A stretch of DNA of 64,000 bases from Flavobacteriales bacterium (GTDB taxonomy: Bacteria > Bacteroidota > Bacteroidia > Flavobacteriales_E > Vicingaceae), in the NCBI GenBank assembly GCA_020435335.1, contig JAGQZT010000107.1, positions 4,715 to 68,714 of the forward strand, written 5' to 3'. The translations under genes and the position numbers were made by a program. The notes beneath the pieces were generated by a model. It was given only the letters and a program-made list of their open reading frames with translations. It did no database searches and was not told the DNA's origin. Below are positions 1 to 64,000 of this stretch, one piece after another; positions within the stretch are counted from its first letter, which is position 1, and each line of letters opens with the position of its first letter.

Positions 1-15
1 GGTATTTATTACCAA

Positions 16-1734
16 TTAATAGGTAAACGGAATCGAACGCACTGTTTTATTGCCGACCCCGTCAGTTAGTTCCAGGGTGAATTCGTGATTGCCCTTGCTC
101 AGGTCTTCGATGGTGTAGAATACTTTCGATTTTTTAGCCTCATATTCCATGATCACCCATTTCCCGTCGATGCTGCCGCGGTAGCTTTTGATGCCGGACA
201 GGTTGTCGCCAATTTTGAATTCGATTTCGTTGTACGTGGCCATGTGCCGGTCGGGGATAATGTTTAACGGTACGATCGTAGGCGCTATGGTGTCGATCAT
301 CACGGCAAAACCACCGAAGGCTTTTGTTGTGGCCGAGATAAAATTATTCCGCCAGGTCCCTCCGCGGGAATAGTATTTCTTATTGCTGTCAAAATGAACG
401 ATGGTCGCTTTGCTTCGGAGGTATTCACTCAATCGTCCCACTTTGATGGATATGGTAATCGGCTTATGCAAAGGAGTGTAGTCGTTATGCACAAAGTAAG
501 TAGGTGTGATGGCCCCCTGGAGGGTGTCTGCCTCAAAGTAGTTGAAAGGTAAGTCTTTATACAGGGCGTCTTTTGGGATTCTGACTTGCAGGGTTTGCCG
601 GTCGAAAAAATTACTGTCGGCATAGCTGAACAAGGTGTCGTACTTTTGTTTGATCACAGCCGGCAGGTTCTTTTTATCGATGTTTCCGGTTGCTTTGAAG
701 CTGATGGAAGAACTGTTGCTGTAGCTGTCGTTTACCACGTATTTAAAATTGAATTGACTTCCTTTTTTGAAGTGAATGATCCCGTTGTTTTCCTGTTCTC
801 TATAAATTTCCAGGGGATTGTTGGGCTCGATGAAGCTGCGCTGAAAACGAACATGTTCACGCAAGTAGTAACTGTAGTCAATTAAAGAGTTCAAAGCCCT
901 GGAATGATCAAAATTGAATTTGGTCATTTCTGACTTGAAAATGGTTTTTTCATCCTTAATCAGTTCTATGGTATAGATGCCGTTTCGGTTACCGTAGCCA
1001 TTCAATTTGTCGATGGTTTCGATTCCGATTCCGATTTGTCCGTAGGCCTGAATTTCCGTTCCGGCTTTGAGCTGATAGTTGCCGTCGCTTCCGGTTACCA
1101 GAAAGCGTTGAACCTGTTGTTTATTGTTTATGTAGCTGGTGTCGTCGAGTGGTGTAAAGGTGATGCTCCGGATTTCGGGCTTGATGTTGTCTTTGATGTC
1201 GAATCCGAATAAGAGCGGATTAACGGGGTATTCCGATTCCGTTTCCCGGATCTCGTAGTGGAGGTGTGGCCCGCCGGAACCACCGGTATTCCCTGAAATG
1301 GCGATCACATCACCTTTTTTTACTTTCAGCAAGGTGTCGGGCGGGTACCAGTCGATTTCCCAGCTTTCCTTTTCGTGCTGGTATTTTTTGATTTCATCGG
1401 CAATAGCGCCCTTGAATTTTTGCAGGTGGGCGTAAACGGTGGTGTATCCGTTCGGGTGGTCGATGTAGATCACTTTGCCGTAGCCCCAGGGCGAAATTTT
1501 GACCCGGGAAACATGTCCGTCGGCTGAAGCATAGACTTTAAATCCTTCCTTTCCCTGGGTTTTAATGTCGATTCCTGAATGGAAATGGTTGGAGCGCAAT
1601 TCACCGAAATTCCCGGCCAGGTAGAGCGGAATGCCCAGGGGAGCCTGAAAATAACCTTTCGGGAAAGAGGTTTGGGAGAAAGTGATGCTCCATAAGCAGG
1701 TCAATATCAAAGTGGCAATTGTACGTCTCATCAT
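16..1734 (-). CDS. M23 family (LytM-like) metallopeptidase, secreted
   Basis: 572-aa ORF with an N-terminal signal peptide. Carries HSGIDI (HxxxD) and GNTGGSGGPHLHYEIR motifs typical of peptidase M23. Confidence 0.85.
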   Translation of the reverse strand: MMRRTIATLILTCLWSITFSQTSFPKGYFQAPLGIPLYLAGNFGELRSNHFHSGIDIKTQGKEGFKVYASADGHVSRVKISPWGYGKVIYIDHPNGYTTVYAHLQKFKGAIADEIKKYQHEKESWEIDWYPPDTLLKVKKGDVIAISGNTGGSGGPHLHYEIRETESEYPVNPLLFGFDIKDNIKPEIRSITFTPLDDTSYINNKQQVQRFLVTGSDGNYQLKAGTEIQAYGQIGIGIETIDKLNGYGNRNGIYTIELIKDEKTIFKSEMTKFNFDHSRALNSLIDYSYYLREHVRFQRSFIEPNNPLEIYREQENNGIIHFKKGSQFNFKYVVNDSYSNSSSISFKATGNIDKKNLPAVIKQKYDTLFSYADSNFFDRQTLQVRIPKDALYKDLPFNYFEADTLQGAITPTYFVHNDYTPLHKPITISIKVGRLSEYLRSKATIVHFDSNKKYYSRGGTWRNNFISATTKAFGGFAVMIDTIAPTIVPLNIIPDRHMATYNEIEFKIGDNLSGIKSYRGSIDGKWVIMEYEAKKSKVFYTIEDLSKGNHEFTLELTDGVGNKTVRSIPFTY

Positions 1735-1847
1735 AACTTAGTAGGTCAAATATCCGGCCAAACCGTACTGGCAAAGCTATCCAGAGACTTTTGAAAAAAT
1801 CGCATCAATTTATTAATGATATTCACATGACCTAGTGTAAAAAAAAC

Positions 1848-1855
1848 TACCTTTG
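1848..1855 (+). promoter_or_regulatory. Bacteroidota -7 promoter box TACCTTTG (TAnnTTTG)
   Basis: Exact TAnnTTTG match 39 nt upstream of the ATG at 1894. Confidence 0.5.
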
Positions 1856-1893
1856 TATAGGTTGATTTATCAACTTAATGATAATATTTGGGT

Positions 1894-2178
1894 ATGAAAG
1901 ATGTGTCTCTTCTGACGAGTGGGATCAGGCAAAAAGTTGAAAAACTGATTGCCAAGCAAAGTTCGCTACAGTCAGAAAATACGAAGCTTTCGGAACAAAT
2001 AATTAAAATTAAACAAGAGTTAGAAGAGAAAAGTCAACGCATTTCGGAGTTGGAAGACAAAGTTAACATGCTGAAGATTGCCGGAAGTGTTGATAGTGAA
2101 AGTACCAAAGAAGTGAAGTTGAAAATAAACGAAATGGTACGGGAGATTGATAAATGTATTGCTCAAATTAACAGATAA
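1894..2178 (+). CDS. Small coiled-coil protein upstream of zapA (ZapB-like by position only)
   Basis: 94 aa, heptad-rich Lys/Glu/Leu sequence. Lies 15 nt upstream of zapA. The ATG at 1894 is preferred over the TTG at 1888. Confidence 0.6.
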   Translation: MKDVSLLTSGIRQKVEKLIAKQSSLQSENTKLSEQIIKIKQELEEKSQRISELEDKVNMLKIAGSVDSESTKEVKLKINEMVREIDKCIAQINR

Positions 2179-2192
2179 TTTTAAAATCCCAC

Positions 2193-2477
2193 ATGGGGGA
2201 GTTGTCGATAAAAATTAAGATTGCAAACAGGGTCTATCCGCTTACGGTGAAGATGGATGAGGAAGAAGGGGTTCGGAAAGCGGCAGAAGACATCAACCGG
2301 TCGATCAACGAGTTTGAACGCCTGTATGATGTAAAAGACAAGCAAGACCTGTTGGCAATGGCTGCCTTAAAAGTAGCATCGCGCAACTTCGAGCTGGAAA
2401 AGAAAGGTGTGATGGATGGTGCCTCGATCGAAGAGGATTTAAAAGAGATTGACGCTTTATTGAGTCAGCAACTGTAG
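2193..2477 (+). CDS. zapA: Cell division protein ZapA
   Basis: 94 aa. The N-terminal IKIANRVYPLTV...EEE...AAEDIN and C-terminal helix match the ZapA family layout. Confidence 0.75.
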   Translation: MGELSIKIKIANRVYPLTVKMDEEEGVRKAAEDINRSINEFERLYDVKDKQDLLAMAALKVASRNFELEKKGVMDGASIEEDLKEIDALLSQQL

Positions 2478-2775
2478 GTTCTTTGTAATATACACTTGAG
2501 CAAAATTTATCGAGAATATTAAAAATTCCCGTGCAAAATTATTTCGTTTGATAAACTAACGTTTATTTATTTAGAGCCAGGCTCATAAGTAACCTAAAAC
2601 AGGCCCCTCGTAACTCCGCAAGGATATTCATTTCGATGGACATGGGAAGTTTGACCATACTTGGCAGCTCTATTTATTTTTTTTATTGGGTTTATCCAAG
2701 CCATTTTTGTACGGGTTTTTTTATGCTCAATAATCACGTTTCACTTTCAGGTACACGAATTAAATTTTTTAAAAA

Positions 2776-4317
2776 ATGGACATAGTAAGTATTATTATCG
2801 GCCTTGTTGCAGGTGCCGGTATTGCCGGAGTGGTTGTTGCCATGGTAATGAAAAACAGCGCCAATGCCAAAGGCAACAAAATCATCGAAGAAGCTAAGGC
2901 TGAAGGTGAGGTGCAAAAGAAAGAAAAGATCCTTCAGGCCAAGGAAAAATTCCTGCAGTTGAAGGAAGAACATGAGAAAGTGATCAACGAGCGGGAGCGT
3001 AAGATCGCTGAAATGGAAAACAAGATCAACCAGAAAAATCAGCAGGCTTCCAAGCAGATCGAAGACGTAAAACGTAAAGAGAACGAGATCGATCGGGTAA
3101 AAGAAACCCTGAACAAACAGCTGGAGATCATCGAGAAAAAAGAATCTGAACTCGATAAATCTCACCGTAAGCAGGTGGAGCAACTGGAAACCATTTCCGG
3201 GTTATCTGCCGAAGATGCCAAAGCTCAACTGGTGGAAGCCCTGAAGGACGAAGCCCGTACCGAAGCCATGGCACACATCAAAGACATTGTAGACGAGGCG
3301 AAGATCAACGCGAACAAAGAAGCCCGTAAAATTGTGGTTCAAACGATTCAGCGGGTTGCTACGGAACAGGCTATCGAAAATTCGGTATCCGTTTTCAACA
3401 TCGAAAGCGACGAGATCAAAGGACGGATCATCGGCCGGGAGGGAAGAAACATTCGTGCCCTGGAAGCCGCAACCGGTGTGGAGATCATCGTGGATGATAC
3501 ACCTGAGGCCATCATCTTATCCTGCTTCGATCCGGTACGTCGTGAGATTGCCCGTTTGTCATTGCACCAATTGGTAACCGACGGACGGATTCACCCGGCC
3601 CGTATCGAGGAAGTGGTTCGTAAAACCAAAAAACAGATCGAGGAAGAGATCATCGAAGTGGGTAAACGGACCACCATCGATTTGGGTATCCACGGATTGC
3701 ATCCGGAGTTGGTGCGGATGGTCGGTCGTATGAAATACCGTTCGTCTTACGGACAAAACCTGTTGCAACACTCCAGAGAGGTTGCTAACTTATGTGCCAC
3801 CATGGCTTCCGAACTGGGCTTAAACCCGAAAGTAGCCAAACGAGCCGGATTACTCCACGATATCGGGAAAGTGCCGGACGATGAACCGGAATTGCCACAC
3901 GCAATCCTCGGTATGAAACTGGCCGAGAAGTACAAAGAGAAAGCGGATGTTTGTAACGCCATCGGAGCTCACCACGATGAGATCGAAATGACCTCCATTA
4001 TTTCTCCGATCGTTCAGGTATGTGATGCCATTTCCGGTGCACGACCAGGTGCCCGTCGTGAGATCATGGAACAATACATCAACCGGATCAAAGACCTCGA
4101 GAATATCGGTATGTCTTACCCGGGTGTTGAGCAGGCTTACGCGATTCAGGCCGGTAGAGAGCTGCGTGTGATCGTTGAAAGCGGTAAAGTGAGCGACGCC
4201 GAAGCCGATACCATGTCGTTCGAACTGGCTCAGAAGATCCAAACGGAAATGACGTATCCCGGACAGGTAAAGGTTACCGTAATTCGGGAAAAACGGGCCG
4301 TGAACTACGCAAAATAA
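2776..4317 (+). CDS. rny: Ribonuclease Y
   Basis: 513 aa with an N-terminal TM helix, a long Lys/Glu coiled coil, a KH domain ([12 protein letters not shown]) and an HD domain (LLHDIGK...GAHH). Confidence 0.95.
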
Positions 4318-4340
4318 GTATTGAAATAACGTTAAAGGAT

Positions 4341-4368
4341 TGCCGGATTTATTCCGGCATCTTTTTTT
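4341..4368 (+). terminator. Rho-independent terminator after rny
   Basis: Stem tgccgga / tccggca with loop tttat, followed by tcttttttt. Confidence 0.75.
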
Positions 4369-4409
4369 AGGAGCTGCAACAACACCGGAAATAGCTATAT
4401 TTGAGGGTC

Positions 4410-5288
4410 ATGAAAGTAGGTCACATCATCATAGGCGCAGGACGATCAGGAACCACCAGCTTGGTGGCTTACCTGAAACAGCATTCCGATGTCAATTTCT
4501 CGTCCATCAAAGAAGTGACTTATTTTTCGGTCGATGATCATTACCGCCGCGGGGAGGAATTTCTGCATTCCTTTTATTCCACCGATTCGGGATGCCTGGC
4601 GACTTCAGATACGTATTTGCTGATGAGCCGGGAGGCTCCCAAACGGATTCAGGCGTATAATCCGAAGATGAAACTGACGGTTATTCTCCGTGAACCCGGC
4701 GATCGCAGTTATTCCAATTACCATTTTTCCGTTAACCAGGGCTATATCGATCCTGATGTTTCATTCATACAAAGTGAAGCGAAAGAGCAAGAGATGTTAA
4801 AAACAGGAGATGTTATCGCTCAGAATAACCATGGGAACTTCTATGGTAGTCTCTACCACAAGCACCTTGCTTATTGGTTGCAATATTTCGATCGAAAGCA
4901 ACTTTTTATTTGTACCACCAAACAGCTAAAAGAAGATCCGGAAGGGCTGATGCTGGCTTATTTCCGGTTTTTAGGGTTGTCGCCGATAGAACCGGAGCCG
5001 TTGGAAGCTCAGCATGCAGCTGCTGCGGTTAAGAGTAAACGACTCAACCGTTTTCTGGTTAATCGTGACCACTGGCTGAGAAGAGTTGTTCGAAAACCCT
5101 TACAGATCGGGTTTGTGCGAAGAGCTGTAATCGGCAGCAATGTAGTAGACAAGATCAAGGCCAAAAACCGCGAGGAATTGTCCTATCCTCCCATGACGAA
5201 AGAAGAGCGTCAGTTTTGCAACGATTATTTTAAGGCTGATCTGGCCGCTTTAAAGCAAGATTTCGGAATCGAATTCAATGGACATTAA
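4410..5288 (+). CDS. Sulfotransferase family protein
   Basis: Has the PAPS 5'-phosphosulfate-binding loop GAGRSGTTSL and a 3'-phosphate motif region REPGDRSYS. The ATG at 4410 is preferred over the TTG at 4401. Confidence 0.75.
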   Translation: MKVGHIIIGAGRSGTTSLVAYLKQHSDVNFSSIKEVTYFSVDDHYRRGEEFLHSFYSTDSGCLATSDTYLLMSREAPKRIQAYNPKMKLTVILREPGDRSYSNYHFSVNQGYIDPDVSFIQSEAKEQEMLKTGDVIAQNNHGNFYGSLYHKHLAYWLQYFDRKQLFICTTKQLKEDPEGLMLAYFRFLGLSPIEPEPLEAQHAAAAVKSKRLNRFLVNRDHWLRRVVRKPLQIGFVRRAVIGSNVVDKIKAKNREELSYPPMTKEERQFCNDYFKADLAALKQDFGIEFNGH

Positions 5289-7012
5289 TTTGCAAAGATC
5301 ATGCGTTTGGTGTCGCGGATAACATCGTCTACAACCAGACTGTAGCTGTAAATCCCAACCCGGCCATAACCATGGTCATAGATTACCTCATTCACTTCCT
5401 GGGTTAAACTGATGGGTAATGTTTCGACCAATTTACCCTGGATGTCACGAATTTCAATACAAGCTGTTTTATAAGCGGAAGGTTTTGATACTTTAACGCT
5501 AATGATCGTAGCTTCATCAAAAGGATTAGGTTTGTTTTGCAATAATTCAAACGGGTTTTGTTCTGAATTCATTTCTTCAACGCCCGTTGGAAGTACCATG
5601 ACTTCGTAGGAGAAGAGACTTTCAATGCTGTCGTTGTCAGCGGAAGCGACACTAATAAAATAAACACCGTTTTGAGGGGGGTAAATGGTGTCAGTGGTGC
5701 TACTTATCGTATACACCGAATCCCAGTCATTATCAACAGTTCGAATCCCAACCCGGTATTGGTTGTATTGTGTTTGTGTGGTGATGTTGATTGTAATACC
5801 CGGCCCATTTACCACACCGGCTGAAAAATTTGGAGTAAAAGGTCCAATGGCTGCCATTGTAGCTCCCACACCATTGATGACAGCATTTCTGCTGAGGTAA
5901 TTGAAGTCTACAAAAAAGCTGTCAATAATTAAGTCATTATTGGTATCCACTCCCAAAATATCGCTACTGGTATGTTGCCTGTCGGTATAACCAACACCGT
6001 TTGAAGCATCGCCGTGTTCGTTGGCCGATGTAAAACGCATGGCCGGGAATCCTTTTTGCCTGAAAGGGATATGATCTCCCCCACGTCCGGTCCGATCTTC
6101 AGCCGACATGATGGAAAGGAGCATGGGAACAGCAACCTGTGCAACTAACTCCTCTTTATATTGTAGTTTGATGAAACGAGCAAGCTGTTTGTTTGACGAA
6201 TTAAATCCGCCATAAGAGAACAGGCGAACCTGAAGGCTGTCTACATCGCCATACCCGGGGCAAGATGGGGGAGAAGACGTTTGTCCGCAGTAAATTCCTC
6301 CGATCACATCGTTATTCAGCACGGCTTTAATAGGAATACTATTGTCAACCGCATATTGGGCGAAGGCATTGGCACCATAGAGTCCCTGTTCTTCACCTAT
6401 CGTGGCCATAAAAACAATGGTGTTTTTATAGGTATACCTGCTCATCACCCGGGCGAGTTCCAGGACCAATGCTGTTCCTGAGCCGTTGTCTTCCATACCT
6501 TCTGCCAAACACAGGCTGTCGCAGACATCGCTACACCGGCTGTCAATGTGCCCTTCTATAATGATCACTTCGTGATTTACACTATCGGTCCCCGGTAAAA
6601 CAGCCAGGATGTTCTTGTGTTGGTTTACATTGCAGATTTGCTGATCAAATTGCAAATAGGATACTACAAGGCGGTTTTCATTCTCCGCACTGATCTGTTG
6701 AAAGCGTTGATGAACCCATTTCCTTGCTGCACCGATTCCGGTAACAAGTGACGTTGTATCCGATCCGGTGTTTCTGTTTTGAAAAGTAGCTAAATGGAAA
6801 AGATAGGCCTTCAGCGAATCGGGATTTACCCGCAGATTAATCCCTTTTGTGATGCTGTCGTGATGATTAATGACATTACTTGCAGCATAATTCGCAGGAT
6901 TGTAATTTCCTTTTAGAACCTCTCCGGCAACCGGATTGGTGGTGAAAATATTGGATTGGGTAAAACTCAATAAGGAAATAAGTAAAAATGGAAATAAGGC
7001 TAAATATTTCAT
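5285..7012 (-). CDS. M28 family aminopeptidase with T9SS C-terminal sorting domain
   Basis: Signal peptide present. M28 metal-ligand blocks are IIIEGHIDS, EDNGSGTALVLELAR and GEEQGLYGA. The C-terminal ~80 aa (KPNPFDEATIISV...IYSYSLVVDD...MIFAN) look like a Por/T9SS CTD. Confidence 0.85.
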   Translation of the reverse strand: MKYLALFPFLLISLLSFTQSNIFTTNPVAGEVLKGNYNPANYAASNVINHHDSITKGINLRVNPDSLKAYLFHLATFQNRNTGSDTTSLVTGIGAARKWVHQRFQQISAENENRLVVSYLQFDQQICNVNQHKNILAVLPGTDSVNHEVIIIEGHIDSRCSDVCDSLCLAEGMEDNGSGTALVLELARVMSRYTYKNTIVFMATIGEEQGLYGANAFAQYAVDNSIPIKAVLNNDVIGGIYCGQTSSPPSCPGYGDVDSLQVRLFSYGGFNSSNKQLARFIKLQYKEELVAQVAVPMLLSIMSAEDRTGRGGDHIPFRQKGFPAMRFTSANEHGDASNGVGYTDRQHTSSDILGVDTNNDLIIDSFFVDFNYLSRNAVINGVGATMAAIGPFTPNFSAGVVNGPGITINITTQTQYNQYRVGIRTVDNDWDSVYTISSTTDTIYPPQNGVYFISVASADNDSIESLFSYEVMVLPTGVEEMNSEQNPFELLQNKPNPFDEATIISVKVSKPSAYKTACIEIRDIQGKLVETLPISLTQEVNEVIYDHGYGRVGIYSYSLVVDDVIRDTKRMIFAN

Positions 7013-7069
7013 AACTCAGGAAAATTTGTCCTAAAGATAACTAAATGAAGTGACACTTTAGTCCTGGAA

Positions 7070-7993
7070 TTAAAGCGTTAAATGCCTTTCTTTTTTCTCT
7101 GGATACACATCGGCTACAGTAACCAGTATGCCGGTTTCTTCCACCCCGCCAAAATCCGGATTGATGGCTGTGCCGAATGATTTCATGGTAGGAGACAGGC
7201 GCATGTAGGAGTTGATCAGCGGAGGGATGTTTTCGCCATGCTGGCGTAAGAACTGGTTTAAGACTTTAACACCTTCATCGAAATGCTTGCCTTCCAGTTC
7301 CTGTTTGAAATCATCGATATCGCTTCCGATTTCCAGGGGGTGAATCGGCCAAACCAGTTTTTCCTGATCAGGAAAATAACATGTTAAAAAGTATAACAAG
7401 GCGTTTCTGGCCGTGGTGTTGTATTTGTCGTACATGGTTACTTTTCCGAAGAAATACTTCATGTGTGGATGGTTAAGGACCAGGGCTCCCAGGCCATCCC
7501 ATAAATTATCGAGCGCGAATAACCCTTTCCGGGAATTTCCGGACTGGTATTCGGGGTGAATCCAGCTGCGACCCAATTCGATGGTGTAGGGCAGGTAATC
7601 GGTGATGAATCTTTCAGAAAAATTGAAATAGTTACGGGTAGAAAGCTCGATCTGATCGCTGTTCCCCTTCAATATTTTGGAGCAATCGATAAATCGGTAT
7701 CCTCCTGCAATGACTTTGTCTTCACGATCGTATACGATCAACTGGTCGTAGCAGTTTGCTGAAGTATCAAAATCGTCGATGTCGAGTTCTTTACCCGTAC
7801 CTCCGCCGGCAAGGGTAAAGGTCAGTTCGCGTAATCTGCCGATTTCACGCAGCACATTGGGAGCATTGTGGTAGTTTACGATGTATACTTCATTGTTTCC
7901 CTTGTTAACATGCCGTACAAAAGTCTTGTCGTTAAGCTCCTGTTCGATCAGCTCGATGGAAACGGGCGGTATGATATTCGGATTTGACATCAT
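7070..7993 (-). CDS. GNAT-fold N-acyltransferase, OlsB/GlsB-like (amino-acid lipid synthesis)
   Basis: 307 aa, hemolysin-like GNAT family, adjacent to an acyltransferase in the same orientation. This arrangement matches the Bacteroidota glycine-lipid locus. Confidence 0.6.
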   Translation of the reverse strand: MMSNPNIIPPVSIELIEQELNDKTFVRHVNKGNNEVYIVNYHNAPNVLREIGRLRELTFTLAGGGTGKELDIDDFDTSANCYDQLIVYDREDKVIAGGYRFIDCSKILKGNSDQIELSTRNYFNFSERFITDYLPYTIELGRSWIHPEYQSGNSRKGLFALDNLWDGLGALVLNHPHMKYFFGKVTMYDKYNTTARNALLYFLTCYFPDQEKLVWPIHPLEIGSDIDDFKQELEGKHFDEGVKVLNQFLRQHGENIPPLINSYMRLSPTMKSFGTAINPDFGGVEETGILVTVADVYPEKKERHLTL

Positions 7994-8065
7994 TCCAAAA
8001 ATAGAGAAATAACTATTTTTTAATAAAAAGATCAGGTAGAGTTACCAACAAAAATTGTTAGTATG

Positions 8066-8896
8066 TTATTTGTGTGCCGGGATCTGTTTTTTCATCCCGT
8101 GAACTTTAGATTCCATCCACTTGGCCCACTCCTGGTCCGACTTGCTGGCGTCGAAGGTTGATGCCGGAATCGGTTCGCCGAATACGATGTCGAGATTCTT
8201 GTGTTGCTGCTTGAAGGTTTCATCCGCTAAGTACAGCATTTCAATGTTGGCTTTAATGCCGAGCGATTCTCTTAAATTCGATAAACGATAGAAGAAATTG
8301 GACAGGTTTCCGCCTACATAGACCGGAATAATACTTTTTTCGTGTTTTTTAGCCCGGGTGATGAAGGTCTTTTTCCAGGAGAGGTCGGCTACCGTACCTT
8401 TCTTTTTCCGGCTCACCAATCCGGCGGGGAAAACAAATACTGCCTTATCGGAGGCAAAGAGTTCGTCGATTTTACTTAGGGAATTCTTCGAGTTGCTGCC
8501 GTGTTTGTTTACGCCGACGAATAATCCGGAGAGGTTCTTCAGGTTCATCAGAATGTCATTCACGATAAACTGCATATCCTTTCGGTAAGGTTCCATTACT
8601 GTTACCAGCGCCAGGGCATCGATTCCACCAAGGGGATGATTCGAAGCGAAAATGTAACCTCCTGTTTTTGGGATGTTTTCCGTTCCGAATGCCCGAACAT
8701 TTACATTGAACCGGGTAATGATGTCGCGGGCAAAATCGTAGTCGTACAGGTTCTTGTTCTCATCCAGAATTTGATTGATCTCGTCCTGATGAACGATCCG
8801 TTTCAGGTAATTCACGATCACCTTTGGTAACCATTTCAGCAATTTGGGATTCTTGCTTTTGATTACTTTTTCGATATCGATGAACTTTTCCTGCAT
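8066..8896 (-). CDS. Lysophospholipid/O-acyltransferase, PlsC superfamily (GlsA-like)
   Basis: 276 aa with the acyltransferase box SNHPLGGIDA and a downstream FPAG motif (VFVFPAGLVSR). Confidence 0.65.
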   Translation of the reverse strand: MQEKFIDIEKVIKSKNPKLLKWLPKVIVNYLKRIVHQDEINQILDENKNLYDYDFARDIITRFNVNVRAFGTENIPKTGGYIFASNHPLGGIDALALVTVMEPYRKDMQFIVNDILMNLKNLSGLFVGVNKHGSNSKNSLSKIDELFASDKAVFVFPAGLVSRKKKGTVADLSWKKTFITRAKKHEKSIIPVYVGGNLSNFFYRLSNLRESLGIKANIEMLYLADETFKQQHKNLDIVFGEPIPASTFDASKSDQEWAKWMESKVHGMKKQIPAHK

Positions 8897-8920
8897 GGAA
8901 CAAAAATAGAACTATCTGGT

Positions 8921-8955
8921 TGTTATTTGAAGTTTGAAGTTTGGAATTTGTTATT
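8921..8955. repeat. Heptamer-periodic tract TGNNNTT x5
   Basis: Reads tgttatt tgaagtt tgaagtt tggaatt tgttatt. It spans the pbpC stop codon to the region upstream of the 8896 start. Confidence 0.7.
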
Positions 8956-11185
8956 CCCCTTGATCTACAATCGTAAATTTCCGCGTAATGGAATTCCCCA
9001 TTTCATCGACCACAGTAAGCAGGTGTTCACCGGCTTCAATGTTCAGCCCCATTTCGTGAATGCCTTTGGTTGAGCCCACATAGCTGTTGTCAACATGCCA
9101 GAACAGCGTAGTACTCTGCTTGCGGTGTGCCGCTTCGAAAACCACTTTCCCTTTCTTGCCACTTATTTCCAGGGGAATGTAGATCAAGGCATTGTGTTCC
9201 GGGTAGATCAACTGAAGGGGTTTGCTTTCCAGATCCTGACAGTCGCTGCGGTAAGGCGGCAGTTTGATGTAGGTCGGATCTGTGCTTTTGTAGTACCATT
9301 CCTGAACGGGTTGCAGTACAAAGTACTTTTTATGCAACATGTTTTCCACGTCCTCACAGTTGCTGTTCACCCGGTAACCACTCTGATCGGTGTGGATCAG
9401 CTGGTGGTATTTGCAGGGAGCTGTTTTCAGGCCGCTTTTTTGCACATAAACCGAATCGACGGGTTCGCAGTTTTCTCCGGCACGCATGCCGCTTTTCCGG
9501 CAGATCGGCACTTTGGCCAGTTCGTCGAAAGGAAGTGGGAACCAATTGTCGTTGGGCAGTAAATCAAAGATGTCAAACAGGATGGGGGCAGCCGAGTTGA
9601 TCCCGGTGAGTCCCGGGCGTCCTTCTCCGTCGGCATTGCCTACCCAAACGCCAACCACGTAATCCGGAGTAGTACCTACAGCCCAGGCATCCCTGAATCC
9701 GAAGCTGGTTCCGGTCTTCCAGGCGATCTTCTGGTTACCCGAAAAGTATTTCCAGTTGACTTCGTTATCCGGGCGATTTACTTCCACCAGGGCTTTGTAG
9801 GTCAGGTAAATGGAGGCGGCACTGATGTTGTTGAAGTCTTCCAGTTTTTCTTCCGGAAGTTCGGCATCGGCCAGGTAGTTGTGTGTACGGTAATCGTGGA
9901 GGTTGTACTGGCCGTTATAGCGTTCGAAATGGTTGAGTGTCCTTGAGAAATTGGTGAACACGTTGGTGATGTCCCACAAGGAGCTTTCAGCGCCTCCCAA
10001 AATGATGGTCAGACCGTAATGATCTGCCGGTTTGTTGATGGTGCTGAGGTTGAGCTTTTGCAGGCGGTGGTGAAATTTTTGAAGGCCGTAATTCTGGAGC
10101 ATCCTAATGATAGGAACATTCAGGGAACGAGATAGTGCTTTGCTGGCCGGGACTACACCACTGTATTTCAGGTTGTAATTTTTAGGGGAATATCCGGCGA
10201 TTTTGGTCGGAATATCGTCTACGAGCGTATTGGGCAACAGATCGCCGTCGCTCAGCATCGAAGCATAGAGTAAAGGTTTGAGGATACTTCCGGTACTTCG
10301 GGGCGCCTGGATCACATCCACATCGTTGCCATGCTCTTTGCTGTCGGTGGTGTTGCCCACGTAAGCCAGAATGTTGCCGGTCTCCACTTCGATGACGATG
10401 GCGGCGGCGTTGTGAATTTCATTGAATTTCAGTTGGAAGTGGTGGTTTTTGATGATCTCATTGCACTTTTCCTGCAGGTGCCGGTCGATGGTGGTACGGA
10501 TCCGTTTTCCTTTGTTTTGAGCGATGACCAGGTTATGCAAGTGCGGAGCGATGTTGGGCAATCGCAATGGTTTTTGAGGAAGAGGCTCTTCTTTCGAAAT
10601 TTCGCAGGTCATGGGATCGATGATGCCCTGATCCAGAAGCTTGTCGAGTAAGCGGTTCCGCTTGGCCAGCAGCAGTTGGTGATTCTTTCCGGGAAAGATG
10701 AGTGATGGTGCATTGGGCAGCACGGCGAGGGTTGCACTTTCTGCCCAGGAGAGGTGCTGCGGACTTCGACCGTAGTAACGCCACGCGGCGGCATCGAGGC
10801 CGACCACATTTCCTCCGAAAGGGGCGTTGGAGGAATAGTAGGCCAGAATTTGTTCTTTTGGCGTAATCATTTCCAGGCGGGTGGCGAAGATCATTTCGAT
10901 GAACTTCTCGAAGAAGGTTCGCCCTTGTCCCTTGCGGGAAAGACGAATTACCTGCATGGTGAGGGTAGAGCCACCGCTCACGATGTGGCCTGCTTTCAAG
11001 TTCTGGTATGTAGCCCGGCAGATAGCGAGGAAATCGATTCCCGGGTGACTGTAAAAGTTCTTGTCTTCGAACTGGATGATGCATTGCCTGAACTTCTCAG
11101 GAACAACATCGTTGTGTGGAAATCGCCATTGACCGTCTTCGGCGATGCGGGCACCGATGAGGTTGCCGTCCTGATCTTCGATCAC
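8951..11185 (-). CDS. pbpC: Penicillin-binding protein 1C (transglycosylase/transpeptidase); true N-terminus probably lies upstream
   Basis: GT51 motifs EDKNFYSHPGID and GGSTLTMQ are present, as are the transpeptidase motifs STGSILKP (SxxK) and KTGTS, plus a long C-terminal PBP1C-type domain. The frame stays open to 11335 and encodes a TM helix upstream of the GTG at 11185. Confidence 0.85.
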   Translation of the reverse strand: MIEDQDGNLIGARIAEDGQWRFPHNDVVPEKFRQCIIQFEDKNFYSHPGIDFLAICRATYQNLKAGHIVSGGSTLTMQVIRLSRKGQGRTFFEKFIEMIFATRLEMITPKEQILAYYSSNAPFGGNVVGLDAAAWRYYGRSPQHLSWAESATLAVLPNAPSLIFPGKNHQLLLAKRNRLLDKLLDQGIIDPMTCEISKEEPLPQKPLRLPNIAPHLHNLVIAQNKGKRIRTTIDRHLQEKCNEIIKNHHFQLKFNEIHNAAAIVIEVETGNILAYVGNTTDSKEHGNDVDVIQAPRSTGSILKPLLYASMLSDGDLLPNTLVDDIPTKIAGYSPKNYNLKYSGVVPASKALSRSLNVPIIRMLQNYGLQKFHHRLQKLNLSTINKPADHYGLTIILGGAESSLWDITNVFTNFSRTLNHFERYNGQYNLHDYRTHNYLADAELPEEKLEDFNNISAASIYLTYKALVEVNRPDNEVNWKYFSGNQKIAWKTGTSFGFRDAWAVGTTPDYVVGVWVGNADGEGRPGLTGINSAAPILFDIFDLLPNDNWFPLPFDELAKVPICRKSGMRAGENCEPVDSVYVQKSGLKTAPCKYHQLIHTDQSGYRVNSNCEDVENMLHKKYFVLQPVQEWYYKSTDPTYIKLPPYRSDCQDLESKPLQLIYPEHNALIYIPLEISGKKGKVVFEAAHRKQSTTLFWHVDNSYVGSTKGIHEMGLNIEAGEHLLTVVDEMGNSITRKFTIVDQGE

Positions 11186-11356
11186 CGAACAGGTCGGGTC
11201 GATAAAGAGCTCGGAGGGTAGGATGAAAACATAAAGCAGCAGCAGAACGATGATCGTTCCGATCGCCAGTCGTTCGCGGGTTTTATGATTAATTGAATTC
11301 TGAATAATATTATAAATTAAAATTCTTGGCTGTGATCAATTATTTAAATTTGACAC

Positions 11357-11536
11357 ATGGCTATGTTAGAGGTGATAATAACAACAGTATTCTCAATTCT
11401 CCCATTATTTGCAACAGTATTAATTTGGAAATTTAGCAAGAAGAACAAGAAGATGAGAATAATTTTTACTTTAATTACAGGTTATCCAGTTTGTTTTTGG
11501 TTATGGTTGGTTAGCTTAAGCCTGATCAATAGCTAA
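11357..11536 (+). CDS. Hypothetical 59-aa two-TM membrane peptide (below the ORF-track cutoff)
   Basis: Translated by hand from ATG 11357 to TAA 11534-11536: [59 protein letters not shown]. Shows hydrophobic - KKNKK - hydrophobic topology in AT-rich sequence. Confidence 0.3.
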
Positions 11537-12186
11537 CCAATAATCACCCCATCCTTCATGGTCAGTTTGCGGTCGGCCATGTTGGCGAGTTCTTCGTTGT
11601 GGGTCACGATCACGAAGGTCTGGTTGAATTCATCCCTTAATTTGAAAAACAGGTTGTGCAGTTCTTTAGCGGTTTCAGAATCCAGGTTGCCGGAGGGTTC
11701 GTCGGCCAGGATTACTGCCGGATTGTTGATCAGGGCACGGCAAACCGCTACCCGTTGCTGTTCCCCGCCACTCAGTTCCGAAGGCTTGTGGTAAGCCCGT
11801 GCGTCAACACCGAGAGCGGTCAGCAATTTCATGGCTTTTTCTTCCGCTTCCGCTTTGGAAGATTTACCGATATAGGCAGGAATGCACACGTTTTCAAGGG
11901 CCGTAAATTCAGGCAGGAGGTGGTGGAACTGAAACACGAAACCGATGTTCTTATTTCGGAAAAGCGATAGGGCTTTGTCCTTCAATTTGGAGGTGTCGGT
12001 CTCGTTGATCAATACCTCGCCCTGATTAGGTTTGTCGAGCGTACCGATAATCTGAAGCAAGGTGGACTTACCCGCACCGGAGGCACCAACGATGGAGATC
12101 ACTTCTCCCTGTTTGATCTCCAGGTTTACCCCTTTGAGCACATGCAGGTCGCCGTAGGTCTTGTGTATGTTTACTGCTTTGATCAA
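11533..12186 (-). CDS. lolD: Lipoprotein-releasing system ATP-binding protein LolD-like ABC ATPase
   Basis: Walker [10 protein letters not shown], LolD motif [16 protein letters not shown], signature LSGGEQQR and Walker B ILADEP. The start codon is TTG. Confidence 0.75.
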
Positions 12187-12190
12187 GTGT

Positions 12191-12253
12191 TAGTTGTTAG
12201 TTGTTAGTAACTAGTTGAGAGTAGTCTAACGTCTAATGTCTCAGATCTAAATT
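12191..12253. repeat. Heptamer-periodic tract (TAGTTGT x2, TAGTAAC, TAGTTGA ... CTAACGT, CTAATGT, CTCAGAT, CTAAATT)
   Basis: Nine consecutive 7-nt units directly upstream of lolD (minus strand). Contains the reverse complement of TTAGACGTTAGAC at 12224-12236. Confidence 0.7.
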
Positions 12254-12324
12254 CTGTTTCAATAAAAAGCGAAAATACTTAACTTTTGTTGAAAAGTTGC
12301 CATTGATTTCACAAATAAAAAAGT

Positions 12325-12332
12325 TACTTTTG
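12325..12332 (+). promoter_or_regulatory. -7 promoter box TACTTTTG
   Basis: TAnnTTTG match 26 nt upstream of ATG 12358. It supports that start rather than ATG 12334, which begins 2 nt after the box. Confidence 0.5.
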
Positions 12333-12357
12333 GATGCATTATAGAAAATCAATAGCT

Positions 12358-13569
12358 ATGAACTTACACGAATATCAAGGGAAATCATTGTTAAAGAAAT
12401 ACGGTGTAGCCATTCAGGAAGGAATCGTTGCCGATACACCGCAGCAAGCTGTTGAAGCAGCAAAAGAACTGAACGCACAAACCGGAACGGAATGGTATGT
12501 GGTAAAAGCACAGATTCATGCCGGTGGTCGAGGAAAAGGGGTAGTTACCGAAACCGGATCGAACGGGGTGGTATTAGCCAAAGGTTTGGATAAAGTAGAA
12601 GGCGTTGCAGCCGGCATTTTGGGTGGTCATCTGGTGACCAAGCAAACCAATGCCAAAGGAAAGAAAGTGAATAAGGTGTTGATCGCTCAGGATGTTTACT
12701 ATCCGGGTGAATCTGAGCCGTCAGAATTTTATATGTCCGTACTGATGAACCGGGAGACCGGAAGAAACATCATCATGTATTCTACCGAAGGTGGGATGGA
12801 TATTGAGGCGGTTGCTGAACAAACACCGCATCTGATCTTCAAGGAAGAAATTGACCCAAAAGTAGGATTACAAGGATTTCAGGCGAGAAAGATTGCTTTT
12901 AACCTGGGCTTATCCGGAGAGGCCTTCAAGCAAATGGTGAAATTCGTTTTTGCGTTGTACGCTGCTTACGAAGGAATCGATGCATCTATGTTTGAGATCA
13001 ATCCGGTGTTAAAAACATCCGATAACAAAATTATTGCTGTCGATTCGAAAGTAACGGTTGATGACAGTGCTTTGTACCGTCATGCCGACATCGCAGAAAT
13101 GCGTGACACGACCGAAGAGGATCCGGTAGAACTGGAAGCCAAAGAAGCCGGTCTGAACTACGTAAACCTCGACGGAAACGTAGGGTGTATGGTAAACGGA
13201 GCCGGTTTGGCGATGGCTACCATGGACATCATCAAATTATCCGGCGGTGAGCCTGCTAACTTCCTCGATGTAGGAGGTACGGCCGATGCTGAACGTGTGG
13301 AGAAAGCTTTCCGTATGATCCTGAAAGATCCGAACGTAGAAGCTATTTTGATCAACATTTTCGGAGGGATCGTTCGTTGCGACCGGGTAGCTCAGGGTGT
13401 TGTAGATGCTTACAAAAACATTGGCGATATTCCGGTGCCGATCATCGTTCGTTTGCAAGGAACCAATGCCGAAGAGGCCAAGCGCCTGATCGACGAAAGC
13501 GGACTGAACGTGCTTTCTGCCGTTCTGCTGAAAGAAGCAGCTCAGAAAGTGAGTGAAGTGTTGTCGTAA
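12358..13569 (+). CDS. sucC: Succinyl-CoA synthetase (ADP-forming) beta subunit
   Basis: Canonical N-terminus [17 protein letters not shown], an ATP-grasp domain, and the C-terminal ligase-CoA domain motif [18 protein letters not shown]. Confidence 0.95.
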
Positions 13570-13588
13570 CCAAAAGTCATGCTGAAGA

Positions 13589-13615
13589 TGTCACACTGAG
13601 CCTGTCGAAGTGTCA
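13589..13615 (+). repeat. Hairpin repeat family, copy 1 (tgtcacac-TGAGcctgTCGAA-gtgtca)
   Basis: Conserved TGAG-N4-TCGAA loop flanked by complementary arms. A longer imperfect hairpin spans 13579-13625. Confidence 0.6.
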
Positions 13616-13638
13616 TTTCAGCATCTATGATAAACAAG

Positions 13639-13665
13639 AAGCCCCGCTCAGCGGGGCTTTTTTTG
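13639..13665 (+). terminator. Rho-independent terminator after sucC
   Basis: Stem aagccccgc / gcggggctt with loop tca, followed by a T-run. Confidence 0.85.
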
Positions 13666-13715
13666 TTGAATAAAATTCATTTTGATTCGTTATTTTTAGG
13701 AAAACTTTACATTTT

Positions 13716-14255
13716 ATGGCATCTGCTTTCGGACACGCACTTACCGCTATAGCTTTAGGGAAAGCATATCCCAAGTACATGACCACCTGGAAGTTTTTCA
13801 TTTTAGGTATGGTTTGCTCCATTATCCCGGATGCAGATGTTATTACCTTCAAATTTGGTGTTCCATACGAGAGTTTCTGGGGACATCGTGGGTTTAGTCA
13901 TTCATTTCTTTTTGCTTTGTTGCTGGGGGTGTTGGTAACCTTATTGTTTTACAGGAAAGAGCTATCAAAATTAAGAGGTATTGGTTATGTGTTCTACTTT
14001 TTCATTAGTACCGCTTCGCACAGTATACTGGATGCTATGACCAGTGGGGGGCTGGGCGTTGCTTTTTTCTCACCATGGGACAACAGCCGATATTTTTTAC
14101 CATGGCGACCCATTAAAGTATCTCCAATCGGAGTAGAAAGTTTTTTCAGCGAGTGGGGCATGATGGTAATTTCCAGTGAACTGGTATGGATCGGCATACC
14201 ATGTACGGTTTTCATCTTGTTGTTTTATGTCATTCGAAAAATGGTTAATCGTTAA
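13716..14255 (+). CDS. Membrane-bound metal-dependent hydrolase, YdjM/DUF457 family
   Basis: 179 aa, multi-TM, with conserved GH...IIPDAD...WGHRGFSHS motifs. Confidence 0.7.
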   Translation: MASAFGHALTAIALGKAYPKYMTTWKFFILGMVCSIIPDADVITFKFGVPYESFWGHRGFSHSFLFALLLGVLVTLLFYRKELSKLRGIGYVFYFFISTASHSILDAMTSGGLGVAFFSPWDNSRYFLPWRPIKVSPIGVESFFSEWGMMVISSELVWIGIPCTVFILLFYVIRKMVNR

Positions 14256-14263
14256 AATAATTT

Positions 14264-14599
14264 ATGGTATATTTTTTTATAGCACTTCTTGTTATCCTCA
14301 AAGTTGGATTGAGTTACCTGATCGGACTATCTGGAAAAAAACGAGAGATTGGTTTTTGGGCTTCATTCCTGATTTCTTTGTTCTTTGGGTTTGTATTAGG
14401 ACTGATTGTTACATTTATATCAAAGGATTTGAATCAAACCCGGACAATTGTTCGTTGCGATGGCTGTAAAAAGGAGATTAACGGCGAATACATAGCCATT
14501 CGACCAACCGGCATGAATGTAAAACTGGATTACTGCAATGAAACCTGCCGGGATACGTACCATGCCGGGAATATGGAACGATTAAAAAGTGAAGGATGA
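14264..14599 (+). CDS. Two-TM membrane protein with C-terminal TRASH-type zinc/metal-binding motif
   Basis: Contains C-x2-C-x22-C-x3-C (CDGC...CNETC), matching the TRASH consensus C-X2-C-X19-22-C-X3-C. Two N-terminal TM helices. Confidence 0.6.
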   Translation: MVYFFIALLVILKVGLSYLIGLSGKKREIGFWASFLISLFFGFVLGLIVTFISKDLNQTRTIVRCDGCKKEINGEYIAIRPTGMNVKLDYCNETCRDTYHAGNMERLKSEG

Positions 14600-14811
14600 A
14601 AAAGTTGCTTATCATATTGATTATGCTGAATACGGTTCTTGTGGTTAAATACTGGAGTGATTCAACGTCCATTCATTGTGAACCTTGTCCCCCAGATGTC
14701 GTTTGTCCACCATGCCAGACAACCTTTATGGAAAACATTTGGTGGTTCGTATTGGGAATAAATGCAATTTTTATTTTTGTTTTAATATCAGTATTACTAA
14801 AAAGGAAATGA
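14596..14811 (+). CDS. 71-aa membrane mini-protein with CxxC-x6-CxxC motif
   Basis: The motif CEPCPPDVVCPPC lies between two hydrophobic helices. There are ATGA start/stop overlaps with both neighbouring genes. Confidence 0.5.
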   Translation: MKKLLIILIMLNTVLVVKYWSDSTSIHCEPCPPDVVCPPCQTTFMENIWWFVLGINAIFIFVLISVLLKRK

Positions 14812-15485
14812 AAAAATTCAACTACATTGTATTTGCTGCTGTCATTATAGTAGCATGTGGTCAGGAAGAAATGCCCCCATCAAATACAGATAATACGCAG
14901 GCCGAAGCCAAATCTATAACTGTCCAAACAGTTAACAAATACCGGGACGGGGATATCATTTTTCAGACTTCGGGATCAGGGCAAAGTAAAGCCATTCAGT
15001 TAGCCACGCATTCAGAATATAGCCACTGCGGATTGATGTTTAAAAGAAAAAACGGAAAAGACGAATGGTCTGTTCTAGAGGCTATTCAACCTGTAAAATG
15101 GACTCCATTGTCTGAATGGATAGCTCGTGGGGATGATCAGCATTATGTGATTAAACGCGTGATCACCGACTCCATAATTCCTGATAAGAGTTTACAAGAA
15201 CTTCGAAAAATAGCAGAACAATATCTGGGAAAAGATTATGATCTGCTGTTTGATTGGAGTGATGAAAAAATCTATTGCTCCGAATTGGTTTGGAAATCAT
15301 ATTACAATCTGAACAAAACAAAAGTCGGCGAGCCTCAACAATTGAGTGAGTTTGACTTATCCAATCCGGTTGTGCGACAAAAAATGAAGGAACGTTATGG
15401 TTCCCAGGTTCCTCTTCAAGAAACAGTTATTTCTCCTGCTGCTATTTTTGATAGTGAACTGTTAGAAACGATTGAATCAAAGTAA
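14808..15485 (+). CDS. YiiX/YaeF-family permuted papain-like (C92) lipoprotein
   Basis: Lipobox IIVAC. Motifs DGDIIFQTSGSGQSKAIQLAT..YSHCG and YCSELVWKSY are typical of YiiX (DUF830). The start at ATG 14808 overlaps the preceding stop. Confidence 0.7.
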   Translation: MKKFNYIVFAAVIIVACGQEEMPPSNTDNTQAEAKSITVQTVNKYRDGDIIFQTSGSGQSKAIQLATHSEYSHCGLMFKRKNGKDEWSVLEAIQPVKWTPLSEWIARGDDQHYVIKRVITDSIIPDKSLQELRKIAEQYLGKDYDLLFDWSDEKIYCSELVWKSYYNLNKTKVGEPQQLSEFDLSNPVVRQKMKERYGSQVPLQETVISPAAIFDSELLETIESK

Positions 15486-15563
15486 TTTTTTGTTGTAAAA
15501 GTGGGTTTTCAACTAAGAGTCAATCTCCCCTCAATAACCCTTTCGAAATCGCCCAAGATATAT

Positions 15564-15571
15564 TACCTTTG
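15564..15571 (+). promoter_or_regulatory. -7 promoter box TACCTTTG
   Basis: TAnnTTTG match 21 nt upstream of the ffh ATG. Confidence 0.5.
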
Positions 15572-15591
15572 AACCTCTTAATGAAAAAGAT

Positions 15592-16923
15592 ATGTTCGAT
15601 AGTTTAAGTGATAAGTTAGAACGGGCCTTTAAGGTCTTAAAAGGACAAGGACAGGTAACCGAGATCAACGTTGCCGAAACAGTTAAAGAGATTCGCCGGG
15701 CATTGCTTGATGCCGATGTGAGTTACAAAGTAGCCAAACAGTTTACCGACACGGTAAAAGACAAGGCCATGGGCGCCAATGTAATCAACGCCATTTCGCC
15801 GAATCAGCTGATGGTGAAGATCACACACGATGAGCTGGCAACGTTGATGGGCGGCGGTGCTTCCGAGATCAACATCAAGGGAAGTCCGGCCATCATCCTG
15901 ATTGCGGGTCTGCAAGGTTCGGGTAAGACCACCTTCTCCGGAAAACTGGCCAATCACCTCAAAAATAAAAAAGGAAAGAAACCACTCCTCGTGGCAGGCG
16001 ACGTGTACCGTCCGGCTGCGATCGACCAGCTGCATGTGCTGGGTGAACAGATCGGAGTGGATGTGTGGAGCGATAAGGAAAATAAAAATCCGGTCGACAT
16101 CGCTAAGAAAGCGATCAATGAAGCCAAATCCAAAGGCCACAATGTAGTCATCATCGATACCGCCGGACGTCTGGCGGTCGACCAACAAATGATGGACGAG
16201 ATCGAAGCAGTGAAGAAAGCCGTGAATCCTTCGGAAATCTTGTTTGTGGTGGATTCCATGACCGGTCAGGATGCCGTTAACACGGCTAAGGCCTTCAACG
16301 ACCGGCTTGATTTTGACGGAGTCGTACTGACCAAACTGGATGGTGATACCCGGGGTGGTGCGGCGCTGTCTATTCGAACGGTGGTGGATAAACCGATCAA
16401 GTTCATCGGAACCGGCGAGAAAATGGAAGCACTCGATGTGTTCCATCCCGACCGGATGGCCGACCGGATCCTCGGCATGGGTGACGTGGTCAGTCTGGTG
16501 GAACGTGCTCAGGAACAATACGATGAGGAAGAAGCTCGTAAATTACAGAAGAAGATCGCCAAGAACCAGTTCGATTTCAACGATTTTATGAGTCAGATCA
16601 ATCAGATCAAGAAAATGGGGAACGTGAAAGACCTCGTAGGGATGATCCCGGGAGTAGGAAAGGCGATGAAGGGCGTAGACATCGATGACGATGCTTTTAA
16701 AGGTATTGAGGCCATCATTCACTCGATGACTCCTTACGAAAGAGAGAATCCGAAAGTGCTGAACGGTAGCCGAAGAAAACGTATTGCAGACGGAAGCGGA
16801 ACATCCATTCAGGATGTAAATAAGCTCTTGAAACAATTCGATCAGACCAGCAAAATGATGCGCCTGATGGGTGATAAGAAAAAAATGGCGCAGCTGATGC
16901 GCAACATGCCGAAGCAACGCTAG
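15592..16923 (+). CDS. ffh: Signal recognition particle protein Ffh
   Basis: NG domain motifs GLQGSGKTT, DTAGR and TKLDGD, followed by a Met-rich M domain. Confidence 0.97.
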   Translation: MFDSLSDKLERAFKVLKGQGQVTEINVAETVKEIRRALLDADVSYKVAKQFTDTVKDKAMGANVINAISPNQLMVKITHDELATLMGGGASEINIKGSPAIILIAGLQGSGKTTFSGKLANHLKNKKGKKPLLVAGDVYRPAAIDQLHVLGEQIGVDVWSDKENKNPVDIAKKAINEAKSKGHNVVIIDTAGRLAVDQQMMDEIEAVKKAVNPSEILFVVDSMTGQDAVNTAKAFNDRLDFDGVVLTKLDGDTRGGAALSIRTVVDKPIKFIGTGEKMEALDVFHPDRMADRILGMGDVVSLVERAQEQYDEEEARKLQKKIAKNQFDFNDFMSQINQIKKMGNVKDLVGMIPGVGKAMKGVDIDDDAFKGIEAIIHSMTPYERENPKVLNGSRRKRIADGSGTSIQDVNKLLKQFDQTSKMMRLMGDKKKMAQLMRNMPKQR

Positions 16924-16927
16924 GGTT

Positions 16928-16959
16928 CTGTCATAGTGAGTTAATCGAACTATAGACAG
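16928..16959 (+). repeat. Hairpin repeat family, copy 2 (ctgtcatag-TGAGttaaTCGAA-ctatagacag)
   Basis: Has the same conserved loop as copy 1, but a different, self-complementary stem. Confidence 0.6.
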
Positions 16960-16982
16960 GTCTGGTATTTTGTAGATTAGCC

Positions 16983-17015
16983 TGTCATAGCCCTTCGATA
17001 AACTCAGGGTGACAT
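16983..17015 (-). repeat. Hairpin repeat family, copy 3 (reverse orientation)
   Basis: The reverse complement reads atgtcaccc-TGAGtttaTCGAA-gggctatgaca. It translates as VTLSLSKG in the spurious ORF 16543-17184. Confidence 0.6.
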
Positions 17016-17104
17016 TTAGGGTTAATTTGATGTAGCGTGACAATAATGGATAATTGAAGATTGAGGTTTGATTATCTTCATATATGGACATTAAAAGATA
17101 AACT

Positions 17105-17986
17105 ATGGAACCAACAATTGTAAGCGGTACGGAAGTATCCAACAAAGTAAAAGACGACATTGCCAGGGAAGTAGAACAAATCAAAACCCAAGGTGGTAAA
17201 GTGCCTCATCTGGCAGCGGTATTGGTGGGCGACGACGGAGCAAGCCGTACCTACGTGAATGCCAAAGTAAAAGCCTGTGAGCGTGTTGGTTTTGGTTCCA
17301 CGCTGGTTAAACTGGATGCAGATATTTCCGAAGCTGAATTGTTGTCCGAAGTAGAACGCCTGAACAACGATCCGGATATTGATGGTTATATTGTACAATT
17401 GCCCTTACCCAAACACATCGACGAACAGAAAGTAACCGAAGCCATCGCTCCGGAGAAGGATGTGGACGGTTTTCATCCGGTGAGCTTAGGAAAAATGCTC
17501 CTGCATTTGCCGGGCTTCTTACCCGCAACTCCTGCAGGAATTCTCGAGATGATCAAGCATTACAACATTCCAACCGAAGGGAAACATTGTGTGGTGATGG
17601 GCAGAAGTCACATCGTAGGTTCTCCGATGAGTGTGCTGATGATGCGCAACGACTATCCGGGCAACTGTACCGTGACCGTTGTTCACAGCCGGACCCAGAA
17701 TTTAAAGGAGATCACCCGTCAGGCAGATATTCTCATTGTCGCCATCGGTAAGCCTGAATTTGTTACGGCCGATATGGTCAAAGAAGGTGCTGCCGTGATT
17801 GATGTGGGGATTCACCGCATCGATGATCCTTCGAAAAAATCAGGATTCCGTTTATTGGGCGATGTGAAATTCGATGAAGTGGCTCCGAAGTGTGCTTACA
17901 TTTCCCCGGTTCCGGGTGGAGTTGGACCGATGACCATTGCCAGTCTGCTGAAGAATACTTTGCTGGCGGTGAGCCTAAACCAATAA
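17105..17986 (+). CDS. folD: Bifunctional methylenetetrahydrofolate dehydrogenase/cyclohydrolase
   Basis: 293 aa with full-length FolD features: [26 protein letters not shown] and [10 protein letters not shown]. Confidence 0.95.
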
Positions 17987-18415
17987 CCTTCGATGGTAGT
18001 TGATCTGTCCCAGGTGATAATTCAGGTGGGTGGTCAGGTGTGCTAAAAAGTAACCCGTCGACAGGTTTTCCTGGAAAAAGGCAATCGGAAAATCTTTTTT
18101 CAAATCATCTTCATTCAATTGATTAAGTGTGGTGTTTACCACTTGCATGACGTCATCGATCTGACGGTTCATTTCATCAACAGGTACGTTTTTGTTGCTG
18201 AATTCTTTGTCGCGCTCTCGAATGTATCCGGTATTTCCCAGTGTGGCTCCGATAAAATGGTTGAGGTTTCCGATCAAATGCAAACAGAGGTTTCCGGCTG
18301 AATTACTGATGCCTCCGGTGGTTTTCCATAATAGGGCTTCGTCAGGATATAAGCTGATTTCTTCTTTGAGCCGATTTAGGTCTCTTTCGAAGAGTTGTTG
18401 TAGTACGTTGATCAT
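17975..18415 (-). CDS. DinB-family (DUF1572-like) four-helix-bundle protein
   Basis: 146 aa. His-containing helices ([23 protein letters not shown]) are typical of the DinB superfamily. Confidence 0.65.
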
Positions 18416-18416
18416 A

Positions 18417-19697
18417 TTAATAGTTGTATTTATCGTTCCACTTGTCTTTCAGGAATTTCCGGAAGCTCTCCTCCTTGGCATTGCGTCCGGGTTCGTAGAA
18501 TTTCATGCCTTTGATCTCGTCCGGTAAGTATTCCTGATCCTCAAAATTACCCGCGTAGCTGTGGGAATACTTGTAACCGTCTCCGTATCCGATTTCTTTC
18601 ATGAGTTTGGTCGGTGCATTGCGAATGTGCAATGGAACACTCAGGTTTCCGGTCTTCCGGACCGCATCCTGAGCCTGATTGATGGCCTGATACGAGGCAT
18701 TACTCTTCGGCGAAGTGGCTAAATATACGGCCGTTTGGGATAAAATGATCCGTCCTTCGGGCATACCGATGACGGCGATGGCCTGGAAGCAGTTGTTAGC
18801 AATTACAAGAGCAGTTGGATTGGCATTGCCAATGTCTTCGGATGCTAAAATCAATAAGCGACGGGCAATAAATTTCGGGTCTTCGCCACCTTCCAGCATA
18901 CGGGCCAGCCAGTACACGGCGGCATTGGGATCGCTGCCTCGGATGGACTTGATGAAGGCCGAGATGATGTCGTAATGCTGATCGCCGGTCTTATCGTACC
19001 GCACCATATTCTGCTGGATGGTGTTCACCACGATGTCGTTGGTGATCACGATCGGTTCCTTTTCGAAGCTGTTAACCACAATCTCGAGCGTATTCAGGAG
19101 TTTGCGGGCATCGCCTCCGGAGAGTTGGAGCAGTGATTCGTATTCTTCGATGGTGATGTCTTTTTTCTTGAGTTCCTCATCTTCCTTCAGGGCGATGTCG
19201 ATGAGCTTCATGAGGTCGTCCTTGCCCAGTTCTTTCAGGATGTAGGTCTGACAACGGGAGAGGAGGGCCGAGATCACTTCGAATGAGGGATTTTCGGTGG
19301 TTGCGCCGATGAGGGTGATGATGCCTTTCTCCACGGCGCCGAGGAGCGAATCCTGTTGCGATTTACTGAAACGGTGGATCTCATCGATGAACAGTACGGG
19401 GTTGTTGGTCCCGAAAAATTGCTGCGATTTGGCTTTGTCGATCACATCGCGGACATCCTTCACACCGGAGTTGATGGCGCTCAAGGTGTAGAACGGCCGG
19501 TTCAGGTAAGTGGCCACGATATTGGCTAATGTGGTTTTTCCCACACCCGGAGGGCCCCAGAAGATCATGGAGGGGATCACGCCTTTCTCGATGAACTTGC
19601 GCAAGGTACTGCCTTCACCCACCAGGTGTTGCTGCCCGATGTAGTTGTCGAAGGTAGTGGGACGTAATCGTTCTGCTAATGGAGTCAGATTTTGCAC
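18417..19697 (-). CDS. rarA: Replication-associated recombination protein A (AAA+ ATPase)
   Basis: Walker A GPPGVGKTT, Walker B FIDEIHRF, and the C-terminal MgsA domain (DQHYDIISAFIKSIRGSDPNAA). Starts with GTG. Confidence 0.9.
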   Translation of the reverse strand: MQNLTPLAERLRPTTFDNYIGQQHLVGEGSTLRKFIEKGVIPSMIFWGPPGVGKTTLANIVATYLNRPFYTLSAINSGVKDVRDVIDKAKSQQFFGTNNPVLFIDEIHRFSKSQQDSLLGAVEKGIITLIGATTENPSFEVISALLSRCQTYILKELGKDDLMKLIDIALKEDEELKKKDITIEEYESLLQLSGGDARKLLNTLEIVVNSFEKEPIVITNDIVVNTIQQNMVRYDKTGDQHYDIISAFIKSIRGSDPNAAVYWLARMLEGGEDPKFIARRLLILASEDIGNANPTALVIANNCFQAIAVIGMPEGRIILSQTAVYLATSPKSNASYQAINQAQDAVRKTGNLSVPLHIRNAPTKLMKEIGYGDGYKYSHSYAGNFEDQEYLPDEIKGMKFYEPGRNAKEESFRKFLKDKWNDKYNY

Positions 19698-19737
19698 GGA
19701 GTTGGTCTAAGATTGAAGCTTAAAATTAATGATAATC

Positions 19738-19756
19738 TGTCACTCCTGTCGAAGTG
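19738..19756 (+). repeat. Hairpin repeat family, degenerate copy 4 (tgtcactcc-tgTCGAAgtg)
   Basis: Shares the TGTCAC...TCGAAGTG ends with copy 1 but lacks the TGAG half of the loop. Confidence 0.4.
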
Positions 19757-19801
19757 GGGGAGTCTTTTTGTTAACCGGAATCAGAATCATTCAAGAGGAA
19801 C

Positions 19802-20326
19802 TCATTGAGCCATTTCCAGCAACTTTTTAACGGTGTTCAGGTTGCGTGAGGTGGCCATGACCTTGAGTTTTTGCTCGAAGAAATTGTTGTTCATTTTGGC
19901 TCTTCCGGCTCCGTTAGGGAAATGAGAATAGATGACCTTGCCTTTCAGCTCATAATACTCTTCAGGGAATTGATAGGTGCTCAGTTTATCGATGTTTTCG
20001 GGAGCGGGGAATTCTTCCAGAAAGGTAAAGTACATGAGTTCGATGTCCTGATATGGATTGTGTTTTAAAGCATCTTCAATTTCCTGGGGAGTCAGAATCA
20101 GGTTGGGAACATCAAAACCATAGGCTTTCTGAATACCGTTGAAAATGAGTTGTTCCAGTTTCTTCGGGTCTTTTTCAGGAGAAGTAAACACCACATTACC
20201 ACTCTGGATGTGGGTCTCCACGTTTTCAAAGCCCAGGCTTTCGTATAATTTTTTGAGGTCGGCCATCTTGATCTTCTTCTGGCCACTCACGTTGATGCCG
20301 CGGAGTATGGAGATGTAGGTATTCAT
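19802..20326 (-). CDS. DUF1697 domain protein
   Basis: N-terminal YISILRGINVSGQKKIKMADLK...IQSGNVVF is the DUF1697 signature. Confidence 0.7.
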   Translation of the reverse strand: MNTYISILRGINVSGQKKIKMADLKKLYESLGFENVETHIQSGNVVFTSPEKDPKKLEQLIFNGIQKAYGFDVPNLILTPQEIEDALKHNPYQDIELMYFTFLEEFPAPENIDKLSTYQFPEEYYELKGKVIYSHFPNGAGRAKMNNNFFEQKLKVMATSRNLNTVKKLLEMAQ

Positions 20327-20331
20327 TTTTG

Positions 20332-20760
20332 TTATTTTACAAATACGAGCTGCTCTTTTTGTTTATGGTATCCGTTCTGTAAATAAAACCGATGGGCATC
20401 GTGGCGATCGCTGTTGCAACGCACCCTTACTTTTCTGTCCTGCGCCAGGTGCTGCTCCACATACTGAACCAGCTGATGCCCGATGCCTTGCGAACGTTCC
20501 TTTTCGGAGACCACCAATCCGGCAATTTCGATGAATGGAGGTGTGGTGAGGCGTAAGGCATAGAACGCGTGAACAAACCCTACAATGGTATTTTCTTTAA
20601 CCGCTACAAAGGCCCATTGTTTTTCATCTTCTATTATTTCCCGGATCAATTGTTCTACTATTTCTGTGGAAACAGGATATCCTAATTCATGTGACAATTG
20701 TACAATGGAATCTAGGTCTTCCGTATTTATCGGTCGGATATTGATCATGATGGTTGTCAA
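20332..20760 (-). CDS. GNAT family N-acetyltransferase
   Basis: 142 aa with the acetyl-CoA motif A region VVSEKERSQGIGHQLV. Confidence 0.75.
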   Translation of the reverse strand: MTTIMINIRPINTEDLDSIVQLSHELGYPVSTEIVEQLIREIIEDEKQWAFVAVKENTIVGFVHAFYALRLTTPPFIEIAGLVVSEKERSQGIGHQLVQYVEQHLAQDRKVRVRCNSDRHDAHRFYLQNGYHKQKEQLVFVK

Positions 20761-21722
20761 AAATAGCTGTGGAAAGAAAGGTAATTTTTTACATAATCTT
20801 CAACGCCTTCTTCCAGGGTGTGGAAGGGGATGTCGTAGCCGATGGACTGTAACTTACTCATATTGGCCTCTGTAAAATACTGGTACTTATCGCGAATATC
20901 CTCAGGTGTCGGGATGAACGATATGTTCGGTTCCCGATCCAGCGCCTTAAAGGTATTCGTCACCAGGTCAAGGAAGGTTCTGGCCTTGCCCGATCCGAGG
21001 TTGTACAGTCCGGAATCCTTGCGGTGATGCAGGAGGAACATACAAACGTTCACGACGTCTTTCACGTACACGAAATCACGCAATTGCTCTCCGTCCTTAT
21101 AATCCGGGTTGTGAGAGGCAAATAATTTCATGGCGCCGGTCTCTTTGACCTGGTTGTAGGCATGAAAGATCACGGAAGCCATTCGGCCTTTGTGGTATTC
21201 ATTCGGACCATATACGTTGAAGAACTTCAGCCCCGCCCAGAAATAAGGTTGCTTTTCCTGCTTCAGCGCCCACTTGTCGAAATCATTCTTGGAATCGCCA
21301 TAAGGGTTGAGCGGTTTCAGTTTGTCTACCACGTCGTGATTATCATCATAACCGTATTCACCCAAACCGTAAGTTGCCGCAGAAGAAGCATAGACCAAGG
21401 GAATACCGTGTTCCACACATTTGTTCCATACGGCTTTGGTGTAATTCAGGTTCAGCTTGTCGAAGATGGCTGTGTCGAATTCGGTAGTATCGGTACGGGC
21501 TCCGATGTGGAAAATAAATTGAATCAGGTGCTGATTTTTTTCGATCCAATCGATAAAAACCTCACGGTCTACGCGTTGTGAAATGGTTTTGCCTTCCAGG
21601 TTCTTGTTCTTTTCGGGATGGGAGAAATCGTCAACGACTACGACATCCAGAAACCCTTCCTGATTCAGTTTGCTTACCAGACAACTTCCGATAAAACCTG
21701 CTGCTCCTGTTACTACAATCAT
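20757..21722 (-). CDS. hldD: ADP-glyceromanno-heptose 6-epimerase-like NAD-dependent epimerase
   Basis: Rossmann motif VTGAAGFIGS, a catalytic YGxSK-type motif (YGDSK), and HldD-like length and N-terminus. Confidence 0.6.
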   Translation of the reverse strand: MIVVTGAAGFIGSCLVSKLNQEGFLDVVVVDDFSHPEKNKNLEGKTISQRVDREVFIDWIEKNQHLIQFIFHIGARTDTTEFDTAIFDKLNLNYTKAVWNKCVEHGIPLVYASSAATYGLGEYGYDDNHDVVDKLKPLNPYGDSKNDFDKWALKQEKQPYFWAGLKFFNVYGPNEYHKGRMASVIFHAYNQVKETGAMKLFASHNPDYKDGEQLRDFVYVKDVVNVCMFLLHHRKDSGLYNLGSGKARTFLDLVTNTFKALDREPNISFIPTPEDIRDKYQYFTEANMSKLQSIGYDIPFHTLEEGVEDYVKNYLSFHSYF

Positions 21723-21766
21723 ATTCTTGTGGTTGGTTGCCTGTTACTGGTTGATCGGTATGGCCA

Positions 21767-22603
21767 TCAACTATCAACAAACAACGAGTTACTAATTGTC
21801 GGGATGATCCCTTTTTCCTGTGCTAAGTTAAACATTTGTGTAATGGAATCCTTGCCTGTCTGACCCAAATCAATGGAGTATTGATTCACATAAAGGTCAA
21901 CATGTTGCTGCATCACGTGTTCATCCATTTCCTGGGCATGCGATTTCATGTATCCGTAAGCTTCGCCGGGATGTGCGTAGGCGTATTCGATGCTCTTCCG
22001 AATGAGCCGGTTTACTTTTTGGATAAGCTCCTCCGGTAAACTTCGTTTGATGATAATCCCTCCCAGCGGGATGAGCGCGCCGGTAGTTTTTTCCCAGTAC
22101 TCTCCCAGATCGATGATCTTCTCGAGGCCTCTTTCCTGATAGGTGAATCGATTCTCGTGGATGAGCAAGCCTGCATCCACATCTCCATTCAATACGGCCT
22201 GTTCAATATCCGAAAATAGCATTTCAACTTTGTTGGTTGCTTCGGGATGAGCGATGCTTAATAAAAAATTGGCCGTGGTATATTTACCCGGAATGGCAAT
22301 TTTGGCATCCTTGAGATTTGGAATTCGGGTATTGCTATTTTTTACGAGTAATGGTCCACATCCTTGCCCCAGGGCGCTTCCTGAATCCAGCAGCACGTAG
22401 TCGTTAGTCAGGTAACCATAAGCATGATAGCTGATCTTGGTGATGTCGAGATCTCCCTGAAAGGCTTTTTCATTGAGGTCTTCCACGTCACCAAGATACA
22501 CATCAAATTCGAGTCCTTCGGTATCGATCTTGTGGTGCACCAGCGCATCGAAGATGAAGGTGTCGTTGGGGCAAGGGGAGAAACCGATGCTGAGTTTGGT
22601 CAT
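21767..22603 (-). CDS. mqnD: 1,4-dihydroxy-6-naphthoate synthase (futalosine pathway)
   Basis: N-terminal GFSPCPNDTFIFDALVH is the characteristic MqnD motif. Overlaps mqnB by 4 nt. Confidence 0.75.
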   Translation of the reverse strand: MTKLSIGFSPCPNDTFIFDALVHHKIDTEGLEFDVYLGDVEDLNEKAFQGDLDITKISYHAYGYLTNDYVLLDSGSALGQGCGPLLVKNSNTRIPNLKDAKIAIPGKYTTANFLLSIAHPEATNKVEMLFSDIEQAVLNGDVDAGLLIHENRFTYQERGLEKIIDLGEYWEKTTGALIPLGGIIIKRSLPEELIQKVNRLIRKSIEYAYAHPGEAYGYMKSHAQEMDEHVMQQHVDLYVNQYSIDLGQTGKDSITQMFNLAQEKGIIPTISNSLFVDS

Positions 22604-23280
22604 AGTCTATCAATGATTTGCAGGGCTGTTTCACAAAGATTCCGAACAGCCAGAGGAATGTTCCAGTTGTCCTTGTTCCGTTGCTCCACCTTGTTGGAGA
22701 TGGACCTGATCTGGGCACAGGAAATACCTTCCAGCAGACAGGCATAAAAGAAGGCGGCACCTTCCATACTTTCGGTCTGCGGATGGAATAAGCCCTTTAC
22801 CTTGTCGATTGATTCCTGATCGCCATGTACCGTATTAACCGTAATTCCTTTCACGCGGGGCAGGGAATCGATTGTTGGATTAGCGATGCAGATGGTGTTT
22901 TCCATTTCGCCGTTGTTCAGGGTGAAATCCTCATCCATGATCAAATCCATATCGATGAGTGACAGAAAGGATTCTCCGTCTTCGGTACCGAGTTCGGAGA
23001 TTTGGTCGGAAGTAATGTTGACCACCTGGCCGATGGATAAATTGTCGTCAAAACTACCCGCCAGACCCAAATTGATGGCGGCATCGTATAAGTTGGAATT
23101 CAGGGTTTTACCGAGCCAGTAGGCGGTACAGGTCATCCCCACGCCCGGGATCAGCACATCGATCTGATGTCCCCGGTATTCGTAGGATTTTAGTTTTTGG
23201 TTGATTACGTTCACCAGGTTAAACTGGAGGAGTAAGGGTTCAATTTCGAGTGAGGTAGCTGATACGAGGAGAATATTCAT
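22600..23280 (-). CDS. mqnB: Futalosine hydrolase (PNP/UDP_1 nucleosidase fold)
   Basis: 226 aa, nucleosidase-like (MNILLVSATSLEI..., GVGM, ESMEGAAFFYAC). Translationally coupled to mqnD. Confidence 0.65.
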   Translation of the reverse strand: MNILLVSATSLEIEPLLLQFNLVNVINQKLKSYEYRGHQIDVLIPGVGMTCTAYWLGKTLNSNLYDAAINLGLAGSFDDNLSIGQVVNITSDQISELGTEDGESFLSLIDMDLIMDEDFTLNNGEMENTICIANPTIDSLPRVKGITVNTVHGDQESIDKVKGLFHPQTESMEGAAFFYACLLEGISCAQIRSISNKVEQRNKDNWNIPLAVRNLCETALQIIDRL

Positions 23281-23282
23281 GA

Positions 23283-24629
23283 TCAGTAAAATCGGGGTTC
23301 GACTTCTTTCTCAATAAAGTTGATGCCGTAGTTTTCCAATTCATCCAGGATCGGATTGTAAATTTCTTTCGAGATCGGGACATGAACTCCGGGAGTGGAG
23401 ATCGTACCGTTCAGGATCATTTTTGTGGCAATGGCAACAGGCAATCCAACGGTTTTGGCCATAGCCGTGTATTTTTGATCATCGCCCTTCACCACCATGG
23501 AAGAGTGGATTTCTTTGAAAGCACCCTCGCTCTTGAAGAGGAAGCGGTGCCACATGACGATCATGTCTTTGTCCTCCGGTTCCAGTTTCCATTTTTGTTC
23601 CAGCATGTGTTGGAGAATTTGAGCAGGAGTAGCCTCTTTTAATCCGATCTTAGTGTTTTCGAAAATACCGAGCCATTCGAATTTTTCGAACAGGCCGATA
23701 TCATCCTGGCGAATGTTCATGTAGTGTTTGAATTTCAGTTCCACCGAATCCGTTTCGTTGTACGCCAGAAAGGAATTGATGAATTCCCGGTTGGTCATGT
23801 TTTCCGAGTCGTCCATGATGTACGAATCGTCGGTAGCACCCAATTGCACGAACATGTTCCAGGCCTTACAAAATCCGGGCCTGCGCAATGTTCCGCGGTA
23901 CATGGTCGGAATGTCGTGCAAACCATAGATTTCCCGGTATTGCAAAGAGTCGCGGTTAGCATAGCCTTCAAACTTGCCGTAACCGTCGATGTCGATGATC
24001 TCGGTACGGCGAAACAACTTGTGATAAGGAATGTATTTGTATTTTCCGTTTTGGATGAATTTGCAGGTTCCTTGTCCGGCAAGCACTACATTTCTTGGGT
24101 TCCAGGTGAATTTGTAGTTCCAGGGGTTGTTGTCGCTTTCCGGTGCAACCAGTCCGCCGGTAAAGGTTTCGAAGGCTTCCAGCGCTCCATTTTTTTCGCG
24201 GATATGATCGATCACACGCATGGCGGAGAGGTGGTCGATTCCCGGATCCACACCGATCTCGTTCATGATAATGATACCGGCTTCTTTAGCCTCATTGGCA
24301 AGGGCTTTCATTTCTTTCGAAACGTAGGAAGCGGTAACCATGTGCTTCTTGAACCGGATACAGTCTTTCGCTACGGAAATGTGCATATGAGCGGGTAGCA
24401 TGGAGATGATCAGATCGTGTTCGTCGATCAGCCGGATTCGCTCTTCTTCATTGTTTACGTCAAAAGCAATGGCTTTCGCCAGGTTATGTTCATTGGCCGC
24501 TTCAAAAGCGAGTTCTTTGGAACGGTCAGCAATGGTTACGAACCAATTTTCATTTTCCGCATTGAACAGCAGGTATTGAATTAACGAAGAAGTCGATCTT
24601 CCTGCACCTATCACCAAAATTTTTTTCAT
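23283..24629 (-). CDS. Saccharopine dehydrogenase family protein
   Basis: Starts MKKILVIGAGRSTSS (Rossmann fold) and is about 448 aa, as in LYS9-like enzymes. The ATG at 24629 is preferred over the upstream extension. Confidence 0.75.
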   Translation of the reverse strand: MKKILVIGAGRSTSSLIQYLLFNAENENWFVTIADRSKELAFEAANEHNLAKAIAFDVNNEEERIRLIDEHDLIISMLPAHMHISVAKDCIRFKKHMVTASYVSKEMKALANEAKEAGIIIMNEIGVDPGIDHLSAMRVIDHIREKNGALEAFETFTGGLVAPESDNNPWNYKFTWNPRNVVLAGQGTCKFIQNGKYKYIPYHKLFRRTEIIDIDGYGKFEGYANRDSLQYREIYGLHDIPTMYRGTLRRPGFCKAWNMFVQLGATDDSYIMDDSENMTNREFINSFLAYNETDSVELKFKHYMNIRQDDIGLFEKFEWLGIFENTKIGLKEATPAQILQHMLEQKWKLEPEDKDMIVMWHRFLFKSEGAFKEIHSSMVVKGDDQKYTAMAKTVGLPVAIATKMILNGTISTPGVHVPISKEIYNPILDELENYGINFIEKEVEPRFY

Positions 24630-24740
24630 ACCGGTCTTATGTTTTCTTGACACGTGAAATTCGTGAAATATTTGCCGATTGCTCAAGAATTTTAATGAAT
24701 TTTACTAACAAGTTTTCAATGGCTTGGTTATCTATTTGTT

Positions 24741-25139
24741 ATGGTTCAAAAGGGAATTGTTAAAGCGGGTGTTTTGGGTGGAGTTGCCGTAGTTTGCGGT
24801 GCATTCGGTGCGCACGCGCTCAAGGAAGTGCTGTCGGTTGAACAGTTGCAGAGTTTTAATACGGGGGTTCGTTACCAGTTGATTCATGCGGTGGTTTTAT
24901 TGGTTCTGGCCTTGTTCCAACATCACTTTGCGGTAAAAGCCTTTAAGCGGGCAGAACAGTTTATGTTTTGGGGTGTTCTGTTGTTTTCCGGGTCGATTTA
25001 TGTGCTTACGCTGAAAAATATACTGGGGCTTGACTTCTTAAAATTCGTAGGACCGGTAACGCCAATCGGAGGGATTCTGATGATTATCGGTTGGGTATTT
25101 GTGGTGATCGGAGGATTGAGAGTTTCCAGGCAGCAATGA
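24741..25139 (+). CDS. DUF423 (YgdD-like) membrane protein
   Basis: 132 aa with four TM helices and a GAFGAH motif. Confidence 0.7.
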   Translation: MVQKGIVKAGVLGGVAVVCGAFGAHALKEVLSVEQLQSFNTGVRYQLIHAVVLLVLALFQHHFAVKAFKRAEQFMFWGVLLFSGSIYVLTLKNILGLDFLKFVGPVTPIGGILMIIGWVFVVIGGLRVSRQQ

Positions 25140-25556
25140 TCAGCTGGTGTGGTCAATAACGATGACCCAGTGACCTTCTATTTTTTTCCAGTATAGGGTG
25201 AAGTAACCGTTCGGATTATCGGATTCCCGCTGTAAATTCCATTTACCGAGCATATAGGCCGTATGGTTGTTTTGCTCCAATTGCAGAATCTCAAAACTTA
25301 ATGTTCCCATTGCAGCTTTGTCGGGGTAGGAATTTTTATAATTGTCGAGTGTGGTTTGCCAGCCGTATTTGATGCCGTTTTTTCCGATAAACATCAGGGA
25401 ATCGGATTGCCAGTACCCCTGCATAAATGCTTCGATGTTCCCGGAATTCCAGTCTGTTTCCTGTTGATGCATCACGTGCATGATGGCTTCTTTTTCGGAA
25501 GAGTATTCGGTACATGATAGCATAACGGACAGTAAAATCAGTAGCCAGTTTTTCAT
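25140..25556 (-). CDS. SnoaL-like/DUF4440 (NTF2 fold) protein with signal peptide
   Basis: 138 aa with W-rich cone-fold motifs (WNSGNIEAFMQGYW). Confidence 0.55.
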   Translation of the reverse strand: MKNWLLILLSVMLSCTEYSSEKEAIMHVMHQQETDWNSGNIEAFMQGYWQSDSLMFIGKNGIKYGWQTTLDNYKNSYPDKAAMGTLSFEILQLEQNNHTAYMLGKWNLQRESDNPNGYFTLYWKKIEGHWVIVIDHTS

Positions 25557-25570
25557 AACAATAAAGGTAT

Positions 25571-25601
25571 AAAAAAACCCGGACTGAAATCAGCCCGGGT
25601 T
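25571..25601 (-). terminator. Rho-independent terminator of the metalloprotease gene
   Basis: 12-bp stem aacccggactga / tcagcccgggtt with one mismatch. It is followed on the minus strand by TTTTTTT. Confidence 0.8.
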
Positions 25602-25620
25602 TGGAATATTACGTCAAGTT

Positions 25621-28600
25621 TTACCTTACGATAAGTTTTCTGGTTATTTTATGGGTACCTGATACAACGGTTACCAGGTAGAACCCGGAGTTCAGTTTTT
25701 CGTTGAATCTCAGGGTTGAGTTGTAATCCGTTTCGTCGGTATTGATCACTTGTTGTTGGATCACTTTACCGGAGATGTCGGTAATGATCAGTTCAGCATC
25801 CTGATCCAACCCTTTCAGGTCAAGATAAACAAAGTCTCCGCTGTTCGGGTTCGGATAGATGATCATTTCCAGCTCGTTTACATCGGACCATTGAGGTTCC
25901 TCGTCAAATGAAGACGGTGTTCCGAGTCGTAAGGATGAAGGTGTGGTGATCTGACATACAGTGCCAAAAGAGCCCCATACACCATTAATTTTAGCCCTAA
26001 CACGAACATCATAGGTTGTACTCAATTGAATACCTGGGACATCGTTAACGTAAACATAACGCCAGTTATAATGTCTGTTCATGATCTGGTTATATCCCAA
26101 TCCAATGTTTGAAAATTCATATTGATAATTTGTGGCTCCGGCTACGTAATCACAAGTAATGTAGTTTGAGTAACTGGACATCACGATACCACAATCATTA
26201 TTAATCAGCTTGGTGGTGATTCCATTTGCAGGAGTTGTTATTTGGCAGGTGGTTCCATAAGCCGACCAGATACCGTTTATCTTAGCCCGAACCCTTACAT
26301 TGTAAGTTGTGTTGTTTTGAATACCCGGAACCAGATGAACATAAACTTCACGCCAACTGCTTGATCGGGTGTAGGTTTGAGTATAACTCAGACCAGTGTT
26401 TGAGAATTCATATTCATAATCTGTTGCTCCGGCAGCATAATCACAGGTAATATAATTGGCGTAGTCAGTCATGACAATTCCACAATCACCGGATCTTAAT
26501 TTGGTTACCCCTCCAGTTGAAGGTGTAGTTACCTGGCATACGCTGCCGTAGTTGGTCCATACTCCATTTACTTTAGCCCGAACCCTTACATTATAGGTTG
26601 TATTATCTAAAATACCGGCCACATCGTTCAGGTAAACTTCACGCCAACTGCTCAGTCGGTTATATGTTTGAGTGTACCCCAATCCTGTATTTGAAAACTC
26701 ATATTGGTAGTCGGTTGCTTCGGCAACGTATTCACATTTAATGAATTGGGAATAGTTATTTAGTGTAATACCGCAATAAGCAGACATCAAACGGGTAGTA
26801 ACATCGTTCGCAGGTGTTGTGATCTGGCATACAGATCCGTAACTTGACCAAATACCGTTCACTTTTGCTCTAACCCGAACGTCGTATGTCGTGTTGTTTT
26901 GGATACCCGGAACGAGGAACACATAAACTTCTTTCCAATTGTAGTGTCGGGTATAAGTTTGTGTGTAGCCCAGGCCGGTATTCGAGAACTCATATTGGTA
27001 GGCGTCGGCGTTGGCTACCCAGTCACATGTAATGTAATTCAGGTAATCCGTCATCACCAATCCACAATCCTGACTGCGCAATTGAGTAACACCGCATGCA
27101 TTTACGGTAATATATCCCGTTTTGGTAATCGGATCACTACCGAAGGCATTACTGGCTGTTAATGTCACAGCATAAGTGCCTGCTGATGCATAAGTTACAG
27201 TAGGATTTTGAGCACTGGAAGATGATGGTGTTCCTCCCGGGAACGACCAGCTCCAACTGGTTGGTGTGTTGGTACTCAGATCGGTAAAAGAAACAGAGTT
27301 ACCTTCACAAAGTGTGGTTGGGCTTCCGCTAAAATCAGCAACCGGAGGTGCGCCGCAGGCATTTACCGTAACAGCCATGCTGTTGCTGCCGCCGTTTCCA
27401 CAAGTGTTGCTAGGTGTAACAGCTACGTTGCCCGATGTCGTTCCGAAAGAAACGGTAATGCTGGTTGATCCTTGTCCGGCAGTTATCGTTGCTCCCGAAG
27501 GCACGGTCCAGGTATAGTTCGTGGCACCACTTACGGCAGCTATGGAATAACCGATTCCAGTCGCGTTCTGACAAACAGAGCCGCTTCCTGTAATGCTGCC
27601 CGCATTTCCGGGAACAGTATTGATGCTCACAGCTACGCTGTTACCGCCACCGTTTCCACAAGTGTTGCTAGGTGTAACAGCTACGTTGCCGGCAGTTGTT
27701 CCGAAAGAAACGGTAATGCTGGTCGATCCTTGCCCGGCAGTAATGGTAGCTCCGGAAGGAACGGTCCAGGTGTAATTGGTAGCTCCGGAAACACTTGAAA
27801 TAGAATAGGTTACCCCGGTCGCATTTTCGCAAACGGAAGTAGAACCGGTGATGGATCCGGCATTTCCGGGTACGTCATTTACCGTTACGGTTACCTGTGC
27901 ACAGCTTCCCGGACTAACACAGCCGCCTTCTCCACGAACATAATAGGTTGTTGTGGTAGTCGGTGATACATTGATAGATGTTCCGTTTCCGGCAGATGTT
28001 CCTCCGCAACTGGAGGTATACCACTGCCAGTCGGTGGCATCATTCAGGTTTCCTGTAGCGATGCTTAGCGTGGTACTGTTTCCGTTGCAGATGGTTGTTG
28101 TACCGGAAATAGTCGGTACATCCGGATCGTTGCAGGTAGAAACCGTAGCAATATAAACACCGTAATCTTCAATGTCACCCACAAACGTGTTGCTGCATAC
28201 CGCTCCGGTTCCGTTGGCATCCACATAGGCACGCATACGTAACATTTTTCCGGTTGTTGGTGAGGTTGGAATGGTAACCACCTGGTTAAACGTTCCTGTT
28301 CCTGTTCCTGCCGGTAGTGTGGCGCTCATGACCTTTTCTCCGGCGGAGAACGTCCCGTCGTCGTTGTAATCAATATACACGTCAACATCTTCACTATAGG
28401 TGGATCCATTGTTCAAGGTAACCGACATGGTGTAGCTGCTATCCGGATTAACCGTGGTAGCATGCGAGCAGGAATAATCCACATATTCCTGATTCATGCT
28501 GCCGGATGTGGTATTCGATAAGGTGTTGAATGTGATGTTCGACATCGTATAGCCGTAATTGGCCGGAGGATTGGAACTGGTTGGCGTACAGGCTGCTGTT

Positions 28601-30039
28601 ACAGTTCCTGAAGAAACGTTTAAATATCCATTTACGGTTTTAGAAGATGTTCCGCTGGGGTTGGTAACCTGCAAGGTTACGTTGTAGCTTCCTGCACTGG
28701 TAAAGGTAATGGTTGGGTTTTGATCGGTTGAAGTAATAGGTGTTCCGCCATTGTCAAAGGTCCACAGAAACGAAATTCCGGTATACCCATTATTAGTATA
28801 GGTGTTTGGGGTACAGGAAGATTGATCGTAGAATGTTACGGAACTGTTGGCACAAATGGCCGTAGTTGTCGACGTGAAATCAACCGTTGCCACAACTGGT
28901 GGCGTAAGTGCCGGACTGGTCAGGAAGGAGGCCCGTTCTACGGTCATGGCCGATTTGGCCACGGTTCGTTGTCCGAAGGTAAATTCGCTGGAACATCCGG
29001 TATAATCCATGTAGTTCAGCATGTGATCCTGATGGGTTCCGTTTCCGGTATGGGTAGGCGACATCACCTGGTTGAATGACGGATCACAGGTATTCGGATC
29101 GGTGTTGCCGCAATCGAAATACAGTCCGGGAATATCGCTGGTCCGGAAATGCTGGGGCGTATCGGAAATACCGTCGTCACCACAAACCGAAGGATAGTTG
29201 TCTCCGTCGAATGTGTGAGGTAAATTAAAAGCATGTCCCATTTCGTGAGCCCAGGTATCCGAAGATTCATCCAGGTAAGAACAGATCAGAACCACAGAGC
29301 CGTCCCATGGCTGACCGTGAGAAGAAGCGTAGTAGGCATATCCGGCAGTATAGGATCCGCCGGTGTAGCAGTTTTTATTGTCGATTTCATCTACGATCCA
29401 TACGTTGTAGTACTCGGTCGGATTCCAGATGCTGTATTCTTTCAGGGAGTTCACACCGCCACCGGCAGTATAATCGTTGAGTCCGTTAGTGTTATTCCGG
29501 TTTACGCCATTGTTTACATAAGAAGAAACACCGCTCATGTCTACCCGGTCGATTCCGTCGGTACAGTTTCCCGATTCATCCTGAACGGCCAGCGTGAATT
29601 CAATTTCCATGTCCACACCGTTACCATCACCGTAAGTGCCGGTAATTTTACGCCAGTAGTTGTTCAGGTACTGAATGCCCAATCTTACATCTGCATCAGA
29701 AATATTGGTTCCGGAACCTACCGCTTCTCCCTTGTGCATCACGTGTACCACAACAGGAACCTGATAAATGCCGTTAACCGGGTTTTTATTGATCGGAAGT
29801 TTGGTATAACGGTTAACCGATTCTTCGTGTTTGTAACGGTAAAGGCTATCCGTAGCCATTTTCTTGTTATGAAAGTGGTCAGTAGCACAAAACTCAGGAT
29901 TAATGTGAGTTCTGCGGCTCTGGTAAGTAAGCGATACTGTTGAAGATGCGGAATTCGATTGCTGAATAGGAGGCGCAACCTGAGCAACACCAAACAGCGA
30001 ACATGAAGCCAATAAAATGGATAAAGAAATATTTTTCAT
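25621..30039 (-). CDS. Large secreted metzincin-type zinc metalloprotease with PKD, GEVED, PKD-like and repeat modules, and a T9SS C-terminal sorting domain
   Basis: Signal peptide present. HEMGHAFNLPH (HExxHxxxxxH) at aa 265-275, GEVED-type motif VGDIEDYGVYI near aa 620, two PKD domains, internal repeats, and a C-terminal IIYPNPNSGDF...FYLVTVV...KLIVR sorting domain. Confidence 0.9.
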   Translation of the reverse strand: MKNISLSILLASCSLFGVAQVAPPIQQSNSASSTVSLTYQSRRTHINPEFCATDHFHNKKMATDSLYRYKHEESVNRYTKLPINKNPVNGIYQVPVVVHVMHKGEAVGSGTNISDADVRLGIQYLNNYWRKITGTYGDGNGVDMEIEFTLAVQDESGNCTDGIDRVDMSGVSSYVNNGVNRNNTNGLNDYTAGGGVNSLKEYSIWNPTEYYNVWIVDEIDNKNCYTGGSYTAGYAYYASSHGQPWDGSVVLICSYLDESSDTWAHEMGHAFNLPHTFDGDNYPSVCGDDGISDTPQHFRTSDIPGLYFDCGNTDPNTCDPSFNQVMSPTHTGNGTHQDHMLNYMDYTGCSSEFTFGQRTVAKSAMTVERASFLTSPALTPPVVATVDFTSTTTAICANSSVTFYDQSSCTPNTYTNNGYTGISFLWTFDNGGTPITSTDQNPTITFTSAGSYNVTLQVTNPSGTSSKTVNGYLNVSSGTVTAACTPTSSNPPANYGYTMSNITFNTLSNTTSGSMNQEYVDYSCSHATTVNPDSSYTMSVTLNNGSTYSEDVDVYIDYNDDGTFSAGEKVMSATLPAGTGTGTFNQVVTIPTSPTTGKMLRMRAYVDANGTGAVCSNTFVGDIEDYGVYIATVSTCNDPDVPTISGTTTICNGNSTTLSIATGNLNDATDWQWYTSSCGGTSAGNGTSINVSPTTTTTYYVRGEGGCVSPGSCAQVTVTVNDVPGNAGSITGSTSVCENATGVTYSISSVSGATNYTWTVPSGATITAGQGSTSITVSFGTTAGNVAVTPSNTCGNGGGNSVAVSINTVPGNAGSITGSGSVCQNATGIGYSIAAVSGATNYTWTVPSGATITAGQGSTSITVSFGTTSGNVAVTPSNTCGNGGSNSMAVTVNACGAPPVADFSGSPTTLCEGNSVSFTDLSTNTPTSWSWSFPGGTPSSSSAQNPTVTYASAGTYAVTLTASNAFGSDPITKTGYITVNACGVTQLRSQDCGLVMTDYLNYITCDWVANADAYQYEFSNTGLGYTQTYTRHYNWKEVYVFLVPGIQNNTTYDVRVRAKVNGIWSSYGSVCQITTPANDVTTRLMSAYCGITLNNYSQFIKCEYVAEATDYQYEFSNTGLGYTQTYNRLSSWREVYLNDVAGILDNTTYNVRVRAKVNGVWTNYGSVCQVTTPSTGGVTKLRSGDCGIVMTDYANYITCDYAAGATDYEYEFSNTGLSYTQTYTRSSSWREVYVHLVPGIQNNTTYNVRVRAKINGIWSAYGTTCQITTPANGITTKLINNDCGIVMSSYSNYITCDYVAGATNYQYEFSNIGLGYNQIMNRHYNWRYVYVNDVPGIQLSTTYDVRVRAKINGVWGSFGTVCQITTPSSLRLGTPSSFDEEPQWSDVNELEMIIYPNPNSGDFVYLDLKGLDQDAELIITDISGKVIQQQVINTDETDYNSTLRFNEKLNSGFYLVTVVSGTHKITRKLIVR
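25933..27090 (-). repeat. Four tandem ~96-aa (about 288-nt) coding modules
   Basis: Occupies aa 984-1369. Each module reads CG.VM.DY.NYITCDY...Y.YEFSNTGLGYTQTY..R..W.EVY....PGI.NNTTY.VRVRAK.NG.WS.YG..CQITTP. Confidence 0.85.
27358..27873 (-). repeat. Tandem duplication of a 258-nt (86-aa) PKD-like module
   Basis: aa 723-808 and 809-894 (VPGNAGSITGS.SVC.NATG..YSI..VSGATNYTWTVPSGATITAGQGSTSITVSFGTT.GNVAVTPSNTCGNGG). There is an exact 41-nt match between 27392-27432 and 27650-27690. Confidence 0.9.
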
Positions 30040-30139
30040 GATGTAAGTTTTATGTAAAGCTAATTTACCTAATTATAGACGTAATAGTTATCCAAAAGGT
30101 TGGAAAATATTAACATAAAACGAACAGGAAGTTGAAATC

Positions 30140-31654
30140 CTAAATAATGAAATCTTTAGGCTTGAACCCATCGGCATGCGTTTTTATGAAAGCAATGCTT
30201 TTTGCGATTACCGGATGAAGCTCCGTATCATTTTCAACGAAGGAAACGGATGCTCTGTATGTTGTTACCCATTTTTCCAGAGAGGCTGATGAACGAAGCG
30301 GCCTTCTGAATTCCAACGCCTGTGTGGCATTGAGCAGTTCGATTCCCAGCAATTTTTCCAGATTGTCGAGCATCCGGTATACTTTGGTTGCTGCGTTGGC
30401 TCCCATGCTCACATGGTCTTCCTGGCCGTTTGACGAATCCAGGGTGTCTACCGAACAAGGTGTAGCCAGTTGTTTGTTCTGACTCACGACCGATGCTGCT
30501 GCATATTGCGGGATCATCATGCCGCTGTTTAAGCCCGGATTGGCTACCAGAAAAGGCGGGAGGCCGCGTTCTCCGCCAATCAGTTTATAGGTTCTCCGCT
30601 CGGAGATGCTTCCCAGTTCCGCAATGGCAATACCAAGGTAATCCAAAGCCATGGCCAGAGGCTGACCATGAAAGTTTCCACCGGAAATGATCTCATCTTC
30701 ATCAGGGAACAACGTCGGATTATCGGTTACGGAGTTGATCTCTTTTTCAAAAACGGATTGAGCATGGTTGATGGCATCTTTACAGGCTCCATGAACCTGA
30801 GGCACACACCGGAAAGAATAAGGATCCTGAACATGTGCCTTCTCGCGGGTAATGATCTGACTTCCTTCGAGTAACTTCTGGATGTTTTGTGCCGTAACAT
30901 ATTGTCCGTCGTGCGGACGAACCCGGTGAATCAGTTCGCTAAACGGAGAAATCCGCCCGTCGTAGGCATCAATCGATAACGCTGCAATCACGTCGGCAAA
31001 GGTGCTGCGTTTCTTAGCCCGGATTAAACAATGAATGCCGTAAGCACTCATGAACTGCGTTCCGTTCAATAAGGCGAGGCCTTCTTTCGATTTCAGGGTG
31101 ATGGCTTCCCAGCCCAGTTCATCCAGGATGGCCTGACCGCTGTATCGCTTGCCCTGGTAATAGACTTCTCCCAAACCGATCAAAGGCAGGGATAAATGGG
31201 CCAATGGTGCCAGATCGCCCGAAGCGCCTAATGATCCTTGTTGATAAATCACCGGATAGATTCCGTGGTTGTAAAAATCAACCAGACGTTGAACGGTACT
31301 TAATTGCACGCCGGAATGGCCATAGCTCAAGCCCTGAATTTTGAGTAAGAGCATGAGGCGAACCACCTCTTGCGGGACTTCCTCACCAATGCCACAGGCA
31401 TGCGATTTAACGAGGTTTTCCTGGAGTTTTTCGAGGTCGTTGGCCGAAATTTCGGTATTGCATAAAGAACCGAAGCCGGTATTGATGCCGTAAATTGGAG
31501 TGCTATTGTGGGCTAATTTTTGATCGAGGTAGGTCCTGCATTTTTCAATGGCAGCGATAGCTTCTTCGGATAATTGAATGGAACAATTGCTGGTGATGAT
31601 CTCGTCGATCGTTTCCAGTGTCAGCCAGTTCTTATTGATATGATGCACGTCCAT
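30140..31654 (-). CDS. hutH: Histidine ammonia-lyase
   Basis: MIO-forming triad in GASGDLAPLAHL. The selectivity region KSHACG (Ser-His) is HAL-type rather than TAL/PAL-type. Confidence 0.85.
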   Translation of the reverse strand: MDVHHINKNWLTLETIDEIITSNCSIQLSEEAIAAIEKCRTYLDQKLAHNSTPIYGINTGFGSLCNTEISANDLEKLQENLVKSHACGIGEEVPQEVVRLMLLLKIQGLSYGHSGVQLSTVQRLVDFYNHGIYPVIYQQGSLGASGDLAPLAHLSLPLIGLGEVYYQGKRYSGQAILDELGWEAITLKSKEGLALLNGTQFMSAYGIHCLIRAKKRSTFADVIAALSIDAYDGRISPFSELIHRVRPHDGQYVTAQNIQKLLEGSQIITREKAHVQDPYSFRCVPQVHGACKDAINHAQSVFEKEINSVTDNPTLFPDEDEIISGGNFHGQPLAMALDYLGIAIAELGSISERRTYKLIGGERGLPPFLVANPGLNSGMMIPQYAAASVVSQNKQLATPCSVDTLDSSNGQEDHVSMGANAATKVYRMLDNLEKLLGIELLNATQALEFRRPLRSSASLEKWVTTYRASVSFVENDTELHPVIAKSIAFIKTHADGFKPKDFII

Positions 31655-33006
31655 CAGGCAGTTACTTTTTGAATAAGGTCGTCTATGGTGTTGAAAGGTA
31701 CTTTATCCGCTTCGTCGGAATTCTTTACGAAGAGCTCACCTTCCTGGTTGGAGGAAACGATGAACGGAATGGCCTTGCGCTCGGCAAAGGTCATTTGTTT
31801 TTTCCACTTGGCCGGTTCCGGATAAATCTCGGCATTGATGCCGGCATCCCTTAAGGCGAATAACATCGGTAAAAAGACCTGCTCATCCTGTTCTCCCTGG
31901 TTGGTGAACAGGACCTGCGTACTGTCGCCCTGGAATTCAGGATATAAGTTATTGTCGAGCAACACGTCGTATATGCGGTCGGCTCCAAAGGAGATTCCAA
32001 CTCCGGAAACGTCTTTCAGTCCGAACTTGCCGGTGAGGTCGTCGTAACGGCCACCACCACAGATGCTCGGGAAATTATCCACTTTTACCTCGATAATCGT
32101 TCCGGTGTAGTAGCCGAGGCCGCGCGCCAGGGTCGGATCGAAAACCAGGTTGGCCGTTTGTAAGTTGTTGAGTTGGTTCAGTTTTTCGAACACATACTCC
32201 AGTTCTTCGATGCCTTTCAATCCGATCTCCGGCTTCTGGAGTTGTTGTTTCACTTTAGTGATGGCATCAGGGTCTTGATTTACGGATCCAATAAAAGTTG
32301 CAATTTCGGCAGGAAGTCCTTTTTCAGTTAATTCTTTCGAAACACCATCCATACCAACCTTATCCAGTTTATCGATGATTACGGTCATTTCCTCCAGTCG
32401 ATCTGAAATGCCGAATGACTCAGCAATTCCGGCAAGAATCTTCCGGTTATTAATGGAAACTGTATAGTTCAGTTTCCCTTGAAACAATTCCGTAAACACC
32501 TCGTCAATGATCTTGATGAGGTCCACTTCGTTCAGCAAAGAGTCCGATCCGATGATGTCGGCATCACACTGGTAAAATTCGCGGTATCGGCCTTTCTGTG
32601 GACGATCCGCCCGCCACACGGGCTGAATCTGAAAGCGCCGGAAAGGAAACGTAATGTCGTTCTGGTTTTGCACCACATAGCGGGCAAAGGGAACGGTGAG
32701 GTCGTAGTGTAAGGCCTTCTCCGCAATAGATCGGGTTAAGGCTGTTGAATTTTTTTCAGACAACGCACCTTCGTCGGCTTTAGCCAGATAATCCCCACTA
32801 TTCAGAATCTTAAAGATCAGCTTATCGCTCTCATCGCCTCCGGTGCCGATCAGGGTATCCAGGTTTTCCATGGCCGGTGTCTCGATCTGCTGAAAGCCAT
32901 ATTTCCGGTACACCGTTTTGATGGTCTCGAAAATATAGTTCCTTCGCGCCATTTCAATCGGCGAAAAGTCGCGGGTCCCTTTAGGTATGCTTGGTTTATT
33001 GCTCAT
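31654..33006 (-). CDS. hisS: Histidine--tRNA ligase
   Basis: Class II aaRS motifs: GTRDF, RYREFYQCD and GGGRYD. The stop codon overlaps the hutH start by 1 nt. Confidence 0.95.
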   Translation of the reverse strand: MSNKPSIPKGTRDFSPIEMARRNYIFETIKTVYRKYGFQQIETPAMENLDTLIGTGGDESDKLIFKILNSGDYLAKADEGALSEKNSTALTRSIAEKALHYDLTVPFARYVVQNQNDITFPFRRFQIQPVWRADRPQKGRYREFYQCDADIIGSDSLLNEVDLIKIIDEVFTELFQGKLNYTVSINNRKILAGIAESFGISDRLEEMTVIIDKLDKVGMDGVSKELTEKGLPAEIATFIGSVNQDPDAITKVKQQLQKPEIGLKGIEELEYVFEKLNQLNNLQTANLVFDPTLARGLGYYTGTIIEVKVDNFPSICGGGRYDDLTGKFGLKDVSGVGISFGADRIYDVLLDNNLYPEFQGDSTQVLFTNQGEQDEQVFLPMLFALRDAGINAEIYPEPAKWKKQMTFAERKAIPFIVSSNQEGELFVKNSDEADKVPFNTIDDLIQKVTA

Positions 33007-33074
33007 GAAAAAAACTTGAGGCCGCTAAGTTAATAATCTCTGTGTAGAAGGCATATTTTTAGCTTAAAATATAT

Positions 33075-33082
33075 TACCTTTA
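33075..33082 (+). promoter_or_regulatory. -7-like box TACCTTTA
   Basis: Near-consensus TAnnTTTG box ending only 4 nt before ATG 33087, which may give a leaderless transcript. Confidence 0.35.
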
Positions 33083-33086
33083 ATTG

Positions 33087-33665
33087 ATGGATTTCCGAAG
33101 CGCCAAACAATACATTCTCGATCGGCTTGAAAAAGAGCTGCAACCCAATTTGTATTACCATGGGATTCATCACACGCTGGATGTATATGAGGCTTCCATC
33201 CGCATCGCCGAGTTGGAGGGATTAAGTCAGGATGAAAAAATACTGGTGAACACGGCTGCCTTGTACCACGATTCCGGATTCCTGTTCAAGTACGAGCACA
33301 ACGAAGAACTCGCGGTCGAACTCGTGGGAGAGATGCTTCCTCAGTTCGGATACAACAAAGAACAGGTTCAGATTATTTGCAACATCATTTTAACCACCCG
33401 CGTGAAAGCCCGGCCTTATACCTTACTTGAAAAAATTATGTGTGACGCCGATTACGATTATCTGGGCAGGGATGATGTGGAGCGCATTGCCGATTCGCTG
33501 TACCGGGAACTGCTCGAATATAATTTTCAGCTTTCTCCACCCGAATGGAATGAGCTGCAAATCCGTTTCCTCAACAAGCATCAGTACTATACGGAATCTT
33601 CGCTGCAGATTCGCCGGCCTAAAAAGCTGGCCTACATCGAGCAATTAAAAAGCCGGAAGTTTTAA
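33087..33665 (+). CDS. HD-domain phosphohydrolase
   Basis: Contains YHGIHHTLDV and LYHDSGF (the H...HD...D signature). Confidence 0.75.
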   Translation: MDFRSAKQYILDRLEKELQPNLYYHGIHHTLDVYEASIRIAELEGLSQDEKILVNTAALYHDSGFLFKYEHNEELAVELVGEMLPQFGYNKEQVQIICNIILTTRVKARPYTLLEKIMCDADYDYLGRDDVERIADSLYRELLEYNFQLSPPEWNELQIRFLNKHQYYTESSLQIRRPKKLAYIEQLKSRKF

Positions 33666-33673
33666 TTCCGGCT
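33651..33673 (-). terminator. Hairpin at convergent gene ends, likely terminator for the minus-strand gene
   Basis: Stem agccggaa / ttccggct, followed on the minus strand by TTTTAATT. It overlaps the 3' end of the HD gene. Confidence 0.4.
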
Positions 33674-33695
33674 CTTCAAAAAAAATTAGTGTTGA

Positions 33696-35840
33696 TTATC
33701 TCAGGATGTTGAGCGTTCCTTTGTAAGTCGTATTGTCTTTGTTACCCAATTCCAGGATAAAGAAGTAGGTTCCATCGGTGTACTTGTCGCCATCCCAGTT
33801 GTTCTGGTAGCCGTCTTTTTCATAAACCACTTTTCCCCAACGGTTAAATACCACCAATTTATTGTTCGGATAATATTCCAGGTTTTCAAATACGAGGAAG
33901 TCGTTCGATCCGTCGCCATTCGGTGTGATCACATTCGGGATCACGATTTCGCAGGCGATCACTTCCACATCTACCGACCCCATTTCCTGGTAACCGCAAT
34001 GATCGGTTACCGTTAACATCAATGTGGTTGTTACGGGTGTTTCAGTCGGATAATAGAAATCACTTCCGGAGTAAGTGTTCAATCCGTCGTTCCAGGTATA
34101 CCCCATCGGAGGTCTTCCGTTGGATACGTTTACGTCAATAAACAATTGTTCGCCGGTGCAGACCGATTGCAAGGCAGGTATATTTACGGTCATCGGAGTA
34201 TAATCGTTATTAACTTCCACGGTATCGAACATCGTGATGGTATTGCACTGGTCCGTCATGGCAATGATGTAACTGGTTGTTGTTGCCGGGCTCACGGTAA
34301 TCGACTGGGTATTCCCTCCCGGTATCCAGGTGTAGTTGTAGCCGGGACTTCCGCCGCTACCGAAAGCAGTCAAAGTAACCGTGTCTCCCGGACAGATTAA
34401 CGTATCATTGGGTGCGTTCAGGATCAATTCGGGGATATTTAAGGTTAAAATGACGGTATCTGTTATCGTGACGAGGTTGCAACTGTCCGTGATGCTGACG
34501 TAGAAGGTGTCGGTGTGGAGTCCCTGAACCGTAATGGTTTGCGTATTACCGATCGGAGCACCCTGGGAGTTGGTCCATTGGTAGGTAAAAGGCGGAGCGG
34601 CACCCGAAGCCGAGGCGCTGATTTGTAAGGTGGAGTAGGGGCAGTTCAGGGTGGTATCCGGCGCATAGGTTTGCATATCGGGCAGATCCAGGATATAGAT
34701 CACCCCGGTAGAGATGTTGGTGTCGCCACAGGCATTAACGGTATATACTGTAATGATGATGGTGTCGACTCCTTCGGTCAGTCCGTCGGAAATCGGGGTG
34801 ATCACCAGGTTGGTGGTGTCATCGCCCGGGAGGAAAGTAACGCTATCAAAAATCGGATTGTAATCCACGCCGTTAATGGCATTTCCGCCGATGTCAAAAT
34901 GTACGGTATACAGTCCGTTGGTATCCGGGCGGTGGAAATTAAGCACGGCACCGGCACATCCTTCGATGATGGTCGAATCGCCTGTAACAGTGGTTACGTC
35001 CACCTGAACCAGTTCGTCGGAAGTAAATGAAGAGCCTTCCAGAAACACGCCGGTATCGAGCCAGTCATCCTGGCAATCCGCTACGGCGATCTTGAAGTGG
35101 TAGAGTTGTCCGCACTGAACCGGATAGGCAATGCTGATTACGGTGGTAAAGCCGTTGAATTCGTTATTCGTTTCGGTCGAGTTGCTGATGTAATACTGGC
35201 TGTTCAGTCCGGGATGGATGGAACTGATGGTGATCGGCGTTGAGGTTCCCGGAACCGAGGCAATGTTAATGGCACCGTTCGGGAATCCGGCGGGAGAGGC
35301 ATAAGGGCCGGTAATTCCGGGGCCGCTGATCAGAAATGCGAAGATGTCGTTGTAAACCGTATTGATATAAGTGGTGTATTCTTCCGAGGCAAATACAAAG
35401 TTGAACTTGATGCTGTCACCTACCGGTGTAAAATCAAATTCGAGAAAAGCGGCATCGTTGGTGGACGTAATGTTTCCGGCAGCCGGATTCGTAGTAACCG
35501 ATTGAGCGATGGTCAATAGATCGGGGTCACCGGGTCCGGCATATTGTCCCTGGCTGGGTTGGAAACCTCCCGGTGGAAGGTCGATCACGTTTCCCGAAGA
35601 AATCACCAGTCCCGAATCGATACCGATGTTCGGAACACCGTTCTTTCCGGCACTGAAAAAACCGATTTGGGCTGCCTGTCCTGAAAAGGTGATGTTGGAG
35701 GCCGTTACCCCGTTTCCGAGCAGAACATTATTAACCAGATAAGTAGCACTGTTGTAAGGTGCGGTTGTACTAACGGTCATTTGAGCTTGAGCCATGAAGC
35801 TGAAAAGCAGCAACAAGGTGATGGTGGTGATTTTTCTCAT
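33696..35840 (-). CDS. Choice-of-anchor-L domain protein with gliding-motility-associated (T9SS type B) C-terminal domain
   Basis: Signal peptide and N-terminal LVNNVLLGNGVTASNITFSG...QIGFF. The C-terminal VIPNVITPNGDGSNDFLVFENLEYYPNNKLVVFNRWGKVVYE is the CHU_C/type-B CTD signature. Confidence 0.85.
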   Translation of the reverse strand: MRKITTITLLLLFSFMAQAQMTVSTTAPYNSATYLVNNVLLGNGVTASNITFSGQAAQIGFFSAGKNGVPNIGIDSGLVISSGNVIDLPPGGFQPSQGQYAGPGDPDLLTIAQSVTTNPAAGNITSTNDAAFLEFDFTPVGDSIKFNFVFASEEYTTYINTVYNDIFAFLISGPGITGPYASPAGFPNGAINIASVPGTSTPITISSIHPGLNSQYYISNSTETNNEFNGFTTVISIAYPVQCGQLYHFKIAVADCQDDWLDTGVFLEGSSFTSDELVQVDVTTVTGDSTIIEGCAGAVLNFHRPDTNGLYTVHFDIGGNAINGVDYNPIFDSVTFLPGDDTTNLVITPISDGLTEGVDTIIITVYTVNACGDTNISTGVIYILDLPDMQTYAPDTTLNCPYSTLQISASASGAAPPFTYQWTNSQGAPIGNTQTITVQGLHTDTFYVSITDSCNLVTITDTVILTLNIPELILNAPNDTLICPGDTVTLTAFGSGGSPGYNYTWIPGGNTQSITVSPATTTSYIIAMTDQCNTITMFDTVEVNNDYTPMTVNIPALQSVCTGEQLFIDVNVSNGRPPMGYTWNDGLNTYSGSDFYYPTETPVTTTLMLTVTDHCGYQEMGSVDVEVIACEIVIPNVITPNGDGSNDFLVFENLEYYPNNKLVVFNRWGKVVYEKDGYQNNWDGDKYTDGTYFFILELGNKDNTTYKGTLNILR

Positions 35841-35953
35841 GAGTAAACGATTAAGGCCTATAAACCAGACTTCATTTCAATGTGCTAAGTTGCATCGAAC
35901 CAAGTAAAAATCGATCCGAATCCACTTTAAATTTACTCAATAAAATTTAATCA

Positions 35954-37639
<1,686 letters not shown>

Positions 37640-37728
37640 GGTATGATGTGATTAATATAGGAATGCAAAGTTAATCAGTATTGGAACAACTTTCACCTAA
37701 AATTTGGTTTATTAATCAGGACTATTGT

Positions 37729-37736
37729 TAAATTTG
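37729..37736 (+). promoter_or_regulatory. -7 promoter box TAAATTTG
   Basis: TAnnTTTG match ending 8 nt before ATG 37745. Confidence 0.45.
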
Positions 37737-37744
37737 AGCGCCAG

Positions 37745-38602
37745 ATGAAAAACTACCTTTCCCTCATAAAGTTCAGCCACACCATTTTTGCGTTGCCTTT
37801 TGCATTGATCGGGTTTTTTATTGCGTTGAATTCGCTGAACCGGCACATTGATTGGCTGTTGTTTGTTTATGTGATTCTATGCATGGTCTTTGCCCGGAGT
37901 GCGGCCATGGCTTTTAACCGGTATATCGACCGGAAGATCGACAGCAAAAATCCACGGACGGCCGAAGTGCGCGAAATACCGAATGGAACCATCAGCCCGG
38001 CCAATGCCCTGGTGTTTGTGGTCGTAAACTGCCTGTTATTTATCGGCGTAACTTATTTCATCAATCCCCTGTGTTTTTATTTGTCGCCCGTTGCCCTGTT
38101 TGTCGTGCTGGGCTACAGCTTAACCAAACGCTTTACCGCTCTTTGTCATTTGGTGCTGGGGTTGGGGCTTTCTCTGGCTCCGATCGGAGCCTATCTGGCG
38201 GTTACCGGTGTGTTTGACTGGCTGCCGTTATTCTTTTCATTTGCCGTATTGTTTTGGGTGAGCGGTTTCGACATTATCTATGCCTTGCAGGATGAGGAAT
38301 TTGATAAGGCGGAACAGCTGCATTCCATTCCGGTGCTGCTGGGAAAAAGCAGGGCCCTCATGCTCTCTAATTTTTTGCACCTGATCACGGCCGGGTTCAT
38401 TTTATTGGCGGGCTACTATGGAGAAATGGGCATGTATTACTGGATTGGTTCGGCATTATTTATTGGGTTGCTGATCTACCAGCATACGCTGGTTAAGGCG
38501 GATAACCTCTCCAAAGTGAACCTCGCTTTTTTCACAACGAACGGTGTGGCAAGCGTTTTGTTTGCCTGTTTTGTGTTGTTAGACTTGTTTTTAGCATCAT
38601 AA
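37745..38602 (+). CDS. UbiA-family aromatic polyprenyltransferase (candidate menaquinone prenyltransferase of the futalosine route)
   Basis: Motif NRYIDRKIDSKNPRT (NxxxDxxxD) and a second Asp-rich box YALQDEEFD, with 8-9 TM helices. Confidence 0.75.
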   Translation: MKNYLSLIKFSHTIFALPFALIGFFIALNSLNRHIDWLLFVYVILCMVFARSAAMAFNRYIDRKIDSKNPRTAEVREIPNGTISPANALVFVVVNCLLFIGVTYFINPLCFYLSPVALFVVLGYSLTKRFTALCHLVLGLGLSLAPIGAYLAVTGVFDWLPLFFSFAVLFWVSGFDIIYALQDEEFDKAEQLHSIPVLLGKSRALMLSNFLHLITAGFILLAGYYGEMGMYYWIGSALFIGLLIYQHTLVKADNLSKVNLAFFTTNGVASVLFACFVLLDLFLAS

Positions 38603-38603
38603 A

Positions 38604-39269
38604 ATGAAAAAAGCCCTGCACAAAATAAAACGAATTCTGCTGAACAAGTGGACCATCATCCTCAGTTCGGTGCTGATCTTATTTGTTGTACTTTCCAATG
38701 TCCTGATTATTCAAACTACCAGCGATAAGATCTACGAGGAGGTGGACCAAACTCCCGAAAAGAAGATAGCCCTGATATTGGGAACGAGCCGGTATACCAC
38801 CTGGGGAGGGACCAACCTGTATTTCAAATACCGGATTCGGGCAGCAGTCGATCTCTATAAGAATGGGAAGGTAAAGCATATCCTGGTGAGTGGCGATAAC
38901 AGTGTGTCGAATTACAATGAGCCCCGCGAAATGCGGAGGGCACTAATTGCTGCAGGCATTCCCGAGCATGCTGTTACCTTGGATTATGCAGGGTTCCGTA
39001 CACTTGATTCCGTAGTCCGGTGTAAAGAAGTTTTCGGTCAGGAAGATGTGATCATTATTTCCCAGCGGTTTCATCTCGAGCGGGCACTCTTCATTGCAGC
39101 AGATTACGATATGGATGCCATCGGTTTTGCTGCTCAGGATCCTCCCGAAAACTATTCGTTCAAGACCCAGTTCCGTGAATATTTTGCTAAAACCAAGGCG
39201 GTAATCGACCTCTATGTGATCCACAAAGAACCTAAATTCTTAGGTAAAAAAGAAGTCATTCATTTTTAG
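38604..39269 (+). CDS. sanA: SanA/YdcF (DUF218) family protein
   Basis: N-terminal TM helix plus ILVSGDN...YNEP..M...L...GIP....LDYAGFRTLDS, the SanA signature. Confidence 0.75.
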   Translation: MKKALHKIKRILLNKWTIILSSVLILFVVLSNVLIIQTTSDKIYEEVDQTPEKKIALILGTSRYTTWGGTNLYFKYRIRAAVDLYKNGKVKHILVSGDNSVSNYNEPREMRRALIAAGIPEHAVTLDYAGFRTLDSVVRCKEVFGQEDVIIISQRFHLERALFIAADYDMDAIGFAAQDPPENYSFKTQFREYFAKTKAVIDLYVIHKEPKFLGKKEVIHF

Positions 39270-39323
39270 GGTGTAAAAATAATTACCTGATAATCAGTAT
39301 GATATGTATATTTTAACTACTAT

Positions 39324-39334
39324 GTATTGCATAC
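39324..39334. promoter_or_regulatory. Candidate PadR operator GTATTGCATAC (GTAT-N3-ATAC), site 1
   Basis: Lies 17 nt upstream of the padR -7 box. An identical 11-mer recurs at 41440-41450. Confidence 0.35.
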
Positions 39335-39350
39335 TACTAAATAAAACATA

Positions 39351-39358
39351 TATCTTTG
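39351..39358 (+). promoter_or_regulatory. -7 promoter box TATCTTTG
   Basis: TAnnTTTG match 19 nt upstream of the padR ATG. Confidence 0.5.
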
Positions 39359-39376
39359 TAATGTAAACTAGGGTAC

Positions 39377-39700
39377 ATGAAAATTGAGAACACAAAAGCA
39401 CAAATGCGGAAAGGGGTATTGGAGTATTGTATTCTCTCCATTCTGAAAAACGGAGAAGCCTATCCGTCGGAGATCATTGATAAGCTCAAGGAAGGGAAGC
39501 TCATTGTGGTGGAAGGAACACTGTATCCCTTGTTAACCCGGTTAAAGAATGAGGGGATACTCAGCTACCGCTGGGAGGAGTCGAAATCCGGTCCGCCGAG
39601 GAAATACTATCAGTTGACCGAAAAAGGGAACGGGTTTCTCAAAGAGCTTGAAGTAACCTGGGATGAACTGGTAAATGCCGTACGGTTAACGAGTAAGTAG
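39377..39700 (+). CDS. PadR family transcriptional regulator
   Basis: Winged-helix region YCILSIL..GEAYPSEI....L......VEGTLYPLLTRLKNEGIL...WEES..GPPRKYYQLTEKG. Confidence 0.9.
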   Translation: MKIENTKAQMRKGVLEYCILSILKNGEAYPSEIIDKLKEGKLIVVEGTLYPLLTRLKNEGILSYRWEESKSGPPRKYYQLTEKGNGFLKELEVTWDELVNAVRLTSK

Positions 39701-39767
39701 ATATTAGAGGTTGGATAGTAGAAGTTAGACGTTAGACAATAGTCAATAATAAATAGACAATATAAAG
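39698..39767 (+). repeat. Ten in-phase heptamers starting T(A/G)N, seven of them TAG
   Basis: Reads tagatat tagaggt tggatag tagaagt tagacgt tagacaa tagtcaa taataaa tagacaa tataaag. The first TAG is the padR stop codon, and the ATG at 39769 follows after 1 nt. Confidence 0.85.
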
Positions 39768-39768
39768 G

Positions 39769-41394
39769 ATGAACCAAACAGTTACCATTAACATTAGCGG
39801 AATCGTTTTTCACATTGAAGTGGATGCTTACGAAGAGCTGAAGAGTTACCTGAACAAGATCAAAAGTTATTTTAACGATTCTCAGGAGCGGGAAGAGATC
39901 ATGGCCGATATCGAATCCAGGATCGCGGAGTTGTTCAGTGAAAAAATAACTCAGATGAATCAGGTTGTTTTAATGAGAGATGTCCAGGAAGTGATCGAAA
40001 TCATGGGGAAACCGGAACAGTACGTCACCGAAGAGGATGAACAGGAAGAAACTGCAGAGAAAACACAGTCCAACCGGTCCGGCGGCGAAAAGAAATTCTT
40101 CCGGAATCCGGATGAGCGGGTTTTGGGTGGCGTGTGCTCGGGGATTGCGGCCTACTTTGGCTTCGATACCATCTGGATGCGCTTGTTCTTTGTGATGACC
40201 ACACTTTTTATGGGATTCGGCCCGGCTATTTACATCATTCTCTGGATTGTTATTCCTGAAGCCAAAACCGCTTCTGATAAATTACAGATGAAAGGAGAGC
40301 CCATCAACATCGATAACATCGGCAAGAAGGTGGAAGAGGAGGCCGATAAGGTGAATGAGAAACTCAAAAACATCAATACCAGTAAAGTCGGTCATGCTTT
40401 GGAACAGTTTTTTGCCGGGTTAGGCAATGTCTTGAAAACGATTTTCCTCGCTTTTGGTAAGGTGCTGGGTGTGGCGCTGCTGATGCTCGGATTGCTGCTG
40501 GCAGTTTGGTTTCTGGTTGGGTTGTTCGACGATAGCATCATTTTGACCTATACATCTTCAGGGGTTTCTGCTCTGGAGTCGGGGGCTTTTTTTGAGCTGG
40601 TATTCAGTTCGGAAGATCAGTTTACGATCTTTCTGGCCGGACTCATCATTGTTCTGGCTATTCCCATCATCGGCCTGATCCTGGGAGGGCTTAAAATGCT
40701 GTTCGGTTTCAGTACCAACAATGGACTGGGAATTTCCCTGACTATTCTGTGGTTTATCGGCCTTTTTACCTTAGCCACACTGGCCATCATCGTAGCCACC
40801 GAGCACAAGGCGAATGAAAAAATATCGGCCGTGAAGTTGTTACCTTCAGCATATCATGCTTATGCCTTAAAAGCGAATGAAGATAATGTTCCGGGGGAGT
40901 TGATGCTGGAGGCGGACGAGTTCATGATCGCCGTGAAGGATGATCGGTTTTATTGCAATGAGCTGGAATTGACTGTTGAAAAAAGCGAAACGGACAGCTT
41001 TGAACTGGTTGTTGTTACCAAAGCCAAGGGGAAAACTTCCAAAGATGCCATGGGTCGTGCCCGGGCGGTAGATTATCATATGCAGGTTCAGGATAGCAAC
41101 CTGGTGTTCGACCGGTTCTGGTCCACACTGAAAGAGCATAAGATTCGGGGGCAACAAGTCAAACTCGTATTGAAATTACCGGTAGGAAAAACCATTTATC
41201 TGGATGATTCGCTGGATGGGTTGATCTATAACATCGAGAATGTAACCGATACCTGGGATCACTACATGCTGGGAAAAAAATGGATCATGCTGGATGAAGG
41301 ATTAACATGCCTCGATTGTGAAGACATCGAAGGAGTGAGCTCTTCCGAATTGGATTCCGTTCTGACCAAAGAACTAAGTATAAGTGGAAATTAG
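39769..41394 (+). CDS. PspC-domain membrane protein
   Basis: PspC domain RNPDERVLGGVCSGIAAYFGFDTIWMRLFFV...ILWIVIPEA, several TM helices, and a C-terminal extracytoplasmic domain. The pairing with padR is typical. Confidence 0.85.
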   Translation: MNQTVTINISGIVFHIEVDAYEELKSYLNKIKSYFNDSQEREEIMADIESRIAELFSEKITQMNQVVLMRDVQEVIEIMGKPEQYVTEEDEQEETAEKTQSNRSGGEKKFFRNPDERVLGGVCSGIAAYFGFDTIWMRLFFVMTTLFMGFGPAIYIILWIVIPEAKTASDKLQMKGEPINIDNIGKKVEEEADKVNEKLKNINTSKVGHALEQFFAGLGNVLKTIFLAFGKVLGVALLMLGLLLAVWFLVGLFDDSIILTYTSSGVSALESGAFFELVFSSEDQFTIFLAGLIIVLAIPIIGLILGGLKMLFGFSTNNGLGISLTILWFIGLFTLATLAIIVATEHKANEKISAVKLLPSAYHAYALKANEDNVPGELMLEADEFMIAVKDDRFYCNELELTVEKSETDSFELVVVTKAKGKTSKDAMGRARAVDYHMQVQDSNLVFDRFWSTLKEHKIRGQQVKLVLKLPVGKTIYLDDSLDGLIYNIENVTDTWDHYMLGKKWIMLDEGLTCLDCEDIEGVSSSELDSVLTKELSISGN

Positions 41395-41439
41395 GGTTGC
41401 CAACCATCATTTTATCTTGCCGATAATGTAAAAGAAGAA

Positions 41440-41450
41440 GTATTGCATAC
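41440..41450. promoter_or_regulatory. Candidate PadR operator GTATTGCATAC, site 2
   Basis: Exact repeat of the 11-mer at 39324-39334. Lies between the PspC-domain gene and the flippase gene. Confidence 0.3.
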
Positions 41451-41517
41451 AATAGTTGTATATTTTTAAAGTTAGTTAGTTATCCCACCTCAATGACCTT
41501 CCTGTTTAGTTAGTGCA

Positions 41518-41545
41518 AAGCCTCCCGTTCTGGGAGGCTTTATTA
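41518..41545 (+). terminator. Terminator-like hairpin after the PspC-domain gene
   Basis: Stem aagcctccc / gggaggctt followed by tatt. The T-run is weak. Confidence 0.55.
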
Positions 41546-41601
41546 GTTAAAAATGGTTAATTAATAACATTTCGGTCTCGTTAAACACAACAAATTAACG
41601 C

Positions 41602-41609
41602 TATATTTG
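41602..41609 (+). promoter_or_regulatory. -7 promoter box TATATTTG
   Basis: TAnnTTTG match 16 nt upstream of ATG 41625. The TTG start at 41607 from the ORF track lies inside this box. Confidence 0.5.
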
Positions 41610-41624
41610 TTCATTCAGTGGTTT

Positions 41625-43115
41625 ATGGGAATAGTAGTTCGACAAAGTATTTACAATTCCATTGCTTCCTACCTGGGAGTGATCGTGGGAGCGATAAACA
41701 CGATCGTATTGTTTCCGAATATTTTTTCGGCCGATGAGTTCGGATTGACCCGGGTGATCACGGCAGCAGCGACCCTTTTCTCTTCGCTGGGGTTATTGGC
41801 TACCCAGAATACCACCATTAAATTCTTTCCATTCTTTAAAAATAAAGAGGAGCAACACAATGGGTTCCTGTTCTTCATCCTGAGTGTACCGTTGATCGGT
41901 TACTTGTTGTTTCTGGTACTTGCCTACGGTTTTGAAACCCAGCTGACCGATTATTATTCCAAAAGCTCCAATTTATTCGGACAATATTTCGATTACATTC
42001 CGCTGGTCGTGCTGTACATGATCTATTTTGCCGTGTTTGATGCTTACCTGACCGCCGTACTGAAGTCGGTGATCCAGAGCTTTCTGAAGAATGTGATCCA
42101 ACGGGTGATGTGGGCCGGATTGATCCTGCTCTACTATTACAAGGTGCTGACTTTCGATGAGTTCATTTTCTATTATTTCAACTCCTATGCATTCATCCTG
42201 CTTGTTTTGGTCGTGTATACAGCCTACCTGAAACAGCTTTTTATCTGGCCCAGGTTCAACATGTTCAGCAAGGCAAGGGTTAAAGAGATCTTTATTTATT
42301 CGTTTTTCATCCTGCTGGGGTCGAGTTCGGCCATGCTGGCAGGCACCATTGATTCCTTAATGATCGGTGCATTGGTGGATCAGGGGTTGGCTCAGGTCGC
42401 ATTTTACTCGGTAGCACTGTACATGGGTGTGGTGATTCACATTCCATACCAGTCCGTAATCCGCATAGCGAATCCCATTTTGGCCGATGCGTTTAAGCAT
42501 GAAGATCATCATAAGGTCGAGCGAATTTACAAGCAATCATCCATGAACCTTTTAATTATCGGGTGCTTGTTGTTTCTGGGAATCTGGCTGAATGCCGACA
42601 ACATTTTTCAAATGCTTCCCGACGAATATAGTCAGGCTAAATACGTGTTGCTTTACGTTTGTTTAACCAAATTGTATGATGCCTGTACGGGTGTGAACGG
42701 CGGGATTATCCAATATTCAGGATTATTCCGTCTCATGTTGTATTTTAATGTGTTTCTAATCGTGCTTATTATCGCCACGAACTACTGGCTGATTCCGATC
42801 ATGGGCATTGAAGGGGCTGCTTTAGCCACGTTGATTTCCATATTCACGACCAACACCTTGCGGATGATCATCATCAAGATTAAGATGAACATGAGTCCTT
42901 TCGAATGGAGGTCACTCCTGGTGGTTTTGATTGGAGGATTAACTTATGGTGTGGTCTATTTCATTCCGCCGATCGGATCCTTTATCATCGACGCCATATT
43001 GCGTTCCCTGATTATCGGTGGGTTATTCATCATCCCCGTATACCTGTTGAACTTTTCCAGCGAATTCAATGGGGTAATTGATAAGAGCTTAAAAGTGCTT
43101 AAGCTGAAAAAATAA
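41625..43115 (+). CDS. Polysaccharide/oligosaccharide flippase (MOP/Wzx superfamily)
   Basis: About 496 aa with roughly 12-14 TM helices and the typical N-terminal region of polysaccharide biosynthesis proteins. Confidence 0.7.
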   Translation: MGIVVRQSIYNSIASYLGVIVGAINTIVLFPNIFSADEFGLTRVITAAATLFSSLGLLATQNTTIKFFPFFKNKEEQHNGFLFFILSVPLIGYLLFLVLAYGFETQLTDYYSKSSNLFGQYFDYIPLVVLYMIYFAVFDAYLTAVLKSVIQSFLKNVIQRVMWAGLILLYYYKVLTFDEFIFYYFNSYAFILLVLVVYTAYLKQLFIWPRFNMFSKARVKEIFIYSFFILLGSSSAMLAGTIDSLMIGALVDQGLAQVAFYSVALYMGVVIHIPYQSVIRIANPILADAFKHEDHHKVERIYKQSSMNLLIIGCLLFLGIWLNADNIFQMLPDEYSQAKYVLLYVCLTKLYDACTGVNGGIIQYSGLFRLMLYFNVFLIVLIIATNYWLIPIMGIEGAALATLISIFTTNTLRMIIIKIKMNMSPFEWRSLLVVLIGGLTYGVVYFIPPIGSFIIDAILRSLIIGGLFIIPVYLLNFSSEFNGVIDKSLKVLKLKK

Positions 43116-43130
43116 GCGTACATTTGCCTT

Positions 43131-43337
43131 ATGAAACTCGTATTGTTAGTCATCGGATTATTAGCCATCGGAATCTTCGGCATGGCGGTAAAGATCATCT
43201 TCAAGAAAAACGGCCGTTTCGATAAAACGTGTGCCAGTGCCAGTAGTGTGTTGAATGCTGATGGAGAGCCTTGTGGCTTTTGTGGTGCCATGCCCGACGA
43301 AAAATGCAAGGCGGATGATGCCGAGCAGGCAGCTTAA
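43131..43337 (+). CDS. 68-aa membrane-anchored Cys-rich protein
   Basis: N-terminal TM helix and a C-terminal C-x14-C-x2-C-x8-C motif. Begins 15 nt after the flippase gene. Confidence 0.45.
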
Positions 43338-44008
43338 TCCAGTAAATCAGGCCGGCGCTTTTGGGTGCGTTCCAGGGCCTTTTCCTCTCGCCATTTCTCG
43401 ATAGCCGTATGATTTCCTGATAACAGGATGTCAGGAACCTTATGTCCTTTGTAATCTTCCGGACGGGTATAAACGGGTGGAGCGAGCAGGTTGTCCTGAA
43501 AACTGTCGGTCAATGCCGAAGTTTCATCACTGATCACACCCGGAATTAAGCGGATGACCGCATCACACAATATTGCAGCGGGTAATTCTCCTCCGGTTAA
43601 TACAAAATCACCGATCGAAATTTCTTTGGTAATGAACAATTCCCGTACACGCTCATCCACCCCTTTGTAGTGGCCTGCCAGAATAATCAGGTTCTGTTTA
43701 AGGGAAAGCCGGTTTACCATTCCCTGTTTCATGGTTTCACCGTCGGGCGTCATGTAGATGACCTCATCGTATTCTCTTTCTGATTTCAATTGTTCGATGC
43801 AGGCGGCAATGGGTTCGATCTGCATCACCATGCCCGCACCGCCTCCGAAAGCATAATCATCGATGCTCTTCTGCTTGTTCGTTGCAAAATCACGCAAGTG
43901 GTGCACGCGTATTTCCACCAGGCCTTTTTCCTGGGCGCGCTTTAAGATGGACGCCTGAAAGGGACTTTCCAGCAATTCGGGTAATACGGTGATGATGTCG
44001 ATGCGCAT
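43334..44008 (-). CDS. trmD: tRNA (guanine37-N1)-methyltransferase
   Basis: Starts [11 protein letters not shown]..., contains GGGAGMVM and the SPOUT knot region [14 protein letters not shown]. Confidence 0.95.
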
Positions 44009-44010
44009 TT

Positions 44011-44098
44011 CTGAGTTGATAGTTAGAAGGTGTAAAGTTCGTAAAGTTTTGGGAAATGGCCTTTACAAAAACTTTCTACTTTCTACATTCCACTTTCT
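44011..44098. repeat. Heptamer/nonamer-periodic tracts in the trmD-bioB divergent region
   Basis: First tract reads ctgagtt gatagtt agaaggt gtaaagt. At 44071-44098 the sequence is actttct actttct acattcc actttct. Confidence 0.65.
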
Positions 44099-44111
44099 AA
44101 CTAGTTATCCC

Positions 44112-44119
44112 TAAATTTG
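44112..44119 (+). promoter_or_regulatory. -7 promoter box TAAATTTG
   Basis: TAnnTTTG match 18 nt upstream of ATG 44137. It argues against the TTG start at 44128. Confidence 0.5.
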
Positions 44120-44136
44120 TTTCTAAATTGAAGCAC

Positions 44137-45249
44137 ATGACAGCAATCAGAAGCAACTGGACCAAAGAAGAGATCAAAGCCGTATACGACCAACCTTTTA
44201 TGGAGTTATTGTATCAGGCTGCAACCGTACACCGGCAGTTTCATAATCCGAACGAAGTGCAGGTAAGCTCCCTGATCTCCATTAAAACCGGAGGTTGTGC
44301 CGAAGATTGTGCTTATTGCCCGCAAGCCGCCCGTTACCACACCAACATTGAGAAAAACGACCTCATGACTGTTGAACAGGTGAAACAAATGGCCGTCAAT
44401 GCCAAAGAAGGCGGCGCTTCGAGGGTGTGTCTGGGTGCAGCCTGGAGGAATGTGACCAACAACGAAGAGTTCGATAACGTACTCGAAATGGTGAAGGAAG
44501 TGAACGGCATGAATATGGAAGTGTGTTGTACGCTGGGAATGTTAACTCAGGATCAGGCCCGACGGTTGAAGGAAGCCGGTTTGTATGCCTACAACCATAA
44601 CCTCGATTCATCGGAAGATTTTTACAAGGAAATTATTTCCACAAGAGGATACGACGACCGGCTGAGAACCATCGAACATGCCCAAAACGAAGGGCTTCAT
44701 GTTTGTTCCGGAGGGATCATCGGAATGGGTGAAAGCGATGATGACCGCATCGGTATGTTGTATACGTTGTCCAACCTGAATCCGCATCCGGGATCAGTAC
44801 CGATCAACGGGTTGGTGCCTGTGCCGGGAACCCCGCTGGAAGAACAGGAGCCTGTTTCCATTTTTGAAATGGTACGCATGATCGCTACGGCCCGGATCGT
44901 GATGCCGAAAGCCCAGGTACGTTTATCTGCGGGAAGAACACACATGACCCGCGAAGGACAGGCGTTATGCTTCTTTGCCGGTGCCAATTCCATCTTTGCC
45001 GGCGATAAGTTGCTGACTACCCCGAATCCGGAATACAATGAAGATATGGATCTGTTCAACTTATTGAACATCACGCCGAAAGAGGCCTTTGTAGATGGCG
45101 AAAAGCCTCAGACCAAAGAGAGCTACAAAGAGGTGCGTGATACCGATAAACCGGAATGGAGCCGGCCAGGACATGTGATCGAGAAAAACGTGGCCGCTAC
45201 CGAGAAAGGGAAAGCAGCCCGAAAAGCACTGAAGGAAGAAGCAAAATAG
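44137..45249 (+). CDS. bioB: Biotin synthase
   Basis: Radical-SAM CAEDCAYC (CxxxCxxC) motif and BioB core, with a ~50-aa Lys/Glu-rich C-terminal tail. Confidence 0.95.
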
Positions 45250-45254
45250 TTCCG

Positions 45255-46358
45255 GTGCATCGACACCACGAACATATCCGACAAAAACTAACTGAGCGAA
45301 AAGCCCAAAATGCGTTGCGTGAGCTGAAAGTTCATTCCGGCCTTATTGATTTTTGTTCCAACGATTACCTCGGACTGGCCCGGGAACCCCAATTACACGA
45401 TTCAGGCCATCATGAATTCTACGGAGCTACCGGATCCCGCTTAATCTCCGGACATCACTCTTTATTCGATGAGGTAGAAAAAGTTCTGGCTACATTTTAC
45501 CAGGCAGAAGCAGCACTGATCTTTAACTCGGGTTATGCCGCTAATCTGGGGTTCTTTTCTTGTGTCCCTCAACGGGGTGATATCATCCTCTACGACGAAT
45601 TGATTCATGCATCCATCCGGGACGGGATCAGGTTGTCGCACGCCAAAAGCTATTCCTTTCCGCACAATGATTCGGAAGCATTAAAACGAAGCCTGGAAAA
45701 AGCCGAAGGCAAGGTGTTTGTGGCTGTCGAATCGGTTTACAGCATGGATGGCGATGCGGCTCCTCTGGAAACCATGGCAGACATTTGTAAAGACTTCGGA
45801 GCGGCACTGGTTGTTGATGAGGCACATGCTGCCGGAGCTTTTGGAGAAGGGAAGGGGTTGGTGGTTCAACGGGGTTTAACAGTACAGGTTTTTGCCCGCG
45901 TGGTTGCTTTCGGAAAAGCTTATGGTTGCCATGGTGCTGCCGTATTGGGTAGTACGGACTTAAAAAATTACCTGATCAATTTTTCGAGGCCTTTGATTTA
46001 CACAACAGCCTTACCATTACCAAGTGTGCTCAGCATAAAAAAAGCACATGAATTTTTACGTGACAACCTGAACCTGATCGAAAAATTGAAAGAGAACATC
46101 GCCTACTTCAGGCAGCAGATAGTTAATAAACAATTGACATTAATCAATTCAATGAGTGCGATCCAGTGTCTGATCATTCCGGGCAATGACAATGTGAAAG
46201 CCGTGGCCGGAAAACTTCAGCAGGCAGGTTTCGATGTGCGCCCGATTTTAAGTCCTACGGTACCCGAAGGACAAGAACGTTTGCGAATTTGTCTGCATAG
46301 TTTCAATACCACCGATCAGATAGATCGTTTTGTAAAAACATTGGAGGAACATGACTGA
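45255..46358 (+). CDS. bioF: 8-amino-7-oxononanoate synthase
   Basis: Contains IDFCSNDYLGL, the PLP-Lys region AFGKAYG, and SVYSMDGD. The probable start is GTG 45255, just after the bioB stop. Confidence 0.9.
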   Translation: MHRHHEHIRQKLTERKAQNALRELKVHSGLIDFCSNDYLGLAREPQLHDSGHHEFYGATGSRLISGHHSLFDEVEKVLATFYQAEAALIFNSGYAANLGFFSCVPQRGDIILYDELIHASIRDGIRLSHAKSYSFPHNDSEALKRSLEKAEGKVFVAVESVYSMDGDAAPLETMADICKDFGAALVVDEAHAAGAFGEGKGLVVQRGLTVQVFARVVAFGKAYGCHGAAVLGSTDLKNYLINFSRPLIYTTALPLPSVLSIKKAHEFLRDNLNLIEKLKENIAYFRQQIVNKQLTLINSMSAIQCLIIPGNDNVKAVAGKLQQAGFDVRPILSPTVPEGQERLRICLHSFNTTDQIDRFVKTLEEHD

Positions 46359-46959
46359 TTATTTTGTGACGGGAATAGGAACCGATGTGGGTAAAACCAT
46401 CGTGGCTGCCGTGCTTACCGAAGCGCTGGAAGCCGATTACTGGAAACCTGTTCAGGCTGGTGATCTGGATCGGTCGGATAGCATTCAGGTCGGACAATTG
46501 ATCACGAATACCAAATCCAGAATTCATCAGGAAGCCTATCGCCTCACGCAGCCGATGTCGCCCCATGCGGCGGCCCGAATCGACGGTGTTGAAATTCAGC
46601 TGGAGTCAATCCATCGGCCGGAAACAAGCAATCGCCTTATCATCGAAGGAGCAGGAGGCCTGATGGTTCCGCTTAATGATAAGCGGTGCATCATCGATCT
46701 GATCCGGCAACTGGATGTTGAAGTGATTCTGGTTTCTCAGAACTACCTGGGGAGTATCAACCACACGTTGCTGAGCATTGATGCTTTGAAACATCGAAAC
46801 ATTCCGGTCAAAGGAATTATATTCAACGGAGCTGAAAACAGCGAATCGGAGCAATTTATTTTGAATACCGGAATTCAGTTGTTGGGTAGGTTGAATCATC
46901 ATGAGCGGGTGACCAAAGAAACGGTCGCTTCCTACAAATCCCGGTTTAGCAGCTTATGA
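46351..46959 (+). CDS. bioD: Dethiobiotin synthase
   Basis: P-loop GTDVGKT and IIEGAGGLMVP. Overlaps bioF by 8 nt. Confidence 0.9.
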   Translation: MTDYFVTGIGTDVGKTIVAAVLTEALEADYWKPVQAGDLDRSDSIQVGQLITNTKSRIHQEAYRLTQPMSPHAAARIDGVEIQLESIHRPETSNRLIIEGAGGLMVPLNDKRCIIDLIRQLDVEVILVSQNYLGSINHTLLSIDALKHRNIPVKGIIFNGAENSESEQFILNTGIQLLGRLNHHERVTKETVASYKSRFSSL

Positions 46960-48221
46960 GTTTACGTGATAAGGATAAACAATACATCTGGCATCCCTTC
47001 GATCAAATGAAGGGAGCCGAGATCATTCCCATCGTAAAAGGAGATGGTGTTTACGTTTACGACGAAAGCGGGAAGCGCTATATCGATGCGTTTTCCAGTT
47101 GGTGGGTAAACCTTCACGGACATGCACATCCCTACATCGCCCAACAGGTGTCGAAACAATTGCACGAACTGGAACACGTGGCATTTGGTGGGTTTACTCA
47201 CCCGCAGGCCGTCCGGCTGGCAGAACGGTTGGTGAACCTGCTGCCTCTGGGTGTGACCAAAGTATTTTTCTCCGATAACGGATCCACGGCGAACGAAGTA
47301 GCGTTGAAAATGGCCATTCAGTATTGGTTTAACCGGGGTGAAAAGCGGAATACGTTTATTGCGCTGGAAAACGATTATCACGGGGATACCTTTGGGAGCA
47401 TGAGTTTAACGGCCCGCGGGGGGTTCAATGAACCTTTCGAACGTTTCATGTTTCAGGTGGAGTTTATTCCTGCCCCGACAGCAGCAAATTTGAATTCCGT
47501 ATTGGAGCGTCTGGAGAGCTTGTTGAAAACCGGAGATGTGGCTGCATTTGTTTTTGAGCCGCTCGTTCAGGGAGCAGCCGGCATGTTGATGCACGAGTCT
47601 GAAGCACTTTCGCAGGTGCTGGCCTTGTGCAAGAAGCATGAAGTCCTGACCATTGCCGATGAAGTGTTTACGGGCTTTGGGAGGACCGGGCGCATGTTTG
47701 CATCCGATCATCTTACGGAATCTCCTGATATGATGTGCCTGTCAAAAGGACTCACCGGTGGATTCCTGCCACTTGGTATCACGGCTGTTTCAGAGAAAAT
47801 CTATCAGGCGTTCTACTCGGATGAACGAAAGCATAGTTTCCTGCACGGACATTCCTACACCGGAAACCCAGTGGCTTGTGCGGCGGCTAATGCCTCACTC
47901 GATTTGTTTGAACAGGAGGATGTACTCGCCCGTGCCGCATTTATCTCCGCAGCTCATCAGGATTTTGTTCAGCGGATTAAAGATCATGATAAAGTCAGGT
48001 CAGCCAGAAGTTTCGGAAGCATCATGGCCGTTGAACTGGAATCGGATGCGGTTAGCGGGTACTTTAATGATGCAGGCAAATCAGCTTACAGGTGGCTATT
48101 GGAAAAGGGGATTATCATGAGGCCTCTCGGAAATGTGCTGGTATTGGTTCCGCCTTATTGCATCTCGGCCGGTGAACTGGATTACATTTACCGGTCTGTC
48201 GAGGAGTACCTGAATAATTAG
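46956..48221 (+). CDS. bioA: Adenosylmethionine-8-amino-7-oxononanoate aminotransferase
   Basis: Class III aminotransferase with ADEVFTGFGRTG and PLP-Lys in LSKGLTGG. Overlaps bioD by 4 nt. Confidence 0.93.
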   Translation: MSLRDKDKQYIWHPFDQMKGAEIIPIVKGDGVYVYDESGKRYIDAFSSWWVNLHGHAHPYIAQQVSKQLHELEHVAFGGFTHPQAVRLAERLVNLLPLGVTKVFFSDNGSTANEVALKMAIQYWFNRGEKRNTFIALENDYHGDTFGSMSLTARGGFNEPFERFMFQVEFIPAPTAANLNSVLERLESLLKTGDVAAFVFEPLVQGAAGMLMHESEALSQVLALCKKHEVLTIADEVFTGFGRTGRMFASDHLTESPDMMCLSKGLTGGFLPLGITAVSEKIYQAFYSDERKHSFLHGHSYTGNPVACAAANASLDLFEQEDVLARAAFISAAHQDFVQRIKDHDKVRSARSFGSIMAVELESDAVSGYFNDAGKSAYRWLLEKGIIMRPLGNVLVLVPPYCISAGELDYIYRSVEEYLNN

Positions 48222-48544
48222 TGTTTGTTTTCTTCGAGCAATTCCGAGCTTAACCGCTTATAGATGTGCTCTTTGTCGAACCTGTTGATGGTCAGCTTGT
48301 ACTTTCTGATGTAGCAGAATAACAGCGTTAAAAATAAGGAGGAACAACCGGCAATAACAAGAGCTGTAACTTTGACATGAACACCGACATAGGGCATGAG
48401 CTTGTATCCAACAAAAAAAGTAAGGATCGTCAAAGCAAAAATTTCGAACCAATTCAGGGCGACCTTAATCTTAAGCTCGGTAAAATACTTTTTAAATAGC
48501 TTGTCCCTTTCTTTGTAGCCGAGTTTTGGCTTTTGTTCAGTCAT
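48218..48544 (-). CDS. Hypothetical two-TM membrane protein
   Basis: 108-aa ORF with two hydrophobic helices. I recognise no family. Confidence 0.45.
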   Translation of the reverse strand: MTEQKPKLGYKERDKLFKKYFTELKIKVALNWFEIFALTILTFFVGYKLMPYVGVHVKVTALVIAGCSSLFLTLLFCYIRKYKLTINRFDKEHIYKRLSSELLEENKH

Positions 48545-48684
48545 TTTTTTTGTATAAAATTTAACAAGCAGTTAAATAATGCCCCGAAGTTAATTTTTTA
48601 TTATCGGAAAACAAACCGTTCGTTAACGAACTTATCAACTACGTAATTTTACAAGGAAGGGCTCCCGATGTGTTAATTACGTAC

Positions 48685-51045
48685 TTATTGTAGAATAACT
48701 TTTTTAATTTCCGGTGTGTTGGTACCATCCCGCAAAACCAGAATGTAATTTCCTCTTTTCCAGTTGCCGGTATTGACTTTAAGTTTCTTTTGGAATGAGA
48801 ACTGTTCAATTAGTTTTCCCTGAAGATCATAAATTTCCACCTGTGCAGTGGCACTTTGAAGGTTCTCAATGGTCAGGTCGTCGTGAGCAGGGTTTGGATA
48901 AACATTAAACTGAGAAGCTGCCTGTTCAACTTCTTCGTTAACACCGATAGCAATGGCGCTGTTGGCAAAAGTGTATTCGCCCAGCATGATGCTGTCGACG
49001 GTAACCCAGCCATATGCCAGAGTCTGGCTGATCAGCGTTTTGGTGTAGTAGGGATAAACCTGCCAGTCGTAGCTCGGATCCGGGCGATATAGTAGGATGA
49101 TGCTGTCGCCATTAACAGGAACCAGATCAAAATCCAGGTAGCCTTTGGAGGCTCTGCCATCAAATTCGAGGCGGAAGTTTCCGGAAAAACCCGGAGATAA
49201 AATACCGTCTACGCTCCAATACCTGCTGGATGAGATACGGTGGTTTAGTGGATTATTCTTGATGCTGTCTGGGGCCACCCAATGGTGTTCAAACATGATA
49301 AATGAAGAGTCGGACACGTTCGTTACATTCAGGCTTTTAACCATAGAAAGGCTGAAATTGACATTGCTGACCGGGTTTTTTATGATCACTTTGTCGTCTG
49401 TCCGGGCCTGGTTCAACTTATTGCTTTCATTTAAGATGGCAAATGCCGGATTAAAAGGAACGGTTATCGTACTGTTGGAAAATTCTCCCGAAGCAACAAG
49501 CGTATCCAGGTAACTGTTCCAGCTGTTGTCGTAAAATGTGATTAACAGCGGGGTTCCGGTATGAAAGTTCGAGGCTCCTCTCAGTTTTTGCCTCACATAA
49601 ACCGTAACGTCGTGATTAGGGCCGTTTGGTACGGATGTCAGCGAGTCGATGTCGAAATGCGAAAAACCCGGAGCGAAGATCCAGTCGTTGAAAAAGTTGG
49701 TCATATCCACTCCTGTAGAGTTCGTTAATTCATCCCTGAATTGGGCAGAATTAATGGTTTTGAACTGGTAATTCGTGGTAATGGATTTCAGCCCGGTAAA
49801 GAACAGGGAGTCGCCCATGTAGGCACGCATGTTGTGTGCCACGGAAGCTCCTTTATTGTATACATGCTCGCCATACGTATATTCATGAGGAATGCCCGAA
49901 ACAGCTCTATATCCTCCTTCATTCAGGTGAGTGAACTGGATCACGTCTTTGTGGTTGGCTTTGATCTCATCCAGTGAAGTGGCATAATCGTAGATGTTCT
50001 CCAGAAAAAGGTGTTCGGAGTAGGTGGCCATGCCTTCGTTGATCCACATGTCGCCGGCCGTTTCACAGGTTACCAGGTCGCCCCACCAGTGATGGGAAAA
50101 TTCGTGCGCCATGAGGGTTTCGTAAGTCAGGTTGCCGTTGGCGGTTAACACGGGATAGGCGATGTTGGTGGCGTGTTCCATGGCACCCGAAGAAAAAGGA
50201 ACAAGGGAGTAACCGATCTTATCCCAGACATAGGGTCCGTAATGTTGCTCATAGGCATCCAGGGCACCGTTGAGGTTAACGAATGAATTCTTCATGTTTG
50301 TGGTATCGCCGGCTAAAGCAGCCAGTTCAACGGGGATGTTACCCAGCATGCCGTTAAAATTCCAGTGCACCGTTTCGTAGGGCGCAACGGCGACACAGGC
50401 GAGGTAAGTCGGAATCTCGTCATTCATAACCCAGGTGCGGGTTATCGTATCTCCGGTAATGATCGCTTCGTTGGTTAGCAAACCATTGCAATGTGCTTTT
50501 TTACCTCCTCCGGTTGTGATGTTGAACTCGTAGGTGGATCGCTCCACGAAGTTGTCGAAACAGGGAAACCAAACCCTGCCGTAGTTATGCGGATCATCGT
50601 CAAATCCGACTCCCAGGTTAAAGGCATACTGGCCTGAAAAATAAAAGCCGCCCCATCCGGAAGGATCCATCTGCGGACTTCCTCCATAATAAACCGTTAC
50701 GGTAGAAGTATCTGTTGTATTCAGTGCTGCAGGGAGGGTAATTTTAATGAGGGTGTCGTTGTGGGTATAGCTCAGTAAGGTTCCCAGGGATTTGACGGAA
50801 TCGACGGTCAGGTTCAGTAAGTCGAGGTTGATGTTGGAAATACCGTTCATTTTTGGGGTGAATTTCACCACACAATGACCACTTATCTGTTGATTTCCCA
50901 CATTGGTCATGTCCAGATTGATCTGGTAATTCAATACATCAATGGTGTCGCTTCGGCTATTCAGTGCTTTCTGTTGATGAGTCTTTTGAGCGCTGGAATT
51001 CAGGCTGATAAGCGCGGTCAGGAAAAATAAATACAGGTGTTTCAT
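48685..51045 (-). CDS. M1 family (aminopeptidase N-like) metallopeptidase with T9SS C-terminal sorting domain
   Basis: Signal peptide, GAMEH exopeptidase motif, HEFSHHWWGD...WINEGMATY (HExxH-x18-E), and a C-terminal NVYPNPAHDDLTI...YILVLRDG...KKVILQ sorting domain. Confidence 0.9.
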   Translation of the reverse strand: MKHLYLFFLTALISLNSSAQKTHQQKALNSRSDTIDVLNYQINLDMTNVGNQQISGHCVVKFTPKMNGISNINLDLLNLTVDSVKSLGTLLSYTHNDTLIKITLPAALNTTDTSTVTVYYGGSPQMDPSGWGGFYFSGQYAFNLGVGFDDDPHNYGRVWFPCFDNFVERSTYEFNITTGGGKKAHCNGLLTNEAIITGDTITRTWVMNDEIPTYLACVAVAPYETVHWNFNGMLGNIPVELAALAGDTTNMKNSFVNLNGALDAYEQHYGPYVWDKIGYSLVPFSSGAMEHATNIAYPVLTANGNLTYETLMAHEFSHHWWGDLVTCETAGDMWINEGMATYSEHLFLENIYDYATSLDEIKANHKDVIQFTHLNEGGYRAVSGIPHEYTYGEHVYNKGASVAHNMRAYMGDSLFFTGLKSITTNYQFKTINSAQFRDELTNSTGVDMTNFFNDWIFAPGFSHFDIDSLTSVPNGPNHDVTVYVRQKLRGASNFHTGTPLLITFYDNSWNSYLDTLVASGEFSNSTITVPFNPAFAILNESNKLNQARTDDKVIIKNPVSNVNFSLSMVKSLNVTNVSDSSFIMFEHHWVAPDSIKNNPLNHRISSSRYWSVDGILSPGFSGNFRLEFDGRASKGYLDFDLVPVNGDSIILLYRPDPSYDWQVYPYYTKTLISQTLAYGWVTVDSIMLGEYTFANSAIAIGVNEEVEQAASQFNVYPNPAHDDLTIENLQSATAQVEIYDLQGKLIEQFSFQKKLKVNTGNWKRGNYILVLRDGTNTPEIKKVILQ

Positions 51046-51210
51046 ACGTCAAAATCTGAGTCCATAAAGTTAATTAAAAGTTGGCATATAAAAACTACCG
51101 TTTATGAAATGAAAACAACACCTTATTAAAATTGTAATCCTATGATTGAATATTTTAGCCTTCAATGGATTTTATTAATAAATTTACAACTCCTCTAATC
51201 TTGAATTGCT

Positions 51211-52746
51211 ATGAAACCATCTCCGGAACTCTTCAACCTGATCAAATCTTTATCCAAATCGGAGAAGAGGTATTTTAAACTGGCTTCTTCCCTGCAAGCC
51301 GGAGAAAAGAACTACATGAAGCTCGTTGATGCGATAGAGGAGCAGGAAGAATATGATGAGGAGGCGATCAAAGATAAATTCGACGGAGAGGTTTTTATCA
51401 AACACCTGCCCTCGGAAAAGAATCATCTTTACAGTCTCATTCTTAAAAGTCTAAGGGGTTTTTATGCTGATAAATCTGCGGCAGCAATTTTACAGGAGCA
51501 GTTGCGTAATATTGAATTGCTATTTAATAAGGCGCTCTACAAAGAATGCTCAAAAATCATCAAGAAAGCCAAAAAGATCGCCTACAATTATGAAAAACAT
51601 TACTTTTTACTCGACCTGATCGGCTGGGAAAAGATTTTGGTGGAAGAAGAATACCTGCAGGGAAAGTTTGATAAGGATCTGACCAAGCTGGTGGAGGAAG
51701 AAAGTGAATGCCTTGAAAAGCTGAGGAACCTCGCCGAGTATCAAATCTTATATTCCAAGATCAATTATGCATTCCGAAGGGGAGGTTATGTTCGAAATGA
51801 CGAGGAGAAGAAGATTGTGAACGACATTGCCAACTACCACCTGATTAAGGGTAAAAATACGGCCTTATCCACCAAGGCAGCAACGGCCTGTTATTACATC
51901 AAAGGATTGTGTGCTACGACCGAACGGAACCTCGATGAGTCCTATGTGAACTTCAAGAAGGTTGCCAAGATCATGGAAGAGAACCCGACCATCATGCAGG
52001 AATTGCCGACACGGTATGTCAAGGCCCTCAATAACATCATGTTTGCACAAATGGATTATGGCCGATGGGAGGAATGCTTCAACATGATCGATAAGATGAA
52101 GGGGTTATCCAAAAAATCAGGTTTCGAAAGTATGGACGTGCAGCTCAAGCTGTTTACCTTTTCCAATAACGGAGAATTGCTGGCCAACATCGCATTGGGT
52201 AATTTTGAACGGGCCAGGCTGCAGGTGATTCCGGATATTCTGGATGGCATCGAACGCTATGCCGGTAAGATCAATAAAGAAGAACAAATGCTGTTCTACT
52301 ACAACATTACCCGGGTGTATATCGGTTGCGGAGATTATAAACAGGCCCTCAAATACATCAACATGGTGTTAAATGACAGTGAACTTGGTTTGAGAGAGGA
52401 TGTGTACGCGTTCGCCCGATTGGTGAACCTCATCATTCATTACGAACTGGGGAACCTTGATCTGCTGGATTATACCATCAAATCGACCAAGCGATTCGTT
52501 ACGAAAAGCAAGAAGAATTATAAGTTCGAGACTGTTTTCCTGAAAGATTTCAAGAAACTACTCAAATCCAAGTCGCCTGAGGCCACATTAGCCTTGTTTA
52601 AAACCTTCAAATCCGAGTTGAAAGAAATCCTGAAAGATCCGTTTGAGCAGCCGGCCAATGAGTATTTCGATTTTATTTCGTGGCTGGACAGCAAGATTGA
52701 GAACAAGTCTTTTGCCGAGGTTGTTGAGCGAAAAGTAAAAGCTTAA
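51211..52746 (+). CDS. Conserved hypothetical all-helical protein
   Basis: 511-aa ORF with uniform coding-like composition. I recognise no catalytic motifs. Confidence 0.6.
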   Translation: MKPSPELFNLIKSLSKSEKRYFKLASSLQAGEKNYMKLVDAIEEQEEYDEEAIKDKFDGEVFIKHLPSEKNHLYSLILKSLRGFYADKSAAAILQEQLRNIELLFNKALYKECSKIIKKAKKIAYNYEKHYFLLDLIGWEKILVEEEYLQGKFDKDLTKLVEEESECLEKLRNLAEYQILYSKINYAFRRGGYVRNDEEKKIVNDIANYHLIKGKNTALSTKAATACYYIKGLCATTERNLDESYVNFKKVAKIMEENPTIMQELPTRYVKALNNIMFAQMDYGRWEECFNMIDKMKGLSKKSGFESMDVQLKLFTFSNNGELLANIALGNFERARLQVIPDILDGIERYAGKINKEEQMLFYYNITRVYIGCGDYKQALKYINMVLNDSELGLREDVYAFARLVNLIIHYELGNLDLLDYTIKSTKRFVTKSKKNYKFETVFLKDFKKLLKSKSPEATLALFKTFKSELKEILKDPFEQPANEYFDFISWLDSKIENKSFAEVVERKVKA

Positions 52747-53477
52747 GCCTGCCGTTGTTTCACGGCTTCATACAAGATGATGCCTGTAGCAACAGACACA
52801 TTCAGTGAGCTGATCTCACCCAGCATGGGTATTTTGGCTTTGGAATCCGCAATTTTCAGAATCTGATTGGAAATTCCCTTTTCTTCGTTGCCCATAATAA
52901 TAGCCGTGGGAACGGAATAATCCGGCTCGTAGATGTTCCCTTCGGTCTTTTCGGTGCAGGCGACCAACTGAATTCCGCTGGCTTGAAGGAACATGGCCGT
53001 ATCAGTCAGGTTGTCTACTTTACAAACAGGAATTCGATTCAAAGCTCCCGCCGATGTTTTAATCGCATCGCCGTTGATCTGGGCCGATTCCCGTTTCGGA
53101 ATCACGATGGCATCCACACCGGCACATTCTGCCGTACGGGCAATGGCTCCGAAATTTCTCACATCCGTAACCCGGTCGAGAACCAAAATAAAAGGTGTTT
53201 TATTTTCCTCAAACAGAGTAGGTACCAGCGTTTCGATGTCGGTGAGTTCGATCGGTGAGATAAACCCGACCACACCTTGATGATTTTGACGGGTGAGCTT
53301 GTTGAGCTTCTGAACCGGTACATGTACGAAGGGAATCTTACTCTTTTTTACGGCATTGCGCAGTTCGGTGATTCCGGCTCCGCTGATGTCTTTTTGGATG
53401 TACAGTTTGTCGATCTCCTTACCGGCAAGGATCGTTTCGATCACCGGCTTGATACCAAATATGAGGTTGTCTTGCAT
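52743..53477 (-). CDS. rlmB: 23S rRNA (guanosine-2'-O-)-methyltransferase, SpoU/TrmH family
   Basis: N-terminal substrate-binding domain plus SPOUT motifs VTDVRNFGAIARTA, IIMGNEEKG and SLNVSVATGI. Confidence 0.8.
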   Translation of the reverse strand: MQDNLIFGIKPVIETILAGKEIDKLYIQKDISGAGITELRNAVKKSKIPFVHVPVQKLNKLTRQNHQGVVGFISPIELTDIETLVPTLFEENKTPFILVLDRVTDVRNFGAIARTAECAGVDAIVIPKRESAQINGDAIKTSAGALNRIPVCKVDNLTDTAMFLQASGIQLVACTEKTEGNIYEPDYSVPTAIIMGNEEKGISNQILKIADSKAKIPMLGEISSLNVSVATGIILYEAVKQRQA

Positions 53478-53486
53478 GCGTATTGT

Positions 53487-54476
53487 TTAATCAATTATAA
53501 AAGCTTTATAATAATGTGTTTGTCCTTGTATGGTTGTCTGTATAACGTACATTCCTGTTTCGTATGATGTGGTATTTATTTCAATGGTTTTCGATAGGTT
53601 TATTTCATTTAACATCATTTTTCCCATGGAATTATAAATAATAAGTTGCTCGATAGCGGAGTTTTCAGTAGTTATTTTCCAGTTCTTTCGGGTAGGGTTG
53701 GGGTAAATTATTAGTTCGCTAGTAGGAGAATACTCGGGTGTGGATGTTATGATCATACACCCGAGAGAATCATTAGAAACACATACGTCATCAATAAAAT
53801 AATAAGATTGATTGACCCATGGGATGTCGGTATTTGTATTGTTGTCGGTAAAAAAATTACCAATGATTAGATACTGAGCATTGGTCGAGGCGGTGAAATT
53901 TCCTGAGACTTTATGCCATCCTGAATAATCAGATATTACGGATGTGTCAAGAATGTCCGGAGTAAAATTCAAGTTTCTCTCGTACGTTGAATCGATGGCG
54001 ACCGATGAAAAATACATACCGAGATTGTTGGCTCCGATTTTCGAATCGGCTAATGAGCAATAAAACTCAGCGTAGTAAGTTTGTCCAATGGTAAGTGGCT
54101 GATTTAAATGAACTTGTAGGTACTCTCTGTAATTTGGCCCGCTGGGTTGACCACCTGTTCCCCAGGTGTATATACCTGCCATATTAAACCCTGATCTTGG
54201 GTTTTGGATTCCAGGTGTTCCCCCGGAACCACTGAGGGGATATGCGTAACAGGTGTTGCTGCTTAGTGTGGAATATAAATCGGAAGATCCATCTGTAGGC
54301 ATTGTCCAGTTTACGATGTAAAAGTCAAACCAATATTGAGAGCCAATAAATGAGCACGGTAAAGAATCTAAATTTTCGAAACTATGATTGGGAACAAAGT
54401 TATTTTGAGCCTTCATCTCTAATCCGACTAGTATTAATATAAATAAAATGGCGGATGAAATTCTTTTATAATACAT
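53487..54476 (-). CDS. Secreted hypothetical protein with T9SS C-terminal sorting domain (low-GC gene)
   Basis: Signal peptide and a C-terminal IIYPNPTRKNW...GMYVIQTT...KAFIID sorting domain. A sampled 60-nt block is about 35% GC. Confidence 0.75.
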   Translation of the reverse strand: MYYKRISSAILFILILVGLEMKAQNNFVPNHSFENLDSLPCSFIGSQYWFDFYIVNWTMPTDGSSDLYSTLSSNTCYAYPLSGSGGTPGIQNPRSGFNMAGIYTWGTGGQPSGPNYREYLQVHLNQPLTIGQTYYAEFYCSLADSKIGANNLGMYFSSVAIDSTYERNLNFTPDILDTSVISDYSGWHKVSGNFTASTNAQYLIIGNFFTDNNTNTDIPWVNQSYYFIDDVCVSNDSLGCMIITSTPEYSPTSELIIYPNPTRKNWKITTENSAIEQLIIYNSMGKMMLNEINLSKTIEINTTSYETGMYVIQTTIQGQTHYYKAFIID

Positions 54477-54480
54477 ATCT

Positions 54481-55131
54481 CTATAGTTTAGTAAAAGTCA
54501 CCTTCGCAAAAACAGGTTTTACCGTAACACCATTGCCAAGCGGTGTGTCAACAAACAGGGTGATGGGTTGAGGTGGTGTAGATACGCTGTTGGCCGATGT
54601 AAATGTGGTTCCATCATCGGTACCGGCATCGTATACATAGGCATTAACGGTTTTTTTGTCTACGAACAGTTCGTTTTCAAAGAGGTTGACGCTGACCGCT
54701 GCAACGTACCAGTCGGGGCTCGGGGCGACCATCGTGCATAAACTGATCCGGGGATGGTCTATGCTTACGTCAATGTCGATCGATAACTCACCGGTTCCGG
54801 TGCTTAAGCTTTCACCGATTACCGGCGTGTAACCCATTTCTTCGATCTCATTGTCTAGCGGAGAGGTCTGCCCTCGTTCGGCCATGTCTTTGATGCCTGT
54901 GGTGGCATAGGTGCCCCGTTTCATCAGGGTGTCATTCGGGCCATGACTCCAGCCGATCAGCTTGGAGAAATGCGCATTTGCCGGATAGCTGGTCGGGAAA
55001 TCGGTCGAATTCCAGTAAAAAGTTACCGTAGCCGTATAGCTTGCATAAAACCGGCCCTCACTTTCTTCCTTTTTACAGGCGGTAAATAGCAGGCTGATGA
55101 TGAATAAGATCGTAAGTTGTTTCATAACCAT
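54481..55131 (-). CDS. Spondin_N domain lipoprotein
   Basis: Lipobox LFTAC. Motifs AHFSKLIGWSHGPN and APSPDWYVAAV match the F-spondin N-terminal domain signature. Confidence 0.7.
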   Translation of the reverse strand: MVMKQLTILFIISLLFTACKKEESEGRFYASYTATVTFYWNSTDFPTSYPANAHFSKLIGWSHGPNDTLMKRGTYATTGIKDMAERGQTSPLDNEIEEMGYTPVIGESLSTGTGELSIDIDVSIDHPRISLCTMVAPSPDWYVAAVSVNLFENELFVDKKTVNAYVYDAGTDDGTTFTSANSVSTPPQPITLFVDTPLGNGVTVKPVFAKVTFTKL

Positions 55132-55136
55132 TCCAT

Positions 55137-56402
55137 TTAATAGATCCGGCCGCTTCGCCAGCTGTCAACTGCCCTGAACCAGGTATTTTTGAATATGGGA
55201 GAGCGGCTGAGCTGGTAATCGTTTCCGGAAACCGGATTTTCTACTTTGTGAAACACGAAGCTGATGGACATCATGTTGTTCTCTTCACCGTAAATCCAGT
55301 TTTCATAATCTTTGTTCTTGTAAACCACATTGGGCGATCCGAAAATGATGTAGATGATTCCGCGGTCGGTTTTCCAGCCTTCCAGGTAGGATGTGAAGTA
55401 GTTGTTGGCGCTTTCCACACGGGTGTAATATTCCCGGATCATGGTCTTGGCCCGTTCGGAACTTCCGGCGATGCTGATCCAGAATTTATCTACGGCGAGT
55501 TTCGTGTTCTCACTTTCCATCAGCTGGTCGTACTCTTTTTTGGTGGTGATGTAGCGCATGGGACCGATCATGGCTTCGGGAGTTTTGATTTCCGGAAAAT
55601 AGGGCTGAAAATTAAAGAAGGTCGTTCCGCTTTTATTGTCCTCCGTATGCTGGAAATGGTAAAGCCCTTCTTCTCCAACCCGGTAAGTAAGAGTGTTGGT
55701 TGAATCGAATTCGAGGGTTTCCGTATTGACGGGCTTAAACACCAGGGGCTCTTCCTGTCCGTCTTCATTTACCGAAAACGGTGGCTTGGCGATAGGGAGG
55801 TCGGTGCTGTAGCGTTTCAGGAGGATGTTGTTGGCAGCATTTCGCTCGTTTTTTGTGAGGTAGATCAGGTCATTCTGATTGAAGTAATTTTCAAAGACCA
55901 CATTCTTGTTCGAATCCAGTAATAAATAATTCTGAACACTGTACAGGTTGGTTCGGGTAATGACGATCCTGTTTTTAATGTAATGGTCGCGTGAGATGTC
56001 ATTCACGGTGATCAGGAGGTCATAAACCTTGTTGGTTTTGGTTTGCAGGTTGATGGTTCCGTAGAGGTGTTTTTTTTGCTTGTTGTTTCCGAAATCGGTA
56101 AAGCTGATGGATGCACTGTCGAGCAGGCTTTCATCCGCTTTGTCGATCAGCTCGTAGTGGATCAGGATATTAGCGCTATAGGTGCTGTCGTTTCGTTTCT
56201 TCGTGTACAGGATGTTGGACGAGTTGAGCCTGAAGTGCAATTCCGTTAAGGTGTCGTTTTTATGGAATACGCGATATTGCGGATTGATGAGGTTGAGTCC
56301 GGGCATATAGATTCCGGCCACGTTGTTGTTGCTGGCCGTGTTCTTCGGTGCGGAACAGGCGTAGGCCAGAATTAGCCCAGCGAACAGCAATAATATGTTC
56401 AT
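55137..56402 (-). CDS. GWxTD domain-containing lipoprotein
   Basis: Starts MNILLLFAGLILAYAC (lipobox) at 56402. Has the GWKTD motif followed by RGIIYIIFGSPNVVYK. Confidence 0.8.
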   Translation of the reverse strand: MNILLLFAGLILAYACSAPKNTASNNNVAGIYMPGLNLINPQYRVFHKNDTLTELHFRLNSSNILYTKKRNDSTYSANILIHYELIDKADESLLDSASISFTDFGNNKQKKHLYGTINLQTKTNKVYDLLITVNDISRDHYIKNRIVITRTNLYSVQNYLLLDSNKNVVFENYFNQNDLIYLTKNERNAANNILLKRYSTDLPIAKPPFSVNEDGQEEPLVFKPVNTETLEFDSTNTLTYRVGEEGLYHFQHTEDNKSGTTFFNFQPYFPEIKTPEAMIGPMRYITTKKEYDQLMESENTKLAVDKFWISIAGSSERAKTMIREYYTRVESANNYFTSYLEGWKTDRGIIYIIFGSPNVVYKNKDYENWIYGEENNMMSISFVFHKVENPVSGNDYQLSRSPIFKNTWFRAVDSWRSGRIY

Positions 56403-56409
56403 GTTCCGC

Positions 56410-57720
56410 TTAGCTCTCATGTTCGTCCAGGTATTTTCCATCGATCTGTTTGGAGGTTTTGGCTCCCAACTCTTTAATACGTTCCACCTTGCGTACCAGG
56501 TTGTCTTTTCCGGTTGATAATTTTTTAACGGCCTCATCGTAAGCCAGTTGAGATGTTTTGATGCCTTTCTCGATCTTGTCGAGGTCTTCCAGGAAACTAA
56601 CGAACTTATCGTACAGCGCTCCCGATTGCCGGGCAATCTCCAGGGCATTTTTCGTTTGGCGTTCCTGCTTCCATACGGACGCTACGGTTTTTAAGGTGGC
56701 TAACAGCGTTGTTGGACTCACAATCACGATTTTCCGGTCCCAGGCGTAGTTGTAGATGTTCGGGTCATTTTGCAGGGTGAAGCTGAACGACGGTTCCGAA
56801 GGCATGAACATCAGTACGAAATCGGGTGTATGCAGTCCGGGAATCTGGCTGTAATCTTTCTTGGCCAGGATATCGATGTGGCTTTTTACGGAAGCAATGT
56901 GCGCTTTAACCTGAATGCTTTTTTCATTTTCGTCGTCACTGTCAATGAAATTCGTGTAGGCTGTGATCGATACTTTGGAGTCGATGATGATCTGTTTGTC
57001 GTCCGGCAATTTAATGATCACATCCAGCCGGCTTCCGCCACCGTCCTGATTCGTGTAATAGTCTTCGGTTTCATACTCCTCGCCTTTGATCAGGCCGGAG
57101 CTTTCAAGGATTTTTTCCAGGATCAATTCGCCCCAGTTCCCCTGGGTTTTGGAATCGCCCTTCAAGGCCTTGGTGAGGCTTTGGGCGTCTTCACGCATCT
57201 GCTGGTTCAGTTCGGAGAGTGATTTGATCTGTTCCATCAGTGAAGTACGTTCCTTCAGCTCCTTTTCATATTTATCTTCCACCTTTTGCTCAAAGGTCTT
57301 GATGTTGTCTTTGAGCGGTTTCAGGATCTCGTCAAGCTTCTTTTGGTTGCTTTCGGCCAGTTCGGATGAGTTTTGTTTGAGCAATTTGTTGGCGATGTTC
57401 TCAAATTCGAGCGCGAATTTCTTTTGCAGTTCTTCGACTTCCTTCTTGTGTTCCAGGAGTTTTTCGCTCAGGTTTTGGTTGTTGGCCAGTAATTCGGCAT
57501 TTTTTGAGAGTAATTCTTCTTTTTGTTTGCCGAGTTGTTCCAACTGCTCCTTCTGTGTGCGGAAGGTTTCGGCAGCGGCATCCAACCGGCCTTTCAATAC
57601 ACCGGCCTCATTCGAAGAGGTGTCGTTGCCTGCCGGCACCCGATTTTTCCGGGACAACCATCCCAGGGCAAAGCCAACGGCGAGGCCAATGATCAGTAGT
57701 ATGATGCTCATCAAATCCAT
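56410..57720 (-). CDS. rmuC: DNA recombination protein RmuC
   Basis: N-terminal TM helix, long coiled coil, and a C-terminal RmuC nuclease-like domain (GNWGELILEKILE..., PDFVLMFMPSE). Confidence 0.9.
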   Translation of the reverse strand: MDLMSIILLIIGLAVGFALGWLSRKNRVPAGNDTSSNEAGVLKGRLDAAAETFRTQKEQLEQLGKQKEELLSKNAELLANNQNLSEKLLEHKKEVEELQKKFALEFENIANKLLKQNSSELAESNQKKLDEILKPLKDNIKTFEQKVEDKYEKELKERTSLMEQIKSLSELNQQMREDAQSLTKALKGDSKTQGNWGELILEKILESSGLIKGEEYETEDYYTNQDGGGSRLDVIIKLPDDKQIIIDSKVSITAYTNFIDSDDENEKSIQVKAHIASVKSHIDILAKKDYSQIPGLHTPDFVLMFMPSEPSFSFTLQNDPNIYNYAWDRKIVIVSPTTLLATLKTVASVWKQERQTKNALEIARQSGALYDKFVSFLEDLDKIEKGIKTSQLAYDEAVKKLSTGKDNLVRKVERIKELGAKTSKQIDGKYLDEHES

Positions 57721-57769
57721 AATCCAGCAAGGCAATAAAATTAAGATAATAAAAGGAGCTAATGAAAAA

Positions 57770-58450
57770 TTAGTACTTCAAAATTAAGATGGGTGTTCCT
57801 TCGTCGATCAGGTCGTAGAGTTCGATCACGTCTTTGTTTTTCATGCGGATGCAGCCATGCGATGCCGGTTTGCCGATAAAGCCCTCTTCCGGCGTACCAT
57901 GAATATAAATGTAGCGGTTGTATGAATCGATGTTCCGCCCCCGGTTGATGCCCGGCTCCTCGCCCTGAAGCCACATGATGCGGGTGGTGACATAATCTTT
58001 TGGGGCGTTTTCTTGTCCGGTCAGGATCTTGGCTGTCTTGCCATAATAAACCCGGGATTCAAAGATGCCTCCCAGGGGCACATCATCACCGATCTTGTGC
58101 CGGATGGTATGTAGTCCGGGCGGTGTTTTCAAACTGTTTTGTTTGTTACCGATGCCTTTTTTTGCCGTCGAAATGGGATATTTTCGGATGGTTGAATCGT
58201 TTTCGATGAGGTAGAGCCTTTGGTGTTTTACCGACACGTACATGTATTTGTCGAACGAGCGGTCTTTATACTTCAGCTTGAGGTATTCCGACAGGAAGTT
58301 GGCGATGGTTTCATTTTTGGGTTCTTCTTTGGGTGTTTCGATCACTTCCGGGACTTCTACTACAGGCTCAACGACCTTGGTGGTCTTGCAGGATGAAGCC
58401 AGCAAAACGGTAGCGGCGGAGCAGTAGATCATAAAGGGTCGGATCGTCAT
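57770..58450 (-). CDS. L,D-transpeptidase (YkuD) family lipoprotein
   Basis: Lipobox LASSC and active-site block IHGTPEEGFIGKPASHGCIRM. Confidence 0.85.
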   Translation of the reverse strand: MTIRPFMIYCSAATVLLASSCKTTKVVEPVVEVPEVIETPKEEPKNETIANFLSEYLKLKYKDRSFDKYMYVSVKHQRLYLIENDSTIRKYPISTAKKGIGNKQNSLKTPPGLHTIRHKIGDDVPLGGIFESRVYYGKTAKILTGQENAPKDYVTTRIMWLQGEEPGINRGRNIDSYNRYIYIHGTPEEGFIGKPASHGCIRMKNKDVIELYDLIDEGTPILILKY

Positions 58451-59256
58451 CGGTTCTGCATCTTTTTCTCGTTCATGTTAAACATGATGTTGTAAAACAG
58501 TTTCGGGAAAAAGGTTTTGAAAGGAATACTGAGGAGCTCTTTTTTGCCTATGTATTTGTGTGTGCGGTTAGACCGAAGGGCAGCAACATACTTGCGGGCA
58601 AAAGCAGCGGTTTCCATCCCGTTTTCCTGTGCCGGACTGTTCTTGTTGAAGGTGCTTCCGTCGGGAGTAACGGCATTGAGCGTAACCCGGGTATTGATGA
58701 AGCCCGGAGCCACCAACAGAATCCGGATGTTGTCTTTTCTGACTTCCAGGCGGAACGAATCATAAAATCCGTAGAGTGCGTGTTTCGATGCCGCATAGGT
58801 TGATAAGCCGGGAAGCCCGAATTTACCAATGATGCTGGTTGTAACGGCAATTTTACCACCACCCTGTTGTTTCATTATCCGGGCAACGGCTTTCGATAAA
58901 GCCACATTCCCGAAATAATTGATGTTCATGATCTTGGCTTCTACAGCGGCATTGGTGTCGAGTGCCAGTCCTTCCTGACTGATTCCGCCGTTGTTAACGA
59001 GAATGTCGATCCGCCCGAATTTAGCGACAACCTGGTTGGTCCAGTTTTCAGCCTGATCGGGATGTTCGAGGTCTATGGCCAGTATCATCACGTTTTCGGG
59101 GTTCAGTTGGGTTGCTTTTGCTACCCGTTCCAATTCCCCCGTTTTTCTGCCTGAGAGTACTAACCGGCAACCATGCTTGGCCAGCTCATAAGCAATGGCT
59201 TCGCCTATTCCCGAAGAGGCACCGGTAATCCAGGCTATTTTGTTTTGTAAATCCAC
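58447..59256 (-). CDS. SDR family oxidoreductase
   Basis: Contains TGASSGIG, NNGG and YAASK motifs. Starts with GTG and overlaps the L,D-transpeptidase gene by 4 nt. Confidence 0.9.
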   Translation of the reverse strand: MDLQNKIAWITGASSGIGEAIAYELAKHGCRLVLSGRKTGELERVAKATQLNPENVMILAIDLEHPDQAENWTNQVVAKFGRIDILVNNGGISQEGLALDTNAAVEAKIMNINYFGNVALSKAVARIMKQQGGGKIAVTTSIIGKFGLPGLSTYAASKHALYGFYDSFRLEVRKDNIRILLVAPGFINTRVTLNAVTPDGSTFNKNSPAQENGMETAAFARKYVAALRSNRTHKYIGKKELLSIPFKTFFPKLFYNIMFNMNEKKMQNR

Positions 59257-59388
59257 AGCACGAATTTAGTCATAGTGCTTTTCGTTTTTTGTTAAAAGAA
59301 GTTAACTTTTTAACGCTCTGTTCTTTAAAACCTCGAAATGAACAGGTATTAAAAAAATAATTTATTTTCCCACAACTAAGCAAGTCTT

Positions 59389-59712
59389 ATGGAACAATTA
59401 AAAACAAAAGAAAAAGTCCTTAAAGAAGGCACTCAGCTGATAACATCCTTTAATAGCTTTTGCGGCACTTATAAAGATTTCATTAAAGGTGTTGCTATAT
59501 TCAAAAGAAAATCCATATTCGGAGTGAATGTTTTAACTTCTACTAACCTTAGTCAGGAAGGGGAAAACCACCGACGAAACATCGCCAGCGATTTTAACAG
59601 GTTTAATTCTAAATATTCTGAACTAATAGATGGATTTTTCATAGACAAAACAAATAAAGGTTTTGAAATAGTTATAGTATATTGTGCTGAAAGGTTATAC
59701 AACCTCATATGA
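59389..59712 (+). CDS. Hypothetical 107-aa protein (island gene)
   Basis: ORF in the low-GC island. I recognise no family. Its 3' end overlaps the convergent 70-aa ORF by 18 nt. Confidence 0.4.
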   Translation: MEQLKTKEKVLKEGTQLITSFNSFCGTYKDFIKGVAIFKRKSIFGVNVLTSTNLSQEGENHRRNIASDFNRFNSKYSELIDGFFIDKTNKGFEIVIVYCAERLYNLI

Positions 59713-59907
59713 ACTGTTGAACATTTCAATTTCACAATTTATAGACTCCACAATCAAATTATCCACTGTTCGTTGTAAAGACACATGAACCTCATCACCA
59801 ACATTAGATACTAAAATAATATTATAAATTTGCTGAGGGTACATGTTCTTTCGCCTAGCCTGTTTCCCTTGTAAATTGATGTATTTGTCTAATTTTTTCT
59901 TATCCAT
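59695..59907 (-). CDS. Hypothetical 70-aa protein, coupled to the ATPase-methyltransferase gene
   Basis: Its ATG lies 3 nt after the TAA of the upstream 641-aa gene (TAA GAT ATG). I recognise no motif. Confidence 0.45.
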   Translation of the reverse strand: MDKKKLDKYINLQGKQARRKNMYPQQIYNIILVSNVGDEVHVSLQRTVDNLIVESINCEIEMFNSSYEVV

Positions 59908-59910
59908 ATC

Positions 59911-61836
59911 TTATCTTATTTCTGATAAACATAATTCAGCATTAGCATACTGCTGAACCCAAAAACCATGTTGCTTACCGTTTTTGTAATTTTTCTCTTT
60001 ACTTCTGATTTCTTTGATTTTTCTTTGGGCTTTATCCTTAATTGAATTTAGAGCTTTTACTTTATTATCGTGAGAAATTCTAGTCAAACATTGAGTGGGA
60101 ATTAGATGTGTTTTTAATCTACCTTCTCCTCTTGGATCACTTACTTCGAAACCTAAGTCCTCCTCCTTAACATTAAACAATTCCTTTAATTCGGGAGTAT
60201 CTAACACTAAAAATCCATTTTGATAAGCTTTTTCACCTGTAGGTATAAGATGATCTTCCACCAGTATTAGAAACCCGTCATCCGAAAGAATTTTATTAAT
60301 GAATCCACCTGATTTAAAAAGAGTCAACCAATCCTTAGGGTCTATTTCATGTAACACATTACACATGATAATCGCCTGAAATGATTTTTGATCATACTTG
60401 GCTAACAAATCATCTTCTGAATTAAAATACCTATCTAAGCTATCACCGTAAGCAGAAGCTATAGCATTCTCACATTTTTCTTTATCCTTATTATCAGGAT
60501 CAAACGCAATATAATCTAGTTGCTTTATTAACTTGTCGTGATTGGAAACATCCTGTTCGTTTAAGTTTGAAATAATCCTACCCTTACCCGCCCCAAAATC
60601 TAATACCCTGATCTTATCATTTTGAGATATATCTAGCAAGCTCTGTCTAATTTGGAGAGATTGAGGATCGGACGAACCTGTTTCCACCGTAGGAGGAGAA
60701 AAAAGACATTCAAATGCATATCTAGTAGACGCAAATTGAGATGGAAGACTGATGAAGTCCCTTAATTTGTCAATTTGCTCCTCATCTCCCAACAAACTAT
60801 GTAGCACCTTTTCTGGAATTTTACCCGCATGTTTTATGTTACCATTTTCAACAAACCAGATCATAGATGGATCAAAGTGTGAAAGTATCGGAATAGAATG
60901 TGTTGAAATCCAAATTTGTCCATCTTTTACTACATCTCTAATGGCATCAATCATTTCAATAACAGCCTGTGGGTGAAGATGGTTTTCTGGCTCATCCATA
61001 AACAATATCATTTCATCAAGTTGGACACCCTGACTATACAAGGCAACGCAAAACTGTAATAAAACATTCTGACCAGCGGATAATCTTGCTAGTCCTAACG
61101 GGAAATCAAATAGCGTTGCATCTCCTTCGATCGTTCTTCCTATTTCTGTTTTGAGAAAAGTTTTAATTAAACTGTTTAACTCATCAAATTCCCTTATCGC
61201 TCTATTTTTAACCTCATCTTCTTGTGTTGATTCTGGATGGGTTGCTTCCCACTTTAAATTTTGTAGTTGTTGAATTTTTGATAATGAGCTTGCTGCTAGA
61301 TTAGATATACCAATGTTTTGAGTTGCAGTTGCGTGCTGGTTAATCATGTTTTTCGTAAGATTAGTTGGATCCGTCAACTTTGCATTTAAAGGGACAAATT
61401 TTACTATTTGATAACGATCCCCTAGCTCATACGTCACAATTTTGTTCCAATTAATGTGAGCTTTATTATCTATAATTTCTTGCTGATGATATTTTATATC
61501 TTTCTCCCCCTCCTTTATTAATGTATTATAATATGCAACCTCATTATGAAGATTATCTTTTCTGGTTAATCTCTTCTTATAGCTAGTAATTGTTTTTGTA
61601 AGATTATCTATTGCTGTTTTAGATACTTTTATTTCTTTTTCACAATTTAATACATTTTGTTTTTTGGGTTTATGTTTAATAGTTGAAGATATCTTGTCTA
61701 ATATCCTAGATTTTCCACTACCGTTTTTGCCTGCTAATAGGACTACTTGCTGTAATCTATCCATTTTTATCTCTCCCAATCCATCTTCGGTTGCAGGATT
61801 TGTGTTTTTCAGAATATTAACTGATTTTATTCTCAT
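59911..61836 (-). CDS. AAA_21/ABC-type ATPase fused to a class I SAM-dependent methyltransferase domain
   Basis: Walker A GKNGSGKS (aa 36-43), a coiled-coil insert, signature-like LSAGQ (aa 252-256), Walker B/D-loop ILFMDEPENHLHP (aa 277-289) and H-loop STHS. The MTase part has motif I VLDFGAGKG (aa 411-419), then YIAFD, IIMCNVLHEI and GFLILVED. Confidence 0.8.
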   Translation of the reverse strand: MRIKSVNILKNTNPATEDGLGEIKMDRLQQVVLLAGKNGSGKSRILDKISSTIKHKPKKQNVLNCEKEIKVSKTAIDNLTKTITSYKKRLTRKDNLHNEVAYYNTLIKEGEKDIKYHQQEIIDNKAHINWNKIVTYELGDRYQIVKFVPLNAKLTDPTNLTKNMINQHATATQNIGISNLAASSLSKIQQLQNLKWEATHPESTQEDEVKNRAIREFDELNSLIKTFLKTEIGRTIEGDATLFDFPLGLARLSAGQNVLLQFCVALYSQGVQLDEMILFMDEPENHLHPQAVIEMIDAIRDVVKDGQIWISTHSIPILSHFDPSMIWFVENGNIKHAGKIPEKVLHSLLGDEEQIDKLRDFISLPSQFASTRYAFECLFSPPTVETGSSDPQSLQIRQSLLDISQNDKIRVLDFGAGKGRIISNLNEQDVSNHDKLIKQLDYIAFDPDNKDKEKCENAIASAYGDSLDRYFNSEDDLLAKYDQKSFQAIIMCNVLHEIDPKDWLTLFKSGGFINKILSDDGFLILVEDHLIPTGEKAYQNGFLVLDTPELKELFNVKEEDLGFEVSDPRGEGRLKTHLIPTQCLTRISHDNKVKALNSIKDKAQRKIKEIRSKEKNYKNGKQHGFWVQQYANAELCLSEIR

Positions 61837-61875
61837 GACTTAGTAATTAAAAAAACCAATGTACTAAAAACGAAG

Positions 61876-61883
61876 TATATTTG
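61876..61883 (+). promoter_or_regulatory. -7 promoter box TATATTTG for the SIR2-like gene
   Basis: TAnnTTTG match 17 nt upstream of ATG 61900, inside the 63-bp divergent intergenic region. Confidence 0.5.
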
Positions 61884-61899
61884 ATGAAAACCATCGAAA

Positions 61900-62913
61900 A
61901 TGGCAAACATCACATACTATATTGGAGCAGGCGCAAGTTGTAATTCTCTTCCTCTAGCAAAGGATATGCATCAAAGATTAATTGAATTCAAAGAGTATAT
62001 TATTTACTTAATTGATGAGAAAGGACTGAATAATCATTTTTCCAATTCTTACTTAACGGAACTTGATAAAATAATTCGACTTGTGTTTGAAAATGGAACC
62101 ATTGACACCTGTGCTAGGACAATGTACCTAAATGGAAGACAATCAATGGATTTAGTAAGGTTAAAGTCAATATTAAGTGGATATATCTTGTTTGAACAAA
62201 CAAGAAAAGACGAAGGATTTTTAACGAATAAAGACTCTGGGAAACAAGATCACCACAATAGAGTGATCGATCAAAGATATCCTGCGTTTATTACAAATCA
62301 AATTGATGGAAATTCAAGAAAACTGAAAGATAATATTAAAATCATATCTTGGAATTATGATTCCCAGTTCGAGCTATCTTATTCCAATGTTGTAGGTTGT
62401 CCCATTGATATGGCTCTCAATCAACTCAACGTATATCCTTCTCCATATACAAATACTGATGAAAATTATAGCATCATTAAGTTGAATGGAACAGCAGGAC
62501 TGACAGATGAACACAACAGAGTTTCGGCTGAATACTTAAGCATACTCGAATTTGATCCACTATCATCCATGAATTTCATTATCGATCTTCTTAAATCAAA
62601 TAACCAGAGAAATTACGTACCAAATCAATTGTTTTTTGCTTGGGAAGATTATCACATCCCAAAGAATTCGAAAGAATTAGCAAAAAAGATTATTTCGGAA
62701 ACAGATATTCTTATCGCAATAGGCTATTCATTTCCAGATTATAACCTTGAAGTGGATAGGTATATTTTTGATGGAAATAGGATTGAAAAAATGTATTATC
62801 AAGTTCCACCCCAATATTTTGAGGATTTAAAGCTAAATATTGCCAAAGTAAATAGTGATTTGTTACAAGTGTGCGAAAATATTTCCAGACCCGAGTTTTT
62901 AATACTGAGTTAA
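61900..62913 (+). CDS. SIR2-like / AbiH-like (DHS-like NAD-binding fold) protein
   Basis: Motifs are YIGAGASCNSLPL (GAGxS), IISWNYD (TNYD-like, N152), IIKLNGT at the position of the KLHG catalytic His (N196), and ILIAIGYSFPDYNLEVDRYIF (the GYS..D motif). Confidence 0.6.
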   Translation: MANITYYIGAGASCNSLPLAKDMHQRLIEFKEYIIYLIDEKGLNNHFSNSYLTELDKIIRLVFENGTIDTCARTMYLNGRQSMDLVRLKSILSGYILFEQTRKDEGFLTNKDSGKQDHHNRVIDQRYPAFITNQIDGNSRKLKDNIKIISWNYDSQFELSYSNVVGCPIDMALNQLNVYPSPYTNTDENYSIIKLNGTAGLTDEHNRVSAEYLSILEFDPLSSMNFIIDLLKSNNQRNYVPNQLFFAWEDYHIPKNSKELAKKIISETDILIAIGYSFPDYNLEVDRYIFDGNRIEKMYYQVPPQYFEDLKLNIAKVNSDLLQVCENISRPEFLILS

Positions 62914-62926
62914 CTGTGTTTATAAA

Positions 62927-63145
62927 TCATTTAATATCGATCAATTCCACCAAACTAACCTCTAAACATTTCGCAAGTTTTCTCAGCATGTTAATGGAAC
63001 TATTTACCCTCCCACTTTCAATCCGTCTCAATGATGAATCATCGATCTTCATCCTGTAGGCTAATTCGGATTGGGTTAGCTTTTTCTTCTGCCTAACCTC
63101 TTTTATTCTCTTCCCTAGTTTTTGTAGGTATTCCTCATCCTTCAT
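62927..63145 (-). CDS. XRE-family helix-turn-helix transcriptional regulator
   Basis: 72 aa with KKLTQSELAYRMKIDDSSLRRIESGRVNSSINMLRKLAKCL, a classic Cro/CI HTH. Confidence 0.85.
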   Translation of the reverse strand: MKDEEYLQKLGKRIKEVRQKKKLTQSELAYRMKIDDSSLRRIESGRVNSSINMLRKLAKCLEVSLVELIDIK

Positions 63146-63176
63146 TCCCTAAAAGTGAAACTTATTTCAAAAAAAT

Positions 63177-63198
63177 AACAGGGCATATATGCTCTGTT
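63177..63198. promoter_or_regulatory. 22-bp near-perfect palindrome, candidate XRE operator
   Basis: aacagGgcatatatgcTctgtt, with one mismatched pair. Lies in the divergent region between the XRE gene and the lipoprotein gene. Confidence 0.45.
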
Positions 63199-63244
63199 AG
63201 GTAAAATTTAATACCTTAGCAGGGAATCAATAAAAACTAAAAAA

Positions 63245-63763
63245 ATGAAATCACTTCGAACCTTATCGATGCTTGTAATACTCGCAAGCATATTAGTAAC
63301 TGGATGTAAAAAAGAAGAGTATCAACCAAAAGGTGATTATCAACCCGCGGGAAATTATGTTACTTCTGGAACAAACAACAATACAGTCAAGAACTATGAC
63401 ATAACCGTTAACACTTGGGAATGGACATTTGACAACACGTACCAAAGACATTATTACAGGTACGGAGTGGCTGCGCACTACAACTCACTAGTAGTATGTT
63501 ATGTGATTTCTGGAAGCGGAAAACAAATCATGCCATACTATGAAGGTGTTTCGCAGCAGGGCTATGATTTCGCAAACAACCTATTCCAAACATGGCAGTA
63601 TATTGAGTTACAATACACGAACTACAATTCTCCTAGTAGCGCGCCAAGTAGTGCCAGATATTTTTACATCGTAGTTGTTCCTCCATCTGCCAGAGAAGCG
63701 CATCCCAACTTGGATTATTCCGACTTAAATCAAGTTAAAAGTACATTTAACCTGAAGGACTAG
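63245..63763 (+). CDS. Hypothetical lipoprotein
   Basis: Signal peptide with lipobox LVTGC. I recognise no family. Confidence 0.55.
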   Translation: MKSLRTLSMLVILASILVTGCKKEEYQPKGDYQPAGNYVTSGTNNNTVKNYDITVNTWEWTFDNTYQRHYYRYGVAAHYNSLVVCYVISGSGKQIMPYYEGVSQQGYDFANNLFQTWQYIELQYTNYNSPSSAPSSARYFYIVVVPPSAREAHPNLDYSDLNQVKSTFNLKD

Positions 63764-63936
63764 TGAATGAGATAACAGTAGTATTTGACGAGTTTCTAAA
63801 ACAATGCTCCCGAGAGGACTTGGAATTTATCGTTTCAAATGAAGTCAGTAATGAAGAGATTATTACTCTGTTGAAGAAAAAGGAAGCAGAGGTGAAACAG
63901 AACATTCTTGAAAACTTTGGGATTACGATCAGTTAG
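63763..63936 (+). CDS. Possible 57-aa acidic protein (GTG start overlapping the preceding stop)
   Basis: Translated by hand: VNEITVVFDEFLKQCSREDLEFIVSNEVSNEEIITLLKKKEAEVKQNILENFGITIS. It is followed by a terminator. Confidence 0.25.
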   Translation: MNEITVVFDEFLKQCSREDLEFIVSNEVSNEEIITLLKKKEAEVKQNILENFGITIS

Positions 63937-63963
63937 CATCAAATCACTCCTCATGCCTTTCAC

Positions 63964-63989
63964 AAATCAGCCTCATTGGCTGATTTTTT
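63964..63989 (+). terminator. Rho-independent terminator
   Basis: Stem aatcagcc / ggctgatt followed by tttttt. Confidence 0.7.
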
Positions 63990-64000
63990 ATTTAGATTTG

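Follow-up and report, generated by a model that had tools for sequence, protein, structure and literature searches.

A degenerate heptanucleotide array in the padR-pspC spacer of a Vicingaceae genome, a new instance of a published class of intergenic repeats

What is the array of seven-nucleotide units that fills the spacer between padR and pspC in a genome of the Vicingaceae (Bacteroidota), how did it come to be there, and does it serve the genes on either side? The genome under study (G000) measures 3.03 Mb and is 94% complete, and the locus lies in a window of 64,000 nt, by which we mean the whole stretch of DNA that was analysed. The padR stop codon TAG is at 39698-39700 and the pspC start codon ATG at 39769; the 68 bases between the genes are all heptamer array, which ends 1 nt before the ATG. 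In the preliminary description the spacer was read as ten in-phase heptamers (tagatat/tagaggt/tggatag/tagaagt/tagacgt/tagacaa/tagtcaa/taataaa/tagacaa/tataaag/g/ATG), seven of which open with TAG, and this reading is borne out by the periodicity of the tract. Its self-identity is 0.64, 0.63 and 0.60 at lags 7, 14 and 21, as against 0.16-0.37 at the other lags up to 21, and the 41 matches in 64 positions at lag 7 were equalled in none of 20,000 dinucleotide-preserving shuffles, even when every lag between 4 and 12 was allowed (p < 5e-5). TRF likewise calls periods 7 and 14, nested within the tract. The longest perfect tandem, GTTAGACGTTAGAC, comprises two units, exact lag-7 identity being unbroken over no more than 7 nt. 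The first half of the tract is C-poor and the last 35 nt are A-rich and G-poor; the scarcity of G towards the start codon had already been remarked. An independent Logan assembly (SRR15882951) gives an identical tract sequence. A search of positions 38500-41500 with the Rfam 15 covariance models returned only two sub-threshold chance matches to snoRNAs, both outside the tract, and a metagenome scan for near relatives found none.

The tract is not the only one of its kind in the window (Table 1). Of five further seven-periodic tracts that had been named, those at 8921-8955, 12191-12253 and 44071-44099 (the core of 44011-44098) are each significant at p <= 1e-4, whereas 17052-17074 and 21727-21761 (p = 0.19 for the latter) are not significant singly. 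A 13-mer, TTAGACGTTAGAC, is common to the mirrored array and the padR-pspC tract on opposite strands (two matches against 0.04 expected); we discounted it, since one common 7-mer unit is not rare between two heptamer arrays.

Table 1. Coordinates of the padR-pspC locus and of other period-7 arrays in the window
Feature	Position	Strand	Description
Period-7 array, CAAATTC CAAACTT CAAACTT CAAATAA in gene sense	8913..8961	-	p <= 1e-4; upstream of gene 8066-8896 (-)
Mirrored period-7 array, (TGTTAGT)x3-4 then (NGTCTAA)x4	12183..12259	.	Divergent intergenic region; 12191-12253 p <= 1e-4
Weak three-unit period-7 tract	17043..17075	+	Upstream of folD; p = 0.086 after look-elsewhere, not significant singly
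padR gene	39377..39700	+	ORF, 107 aa; PF03551 PadR, E = 3e-19; stop TAG is first triplet of array
Degenerate heptanucleotide tandem array, ten units	39698..39768	+	Core TAGA plus three variable bases; occupies padR-pspC spacer
pspC gene	39769..41394	+	541 aa; HAAS-PspC-LiaI/LiaF-TM-Toast-rack membrane protein; PF22564, PF04024, PF22571, PF22744
G-free period-7 array, ACTTTCT x4	44071..44107	+	Just 5' of TAAATTTG -7 box of bioB-like gene; p <= 1e-4

Beyond the window, arrays of this type are spread over the whole genome. Global autocorrelation of crude 'intergenic' DNA gave no lag-7 peak, because residual coding sequence with its period of 3 dominated, and a strict match/mismatch tract finder proved too strict for degenerate arrays; local windows were counted instead. 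Noncoding windows with at least 18 matches out of 28 number 48 at lag 7, compared with 6.05 in shuffled sequence (maximum 11), and 32 at lag 8, compared with 7.6 (maximum 12), while lags 4, 5, 10, 11 and 13 stay within about twice chance. The genome-wide excess of period 7 that had been proposed as a check was thus found. In total the genome holds about 80 degenerate arrays of period 7 and period 8, the latter being absent from the preliminary description. By intergenic type (++, --, -+ and +-) the arrays number 26, 18, 21 and 7, and the corresponding intergenic lengths are 61, 56, 55 and 24 kb; this spread is proportional to length, as expected of a mutational product, and favours an origin of the slippage type. 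A small set of cores is common to unlinked loci, CAAA being used at 12 of 31 period-7 loci and AACT at 10 of 18 period-8 loci, and the TAGA core is found with period 7 only. Of 82 arrays, 20 concentrate their unit-to-unit variation in 2-4 columns around an invariant 4-nt core (combined p = 4e-14), a result that is real for the class yet partly confounded by higher-order (14-nt) duplications; the padR-pspC tract taken by itself is not significant in this test (p = 0.36). An array between convergent genes at C51:15356-15445 carries the core AGTT in 11/11 units. We also considered whether the TTTG/CAAA arrays are clusters of promoters and rejected this, since, read in the direction of the downstream gene, seven of nine intergenic loci show CAAA instead of TTTG.

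Heptanucleotide repeats of this same class have long been known in cyanobacteria as STRR. The earlier statement that the tract is not explained by any feature class known to its author can therefore not be upheld: LSSR, STRR and TAACTGA-type heptamers have all been described (PMC4679880; bioRxiv 10.1101/2022.06.06.494920), and the tract belongs to the LSSR/STRR-type heptanucleotide intergenic arrays as a new instance of an already published class. This assignment follows from head-to-tail 7-nt units beyond chance, many noncoding arrays with an excess of period 7, and rapid turnover. According to the account of LSSR (Mrazek et al., 2007) given in PMC4679880, these repeats show an excess of 7-nt units, are noncoding and patchy across lineages, and have been attributed to polymerase slippage; their confinement to noncoding DNA is there explained by seven not being a multiple of three. 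The arrays studied here are like LSSR in their excess at 7 over other unit lengths, with which the period-7/8 enrichment fits, and in being noncoding and patchy across lineages, but LSSR are defined on near-perfect repeats, whereas our arrays are mostly a core with variable positions. The TAACTGA-type intergenic heptamers occur in Beggiatoaceae, cyanobacteria and five Bacteroidetes, and S1/Csp binding and translational roles have been proposed for them (MacGregor, 2015; PMC4679880). In these three groups heptamer direct repeats stand just 5' of start codons, and the corresponding spacers of relatives are shorter and free of repeats (PMC4679880). The likeness to the padR-pspC tract is considerable, as TAACTGA repeats are 7-nt, head-to-tail and intergenic and often end a few bases from a start codon, replacing the Shine-Dalgarno sequence; they also resemble the arrays of our genome in that other heptamers occur alongside and close relatives have shorter, repeat-free spacers. 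The tract differs from them in its unit (TAGA-N3), in its strongly degenerate copies and in its place between two cistrons of one operon. Tandem TAACTGATAACTGA occurs zero times in the genome, although AACTGA recurs there at period 8 and TAACTGA is present in the relative G010 as its reverse complement, (ATCAGTT)n; the position relative to the start codon does agree, with the tract ending immediately before the ATG in a genome devoid of Shine-Dalgarno sequences. In Nostoc PCC 7120, contiguous heptamers near start codons altered reporter output when deleted, and a binding partner has been postulated (bioRxiv 10.1101/2022.06.06.494920). Like the tract, these heptamers are contiguous and abut or overlap start codons at many genes; unlike it, they belong to another phylum, are built of other units, and their effects were measured at promoters (bioRxiv 10.1101/2022.06.06.494920).

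Comparison with relatives shows that the genes are kept and the array is not. The padR-pspC order is found in 30/30 loci read (29 relatives and the window's own), including other genera and families of the class, and the padR product is 82-90% identical in congeners. The orthologous spacers range in length from -8 to 165 nt and their units differ. In the closest relatives they measure 1-43 nt and contain no array (25 nt in G014, 1 nt in G010, and 43 nt with a single CAATAGAC in G008); other congeners have spacers of 74-84 nt that hold other, mirrored arrays, and in G030, which belongs to another family, the spacer of 165 nt consists of 19 near-perfect copies of an 8-mer, CATCTAAC/CATTTAAC. Three further junctions of the window tell the same story, in that promoter-proximal modules are kept genus-wide and arrays are not. 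The array at 8913..8961 is distal to the conserved TTTTTG box of its gene and is missing in G014, G008, G004 and G019, with (AACTATN)n in the equivalent position in G010; at 12183..12259 the promoter-proximal 85 nt are kept across the genus and the array portion is not; and at the position of the array 44071..44107 ACTTT-type units are also present in G010 and, weakly, in G014. The class thus shows rapid turnover, with orthologous spacers varying in length, unit or presence. Genomes also differ in their stock of arrays: G010, G003, G035 and G077 are, like G000, rich in them, and the relatives G014, G008 and G038 poor. The preliminary description had made its case depend on two things, an enrichment of period 7 over shuffled sequence and conservation of the tracts at orthologous junctions; the enrichment is there, but sequence conservation is absent at the padR-pspC spacer and at the three other junctions.

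We consider it probable that the tract is a decayed STRR/LSSR-type array which arose by tandem duplication in place and is now an unstructured leader in a bicistronic mRNA. Without the array the spacer between padR and pspC is short; within it, in the lineage of this genome, repeated tandem duplications of 7 and 14 nt, presumably through slipped-strand mispairing, would have multiplied a local AATAGAC/TTAGAC-like seed, and later point mutations would have blurred the copies. The earlier proposal of slippage-prone spacer DNA is in this sense supported as regards origin, by the nested periods, by the range of orthologous spacer lengths and by the 19-copy array of G030, but it does not hold as a description of a hot contingency locus at present. 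Among phase-variable simple sequence repeats, the 7-bp repeats upstream of hmw1A in Haemophilus influenzae (PMC8262952) resemble the tract in being a 7-nt tandem between regulatory signals and the start codon, so placed that expression could vary with the number of copies; contingency loci of this type, however, need long perfect tracts, and the padR-pspC tract stands beside a housekeeping stress-response pair. Since no more than two of its copies are perfect, we rejected the idea of a phase-variable contingency repeat, and any slippage still going on would be hypothetical. Pure neutral slippage, on the other hand, does not explain why only periods 7 and 8 are enriched, nor does it explain the recurrence of few cores at unlinked loci, the invariant 4-nt cores in part of the arrays or the fixed polarity of the mirrored ones described below.

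The second part of the preferred reading, that the decayed array now acts as a leader, is based on structure and sequence context. The tract RNA has a minimum free energy of -5.2 (z = -0.7), which led us to reject an RNA hairpin or terminator, and the pspC start region is within the least structured 8-12% of 2040 genes. Across the genome, single-polarity arrays 5' of start codons have weaker structure (median -12.0 vs -15.7 kcal/mol, p = 7e-4), and where the end of an array adjoins a start codon, it is poor in G on the mRNA strand in 26 cases versus 9 (p = 0.006). No Shine-Dalgarno sequence is found genome-wide in the upstream regions, which are A-rich and G-poor. Since the Bacteroidota-type promoter box TAnnTTTG does not occur inside the tract, padR and pspC most likely share a bicistronic mRNA to which the tract belongs. 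Within such a message the C-poor and then A-rich, G-poor stretch, unable to fold, would space the two cistrons and may provide the pspC start codon with an open leader that lacks a Shine-Dalgarno sequence, of the type used by Bacteroidota ribosomes. The suggestion of an unstructured initiation platform therefore agrees with the folding data and with the genome-wide lack of Shine-Dalgarno sequences, while an effect on pspC initiation is something we infer. At most, the present role of the tract is that of such an unstructured, A-rich leader.

Two other readings appear unlikely to us, to a similar degree. The first takes up the protein-binding array suggested in the preliminary description: pspC expression would be set by a protein that attaches, in register, to the TAGA-N3 units of the mRNA or DNA. 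This might be a single-strand-binding OB-fold protein, either ribosomal protein S1 or a cold-shock-domain protein whose monomer covers about 7 nt, or else some other oligomerising protein. Binding of one CspB per heptamer, and S1, have been discussed as candidates for heptamer repeats (PMC4679880), the genome has two CSD genes, at C28:16597-16785 and C114:8038-8214, few cores are in use genome-wide, and many arrays hold an invariant 4-nt core at a fixed step of 7 or 8 nt between variable spacers, as the AGTT array does. However, the core varies by locus (CAAA, AACT, TAGA, ACTTT and others), so that no single specificity fits, arrays such as that on C51 also occur between convergent genes, the tract itself does not pass the column test, and the closest relatives have kept the operon but not the tract.

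The second of these readings starts from heptamer-armed hairpin elements, which in many Bacteroidia take up the whole junction between a stop codon and the next start codon in the form of mirrored arrays. The tract would be the 5' (purine/G-type) arm of such an element, its 3' arm lost or never formed, and the element might be an intercistronic hairpin that affects coupling, processing or stability, or else a relation of the repeat-flanked cassettes that has no genes of its own. At the padR-pspC junction itself G004, G001 and G019 have (TAAGAC)n followed by (GTCTTN)n, and G020, G017 and G018 have (TAGTG)n followed by (CAAACAC)n; mirrored arrays of congeners at this junction fold, with z down to -2.9, and the tract aligns with their 5' arm, though an alignment of low-complexity DNA is weak evidence. 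The polarity of such arrays is strict. Our genome has 13 mirrored arrays of the G-then-C order in total, and at its co-directional junctions this order occurs nine times and C-then-G never; G-then-C is also seen between convergent genes at C51:15356-15542; among 151 genomes, G-then-C pairs were found in 13 and the reverse order in none, and 10 of 11 hairpins inspected in other genomes lie 3-16 nt 3' of a stop codon between co-directional genes. Against this, the tract is of single polarity, lacks a complementary second arm and shows no folding, and the mirrored arrays of the genome pair only in their 4-nt cores, with spacers that are not complementary. Nor are arrays of period 7 or 8 present in the flanks of its sole PF05635 (23S IVS protein) gene (C132:97398-97892).

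We give still less weight to the idea that a dedicated process, either a protein polymerising along the repeats or a polar repair or synthesis reaction extending 3' ends towards the centre, builds or keeps the arrays, and that the tract, as a live half-element, determines the PadR:PspC expression ratio through its length. This doubtful reading is suggested by the strict spacing of 7 or 8 nt at which a 4-nt core returns unchanged, by the few cores at unlinked loci and by the absolute G-then-C order.

It is very improbable that a TAG every 7 nt was selected to halt ribosomes in all three frames after padR. TAG does head most units, closing all frames, and three loci of the genome carry TAG-N4 x4, with no counterpart of period 5, 6 or 8, but this preference just follows the period of the class. 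Any AT-rich spacer soon closes all frames, relatives have spacers of 1-25 nt or overlapping genes, and most arrays of the class contain no TAG and use CAAA, AACT or other cores; as the class is not characterised by a phased TAG, the frame-independent stop that had been suggested finds no support. In Bacillus subtilis, the HutP site has the spacing UAG-N4-UAG. That the tract serves antitermination or attenuation in the manner of HutP or TRAP sites, a ring-shaped protein recognising its RNA by UAG triplets separated by 4 nt, is scarcely conceivable, for the matching UAG spacing is a resemblance only, the 94%-complete genome has no HutP homologue (PF09021; the B. subtilis control was positive), no terminator hairpin lies within or after the tract, and relatives have not kept it.

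The polarity of the mirrored arrays and the architecture of conserved cores are worth pursuing across genomes more than at the padR-pspC locus. What this locus itself offers is a tightly conserved module, padR followed by a HAAS-PspC gene, in which the gap extends from an overlap to 165 nt of repeats, and which is thus a natural experiment on whether such arrays influence translation of the second gene by ribosomes that work without Shine-Dalgarno pairing.

The array that fills the padR–pspC spacer parses as tagatat tagaggt tggatag tagaagt tagacgt tagacaa tagtcaa taataaa tagacaa tataaag, followed by g and the ATG. Pfam identifies the upstream 107-aa ORF, whose stop codon is the first TAG of the tract, as PadR (PF03551) and the downstream ORF as a HAAS/PspC/LiaI-LiaF-TM/Toast-rack protein. 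The ten in-phase heptamers of the preliminary description are borne out by the self-identity of the tract, which is 0.64, 0.63 and 0.60 at lags 7, 14 and 21 and 0.16–0.37 at all remaining lags up to 21, and by its 41/64 matches at lag 7, a value reached in 0/20,000 dinucleotide-preserving shuffles, whether at lag 7 itself or across lags 4–12. TRF likewise detects 7- and 14-nt periods within the tract. In the Logan assembly from SRR15882951 the sequence is identical, and therefore the tract is not specific to one assembly. Of the five further period-7 tracts described with it, three stand individually and two do not.

Coordinates of arrays and other features (window positions, or contig and position in the window's genome, G000)
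Feature	Position	Observation
padR–pspC array	39698–39768	
pspC start codon	39769	ATG, opens a 541-aa ORF
Period-7 tract	8921–8955	individually significant
Period-7 tract	12191–12253	individually significant
Period-7 tract	44071–44099	individually significant
Period-7 tract	17052–17074	not significant
Period-7 tract	21727–21761	not significant
TAATTAAATTTGTT module	44100–44136	upstream of bioB-like gene
Tandem duplication	27371–27870	258 nt, 1.9 copies, 76% matches, within 1472-aa ORF (25621–30039)
Low-GC segment	60001–64000	GC 0.335–0.345 vs ~0.45 in rest of window; may be an accessory island
Mirrored period-8 array	C51:15356–15542	187 nt, outside the window
Single-polarity array	C84:10418–10493	MFE = 0
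Near-identical region copies	C67:2922–3239 and 5258–5591	(TGTTTGT)n and (TTTGGGT/TTTGAGG)n arrays

The G000 assembly comprises 3.03 Mb in 147 contigs at 44.7% GC, and its closest named relatives are Vicingaceae MAGs (Bacteroidota). When noncoding windows with at least 18/28 lag matches were counted, excluding tracts explained by a shorter period, 48 were observed at lag 7 against a mean of 6.05 in 20 shuffles (maximum 11), so that the genome-wide comparison with shuffled sequence proposed in the preliminary description is positive. Period-8 arrays, overlooked there, are also in excess (32 vs 7.6, maximum 12). Noncoding counts at lags 4, 5, 10, 11 and 13 are at most about twice chance, and those at lags divisible by 3 are elevated because of residual coding sequence. 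Merged, periods 7 and 8 give 80 arrays totalling 3.9 kb, five of them inside the window. A small set of cores is used across these arrays: among exact 4-mers repeated four times, CAAA/TTTG is the core at 12/31 period-7 loci and AACT/AGTT at 10/18 period-8 loci, with 0–3 loci at periods 5, 10 and 11, and threefold TAGA occurs at four period-7 loci and at none with periods 5, 6, 8, 9 or 10. Genes were called with our own codon-usage ORF caller, and start positions are therefore approximate. This caller places the period-7 arrays of contig C67 inside ORFs, and the two copies may represent duplicated DNA that is either noncoding or codes for a repeat protein.

Arrays number 26, 18, 21 and 7 in intergenic regions of type ++, --, -+ and +-, nearly in proportion to the 61, 56, 55 and 24 kb that these occupy, and thus show no link to promoters or 5' ends. 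They are strongly strand-asymmetric, 55/80 being purely G-type or C-type where random noncoding windows give ~36. Of the array ends that lie no more than 60 nt from a start codon, 26 are G-poor and 9 C-poor in mRNA sense (p = 0.006); those beside stop codons are unbiased (15 vs 17). The bias at starts matches the general composition of G000 upstream of start codons, which is A-rich with G at 0.10–0.11 from -18 to -7 and, judged genome-wide, lacks a Shine–Dalgarno sequence. Where G-type and C-type arrays adjoin, the order is G-then-C in 13 cases and C-then-G in 5, and at co-directional junctions 9 and 0. Across 151 genomes of the class, searched with the main patterns and backwards-read controls, [GTTT-N3]x3...[AAAC-N3]x3 was found in 12 and [TTTG-N3]x3...[CAAA-N3]x3 in one, and both reverse orders in none. 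In five of these genomes the elements form extended hairpins, for example (GTTTCGG)n-loop-(CCGAAAC)n; 10 of 11 inspected lie between co-directional genes and start 3–16 nt past the stop codon. In one genome (G077) this hairpin gave 84 pattern matches on many contigs (e.g. loci L038 and L048), G-arm first every time, several starting 3 nt past a stop codon and some with arms of at least 10 units. The sole PF05635 (23S rRNA IVS protein) gene of G000 is not flanked by arrays, and an association of heptamer-armed hairpins with such cassettes is therefore unsupported in this genome.

Mirrored arrays are predicted to fold as zippers, in which regular internal loops interrupt helices of 4–7 bp (z as low as -4.8); in those of G000 pairing is limited to the 4-nt cores. 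The C51 array consists of ~11 N4-AGTT units then ~10 AACT-N4 units; AGTT is invariant in 11/11 units, and the 4-nt spacers are unrelated, neither conserved nor complementary. The array separates a rhomboid-like gene from a convergent uvrB gene, with a stop codon on either side, which excludes a role as 5' leader. For its hairpin the predicted MFE is -46 to -54 kcal/mol (z-scores of -3.6 and -4.8). The padR–pspC tract shows no predicted fold (MFE -5.2 kcal/mol vs -4.1 ± 1.6 for shuffles, z = -0.7), and single-polarity arrays such as that on C84 are likewise unfolded. Structure as weak as or weaker than that at the pspC start is predicted for just 11.7% of 2040 genes from -30 to +30 and 7.8% from -70 to +40. 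An upstream single-polarity array goes with weaker predicted structure: the median is -12.0 for genes that have one and -15.7 for the other genes whose upstream spacer measures 60 nt or more (p = 7e-4).

Adjacency of padR and pspC was seen at 30/30 loci (29 relatives, which are non-independent samples, and the window copy), a set that reaches into further genera and families within the class, but the spacer is not conserved. It measures 25 nt in the closest relative (G014; PspC identity 68%), 43 nt with one CAATAGAC inside in G008, 1 nt in G010 and -8 to 24 nt in several others. In G004, G001 and G019 it is 75–84 nt of (TAAGAC)n then (GTCTTN)n, and in G020, G017 and G018 74–83 nt of (TAGTG)n then (CAAACAC)n. 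In G030, of another family, the spacer is a young array: its 165 nt consist of 19 near-perfect copies of CATCTAAC/CATTTAAC and contain no G (L021, contig C54). The congeners G005, G015 and G022 (L007, L009, L010) have spacers of ~400 nt with an apparent extra small ORF that has an MKT/MKS start and a signal-peptide-like N-terminus.

At three other array junctions of the window five congeners share the promoter-proximal module, for example TTACTTTTG and TAAATTTG, both read as putative -7 boxes. The array part is missing from G014 and G008, and G010 has arrays built from different units. One of these is (ATCAGTT)n, whose reverse complement is TAACTGA; at locus L054 of G010 it lies upstream of the gene orthologous to the window gene at 12334–13569, is followed by a TCT-type array and stands where G000 has (TGTTAGT)n. 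The TAATTAAATTTGTT module, read as containing the putative -7 box TAAATTTG, is conserved in G014, G010 and G008 (L057–L059), and the array DNA directly upstream of it turns over among relatives. Conservation of the arrays at orthologous junctions, the second comparison proposed earlier, is thus not observed, the padR–pspC spacer ranging from -8 to 165 nt and arrays being replaced at the three further junctions. Pattern counts in 41 relatives are patchy with lineage-specific units, from hundreds of matches in G035 and G003 to zero in G016 and G038.

The padR–pspC tract is best supported as a heptamer array of the STRR/LSSR type. TAACTGA direct repeats occur in intergenic regions just upstream of starts in Beggiatoaceae, cyanobacteria and five Bacteroidetes, with other heptamers adjoining and with shorter, repeat-free spacers in relatives (MacGregor, 2015, PMC4679880). 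In the summary of Mrazek et al. (2007) given there, the heptanucleotide is the commonest long SSR unit and polymerase slippage is the proposed origin. Contiguous heptamers at start codons are reported to alter reporter output in Nostoc (preprint, bioRxiv 10.1101/2022.06.06.494920). On the STRR/LSSR account a local seed would have been duplicated in place and in tandem, 7 or 14 nt at a time, once the G000 lineage had diverged from the relatives sequenced so far, and the copies would since have decayed. The tract could instead, though improbably, be the 5' arm left over from a mirrored hairpin element; elements of that kind occupy this junction in congeners. A periodic binding platform is similarly doubtful; S1, Csp and CsrA are candidate binders of TAACTGA repeats (MacGregor, 2015, PMC4679880). 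The frame-independent translation stop suggested earlier is unsupported, and a HutP-like reading fails because no HutP homologue was found in G000, which is 94% complete.

Across the class, the STRR/LSSR-type account does not explain why periods are confined to 7 and 8 nt, why cores are conserved or why polarity is fixed. Since the tract is without a TAnnTTTG box, it probably lies inside a padR–pspC mRNA, where it would form an unstructured, A-rich pspC leader without a Shine–Dalgarno sequence, a putative role that fits translation start in Bacteroidota.

Follow-up and report, generated by a model that had tools for sequence, protein, structure and literature searches.

The genes for a 641-aa and a 337-aa protein in this DNA are probably (with a probability of roughly 0.7) two independent, uncharacterised single-gene defence or accessory candidates in one island, and not one system, because their two families never co-occur elsewhere. 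The window, the whole stretch of 64,000 nucleotides that was analysed, contains all the genes, spacings and motifs listed in an initial annotation of this locus. The low-GC accessory island described there is also seen in a composition scan of the window, with a GC content of 0.32-0.37 compared with 0.45-0.48 in the flanks; the drop is from 0.48 at 58-59 kb to 0.32-0.36 at 59-64 kb. The left edge of the island adjoins a gene named SDR by NCBI, and its right edge is located past the end of the window. The two large genes are divergent and are separated by 63 bp. In this intergenic region, the -7 box that had been proposed for the 337-aa gene, TATATTTG, is present and well placed, 16 nt upstream of the ATG, and no such box is found there for the minus-strand 641-aa gene. 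However, TANNTTTG is as frequent in the window as expected by chance (50 copies observed, 48.9 expected); a promoter box is plausible from its position and is statistically not unusual.

Table 1 Features of the island and of its two large genes.
Feature	Position	Strand	Annotation or basis
Low-GC accessory island	59257..64000		composition, ORFs
107-aa ORF	59389..59712	+	NCBI KDD41_11105; singleton
70-aa ORF	59695..59907	-	singleton cluster; no profile match
641-aa stand-alone ABC-ATPase/class I SAM-methyltransferase fusion	59911..61836	-	NCBI MCB0402624.1, 'AAA family ATPase'
Conserved C-terminal two-helix tail, residues ~586-641	59914..60081	-	invariant columns, AF2 model
Class I SAM-methyltransferase domain, residues ~397-585	60082..60648	-	Pfam, AF2 model, Foldseek, invariant residues
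ATPase half, residues 1-335	60832..61836	-	AAA_15/AAA_21, PADLOC, invariant columns
Divergent intergenic region, 63 bp	61837..61899		TATATTTG on + strand at 61876-61883
337-aa stand-alone SIR2-like protein	61900..62913	+	NCBI KDD41_11115, hypothetical; AF2, Foldseek, Pfam, PADLOC
72-aa XRE-family HTH regulator	62927..63145	-	HTH_3 8.9e-14 (Pfam)
24-bp palindrome	63176..63199		TAACAGGGCATA/TATGCTCTGTTA; between XRE gene and 172-aa gene
172-aa predicted lipoprotein	63245..63763	+	no family match; divergent from XRE gene

The initial annotation had suggested a survey of genome neighbourhoods, which was run in both directions and in which the two large-gene families did not co-occur. No relative of the 337-aa protein is present in the flanks of 79 genome loci of the 641-aa family, 960 kb in total (0/79), even at E≤10, and the flanks of 80 metagenome loci of the 337-aa family (477 kb) contain no ATPase-methyltransferase fusion (0/80). 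As a positive control, the same pipeline finds both genes in the window. The sole apparent co-occurrence, at locus L146, was rejected; it is a generic ATPase that matches only in the P-loop and Walker B regions. Clustering of four genes per side gave no conserved neighbour in either family, each neighbour being found at four loci at most. These results contradict the coupled module of the initial annotation, an ATPase sensor paired with a SIR2 NADase effector, to which the fusion protein, the SIR2-like gene, the XRE gene and the 70-aa ORF would all belong. The short divergent spacing and the common low-GC island are consistent with such a module, and SIR2-HerA, where an ATPase is paired with SIR2, offers a conceptual parallel. 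However, besides the absence of co-occurrence, both families are stand-alone, with a fixed architecture and unrelated contexts, and the smaller genes, described below, do not recur with them; we consider a single module very improbable. A pairing unique to this genome, and as such invisible to comparative genomics, would agree with the tight divergent arrangement and with the divergence of both copies, whose best database identities are 56% for the 641-aa and 55% for the 337-aa protein. It is nevertheless quite improbable: nothing positive speaks for it, members of each family function, or are at least maintained, on their own in all other places, and unrelated systems are commonly packed close together in accessory islands.

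The two small ORFs probably do not belong to either system. The ATG of the 70-aa ORF is located 3 nt past the stop codon of the 641-aa gene, and the ORF had been counted as part of the module. It has no tblastn match in the 79 loci of the 641-aa family, and the 700 nt downstream of the family genes at 81 loci contain no conserved ORF, whatever the frame; it is unconserved and probably part of no system. The 107-aa ORF overlaps it on the opposite strand, and both are database singletons, of which the NCBI annotation includes the 107-aa ORF and omits the 70-aa ORF. The 107-aa ORF does not recur with either large-gene family, and its coding status is doubtful. The XRE gene, which had been proposed as the regulator of the module, is convergent with the 337-aa gene and lies 13 bp past its stop codon. 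It has weak tblastn matches in only 3 of the 79 loci of the 641-aa family and is conserved beside neither family. The palindrome, whose arms are complementary at 11 of 12 positions, is the likely XRE operator and is located in the promoter region that the XRE gene shares with the 172-aa gene and not with the 337-aa gene. The regulator would most likely control its own gene and the divergent 172-aa gene.

The N-terminal half of the 641-aa protein is a PtuA/AriA/AbiLi-like ABC ATPase of the OLD type with intact motifs. Pfam matches it to AAA_15 (4.8e-13) and AAA_21 (1.9e-12), and PADLOC to AbiLi (2.6e-19), AriA (1.2e-17), PtuA (2.4e-15) and GajA (3.5e-10), which agrees with the ATPase type assigned initially; HEC-01A and mad3 are also among the most similar defence ATPases. 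The PADLOC and other defence profile matches of the protein are confined to this part. The nearest solved relatives are the PtuA ATPases of the retrons Ec83 and Ec78. Walker A corresponds to G36-K42, the signature to S253-Q256, Walker B to D281-E282, followed by PENHLHP, and the H-loop to T312-H313-S314, while a helical insert comprises residues ~55-250. The motifs GKNGSGKS, LSAGQ, DEPENHLHP and STHS, together with LDFGAGKG of the methyltransferase domain, are present in the translation and invariant across the family. The DEPENHLHP Walker B region and the helical insert are shared with PtuA of Septu, AriA of PARIS, AbiLi and GajA of Gabija. However, the nuclease of these systems (HNH, TOPRIM, DUF4435) is absent from the protein, from the window and from the recurrent neighbours, and is replaced by a non-DNA class I methyltransferase at the C-terminus. 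Profile searches, including PADLOC, matched neither the 641-aa nor the 337-aa protein to a named system, in keeping with the earlier statement that none was known.

The methyltransferase is of the small-molecule or non-DNA type, and Pfam and Foldseek agree in supporting the non-DNA type proposed before. The Pfam matches are Methyltransf_23 (7.2e-8), Methyltransf_12 (4.6e-6) and Methyltransf_25. Motif I is LDFGAGKGR, the acidic residue D446 follows strand 2, and CNVLHEIDP follows strand 4; the DNA-methylase motif [SDN]PP[FYW] is absent from the domain. The AF2 model has a pLDDT of 86.9 and its top Foldseek matches are AprA MT2, KijD1, CurJ, RebM and TcaB9 (E ~3e-6 to 1e-5), with identities of 10-19% and TM-scores of 0.3-0.43. 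The domain has the seven-stranded Rossmann-like fold of AprA MT2, CurJ C-MT, KijD1/TcaB9 and RebM, and it shares with small-molecule methyltransferases the GxGxG of motif I, the acidic residue after strand 2 and NVLHE after strand 4. It differs from them in its fusion to an ABC ATPase and in its unique conserved two-helix tail, in which N619, G620, H623, G624, Q628, Q629 and N632 are invariant.

The 641-aa family is large and has a fixed architecture and a patchy phyletic spread. It comprises more than 950 matches of ~640 aa. For its C-terminal module there are 915 clusters at 50% identity, of which 381 reach E≤1e-30; 125 of the best 150 carry the module at the C-terminal end of a protein of 536-683 aa. 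Homologues with 35-55% identity occur across at least eight phyla (Bacteroidota, Pseudomonadota, Campylobacterota, Planctomycetota, Bacillota, Fibrobacterota, Acidobacteriota, Verrucomicrobiota). The neighbours include defence genes (type I RM, GmrSD, MADS) as well as housekeeping genes (Lon, methylmalonyl-CoA mutase, transporters), and the context is only modestly defence-enriched by counts that are semi-quantitative, as they cover the 25 commonest families in each scan. The closest homologue is inserted between phhB-like and phhA-like genes. The many housekeeping neighbours would suit a non-immune accessory protein, an ATP-regulated methyltransferase of RNA, protein or a metabolite that has spread horizontally and has a physiological or niche role. 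The resemblance to natural-product and small-molecule enzymes, the fixed rather than modular architecture and the lack of any family member in the phage and plasmid collections searched point the same way. However, the ATPase is nearest to those of defence systems, the family is patchily distributed across divergent phyla and has no conserved operon, the gene is disrupted at 6 of 79 loci, the copy in the window lies within a low-GC island, and RM, GmrSD or MADS genes are among the neighbours. We regard a non-immune role as possible, if on balance unlikely.

The AF2 model of the 337-aa protein (pLDDT 92.9) allows us to assign it with confidence a predicted SIR2 fold, closest to the SIR2 protein of SIR2-HerA (Nezha), its best Foldseek match (8sub, E 5.7e-7, TM 0.48). 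Other matches are FAM118B (9r3e), ThsA (6lhx) and sirtuins. Among 25 family members tested, Pfam SIR2_2 matches 11, weakly, and PADLOC SIR2 models match 13 (best 3.6e-11). The motifs GAGAS, WNYD, KLNG and GYSFPD are present in the translation and invariant in the family. The label AbiH (PF14253), which we take to denote a single gene of ~340 aa with a superficially similar motif series, is not supported, as neither the 337-aa protein nor the 25 family members have an AbiH match in Pfam (E≤1) or PADLOC (E≤0.01). The SIR2 protein of SIR2-HerA is longer (~400 aa), and HerA is missing both from the window and from the 25 commonest Pfam families in 150 genes that neighbour homologues. The 337-aa protein resembles ThsA (Thoeris), DSR1/DSR2 and FAM118 (SIR2_2/'SIRim') in its SIR2 fold, its GAGxS loop and its conserved N/H-dyad Asn; however, it lacks a SLOG domain, a large sensor domain, a TIR partner and the catalytic His. 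Members of the family have restriction-modification genes nearby, and by the same kind of semi-quantitative counts their neighbours are rich in HsdR/ResIII, MmeI, DNA methylases, AAA_21+RloB and PLD nucleases. Some homologues adjoin an integrase that is accompanied by an IS91-type transposase, others belong to ArdC/Tae4 mobile-element cargo, and Leptospira LE1-like phages carry the gene as well.

All 267 sequences of the 337-aa family have Asn (N196) at the position of the catalytic His, an equivalence deduced from the order and spacing of the motifs and from secondary structure rather than from residue-level superposition. With the Foldseek matches, this bears out the SIR2-like fold with a His-to-Asn exchange that had been described. 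An hhalign comparison of the family with an approximate sirtuin sequence aligned the C-terminal motifs only, with very low probability. The nucleotide loop GAGxS is kept, as is N152, the Asn of the catalytic dyad. In SaSir2, NADase activity requires the His at this position, H287 (PMC11514289), and the same His is essential in ThsA and FAM118B (PMC12700824). Because this residue is missing, NAD+ hydrolysis by the 337-aa protein is not assured; of the proposed NAD-depleting effector, the SIR2 fold stands and the role is uncertain. The protein might instead bind a nucleotide as a sensor or regulator, or might catalyse another reaction, such as ADP-ribosyl transfer or one on another nucleotide substrate. 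Besides the exchange of a residue that characterised SIR2 NADases require, the family has many further invariant polar residues (D69, Q100, D124, R126, Q156, E158, W248, E249, N282, D286), and these point to a pocket that is remodelled yet functional. However, fold, loop and dyad Asn are retained as in NAD+-using SIR2 enzymes and the defence-island context is like that of NAD-depleting effectors, so that we hold a protein other than a NADase to be a tentative alternative with the odds against it.

For the preferred reading of two separate candidates, the gene structures, domains, folds and conserved motifs, the absence of co-occurrence and the variable, mobile or defence-rich contexts are observations, whereas any immune function of the two genes and the following mechanisms are inferred. 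The model for the 641-aa protein follows Septu, PARIS and Gabija: its ATPase and helical insert may serve as a sensor or switch, and the fused methyltransferase would be the output, which on a trigger would methylate a non-DNA target, e.g. RNA, protein or a metabolite. The 337-aa protein belongs to the SIR2_2 immune clade, consists of one domain with the SIR2 fold and is without a partner. It may be an enzyme that binds or processes NAD+ and whose catalytic centre is altered, and it would act alone, probably via self-assembly, as an abortive-infection-type effector. The region of 59.3-64 kb is probably an accessory island gained horizontally that carries at least two independent stand-alone genes, and these probably came to lie back to back through the packing of the island and not through a common function.

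The two large genes at the right-hand end of the window are two independent stand-alone genes, and neither of their products belongs to a named system. The window is part of a 69,355-bp contig from a Flavobacteriales MAG. The genes lie in a low-GC island: the GC content, 0.48 before it, is 0.32-0.36 over the rest of the window, starting at 59 kb. One gene encodes a fusion of an ABC ATPase and a methyltransferase (641 aa) and the other a SIR2-like protein (337 aa), which NCBI names 'AAA family ATPase' and 'hypothetical', respectively. The genes are separated by 63 bp. The initial annotation had read them, together with a 70-aa ORF and an XRE regulator, as one defence module, and every structural statement in it (genes, spacing, box, XRE gene and palindrome) agrees with the ORF map and the raw sequence. 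The Pfam domains found were AAA_15, AAA_21, Methyltransf_23 and Methyltransf_12 in the 641-aa protein and HTH_3 in the 72-aa product; the 337-, 70- and 107-aa products had none.

Features of the low-GC island and the phage-borne homologue of the 337-aa protein
Feature	Position	Strand	Remark
641-aa ORF	59911-61836	-	ORF map and raw sequence
337-aa ORF	61900-62913	+	ORF map and raw sequence
70-aa ORF	59695-59907	-	ATG 3 nt past the 641-aa stop codon; not annotated by NCBI
107-aa ORF	within 59389-59907	+	annotated by NCBI
Candidate -7 box, TATATTTG	61876-61883		between the 641-aa and 337-aa genes
72-aa XRE gene	62927-63145	-	13 bp past the 337-aa stop codon
Palindrome, 24 bp, near-perfect	63176-63199		between the XRE gene and the 172-aa lipoprotein gene
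Leptospira phage homologue	L161:4998-6032; LbrZ_5399, KF114879.1 54798-55832		337 family

The smaller elements of the island were considered individually. The Bacteroidetes-type box TANNTTTG occurs 50 times in the window versus 48.9 times in shuffled sequence, a chance frequency for which the box was dropped as statistical evidence; only its position speaks for the candidate -7 box. The XRE and 337-aa genes converge, and the 172-aa lipoprotein gene is divergent from the XRE gene. The palindrome between the latter two is probably the operator of this XRE/172-aa pair and not of the SIR2-like gene. In the segment 59389-59907, the gene calls differ: the 107-aa ORF on the plus strand is called by NCBI and the 70-aa ORF on the minus strand by Logan/ENA, with an overlap of 18 nt. 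In a set of about 15 billion proteins, each is a singleton, and it may be that neither is a real gene. The low-GC island runs on past the XRE gene (63245-64000, and 1944-2852 of the fetched locus L160), where it encodes the 172-aa lipoprotein and a 302-aa protein without a Pfam match; it was followed rightward to this locus, and its right-hand end lies beyond this stretch. A rightward extension by way of the 172-aa gene led to a contig of only 3 kb. In a search for a tRNA or integration site, no tRNA was found within the window.

Co-occurrence of the two large genes was surveyed in 79 genome loci from many phyla, each holding a 641-family gene and flanks of up to 8 kb to its left and right, and in 80 metagenome loci fetched around 337-family genes. 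The 337-family profile, searched against six-frame ORFs of the 79 loci (960 kb of flanks), gave no match even at E<=10. The 641-family profile, searched against the 80 loci (477 kb of flanks), gave a single match, in locus L146, which is a generic ATPase aligned at the P-loop and Walker B regions only. Both window genes were recovered with the same profile pipeline as a positive control. There is thus no true co-occurrence in either set, the very observation that the initial annotation had named as fatal to its proposal, and a single coupled module is ruled out. When four genes per side were clustered for both families, no neighbour was common to more than 4 loci, and XRE-like genes were matched, weakly, near only 3 of the 79 641-family loci. 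The 70-aa ORF was also rejected as a conserved small partner: tblastn of the 70-aa and 107-aa ORFs against the 79 loci found no match, its cluster is a singleton, and the 700 nt that follow the gene in 81 641-family members, read in all six frames, held no conserved ORF. Elsewhere in the window, the ORF 15538-16920 (+) matches the 641-family profile weakly (E 6.5e-4) and is presumably an unrelated ABC-type ATPase.

The 337-aa protein is a member of the SIR2 superfamily, having the fold, the GAGxS loop and the Asn of the catalytic dyad. Its AlphaFold2 model, built from 110 sequences, has a pLDDT of 92.9 and a pTM of 0.92. The first structural match found with Foldseek is the E. coli SIR2 of SIR2-HerA (E 5.7e-7, TM 0.48, probability 1.00), followed by FAM118B, ThsA and classical sirtuins (probability 0.99). 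Among viral structures, the only match is a weak one to a giant-virus sirtuin. Relatives numbered 110, and 355 with a profile search. Among 25 family members, 11 match Pfam SIR2_2 weakly and 13 match the PADLOC 'SIR2' model (best 3.6e-11). The residues G9, G11 and S13 are kept in at least 259 of 260 family sequences, and N152 in 267 of 268. Over 271 sequences, the essentially invariant positions comprise the GAGAS loop, D69, D124, R126, N152-Y-D154, Q156, E158, W248, G275-x-S277, N282 and D286. The domain-level reading of the initial annotation was largely right, in that the SIR2 fold, the ABC ATPase and the non-DNA methyltransferase all stand; its AbiH label does not. Neither the Pfam model PF14253 nor the PADLOC AbiH models matched the 337-aa protein or its 25 relatives, and membership of AbiH was dropped.

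The catalytic centre of this family differs from that of known NADase effectors. Both residues of the SaSir2 dyad, N226 and H287, are fully conserved, and mutation of H287 leads to loss of NADase activity (PMC11514289), while FAM118B needs both H206 and N163 (PMC12700824). H287 and H206 are the catalytic His of the HG motif, which ThsA cannot do without either (PMC11514289, PMC12700824). The KL-x-G motif of the 337 family reads KLNG, with N196 present in 267 of 267 sequences, and thus lacks the catalytic His of NADase effectors such as ThsA, DSR, SIR2-HerA and SPARSA. The order and spacing of the motifs, and the strand-NG-strand setting in the model, suggest that N196 is the equivalent of this His. 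With N152 kept and N196 at the presumed His position, the family retains the dyad Asn without the dyad His, and canonical NADase chemistry is uncertain. In an hhalign comparison with Sir2Tm, only FAWE...IGYSF was aligned, to VFFGE...LGSSL, at 0.9% probability, which does not help to place N196 against the catalytic His. A profile search toward canonical His-containing SIR2 proteins returned only the same 337 family, and its profiles found nothing useful among the sequences of solved structures.

The neighbours of 337-family genes are rich in defence functions, including HsdR/ResIII, SWI2_SNF2, MmeI, DNA methylases, AAA_21 with RloB, PLDc_2 and DUF4145. In raw counts, the apparent enrichment is clear (among 150 neighbours, ResIII 7, HSDR_N 5 and MmeI 3, plus DNA methylases, RloB and PLDc_2). 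The partners of known SIR2 systems were not among them. SIR2-HerA requires an adjacent HerA/FtsK-type ATPase gene; a HerA partner was sought and rejected, as no HerA is encoded in the window island, and the 25 Pfam families seen most often in 150 neighbour genes of homologues do not include it. Thoeris is defined by SLOG or Macro/TM on ThsA and by a TIR-domain ThsB gene; the 337-aa protein consists of one SIR2-like domain and has no other Pfam domain, and no TIR gene lies near the window copy. Near the homologues, no HerA, TIR or SLOG partner was seen. Some homologues are found in mobile settings. In the loci L163 (958-17065) and L164, the homologue P0125 has an N6_Mtase gene next to it, and the region, which also carries ArdC, MPTase-PolyVal, Tae4, DUF2958 and a ResIII/DEAD helicase, resembles the cargo of a conjugative element. 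In L165 (5668-9095), from a 4.86-Mb genome, the homologue P0130 adjoins an integrase of the phage type and a Y2 transposase of the IS91 family. A hypothetical protein of Leptospira LE1-like phages shares 29% identity with the 337-aa protein across 89% of its length. An immune role for the 337-aa protein is rather probable. With its single SIR2 domain, it would be an immune effector or an enzyme that acts on NAD+ or a related nucleotide through a remodelled catalytic centre.

The N-terminal half of the 641-aa protein is an ABC ATPase of the OLD/PtuA/AriA type, with intact Walker A, ABC signature, Walker B and H-loop. Its Pfam scores are above the cut-offs (AAA_15, 49.9 bits, cut-off 32.1; AAA_21, 48.3 bits, cut-off 27), and the residues K42, S253/G255/Q256, D281/E282 and H313 are invariant in 21 family sequences. 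The best PADLOC matches (AbiLi, AriA, HEC-01A, PtuA and mad3) are all confined to the ATPase part, and none of the NCBIfam models was reached. By sequence, the nearest solved relatives of this half are the PtuA ATPases of retrons Ec83 and Ec78. However, Septu, PARIS, Gabija and AbiL need an adjacent or fused nuclease (PtuB HNH, AriB or AbiLii TOPRIM/DUF4435, GajB), and such a nuclease is absent from the 641-aa protein, from 59.2-64 kb and from the recurrent neighbours of the 79 loci. MADS membership calls for a full-length NF047739 match of at least 420 bits and other mad genes; the match found has 46.4 bits over residues 274-326 only, and the window has no mad genes.

The C-terminal domain is a predicted class I SAM-dependent methyltransferase, as judged from profile, motifs and model. 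It matches Methyltransf_23 with 32.8 bits (cut-off 27). The model of the C-terminal 306 residues, made from 121 sequences (pLDDT 86.9), comprises a two-helix linker, a seven-stranded class I methyltransferase fold and a two-helix tail. Its top Foldseek matches in the PDB are the small-molecule C- and N-methyltransferases AprA MT2, KijD1, CurJ, RebM and TcaB9 (E about 3e-6 to 1e-5), and a profile search of solved structures gave only a marginal match, 8bic. Motif I (LDFGAGKGR), D446 and CNVLHEIDP are conserved in the family; G415, G417 and G419 are invariant, and D446 is kept in at least 90% of sequences. A DNA methyltransferase of the restriction-modification type is ruled out, as the protein has no match to N6_Mtase, N6_N4_Mtase or DNA_methylase in Pfam and lacks the catalytic motif [SDN]PP[FYW]. 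Strand 4 is followed by CNVLHEIDP, and the sole PP of the protein is within SPPT.

The fusion is widespread, with more than 950 relatives at about 640 aa. An exhaustive HMMER search with the C-terminal module yielded 915 clusters at 50% identity, with E<=1e-30 for 381. Of the best 150 clusters, 125 carry the module at the C-terminus of proteins of 536-683 aa, and the others look like fragments. The fusion is thus a fixed architecture, and the module is not a promiscuous effector domain. In 6 of the 79 loci (L002, L024, L034, L049, L054 and L069), the gene is split into two adjacent ORFs, which could be due to frameshift, pseudogenisation or assembly error. The phage collection contained no 641-family homologue, and the plasmid collection only a distant ATPase.

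By analogy with Septu, PARIS and Gabija, the ATPase of the 641-aa protein would be a sensor or switch that drives the fused non-DNA methyltransferase. The main rival is that the protein is a non-immune accessory enzyme, and the neighbourhoods offer something to each reading: a few type I restriction-modification, GmrSD and MADS genes for the immune one, and Lon, methylmalonyl-CoA mutase and transporters for its rival. Among 150 neighbours there are ResIII 3, HSDR_N 2, GmrSD 2 and mad3 3 beside housekeeping genes, an apparent and weak enrichment in raw counts. The closest homologue, P0001 (56% identity; L162:5635-9305), lies between Pterin_4a (phhB-like) and Biopterin_H (phhA-like) genes, as if it had been inserted into a pair of housekeeping genes. 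There, P0001 is followed by a 125-aa Bflower_2 protein that is unrelated to the 70-aa ORF of the window. An immune role for the 641-aa protein is plausible and is proposed here only tentatively.

Two uncharacterised candidate families remain. We put at roughly one in four the chance that the 641 family is a new one-protein immune system and the 337 family a His-less SIR2 immune clade with an altered mechanism or substrate. In that case, a PARIS/Septu-type ABC ATPase sensor would directly control a fused non-DNA SAM-dependent methyltransferase, and the output would be methylation of RNA, protein or a metabolite, or consumption of SAM, rather than nuclease or NADase activity. We know of no methyltransferase-type effector chemistry in the PARIS/Septu class of ABC ATPases. 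An incomplete search of the literature returned neither an ATPase-methyltransferase defence fusion nor a His-less SIR2 clade.

The claimed multi-gene system does not exist as such, and effort on a false module is spared. The two candidates are single genes that are readily cloned and can be tested separately. The 641 family, with at least 381 clusters at 50% identity, joins a defence-type ABC ATPase to a small-molecule-type methyltransferase and, if immune, would give the OLD/PARIS/Septu ATPases an effector chemistry that is new to this class. The 337 family is a SIR2 clade in restriction-modification and mobile-element settings that lacks the His thought essential for NAD+ cleavage, and it bears on the catalysis and the targets of SIR2 immune effectors.

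Follow-up and report, generated by a model that had tools for sequence, protein, structure and literature searches.

An ABC ATPase–Methyltransferase Fusion from a Flavobacteriales Bacterium as a Candidate Single-Gene Defence System

One complete gene of a Flavobacteriales bacterium was found to encode an ABC ATPase joined to a class I SAM methyltransferase (MTase). It occupies positions 59911..61836 (minus strand) of the window, which here means the whole 64,000-nucleotide stretch of DNA that was analysed, and its ATG-initiated ORF gives a product of 641 aa. This assignment is based on the ORF list, Pfam, more than 120 full-length homologues covering 100% of the query, and 80 species-genome loci. 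A first-pass annotation made from the letters alone had proposed such a fusion; its coordinates were exact, and both domains scored above their curated Pfam thresholds. We give an even chance to the reading that this protein is a self-contained, horizontally mobile, single-polypeptide conflict system, most likely anti-phage, in which the ATPase would gate a methyltransferase acting on a non-DNA target. Conservation was counted over 69 family sequences sharing 26–53% identity with the query fusion protein. The catalytic residues of both halves are 95–100% conserved in this set, and both active sites are under strict purifying selection at this level of divergence.

The ATPase Half

The ABC ATPase domain (aa 1–345; 60802..61836, minus strand) matched AAA_15 with 49.9 bits (cutoff 32.1, aa 29–314) and AAA_21 with 48.3 bits (cutoff 27); weak Pfam matches to ABC_tran and SMC_N were also obtained for the fusion protein. 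The earlier claim that the N-terminal ~345 aa hold all ABC catalytic motifs was borne out for Walker A, signature, Walker B, D-loop and H-loop, which follow one another in this order and are conserved in 67–69 of the 69 sequences. G36, N38, G39, G41 and K42 of Walker A (GKNGSGKS, 36–43) are kept in 68/69. In the signature LSAGQ (252–256), S253 and G255 are invariant (69/69) and Q256 occurs in 67/69. The Walker B/D-loop segment (277–288), which includes ILFMDEPE at 277–284, retains D281-E282-P283-E284 and H288 in every sequence, as does the H-loop (312–314) its T312-H313. Q192, conserved in only 40/69 sequences, is a provisional candidate for the Q-loop glutamine. By its ordered motifs, the domain is assignable to the ABC ATPase superfamily, and within it, by scores above the Pfam gathering thresholds, to the defence-associated AAA_15/AAA_21 group. 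Foldseek and PDB profile searches likewise matched this half to PtuA and AriA.

A coiled-coil-like insert of ~190 aa had been described between Walker A and the signature. An insert is indeed present, with ~208 aa from the one motif to the other, but the coiled coil makes up only ~70 aa of it. In the AF2 model, aa 59–128 alone (61453..61662, minus strand) form an antiparallel hairpin of helices 59–91 and 98–128, and the remaining residues make up the helical subdomain that ABC ATPases normally have. The hairpin is hypervariable, showing a mean pairwise identity of 13% against 41–50% for the catalytic cores and a length of 18–108 aa across the family. Neither the insert nor the C-terminal tail matched a known domain. 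The hairpin is a candidate surface for sensing or oligomerisation.

The Methyltransferase Half

The family-specific methyltransferase module (aa 396–641; 59914..60651, minus strand) matched Methyltransf_23 over aa 397–527, with 32.8 bits for the full protein and 35.0 bits for the C-terminal half alone (cutoff 27). Its AF2 model has a pLDDT of 90.6 and a pTM of 0.89, and Foldseek retrieved 266 class I MTase matches from the PDB at E ≤ 1e-3. All four motifs originally read from the sequence (VLDFGAGKG, YIAFD, IIMCNVLHEI and GFLILVED) are present and conserved in the 69 family sequences. G415, G417 and R420 of motif I (VLDFGAGKGR, 411–420) are invariant, as are the acidic residue D/E446 at the end of β2 (YIAFD, 442–446) and E527 of GFLILVED (521–528), while CNVLHEIDP (492–500) keeps V494 and E497 in 69/69 and H496 in 68/69. 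The module also carries a loop GEKAYQ (534–539) and a strand GRLKTH (572–577). With the Rossmann-like strand order of its AF2 model, motif I and acidic β2 end, the half qualifies as a class I SAM-dependent methyltransferase.

The ~80-aa basic helical tail, previously regarded as an appendage, proved to be part of this domain. Strands 564–566 and 576–580 complete the Rossmann sheet in the AF2 model, and two C-terminal helices spanning 589–640 (589–611 and 617–640) pack against the core. Nor is the basic charge of the tail conserved, being +8 in the query protein and +2 as the family median. The methyltransferase core is acidic, with a median net charge of −10 across the family; neither this nor the charge of the tail favours a nucleic-acid substrate.

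Most fold matches were natural-product/small-molecule and tRNA methyltransferases, with TrmK and METTL6 among the neighbours. The best PHROG match was a 'tRNA methyltransferase' family (2e-5), and among viral structures a Hen1-like model gave the highest TM (0.53). Hen1-type enzymes are RNA 3′-end 2′-O-methyltransferases having a metal site E-x-x-E-H after β4, a downstream His and the partner Pnkp. The invariant N493-x-x-H496-E497 is placed where this metal site would fall; no Hen1 structure was in the top 50 PDB fold matches, and no Pnkp was seen among the inspected neighbours. NCBIfam, Pfam, PDB profile, Foldseek PDB and Foldseek viral searches yielded only generic class I MTases and no specific family. 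The fold neighbours being generic, no particular substrate is singled out.

Distribution and Genomic Context

Counted in public databases, this architecture has 827 representative clusters, and the genomes of at least 205 species, over ~8 phyla, encode it. Its carriers are scattered through Bacteroidota, four proteobacterial classes, Verrucomicrobiota, Firmicutes, Fibrobacterota and Planctomycetota. To call the fusion unusual, as the first-pass annotation did, is fair with regard to the literature, since full-text searches, covering papers other than the key classification of ABC ATPases by Krishnan et al. 2020 (NAR 48:10045; PMC7544218), gave no description of it, but it is not rare in nature. 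Public annotation of the family reads merely 'AAA family ATPase'. Among the 827 representatives, the methyltransferase module was found solely fused to this ATPase; matches of ~300 aa that resembled a stand-alone module were fragments starting inside the ATPase. Because the module never occurs apart from the ATPase, it is a reasonable inference that ATP-dependent sensing is coupled to methyl transfer in one polypeptide.

In the window, the gene shares a low-GC island (59260..63300, with a provisional right-hand end) with a SIR2-like gene and an XRE-type HTH gene. Composition profiles gave a GC content of 0.26–0.38 for the island and ~0.46 on average for the window. No meaningful repeats flank the island, no Rfam-type structured RNA, including retron-like ncRNA, was matched in it, and no tRNA was detected within the 64,000-nt window. 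The 70-aa, 107-aa and 337-aa ORFs of the window and the HTH gene are absent beside the fusion homologues elsewhere. Furthermore, when 817 neighbouring ORFs were clustered de novo, no cluster reached more than 4 of the 80 loci, 34 small downstream same-strand ORFs lacked mutual similarity even at E ≤ 1, and no tandem paralogues of the gene were found. As no neighbour is conserved over these 80 loci, the fusion stands as a single-gene unit.

The Pedobacter and Sphingobacterium homologues are located in dense defence islands, containing QatB/KAP NTPase, 2CompART and HEPN in the former and RT, AbiH and Gabija-like OLD-TOPRIM plus UvrD in the latter. The Emticicia homologue lies in a region resembling a mobile element. 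OLD, GajA-like, AriA/mad3-like, TIR_2, AlwI and DUF4145 proteins are included in the immediate neighbours across loci. Most immediate neighbours are, however, housekeeping or ordinary metabolic genes, which would suit a housekeeping or stress modification enzyme whose ATP-dependent clamp or chaperone brings the methyltransferase to its target, a cellular RNA, protein or metabolite. Such a role is also consistent with lone insertions in 2 of 6 sampled homologue contexts (one flanked by Lon and FTHFS, the other by an SDR and an ABC-F gene), with the absence of the family from phage and plasmid collections, and with the biosynthetic and tRNA methyltransferases among the fold neighbours. It is nevertheless unlikely in view of the highly patchy spread over ~8 phyla without conserved synteny, the low-GC island here, the defence islands in two genomes, nearest ATPase relatives that are all defence proteins, and an insert whose hypervariability is typical of arms-race surfaces. 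The housekeeping neighbours, the lone insertions and the absence from phages and plasmids also count against a defence role, as do the acidic methyltransferase core and the lack of a PADLOC defence model covering the whole fusion protein.

Absence of DNA-Methylase Features

The statement that the methyltransferase has neither a (D/N)PPY/F nor a PC...ENV motif extends across the family. (D/N/S)PP(Y/F/W/H) occurs in 0/69 sequences, and the invariant post-β4 motif N-V-L-H-E stands in place of motif IV of N6A/N4C enzymes. The PCQ/PCR motif of C5-cytosine DNA methyltransferases was likewise found in 0/69, and ENV in 7/69 only, sporadically and at unrelated positions. No PADLOC methylase model (R-M types I–III, BREX PglX, DISARM, MADS) matched the C-terminal 257 aa, even at E ≤ 10. 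Together with its place in the Methyltransf_23/12 family, these results support the earlier proposal that the C-terminal domain resembles non-DNA methyltransferases, as judged from sequence.

These data bear on the alternative of an ATP-dependent DNA-modifying enzyme, that is, an orphan or MADS/R-M-like methylase with a non-canonical motif, of which an SMC/RecF-like ABC domain loads onto the DNA and the methyltransferase marks it. It is common for an ABC ATPase with a coiled-coil insert to work on DNA, and SMC_N gave a weak match. The top NCBIfam match of the fusion was the MADS ATPase MAD3 (NF047739), and M.BseCI appeared at rank 35 as the sole DNA methyltransferase among the fold matches. 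MAD3, however, scored 46.4 bits where the cutoff is 420, with no conserved operon, and no conserved nuclease or specificity partner was seen; adding the missing DNA-methylase motifs and models and the acidic core, we regard this alternative as quite improbable.

The methyltransferase fold could instead serve as a SAM/SAH sensor, reporting SAM depletion by SAM-degrading phage enzymes to an ATPase that is itself the effector or scaffold. The invariance of the SAM-binding residues (motif I and D/E446) and the lack of a separate effector domain in the protein agree with this. Residues outside the SAM pocket, namely N493, H496, E497, W503, E527, D528, G534 and E535, are equally invariant, though, and such residues usually take part in substrate binding or catalysis; an isolated ABC ATPase also has no obvious toxic output, so that a sensor is very doubtful.

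The two halves are connected by an inter-domain linker (aa 346–395; 60652..60801, minus strand), for which the AF2 pLDDT falls below 50 at aa 352–384. Its length is 50–51 aa across the family, its mean pairwise identity is 43%, and L348, G350, A369, P381, D390 and Q392 are at least 95% conserved. An assembly chimera or mis-joined ORF at 60650–60800 (aa 345–395) has practically no probability left, because every one of the 120 listed homologues runs across this conserved junction at 95–100% coverage, and the architecture recurs in more than 120 independent assemblies, complete chromosomes and cultured isolates among them; no supporting evidence for a chimera was found, and the exact protein is absent from the protein collection.

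Proposed Mechanism and Significance

Returning to the conflict-system reading, the following course of action is proposed. ABC ATPases form ATP-sandwich dimers, and the N-terminal domain would dimerise in this manner to act as a sensor or switch. The hypervariable hairpin would be the likely surface for sensing a cue of the invader or for higher-order assembly. The conserved 50-aa linker joins the ATPase to a class I SAM methyltransferase of its own, which occupies the place held in related systems by a nuclease (PtuB, AriB, Toprim). The nucleotide state of the ATPase, or binding of a trigger, may gate this methyltransferase. It would then methylate a non-DNA target, most likely RNA (tRNA, rRNA), or else a nucleotide or protein, and the infected cell or the phage would be arrested in its translation or replication.

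No earlier case of a defence effector being a non-DNA methyltransferase is known to us. It is conceivable, though somewhat doubtful, that the fusion represents the first immune effector methylating a non-DNA target, an ATP-gated 'methyltransferase toxin' in one polypeptide. Examples of such a target would be tRNA/rRNA, a nucleotide (a ribose-O-methylated chain terminator, for instance), or a protein of the phage or of translation.

To our knowledge, the defence-type ABC ATPases (PtuA, AriA, GajA, OLD, AbiL) have so far been controllers of nucleases. If a conserved and widespread family has one of this kind permanently wired to a methyltransferase that does not act on DNA, bacterial immunity would seem to have another chemical output, and methylation would join cleavage, NAD+/ATP/dNTP depletion and membrane disruption as a defence output. 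The gene is hence a good candidate for a new defence system that consists of a single gene and would act in an unusual way. At ~1.9 kb it is compact and easily tested, and K42, E282, H313, D413, E497, E527 and E535 are clear residues for mutagenesis. Should RNA or a nucleotide prove to be the target, a methylation tool gated by ATP or by a trigger could be made from the protein. Without an immune role, too, the gene still defines a family of over 800 clusters.

Comparison with Known Systems

On the methyltransferase side, the Methyltransf_23/12 enzymes (AprA MT2, RebM, CurJ C-MT, TrmK, METTL6, Hen1-like), which are generic class I enzymes, share with the fusion the Rossmann fold, the GxGxG motif I, the acidic β2 residue and the 'NVLHE' post-β4 motif. 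There is no close relative among them: the best PDB match had E 2.8e-6, with TM 0.4–0.5, and the PDB profile sequence E was 0.011. The fusion differs from these enzymes in its own invariant E527, D528, G534-E535, R573, H577 and N632 and in its two-helix C-terminal extension.

On the ATPase side, PtuA and AriA were the nearest solved relatives by Foldseek (E 3e-8 to 5e-5), and PADLOC gave AbiLi (2.6e-19, the best), AriA (1.2e-17), HEC-01A, PtuA and mad3. PtuA, of Septu and the type I-A retrons Ec78/Eco7 and Ec83, is likewise an AAA_15/AAA_21-type ABC ATPase with a helical insert and serves as the sensor/regulator subunit of its system. It was the best match both by Foldseek (E 3e-8 to 2e-5) and by PDB sequence profile (1.9e-6). 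Sequence similarity is, however, confined to the Walker B/H-loop segment, and the PtuA equivalog NF041760 (NCBIfam) scored 22.1 bits where the cutoff is 500. PtuA pairs with a separate HNH nuclease, PtuB (in retrons also with RT and msDNA), whereas the fusion ends in a methyltransferase and has no conserved partner, PtuB not being a conserved neighbour in the 80 loci.

AriA of PARIS, also a defence ABC ATPase, matched the ATPase of the fusion by PDB profile (6.6e-5) and Foldseek (4.8e-5). In PARIS, a DUF4435/TOPRIM nuclease serves as the effector and cleaves tRNA; the fusion has a SAM methyltransferase instead, and DUF4435/Toprim is absent both from the fusion protein (Pfam) and as a conserved neighbour. 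Since single-protein fused AriA–AriB forms exist (PMC9122126), there is a precedent for the one-polypeptide layout of sensor and effector. PtuA and AriA both control tRNA-targeting effectors, according to PMC10802454 and PMC12673091.

OLD and Gabija GajA resemble the fusion in having an ABC ATPase and an effector in one chain. Their hallmark C-terminal Toprim gave no match in the fusion, of which the C-terminal half is Methyltransf_23; compared with AbiL, the AbiLii partner is lacking, and the AbiLi match covers the ATPase core only. PrrC and RloC are single polypeptides as well, in which an N-terminal ABC-type NTPase controls an RNA-targeting effector at the C terminus during phage defence. 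That effector is an anticodon nuclease, unlike the methyltransferase of the fusion.

Gene Structure and Distribution of the Fusion

An intact ORF with an ATG start was found at 59911–61836 on the minus strand of the window; its position and length (641 aa) agree with the first-pass annotation, and all motifs quoted there are present in the protein. The assignment to an ABC ATPase joined to a SAM methyltransferase (MTase) was borne out by Pfam profiles, of which AAA_15 (aa 29–314, 49.9 bits, cutoff 32.1) and AAA_21 (48.3 bits, cutoff 27) matched the N-terminal half. Methyltransf_23 matched aa 397–527, with 32.8 bits for the whole protein and 35.0 bits for the C-terminal half alone (cutoff 27); Methyltransf_12, _25, _31, and _11 were below cutoff. 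A homologue search against approximately 5.8 billion proteins gave 953 matches. The 120 matches listed were nearly all 606–685 aa long and 47–56% identical at 95–100% query coverage, with the same Pfam pair, and were spread over many independent assemblies, among them those of cultured Sphingobacterium, Pedobacter, Bizionia, Emticicia, and Chryseosolibacter. An assembly chimera was ruled out by these full-length homologues. The exact 641-aa protein was absent from a 15-billion-protein collection, in which the best match was 56% identical and the adjacent 337-aa protein of the same MAG was recorded; the deposited record may flag the fusion gene or leave it unannotated.

Scanning a single genome for each species showed that at least 205 of them encode relatives, and the 80 loci retrieved (28–53% identity) cover Bacteroidota, Ignavibacteria, Balneolaceae, Alpha-, Beta-, Gamma-, and Epsilonproteobacteria, Verrucomicrobiota, Firmicutes, Fibrobacterota, and Planctomycetota. 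None was found in phage and plasmid collections. When 1.84 billion representatives were searched exhaustively with a profile of the C-terminal module, 947 matches had E ≤ 1e-3, of which 827 reached E ≤ 1e-10 and 419 reached E ≤ 1e-30; the module is not known apart from the fusion. The best 150 of the 947 were nearly all 570–680 aa with the module at the C-terminus, and short matches began within the ATPase end (e.g., MIWYVKNGNV... and LDEPENYFHP...), indicating that they are fragments. A homologue in an Ignavibacteriaceae MAG (L002, 6001–6288 and downstream) is apparently split, its 95-aa N-terminal piece being a separate ORF, which may reflect a frameshift or pseudogene.

Predicted Structure

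The AlphaFold2 model, for which 34 homologues were used (mean pLDDT 82), consists of an ABC nucleotide-binding domain, a coiled-coil hairpin, the usual helical subdomain, a linker, and a Rossmann methyltransferase. The insert following Walker A, initially described as coiled-coil-like over ~190 aa, was recovered as an antiparallel hairpin (helices 59–91 and 98–128) in which the true coiled coil spans only ~70 aa; its length varies from 18 to 108 aa across the family, with 13% mean pairwise identity. The possible assembly junction at aa 345–395 turned out to be a linker with 43% mean pairwise identity. This linker (60652–60801, aa 346–395) has a constant length of 50–51 aa and several residues at least 95% conserved (L348, G350, A369, P381, D390, and Q392), which, despite low-confidence prediction at aa 352–384, suggests a role in docking or regulation rather than passive tethering. 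In a separate model of aa 385–641 (pLDDT 90.6, pTM 0.89), the presumed basic helical tail is part of the MTase domain: strands 564–566 and 576–580 finish its sheet, and helices 589–611 and 617–640 pack on the core. It is indeed basic here (+8), though not family-wide (median +2), and the MTase core is acidic across the family (median charge −10).

Low-GC Island and Genomic Context

A SIR2-like gene, an XRE regulator, and the fusion gene lie together in a low-GC island (GC ~0.26–0.38 versus 0.46), whose left edge is sharp near 59260, directly past an SDR gene (58447–59256). It extends to at least 63300, its right end not being clearly reached within the window; neither a tRNA nor an integrase was seen, nor were there flanking repeats. 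The 337-aa gene (61900–62913, plus strand) diverges from the fusion gene across a 63-bp gap. Its product has YYIGAGAS at the N-terminus and the same sequence as KDD41_11115 from a Flavobacteriales MAG. It belongs to a family of ~340–360-aa proteins (110 matches, almost wholly unannotated); one of them carries the name "SIR2-like domain-containing protein" and another matches Pfam SIR2_2. No co-occurrence with the fusion was detected in other genomes, and this gene may be a single-gene defence candidate in its own right. The 72-aa XRE-type HTH_3 regulator (62927–63145, minus strand) matches PADLOC HTH_VI and capH-like models, and a near-perfect 24-nt palindrome, TAACAGGGCATATATGCTCTGTTA (63176–63199), lies ~30 nt upstream of its start and may be an operator. 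Pedobacter (L081) and Chryseosolibacter (L083) also have small HTH_3 genes close to the fusion, non-orthologous to this one. A 70-aa ORF (59695–59907, minus strand) starts 4 nt past the fusion stop codon and could be translationally coupled; since it has no homologues in any library searched or in 80 related loci, it may be a spurious ORF.

None of the window neighbours recurs next to the fusion in other genomes. When 817 neighbouring ORFs of the 80 loci were clustered, no partner gene appeared in more than 4 loci, and the small ORFs downstream in other loci showed no mutual relatedness. The most economical reading, a defence-effector gene of the conflict type that stands alone and moves horizontally, is given an even chance. 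A non-immune cellular role, which we consider unlikely, could accommodate the immediate neighbours, mainly housekeeping genes; the neighbour families that recur are defence-type, namely AAA_21/AAA_15 ATPases, TIR_2, DUF4145, OLD, GajA-like, AlwI, and a PDDEXK nuclease. In Pedobacter hiemivivus, the order is QatB with a KAP NTPase, 2CompART, a UvrD-like helicase, the fusion, HTH_3, and HEPN. The Sphingobacterium faecium homologue (L085, 1–16157) lies inside a dense defence island. It is preceded by an RVT_1 reverse transcriptase, an unknown gene, and AbiH, and followed by an IS element, a Gabija-like pair of UvrD and an OLD-like TOPRIM, HD, and QueC together with a PfkB/nucleoside deoxyribosyltransferase fusion, the last of which may be related to 7-deazaguanine. 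The Emticicia locus, with UmuDC-like genes, many small ORFs, and an HTH_17 protein, looks like a mobile element. In Chryseosolibacter, the fusion is accompanied by an unknown 276-aa gene and an HTH_3 gene, and in Flavobacterium sp. and a Balneolaceae chromosome it is a lone insertion among housekeeping genes.

Nature of the Two Enzymes

Foldseek placed the full model near PtuA (Septu; retrons Ec83/Ec78) and AriA (PARIS), with E of 3e-8 to 5e-5, and the family profile matched PtuA-Ec83 (1.9e-6) and AriA (6.6e-5) in the PDB. The best PADLOC models were AbiLi (2.6e-19), AriA, HEC-01A, PtuA, and mad3; none of these matches reached family level (NCBIfam MAD3, 46 versus cutoff 420; PtuA, 22 versus 500).

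The model of the C-terminal half matched 266 PDB chains with E ≤ 1e-3; every one is a class I MTase, none a close relative (best E 2.8e-6, TM 0.4–0.5). They include natural-product/small-molecule enzymes (AprA MT2, RebM, KijD1/TcaB9, CurJ, and phosphoethanolamine MTs) and the tRNA enzymes TrmK and METTL6. Viral structures were generic MTases too, with a Hen1-like small-RNA 2'-O-MTase at the top (TM 0.53); a sequence profile detected AprA MT2 alone in the PDB (E = 0.011), and the best PHROG match was a "tRNA methyltransferase" family (2e-5). DNA modification, which we regard as improbable, finds a single DNA MTase among the fold matches, at rank 35. Neither (D/N/S)PP(Y/F/W/H) nor PCQ occurs in any of the 69 family sequences, and PADLOC methylase models (R-M, BREX, DISARM, and MADS) gave no match even at E ≤ 10. 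The non-DNA methyltransferase proposed in the first-pass annotation is thus supported.

Conservation was examined in an alignment of the query with 68 species-level homologues (26–53% identical to it). Walker A residues G36/N38/G39/G41/K42 are kept in 68/69 sequences, and S253, G255, D281-E282-P283-E284, H288, and T312-H313 of the ATPase in all 69. The SAM-binding residues D413 (66/69), G415, G417, R420, and D/E446 (each 69/69) would also fit a SAM-sensor role of the MTase-fold domain, which we judge very improbable. Positions normally lining the substrate/catalytic site are occupied by N493 (67/69), V494 (69/69), H496 (68/69), E497 and W503 (69/69), E527 (69/69), D528 (65/69), and G534, E535, and G541 (69/69). 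Because all these residues are near-invariant, both enzymes look active from their sequences.

Comparison with Known Defence Systems

In a stand-alone conflict gene, sensing or switching would fall to the defence-type ABC ATPase and the effector function to the dedicated methyltransferase. Accounts of PARIS and retron-Eco7, the systems of the closest solved relatives, give tRNA damage as the outcome (PMC10802454, PMC12673091); by this analogy, RNA as the MTase target is a lead, not evidence. The acidic core and invariant Glu/His cluster are equally compatible with metal-dependent O-methylation or a cationic substrate. Family members are publicly named only "AAA family ATPase", "predicted ATPase/SAM-dependent methyltransferase", or "hypothetical protein", and no published description of the ABC ATPase–MTase architecture was found in full-text literature searches; the main ABC ATPase classification paper may mention it. 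What would be new here is the class of effector carried by an ABC ATPase of the defence type. Its arrangement resembles that of OLD, GajA, and fused AriAB, in which the ATPase and effector share one chain, as described for fused AriAB (PMC9122126).

Follow-up and report, generated by a model that had tools for sequence, protein, structure and literature searches.

The histidine of the HG motif has long been treated as universal in Sir2 domains, and the locus described here raises the question of what a SIR2-like protein does when asparagine stands in its place. Near the end of the window (the whole 64,000-nt stretch of Flavobacteriales DNA that was analysed) lies a gene for a 337-residue protein, here called P0001. 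A first-pass annotation had read N152, in a WNYD motif, as the counterpart of the conserved Asn of the SIR2 motif TNYD, and had pointed to N196, within the segment IIKLNGT 44 residues C-terminal of N152, as occupying the place of the catalytic His of KLHG. Translation of the open reading frame bears out the AAT codon at 62485–62487, both residue numbers and the spacing. Three explanations had been offered: a catalytically altered enzyme, a non-enzymatic NAD- or nucleotide-binding sensor, and an AbiH-like clade with different chemistry.

Fold and motif equivalence

Searches with P0001 alone gave no match in Pfam (E ≤ 1), NCBIfam, PHROGs or the PDB sequences, nor did a profile of its family match any PDB sequence, and the generic SIR2 model of PADLOC matched P0001 over only 24 residues around GYSFP (E 0.0013). 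AlphaFold2, given a 55-sequence alignment, nonetheless predicted a structure with a pLDDT of 90.4 and a pTM of 0.91, for which Foldseek found in the PDB the SIR2 subunit of E. coli SIR2-HerA (E 2e-6), ThsA (6lhx), human FAM118B and the classical sirtuins, with a probability of 1.00. The prediction and the structural search agree with the annotation's claim of a SIR2/DHS-like fold, and on this model we regard it as settled that P0001 is a sirtuin-type Rossmann protein. A Foldseek search of BFVD for a viral counterpart returned nothing at E ≤ 0.001.

To place the motifs, we used a reference set of 30 genuine PF13289 (SIR2_2) domains from genomes of the same phylum, 27 of which carry the N-x-D...H-G pair and were aligned. 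One of them (L001) is an authentic ThsA, matching 6lhx at E 1e-143, and its Asn and His are each displaced by a single residue from N112 and H152 as published. When the P0001 family profile was compared with these 27 domains by hhalign, the probability was 98.1% in global mode (E 8e-13) and 96.9% in local mode (E 1e-10), with IISWNYDsQfE paired with i-TTNyD-l-E, IiKLNGTA with l-KlHG, and VIGYSFP with fiGYS. The WNYD of the family thus aligns with the TTNYD of ThsA-like SIR2_2 domains, and N196 falls on the column of the catalytic His, just as the by-eye alignment of the annotation had it.

Matches to PF13289 itself are weak and were obtained for 23 of the 55 relatives; scanned singly against its gathering threshold of 24.5 bits, P0064 reached 25.4 bits, just above the cut-off, and P0029 stayed below it at 21 bits. 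By profile–profile comparison only, P0001 may be assigned to SIR2_2 (SIRim) at the level of the superfamily: the fold and the order of the GAGxS, (T)TNxD and GYS..D motifs are those of the group, whereas the catalytic His is absent and the Pfam threshold is not reached. One relative bears the UniRef name 'SIR2-like domain-containing protein'. Traits of the classical sirtuin deacylases, the Cys4 zinc module and the catalytic His, were looked for as well: the family has no conserved Cys or His column, and neither P0001 nor its 55 relatives matched PF02146.

The gene, its motifs and a divergent neighbour are listed in Table 1. The sequence TAnnTTTG is the −7 promoter consensus of Bacteroidota. 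Relative to other SIR2_2 domains, P0001 has family-specific inserts at about residues 20–135 and 200–245, and the motif that follows the second of these, F246-A-W-E249, may be equivalent to the T-x-E-x-Y segment of ThsA, a pairing judged by eye only. At N65 (62092–62094), four residues N-terminal of D69, half of the family has His.

Table 1. Features of the P0001 gene and its surroundings, in window coordinates; conservation refers to the 238 aligned homologues.
Feature	Position	Strand	Basis
Stand-alone SIR2_2-like protein P0001, 337 aa	61900–62913	+	Open reading frame and translation
TATATTTG, putative −7 promoter box	61876–61883	+	Matches TAnnTTTG; 16 nt 5′ of the ATG; read from the sequence
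G9-A-G-A-S13, GAGxS dinucleotide-binding loop	61924–61938	+	97% of homologues, remainder gaps; aligned with SIR2_2 GaG.S
D69, near-invariant family-specific Asp in a helical insert	62104–62106	+	235/238, other three are gaps
D124-x-R126-Y127, family-specific invariant motif preceding the strand that leads to WNYD	62269–62280	+	D 98%, R 100%, Y 99%
W151-N152-Y153-D154, equivalent of the (T)TNxD nicotinamide-pocket motif	62350–62361	+	W and D 238/238; N and Y 237/238
N196-G197, NG variant of the catalytic HG motif	62485–62490	+	Codons AAT GGA; both residues 238/238
F246-A-W-E249, conserved motif after a family-specific insert	62635–62646	+	F 93%, W 92%, acidic at 249 in 94%
G275-Y-S-F-P279...N282...D286, equivalent of the GYS..D ADP-binding motif	62722–62757	+	G, Y, N282 and D286 238/238; aligned with SIR2_2 iGYS
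ABC-ATPase/methyltransferase fusion, 641 aa	59911–61836	−	Matches AbiLi, AriA and PtuA models; divergent from the P0001 gene

Asparagine in place of histidine across the family

The annotation had proposed inspecting homologues for Asn at this column, and the answer is uniform: in a MAFFT alignment of 238 homologues, N196 and G197 are each present in all 238. The other invariant or nearly invariant residues are GAGAS, D69, D124, R126, Y127, WNYD, Q156, E158, G275YSF278, N282, D286 and Q301. A further set of genome loci was picked up by the peptide patterns WNYDxQ and IGYSFP, both of which exclude the motif site, and 75 of these 77 loci have NG. At the DNA level the Asn is encoded by AAT in 14 and by AAC in 3 of 17 loci, two of the 17 being the window's own gene, and since both codons are in use it is the amino acid that is conserved, across a synonymous change. 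The family alignment was also searched for another conserved His able to stand in for N196, but no conserved His column exists anywhere among the 238 homologues. Because the Asn is constant in the alignment and nearly so in the further loci, is written with either codon, comes with no conserved His and belongs to a family that is cleanly separated by its HMM (below), we take it from these sequence comparisons to be an ancient trait that selection has maintained in a discrete clade.

That clade is sizeable. A word-indexed search recovered 110 clusters related to P0001, and an exhaustive search at E ≤ 1e-3 recovered 2,050 representatives (50% identity), 1,476 of which reach E ≤ 1e-10. Of 401 species genomes sampled from the phylum, 10 (~2%), each from a different genus, have a full-length member, and in this sample the family HMM scores members at 245–360 bits and everything else below 40 bits. 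Across a scan of 185,579 species genomes, relatives were found in 504, and the best 80 loci of that scan are nearly all from Bacteroidota, with strays in Leptospira, Halioglobus, Ignavibacteriaceae and Balneola. P0001 thus represents a discrete, unnamed family of single-domain proteins of ~340 residues in which NG is fixed, and which lies outside the models of Pfam, NCBIfam and PADLOC. Two proteins among the nearest weak matches to the HMM (L064 and L065) are of the His type, with KLHGSSNW and GYSFP.

Genomic setting

At ~59250 the GC content of the window falls from ~46% to ~32% (30–34%) and remains low to the window end at 64000. This stretch, within which the P0001 gene lies, fits a horizontally acquired island; it contains the ATPase fusion, the SIR2-like gene, an XRE repressor gene convergent with the latter, and a lipoprotein gene. 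We considered whether the ATPase–methyltransferase fusion and the SIR2-like gene form a conserved two-gene module, but no such fusion adjoins the family gene in 80 other loci, where the sole counterpart is one weak generic ABC-ATPase match three genes off, and the two look like independent modules within one island.

A conserved partner of any other kind was likewise rejected. In an all-against-all clustering of 944 neighbour ORFs from the 80 loci, called by a simple longest-ORF rule that may miss small genes, no neighbour family was present in more than 6 loci, and those that recurred reflect synteny among close relatives. The 137 immediate neighbours include four integrases, three type IIG restriction enzymes and many housekeeping genes, and only a few gave strong PADLOC matches. 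Seven annotated contexts include McrBC with a type I restriction–modification system and a patatin, MmeI, IS91 and IS1595 transposases, and SocA_Panacea. Such surroundings are those of an accessory gene that stands alone and moves horizontally, and they are suggestive of a link to defence.

Five related genomes of Flavobacteriaceae (L118–L121 and L110; for example L119:9108-10238) have a short-chain dehydrogenase before the family gene and a Schlafen AlbA_2 + DUF5929 protein after it, an arrangement that is probably lineage synteny and no functional pair. An authentic AbiH gene may be present in the source genome as well, as another of its contigs has a partial PF14253 match (G000:C130:44388-44681, locus L048; E 2.6e-9, profile positions 161–255) in a 145-residue open frame at the contig end.

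Candidate activity and comparison with known systems

The annotation's premise that His is needed for NAD cleavage is out of date. Within the full-text literature that we searched, Asn in place of the Sir2 HG histidine is described only in the Avs5 paper (2025 preprint; Mol Cell 2026). PaAvs5-1, a phage-defence protein of the Avs5 (AVAST type 5) group, naturally has NG instead of HG at residues 153–154 and hydrolyses NAD+: infected cells that carry it show a ~3-fold drop in NAD+ and a rise in ADPR, and protection is abolished by N153A and N153Q and reduced by N153H (PMC12931631). Asn153 is proposed to contact the ribose hydroxyls in place of His, and across Avs5 proteins NG and HG occur at ~1:1 (PMC12931631). 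The annotation had also remarked that a change to CAT would restore His, but given that Asn is fixed in the clade and that His at this site works worse in PaAvs5-1, nothing selected-for would be restored.

One of the 30 PF13289 reference loci proved to be of the NG type as well. It encodes a 1,052-residue protein with a SIR2_2 domain and a STAND NTPase (PF25199) and the motifs TTNYD...KLNG...GYSFSD (L147:1944-5102, on G136:C1; also L021), of which PADLOC recognises the SIR2 part alone, as ThsA-like, and misses the whole. Among 120 homologues of this SIR2-STAND protein, the catalytic column holds N in 101 and H in 7, and because the SIR2 domain sits in the effector position, a dead one would make no sense there. 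We asked whether the P0001 family has a special kinship with this domain; hhalign aligned the two at 94% (local) and 97.5% (global), with N196 on its Asn. Because the SIR2-STAND domain scores no better than SIR2_2 at large (94% versus 97%, local), shared descent of the NG state is unsupported, and the Avs5 precedent would apply to P0001 by analogy. A third NG-type SIR2-like gene (L063:1428-2482, on G061:C32, minus strand) has FNFD...KLNGS...IIGYSFPAYD and a zinc-ribbon-like insert, CxxC...C..GCGG; it may be frameshifted or split, the N-terminal GAGAS part apparently lying in another frame.

Building on the fold, motif equivalence, invariance and distribution described above, we put at roughly 60% the reading that P0001 is an active NAD+-consuming SIR2_2 (SIRim) enzyme of the NG variety; NAD+ would be its substrate, hydrolysis its chemistry and defence its role. 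Sequence, structural model and analogy favour it because the known NAD+-binding and activating residues of sirtuins are kept, N196 is invariant, and NG hydrolyses NAD+ in Avs5. In such an enzyme, GAGAS and GYSFP..N..D would bind the ADP moiety of NAD+; N152 and D154 of WNYD would form the nicotinamide pocket and place the attacking water; and N196, instead of His, would hydrogen-bond the hydroxyls of the nicotinamide ribose, as proposed for Asn153 of PaAvs5-1. The outcome would be the conversion of NAD+ to ADP-ribose and nicotinamide, and we infer that the two helical inserts peculiar to the family, or oligomerisation, might gate the activity (SIR2-HerA and FAM118B form oligomers). As there is no fused sensor and no conserved partner, and as the gene is found in variable, often mobile or restriction-rich places, P0001 probably acts on its own, as an accessory effector in the manner of single-gene anti-phage or abortive-infection systems.

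An invariant amide that holds the ribose need not imply hydrolysis. P0001 might instead be an ADP-ribosyltransferase acting on a protein or nucleic acid, with D69, D124-x-R126-Y127 and Q156 forming the target site, a reading that we consider unlikely although it has a precedent in the class M sirtuins (SirTM). There, an absolutely conserved Gln137 replaces the catalytic His and is paired with Arg192, and the enzyme is a robust ADP-ribosyltransferase without deacylase activity that Q137H kills (PMC4518038). The P0001 family too combines an invariant amide, N196, with an invariant arginine, R126, which is absent from generic SIR2_2; a pairing of the two after the manner of Gln137 and Arg192 is, however, a conjecture, nothing comparable to the fixed SirTM operon with its macrodomain and GcvH-L is conserved in the 80 loci, and PaAvs5-1, the one NG-type SIR2 to have been tested, releases ADPR in free form and does not accept Gln for Asn (PMC12931631). 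It is more doubtful still that P0001 has kept the pocket and lost the chemistry, serving as a non-catalytic NAD- or nucleotide-binding pseudoenzyme, whether sensor or sponge. Asn is not automatically competent, because loss of the His kills activity in the His-type SIR2_2 enzymes tested (ThsA H152A, FAM118B H206A and KomC H146A) and because a KomC H146N variant has been deposited (PDB 9xvc, 'KomC(H146N), a SIR2-domain NADase'), an engineered change of His to Asn at the same column of a His-type enzyme, perhaps intended to trap the substrate; P0001 alone, moreover, falls under the threshold of every curated SIR2 model. A sensor, on the other hand, needs an effector, and P0001 has a single domain and no conserved neighbour in the 80 loci, while N152 and D154, which are linked to catalysis, are kept invariant or nearly so, and the constancy of Asn at the supposedly dead position is that of a working residue rather than a relic. 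NG, finally, does support catalysis in PaAvs5-1 (PMC12931631).

The AbiH-like clade fares far worse, and an abortive-infection protein of that type, with chemistry unrelated to NAD, is very improbable. The similar size, single gene and patchy distribution are suggestive of it, and a weak alignment does pair WNYD with FNYT and KLNG with IHG, setting N196 on the AbiH His; yet hhalign gave only 4.4% (E 0.009) to an AbiH profile built from 8 genome matches, as against 97–98% for SIR2_2, and PF14253 was matched by none of the 55 members, compared with the 23 that match PF13289. As for a recent inactivating mutation or sequencing error, AAT is indeed one transversion from CAT, and in a protein with no direct Pfam match an alignment by eye could have erred and left the true His elsewhere. 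The data refute both: the Asn recurs in all 238 homologues and in 75 of 77 independent loci, sometimes as AAC, three separate profile alignments put N196 on the H/N column, and the N65 column, the sole His-rich one of the family, is just 50% His, with Asn in P0001. Of the explanations first offered, then, it is the catalytically altered enzyme that is best supported.

The NG variant was already known from Avs5; what is new is a second, separate and large family, made up of single-domain proteins, in which NG is fixed and which has invariant residues of its own. It will escape annotation pipelines and defence-finders that depend on HG or PF13289. Being small and soluble-looking, P0001 would be a convenient system for learning how Asn substitutes for a general base, and it would show whether a bare SIR2 domain suffices as a complete defence system. 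There is a slim chance that NG-type SIR2 domains form a separate mechanistic class and that the P0001 family, with its own invariants D69 and D124-x-R126-Y127, does not simply hydrolyse NAD+ but attaches ADP-ribose to a macromolecule of phage or host, or turns NAD into a different product, acting as a single-protein immune effector widespread in Bacteroidota.

Among known systems, AbiH (PF14253) resembles P0001 in being a single gene of ~330 residues with a distantly similar order of N..HG..G-x-S, but it has GNGFD where P0001 has GAGAS and keeps its His. SirTM shares the replacement of the catalytic His by an invariant amide, which in SirTM contacts the ribose and where His is deleterious; it differs in that the amide is Gln rather than Asn, in belonging to another branch of the sirtuins, in modifying lipoylated GcvH-L as an ADP-ribosyltransferase, and in its fixed macrodomain operon, neither a macrodomain nor GcvH being a conserved neighbour in the 80 loci. 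The SIR2 NADases ThsA (Thoeris) and DSR1/DSR2 have the fold and, by profile–profile alignment, the motif order GAGxS, TNYD, K-L-x-G and GYS..D in common with P0001, whereas they need the His (N112 and H152 in ThsA) and have a sensor attached (a SLOG domain or, in DSR, the C-terminal region). The best structural match, and one of similar size, is the SIR2 subunit of SIR2-HerA (Nezha; PDB 8sub, 8su9 and 8sxx), with a TM score of ~0.47 and a sequence identity of 16–20%; its partner, the HerA ATPase, is encoded next door, whereas neither HerA nor another conserved partner was found at the 80 loci of the P0001 family.

Avs5 resembles P0001 in its SIR2_2-type domain with GAGxS, a TTNxD-type motif and NG ~43–44 residues past the motif Asn (PMC12931631); PaAvs5-1 was compared here through its published description, and the profile alignment is that with the SIR2-STAND family. 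Avs5 proteins are of ~1,000 residues, their SIR2 domain being fused to a STAND NTPase and, at the C-terminus, a sensor, and roughly half keep HG. P0001, with no STAND gene conserved nearby in the 80 loci, is in contrast a single domain of 337 residues without a P-loop, from a family in which NG is invariant and is accompanied by additional invariant residues.
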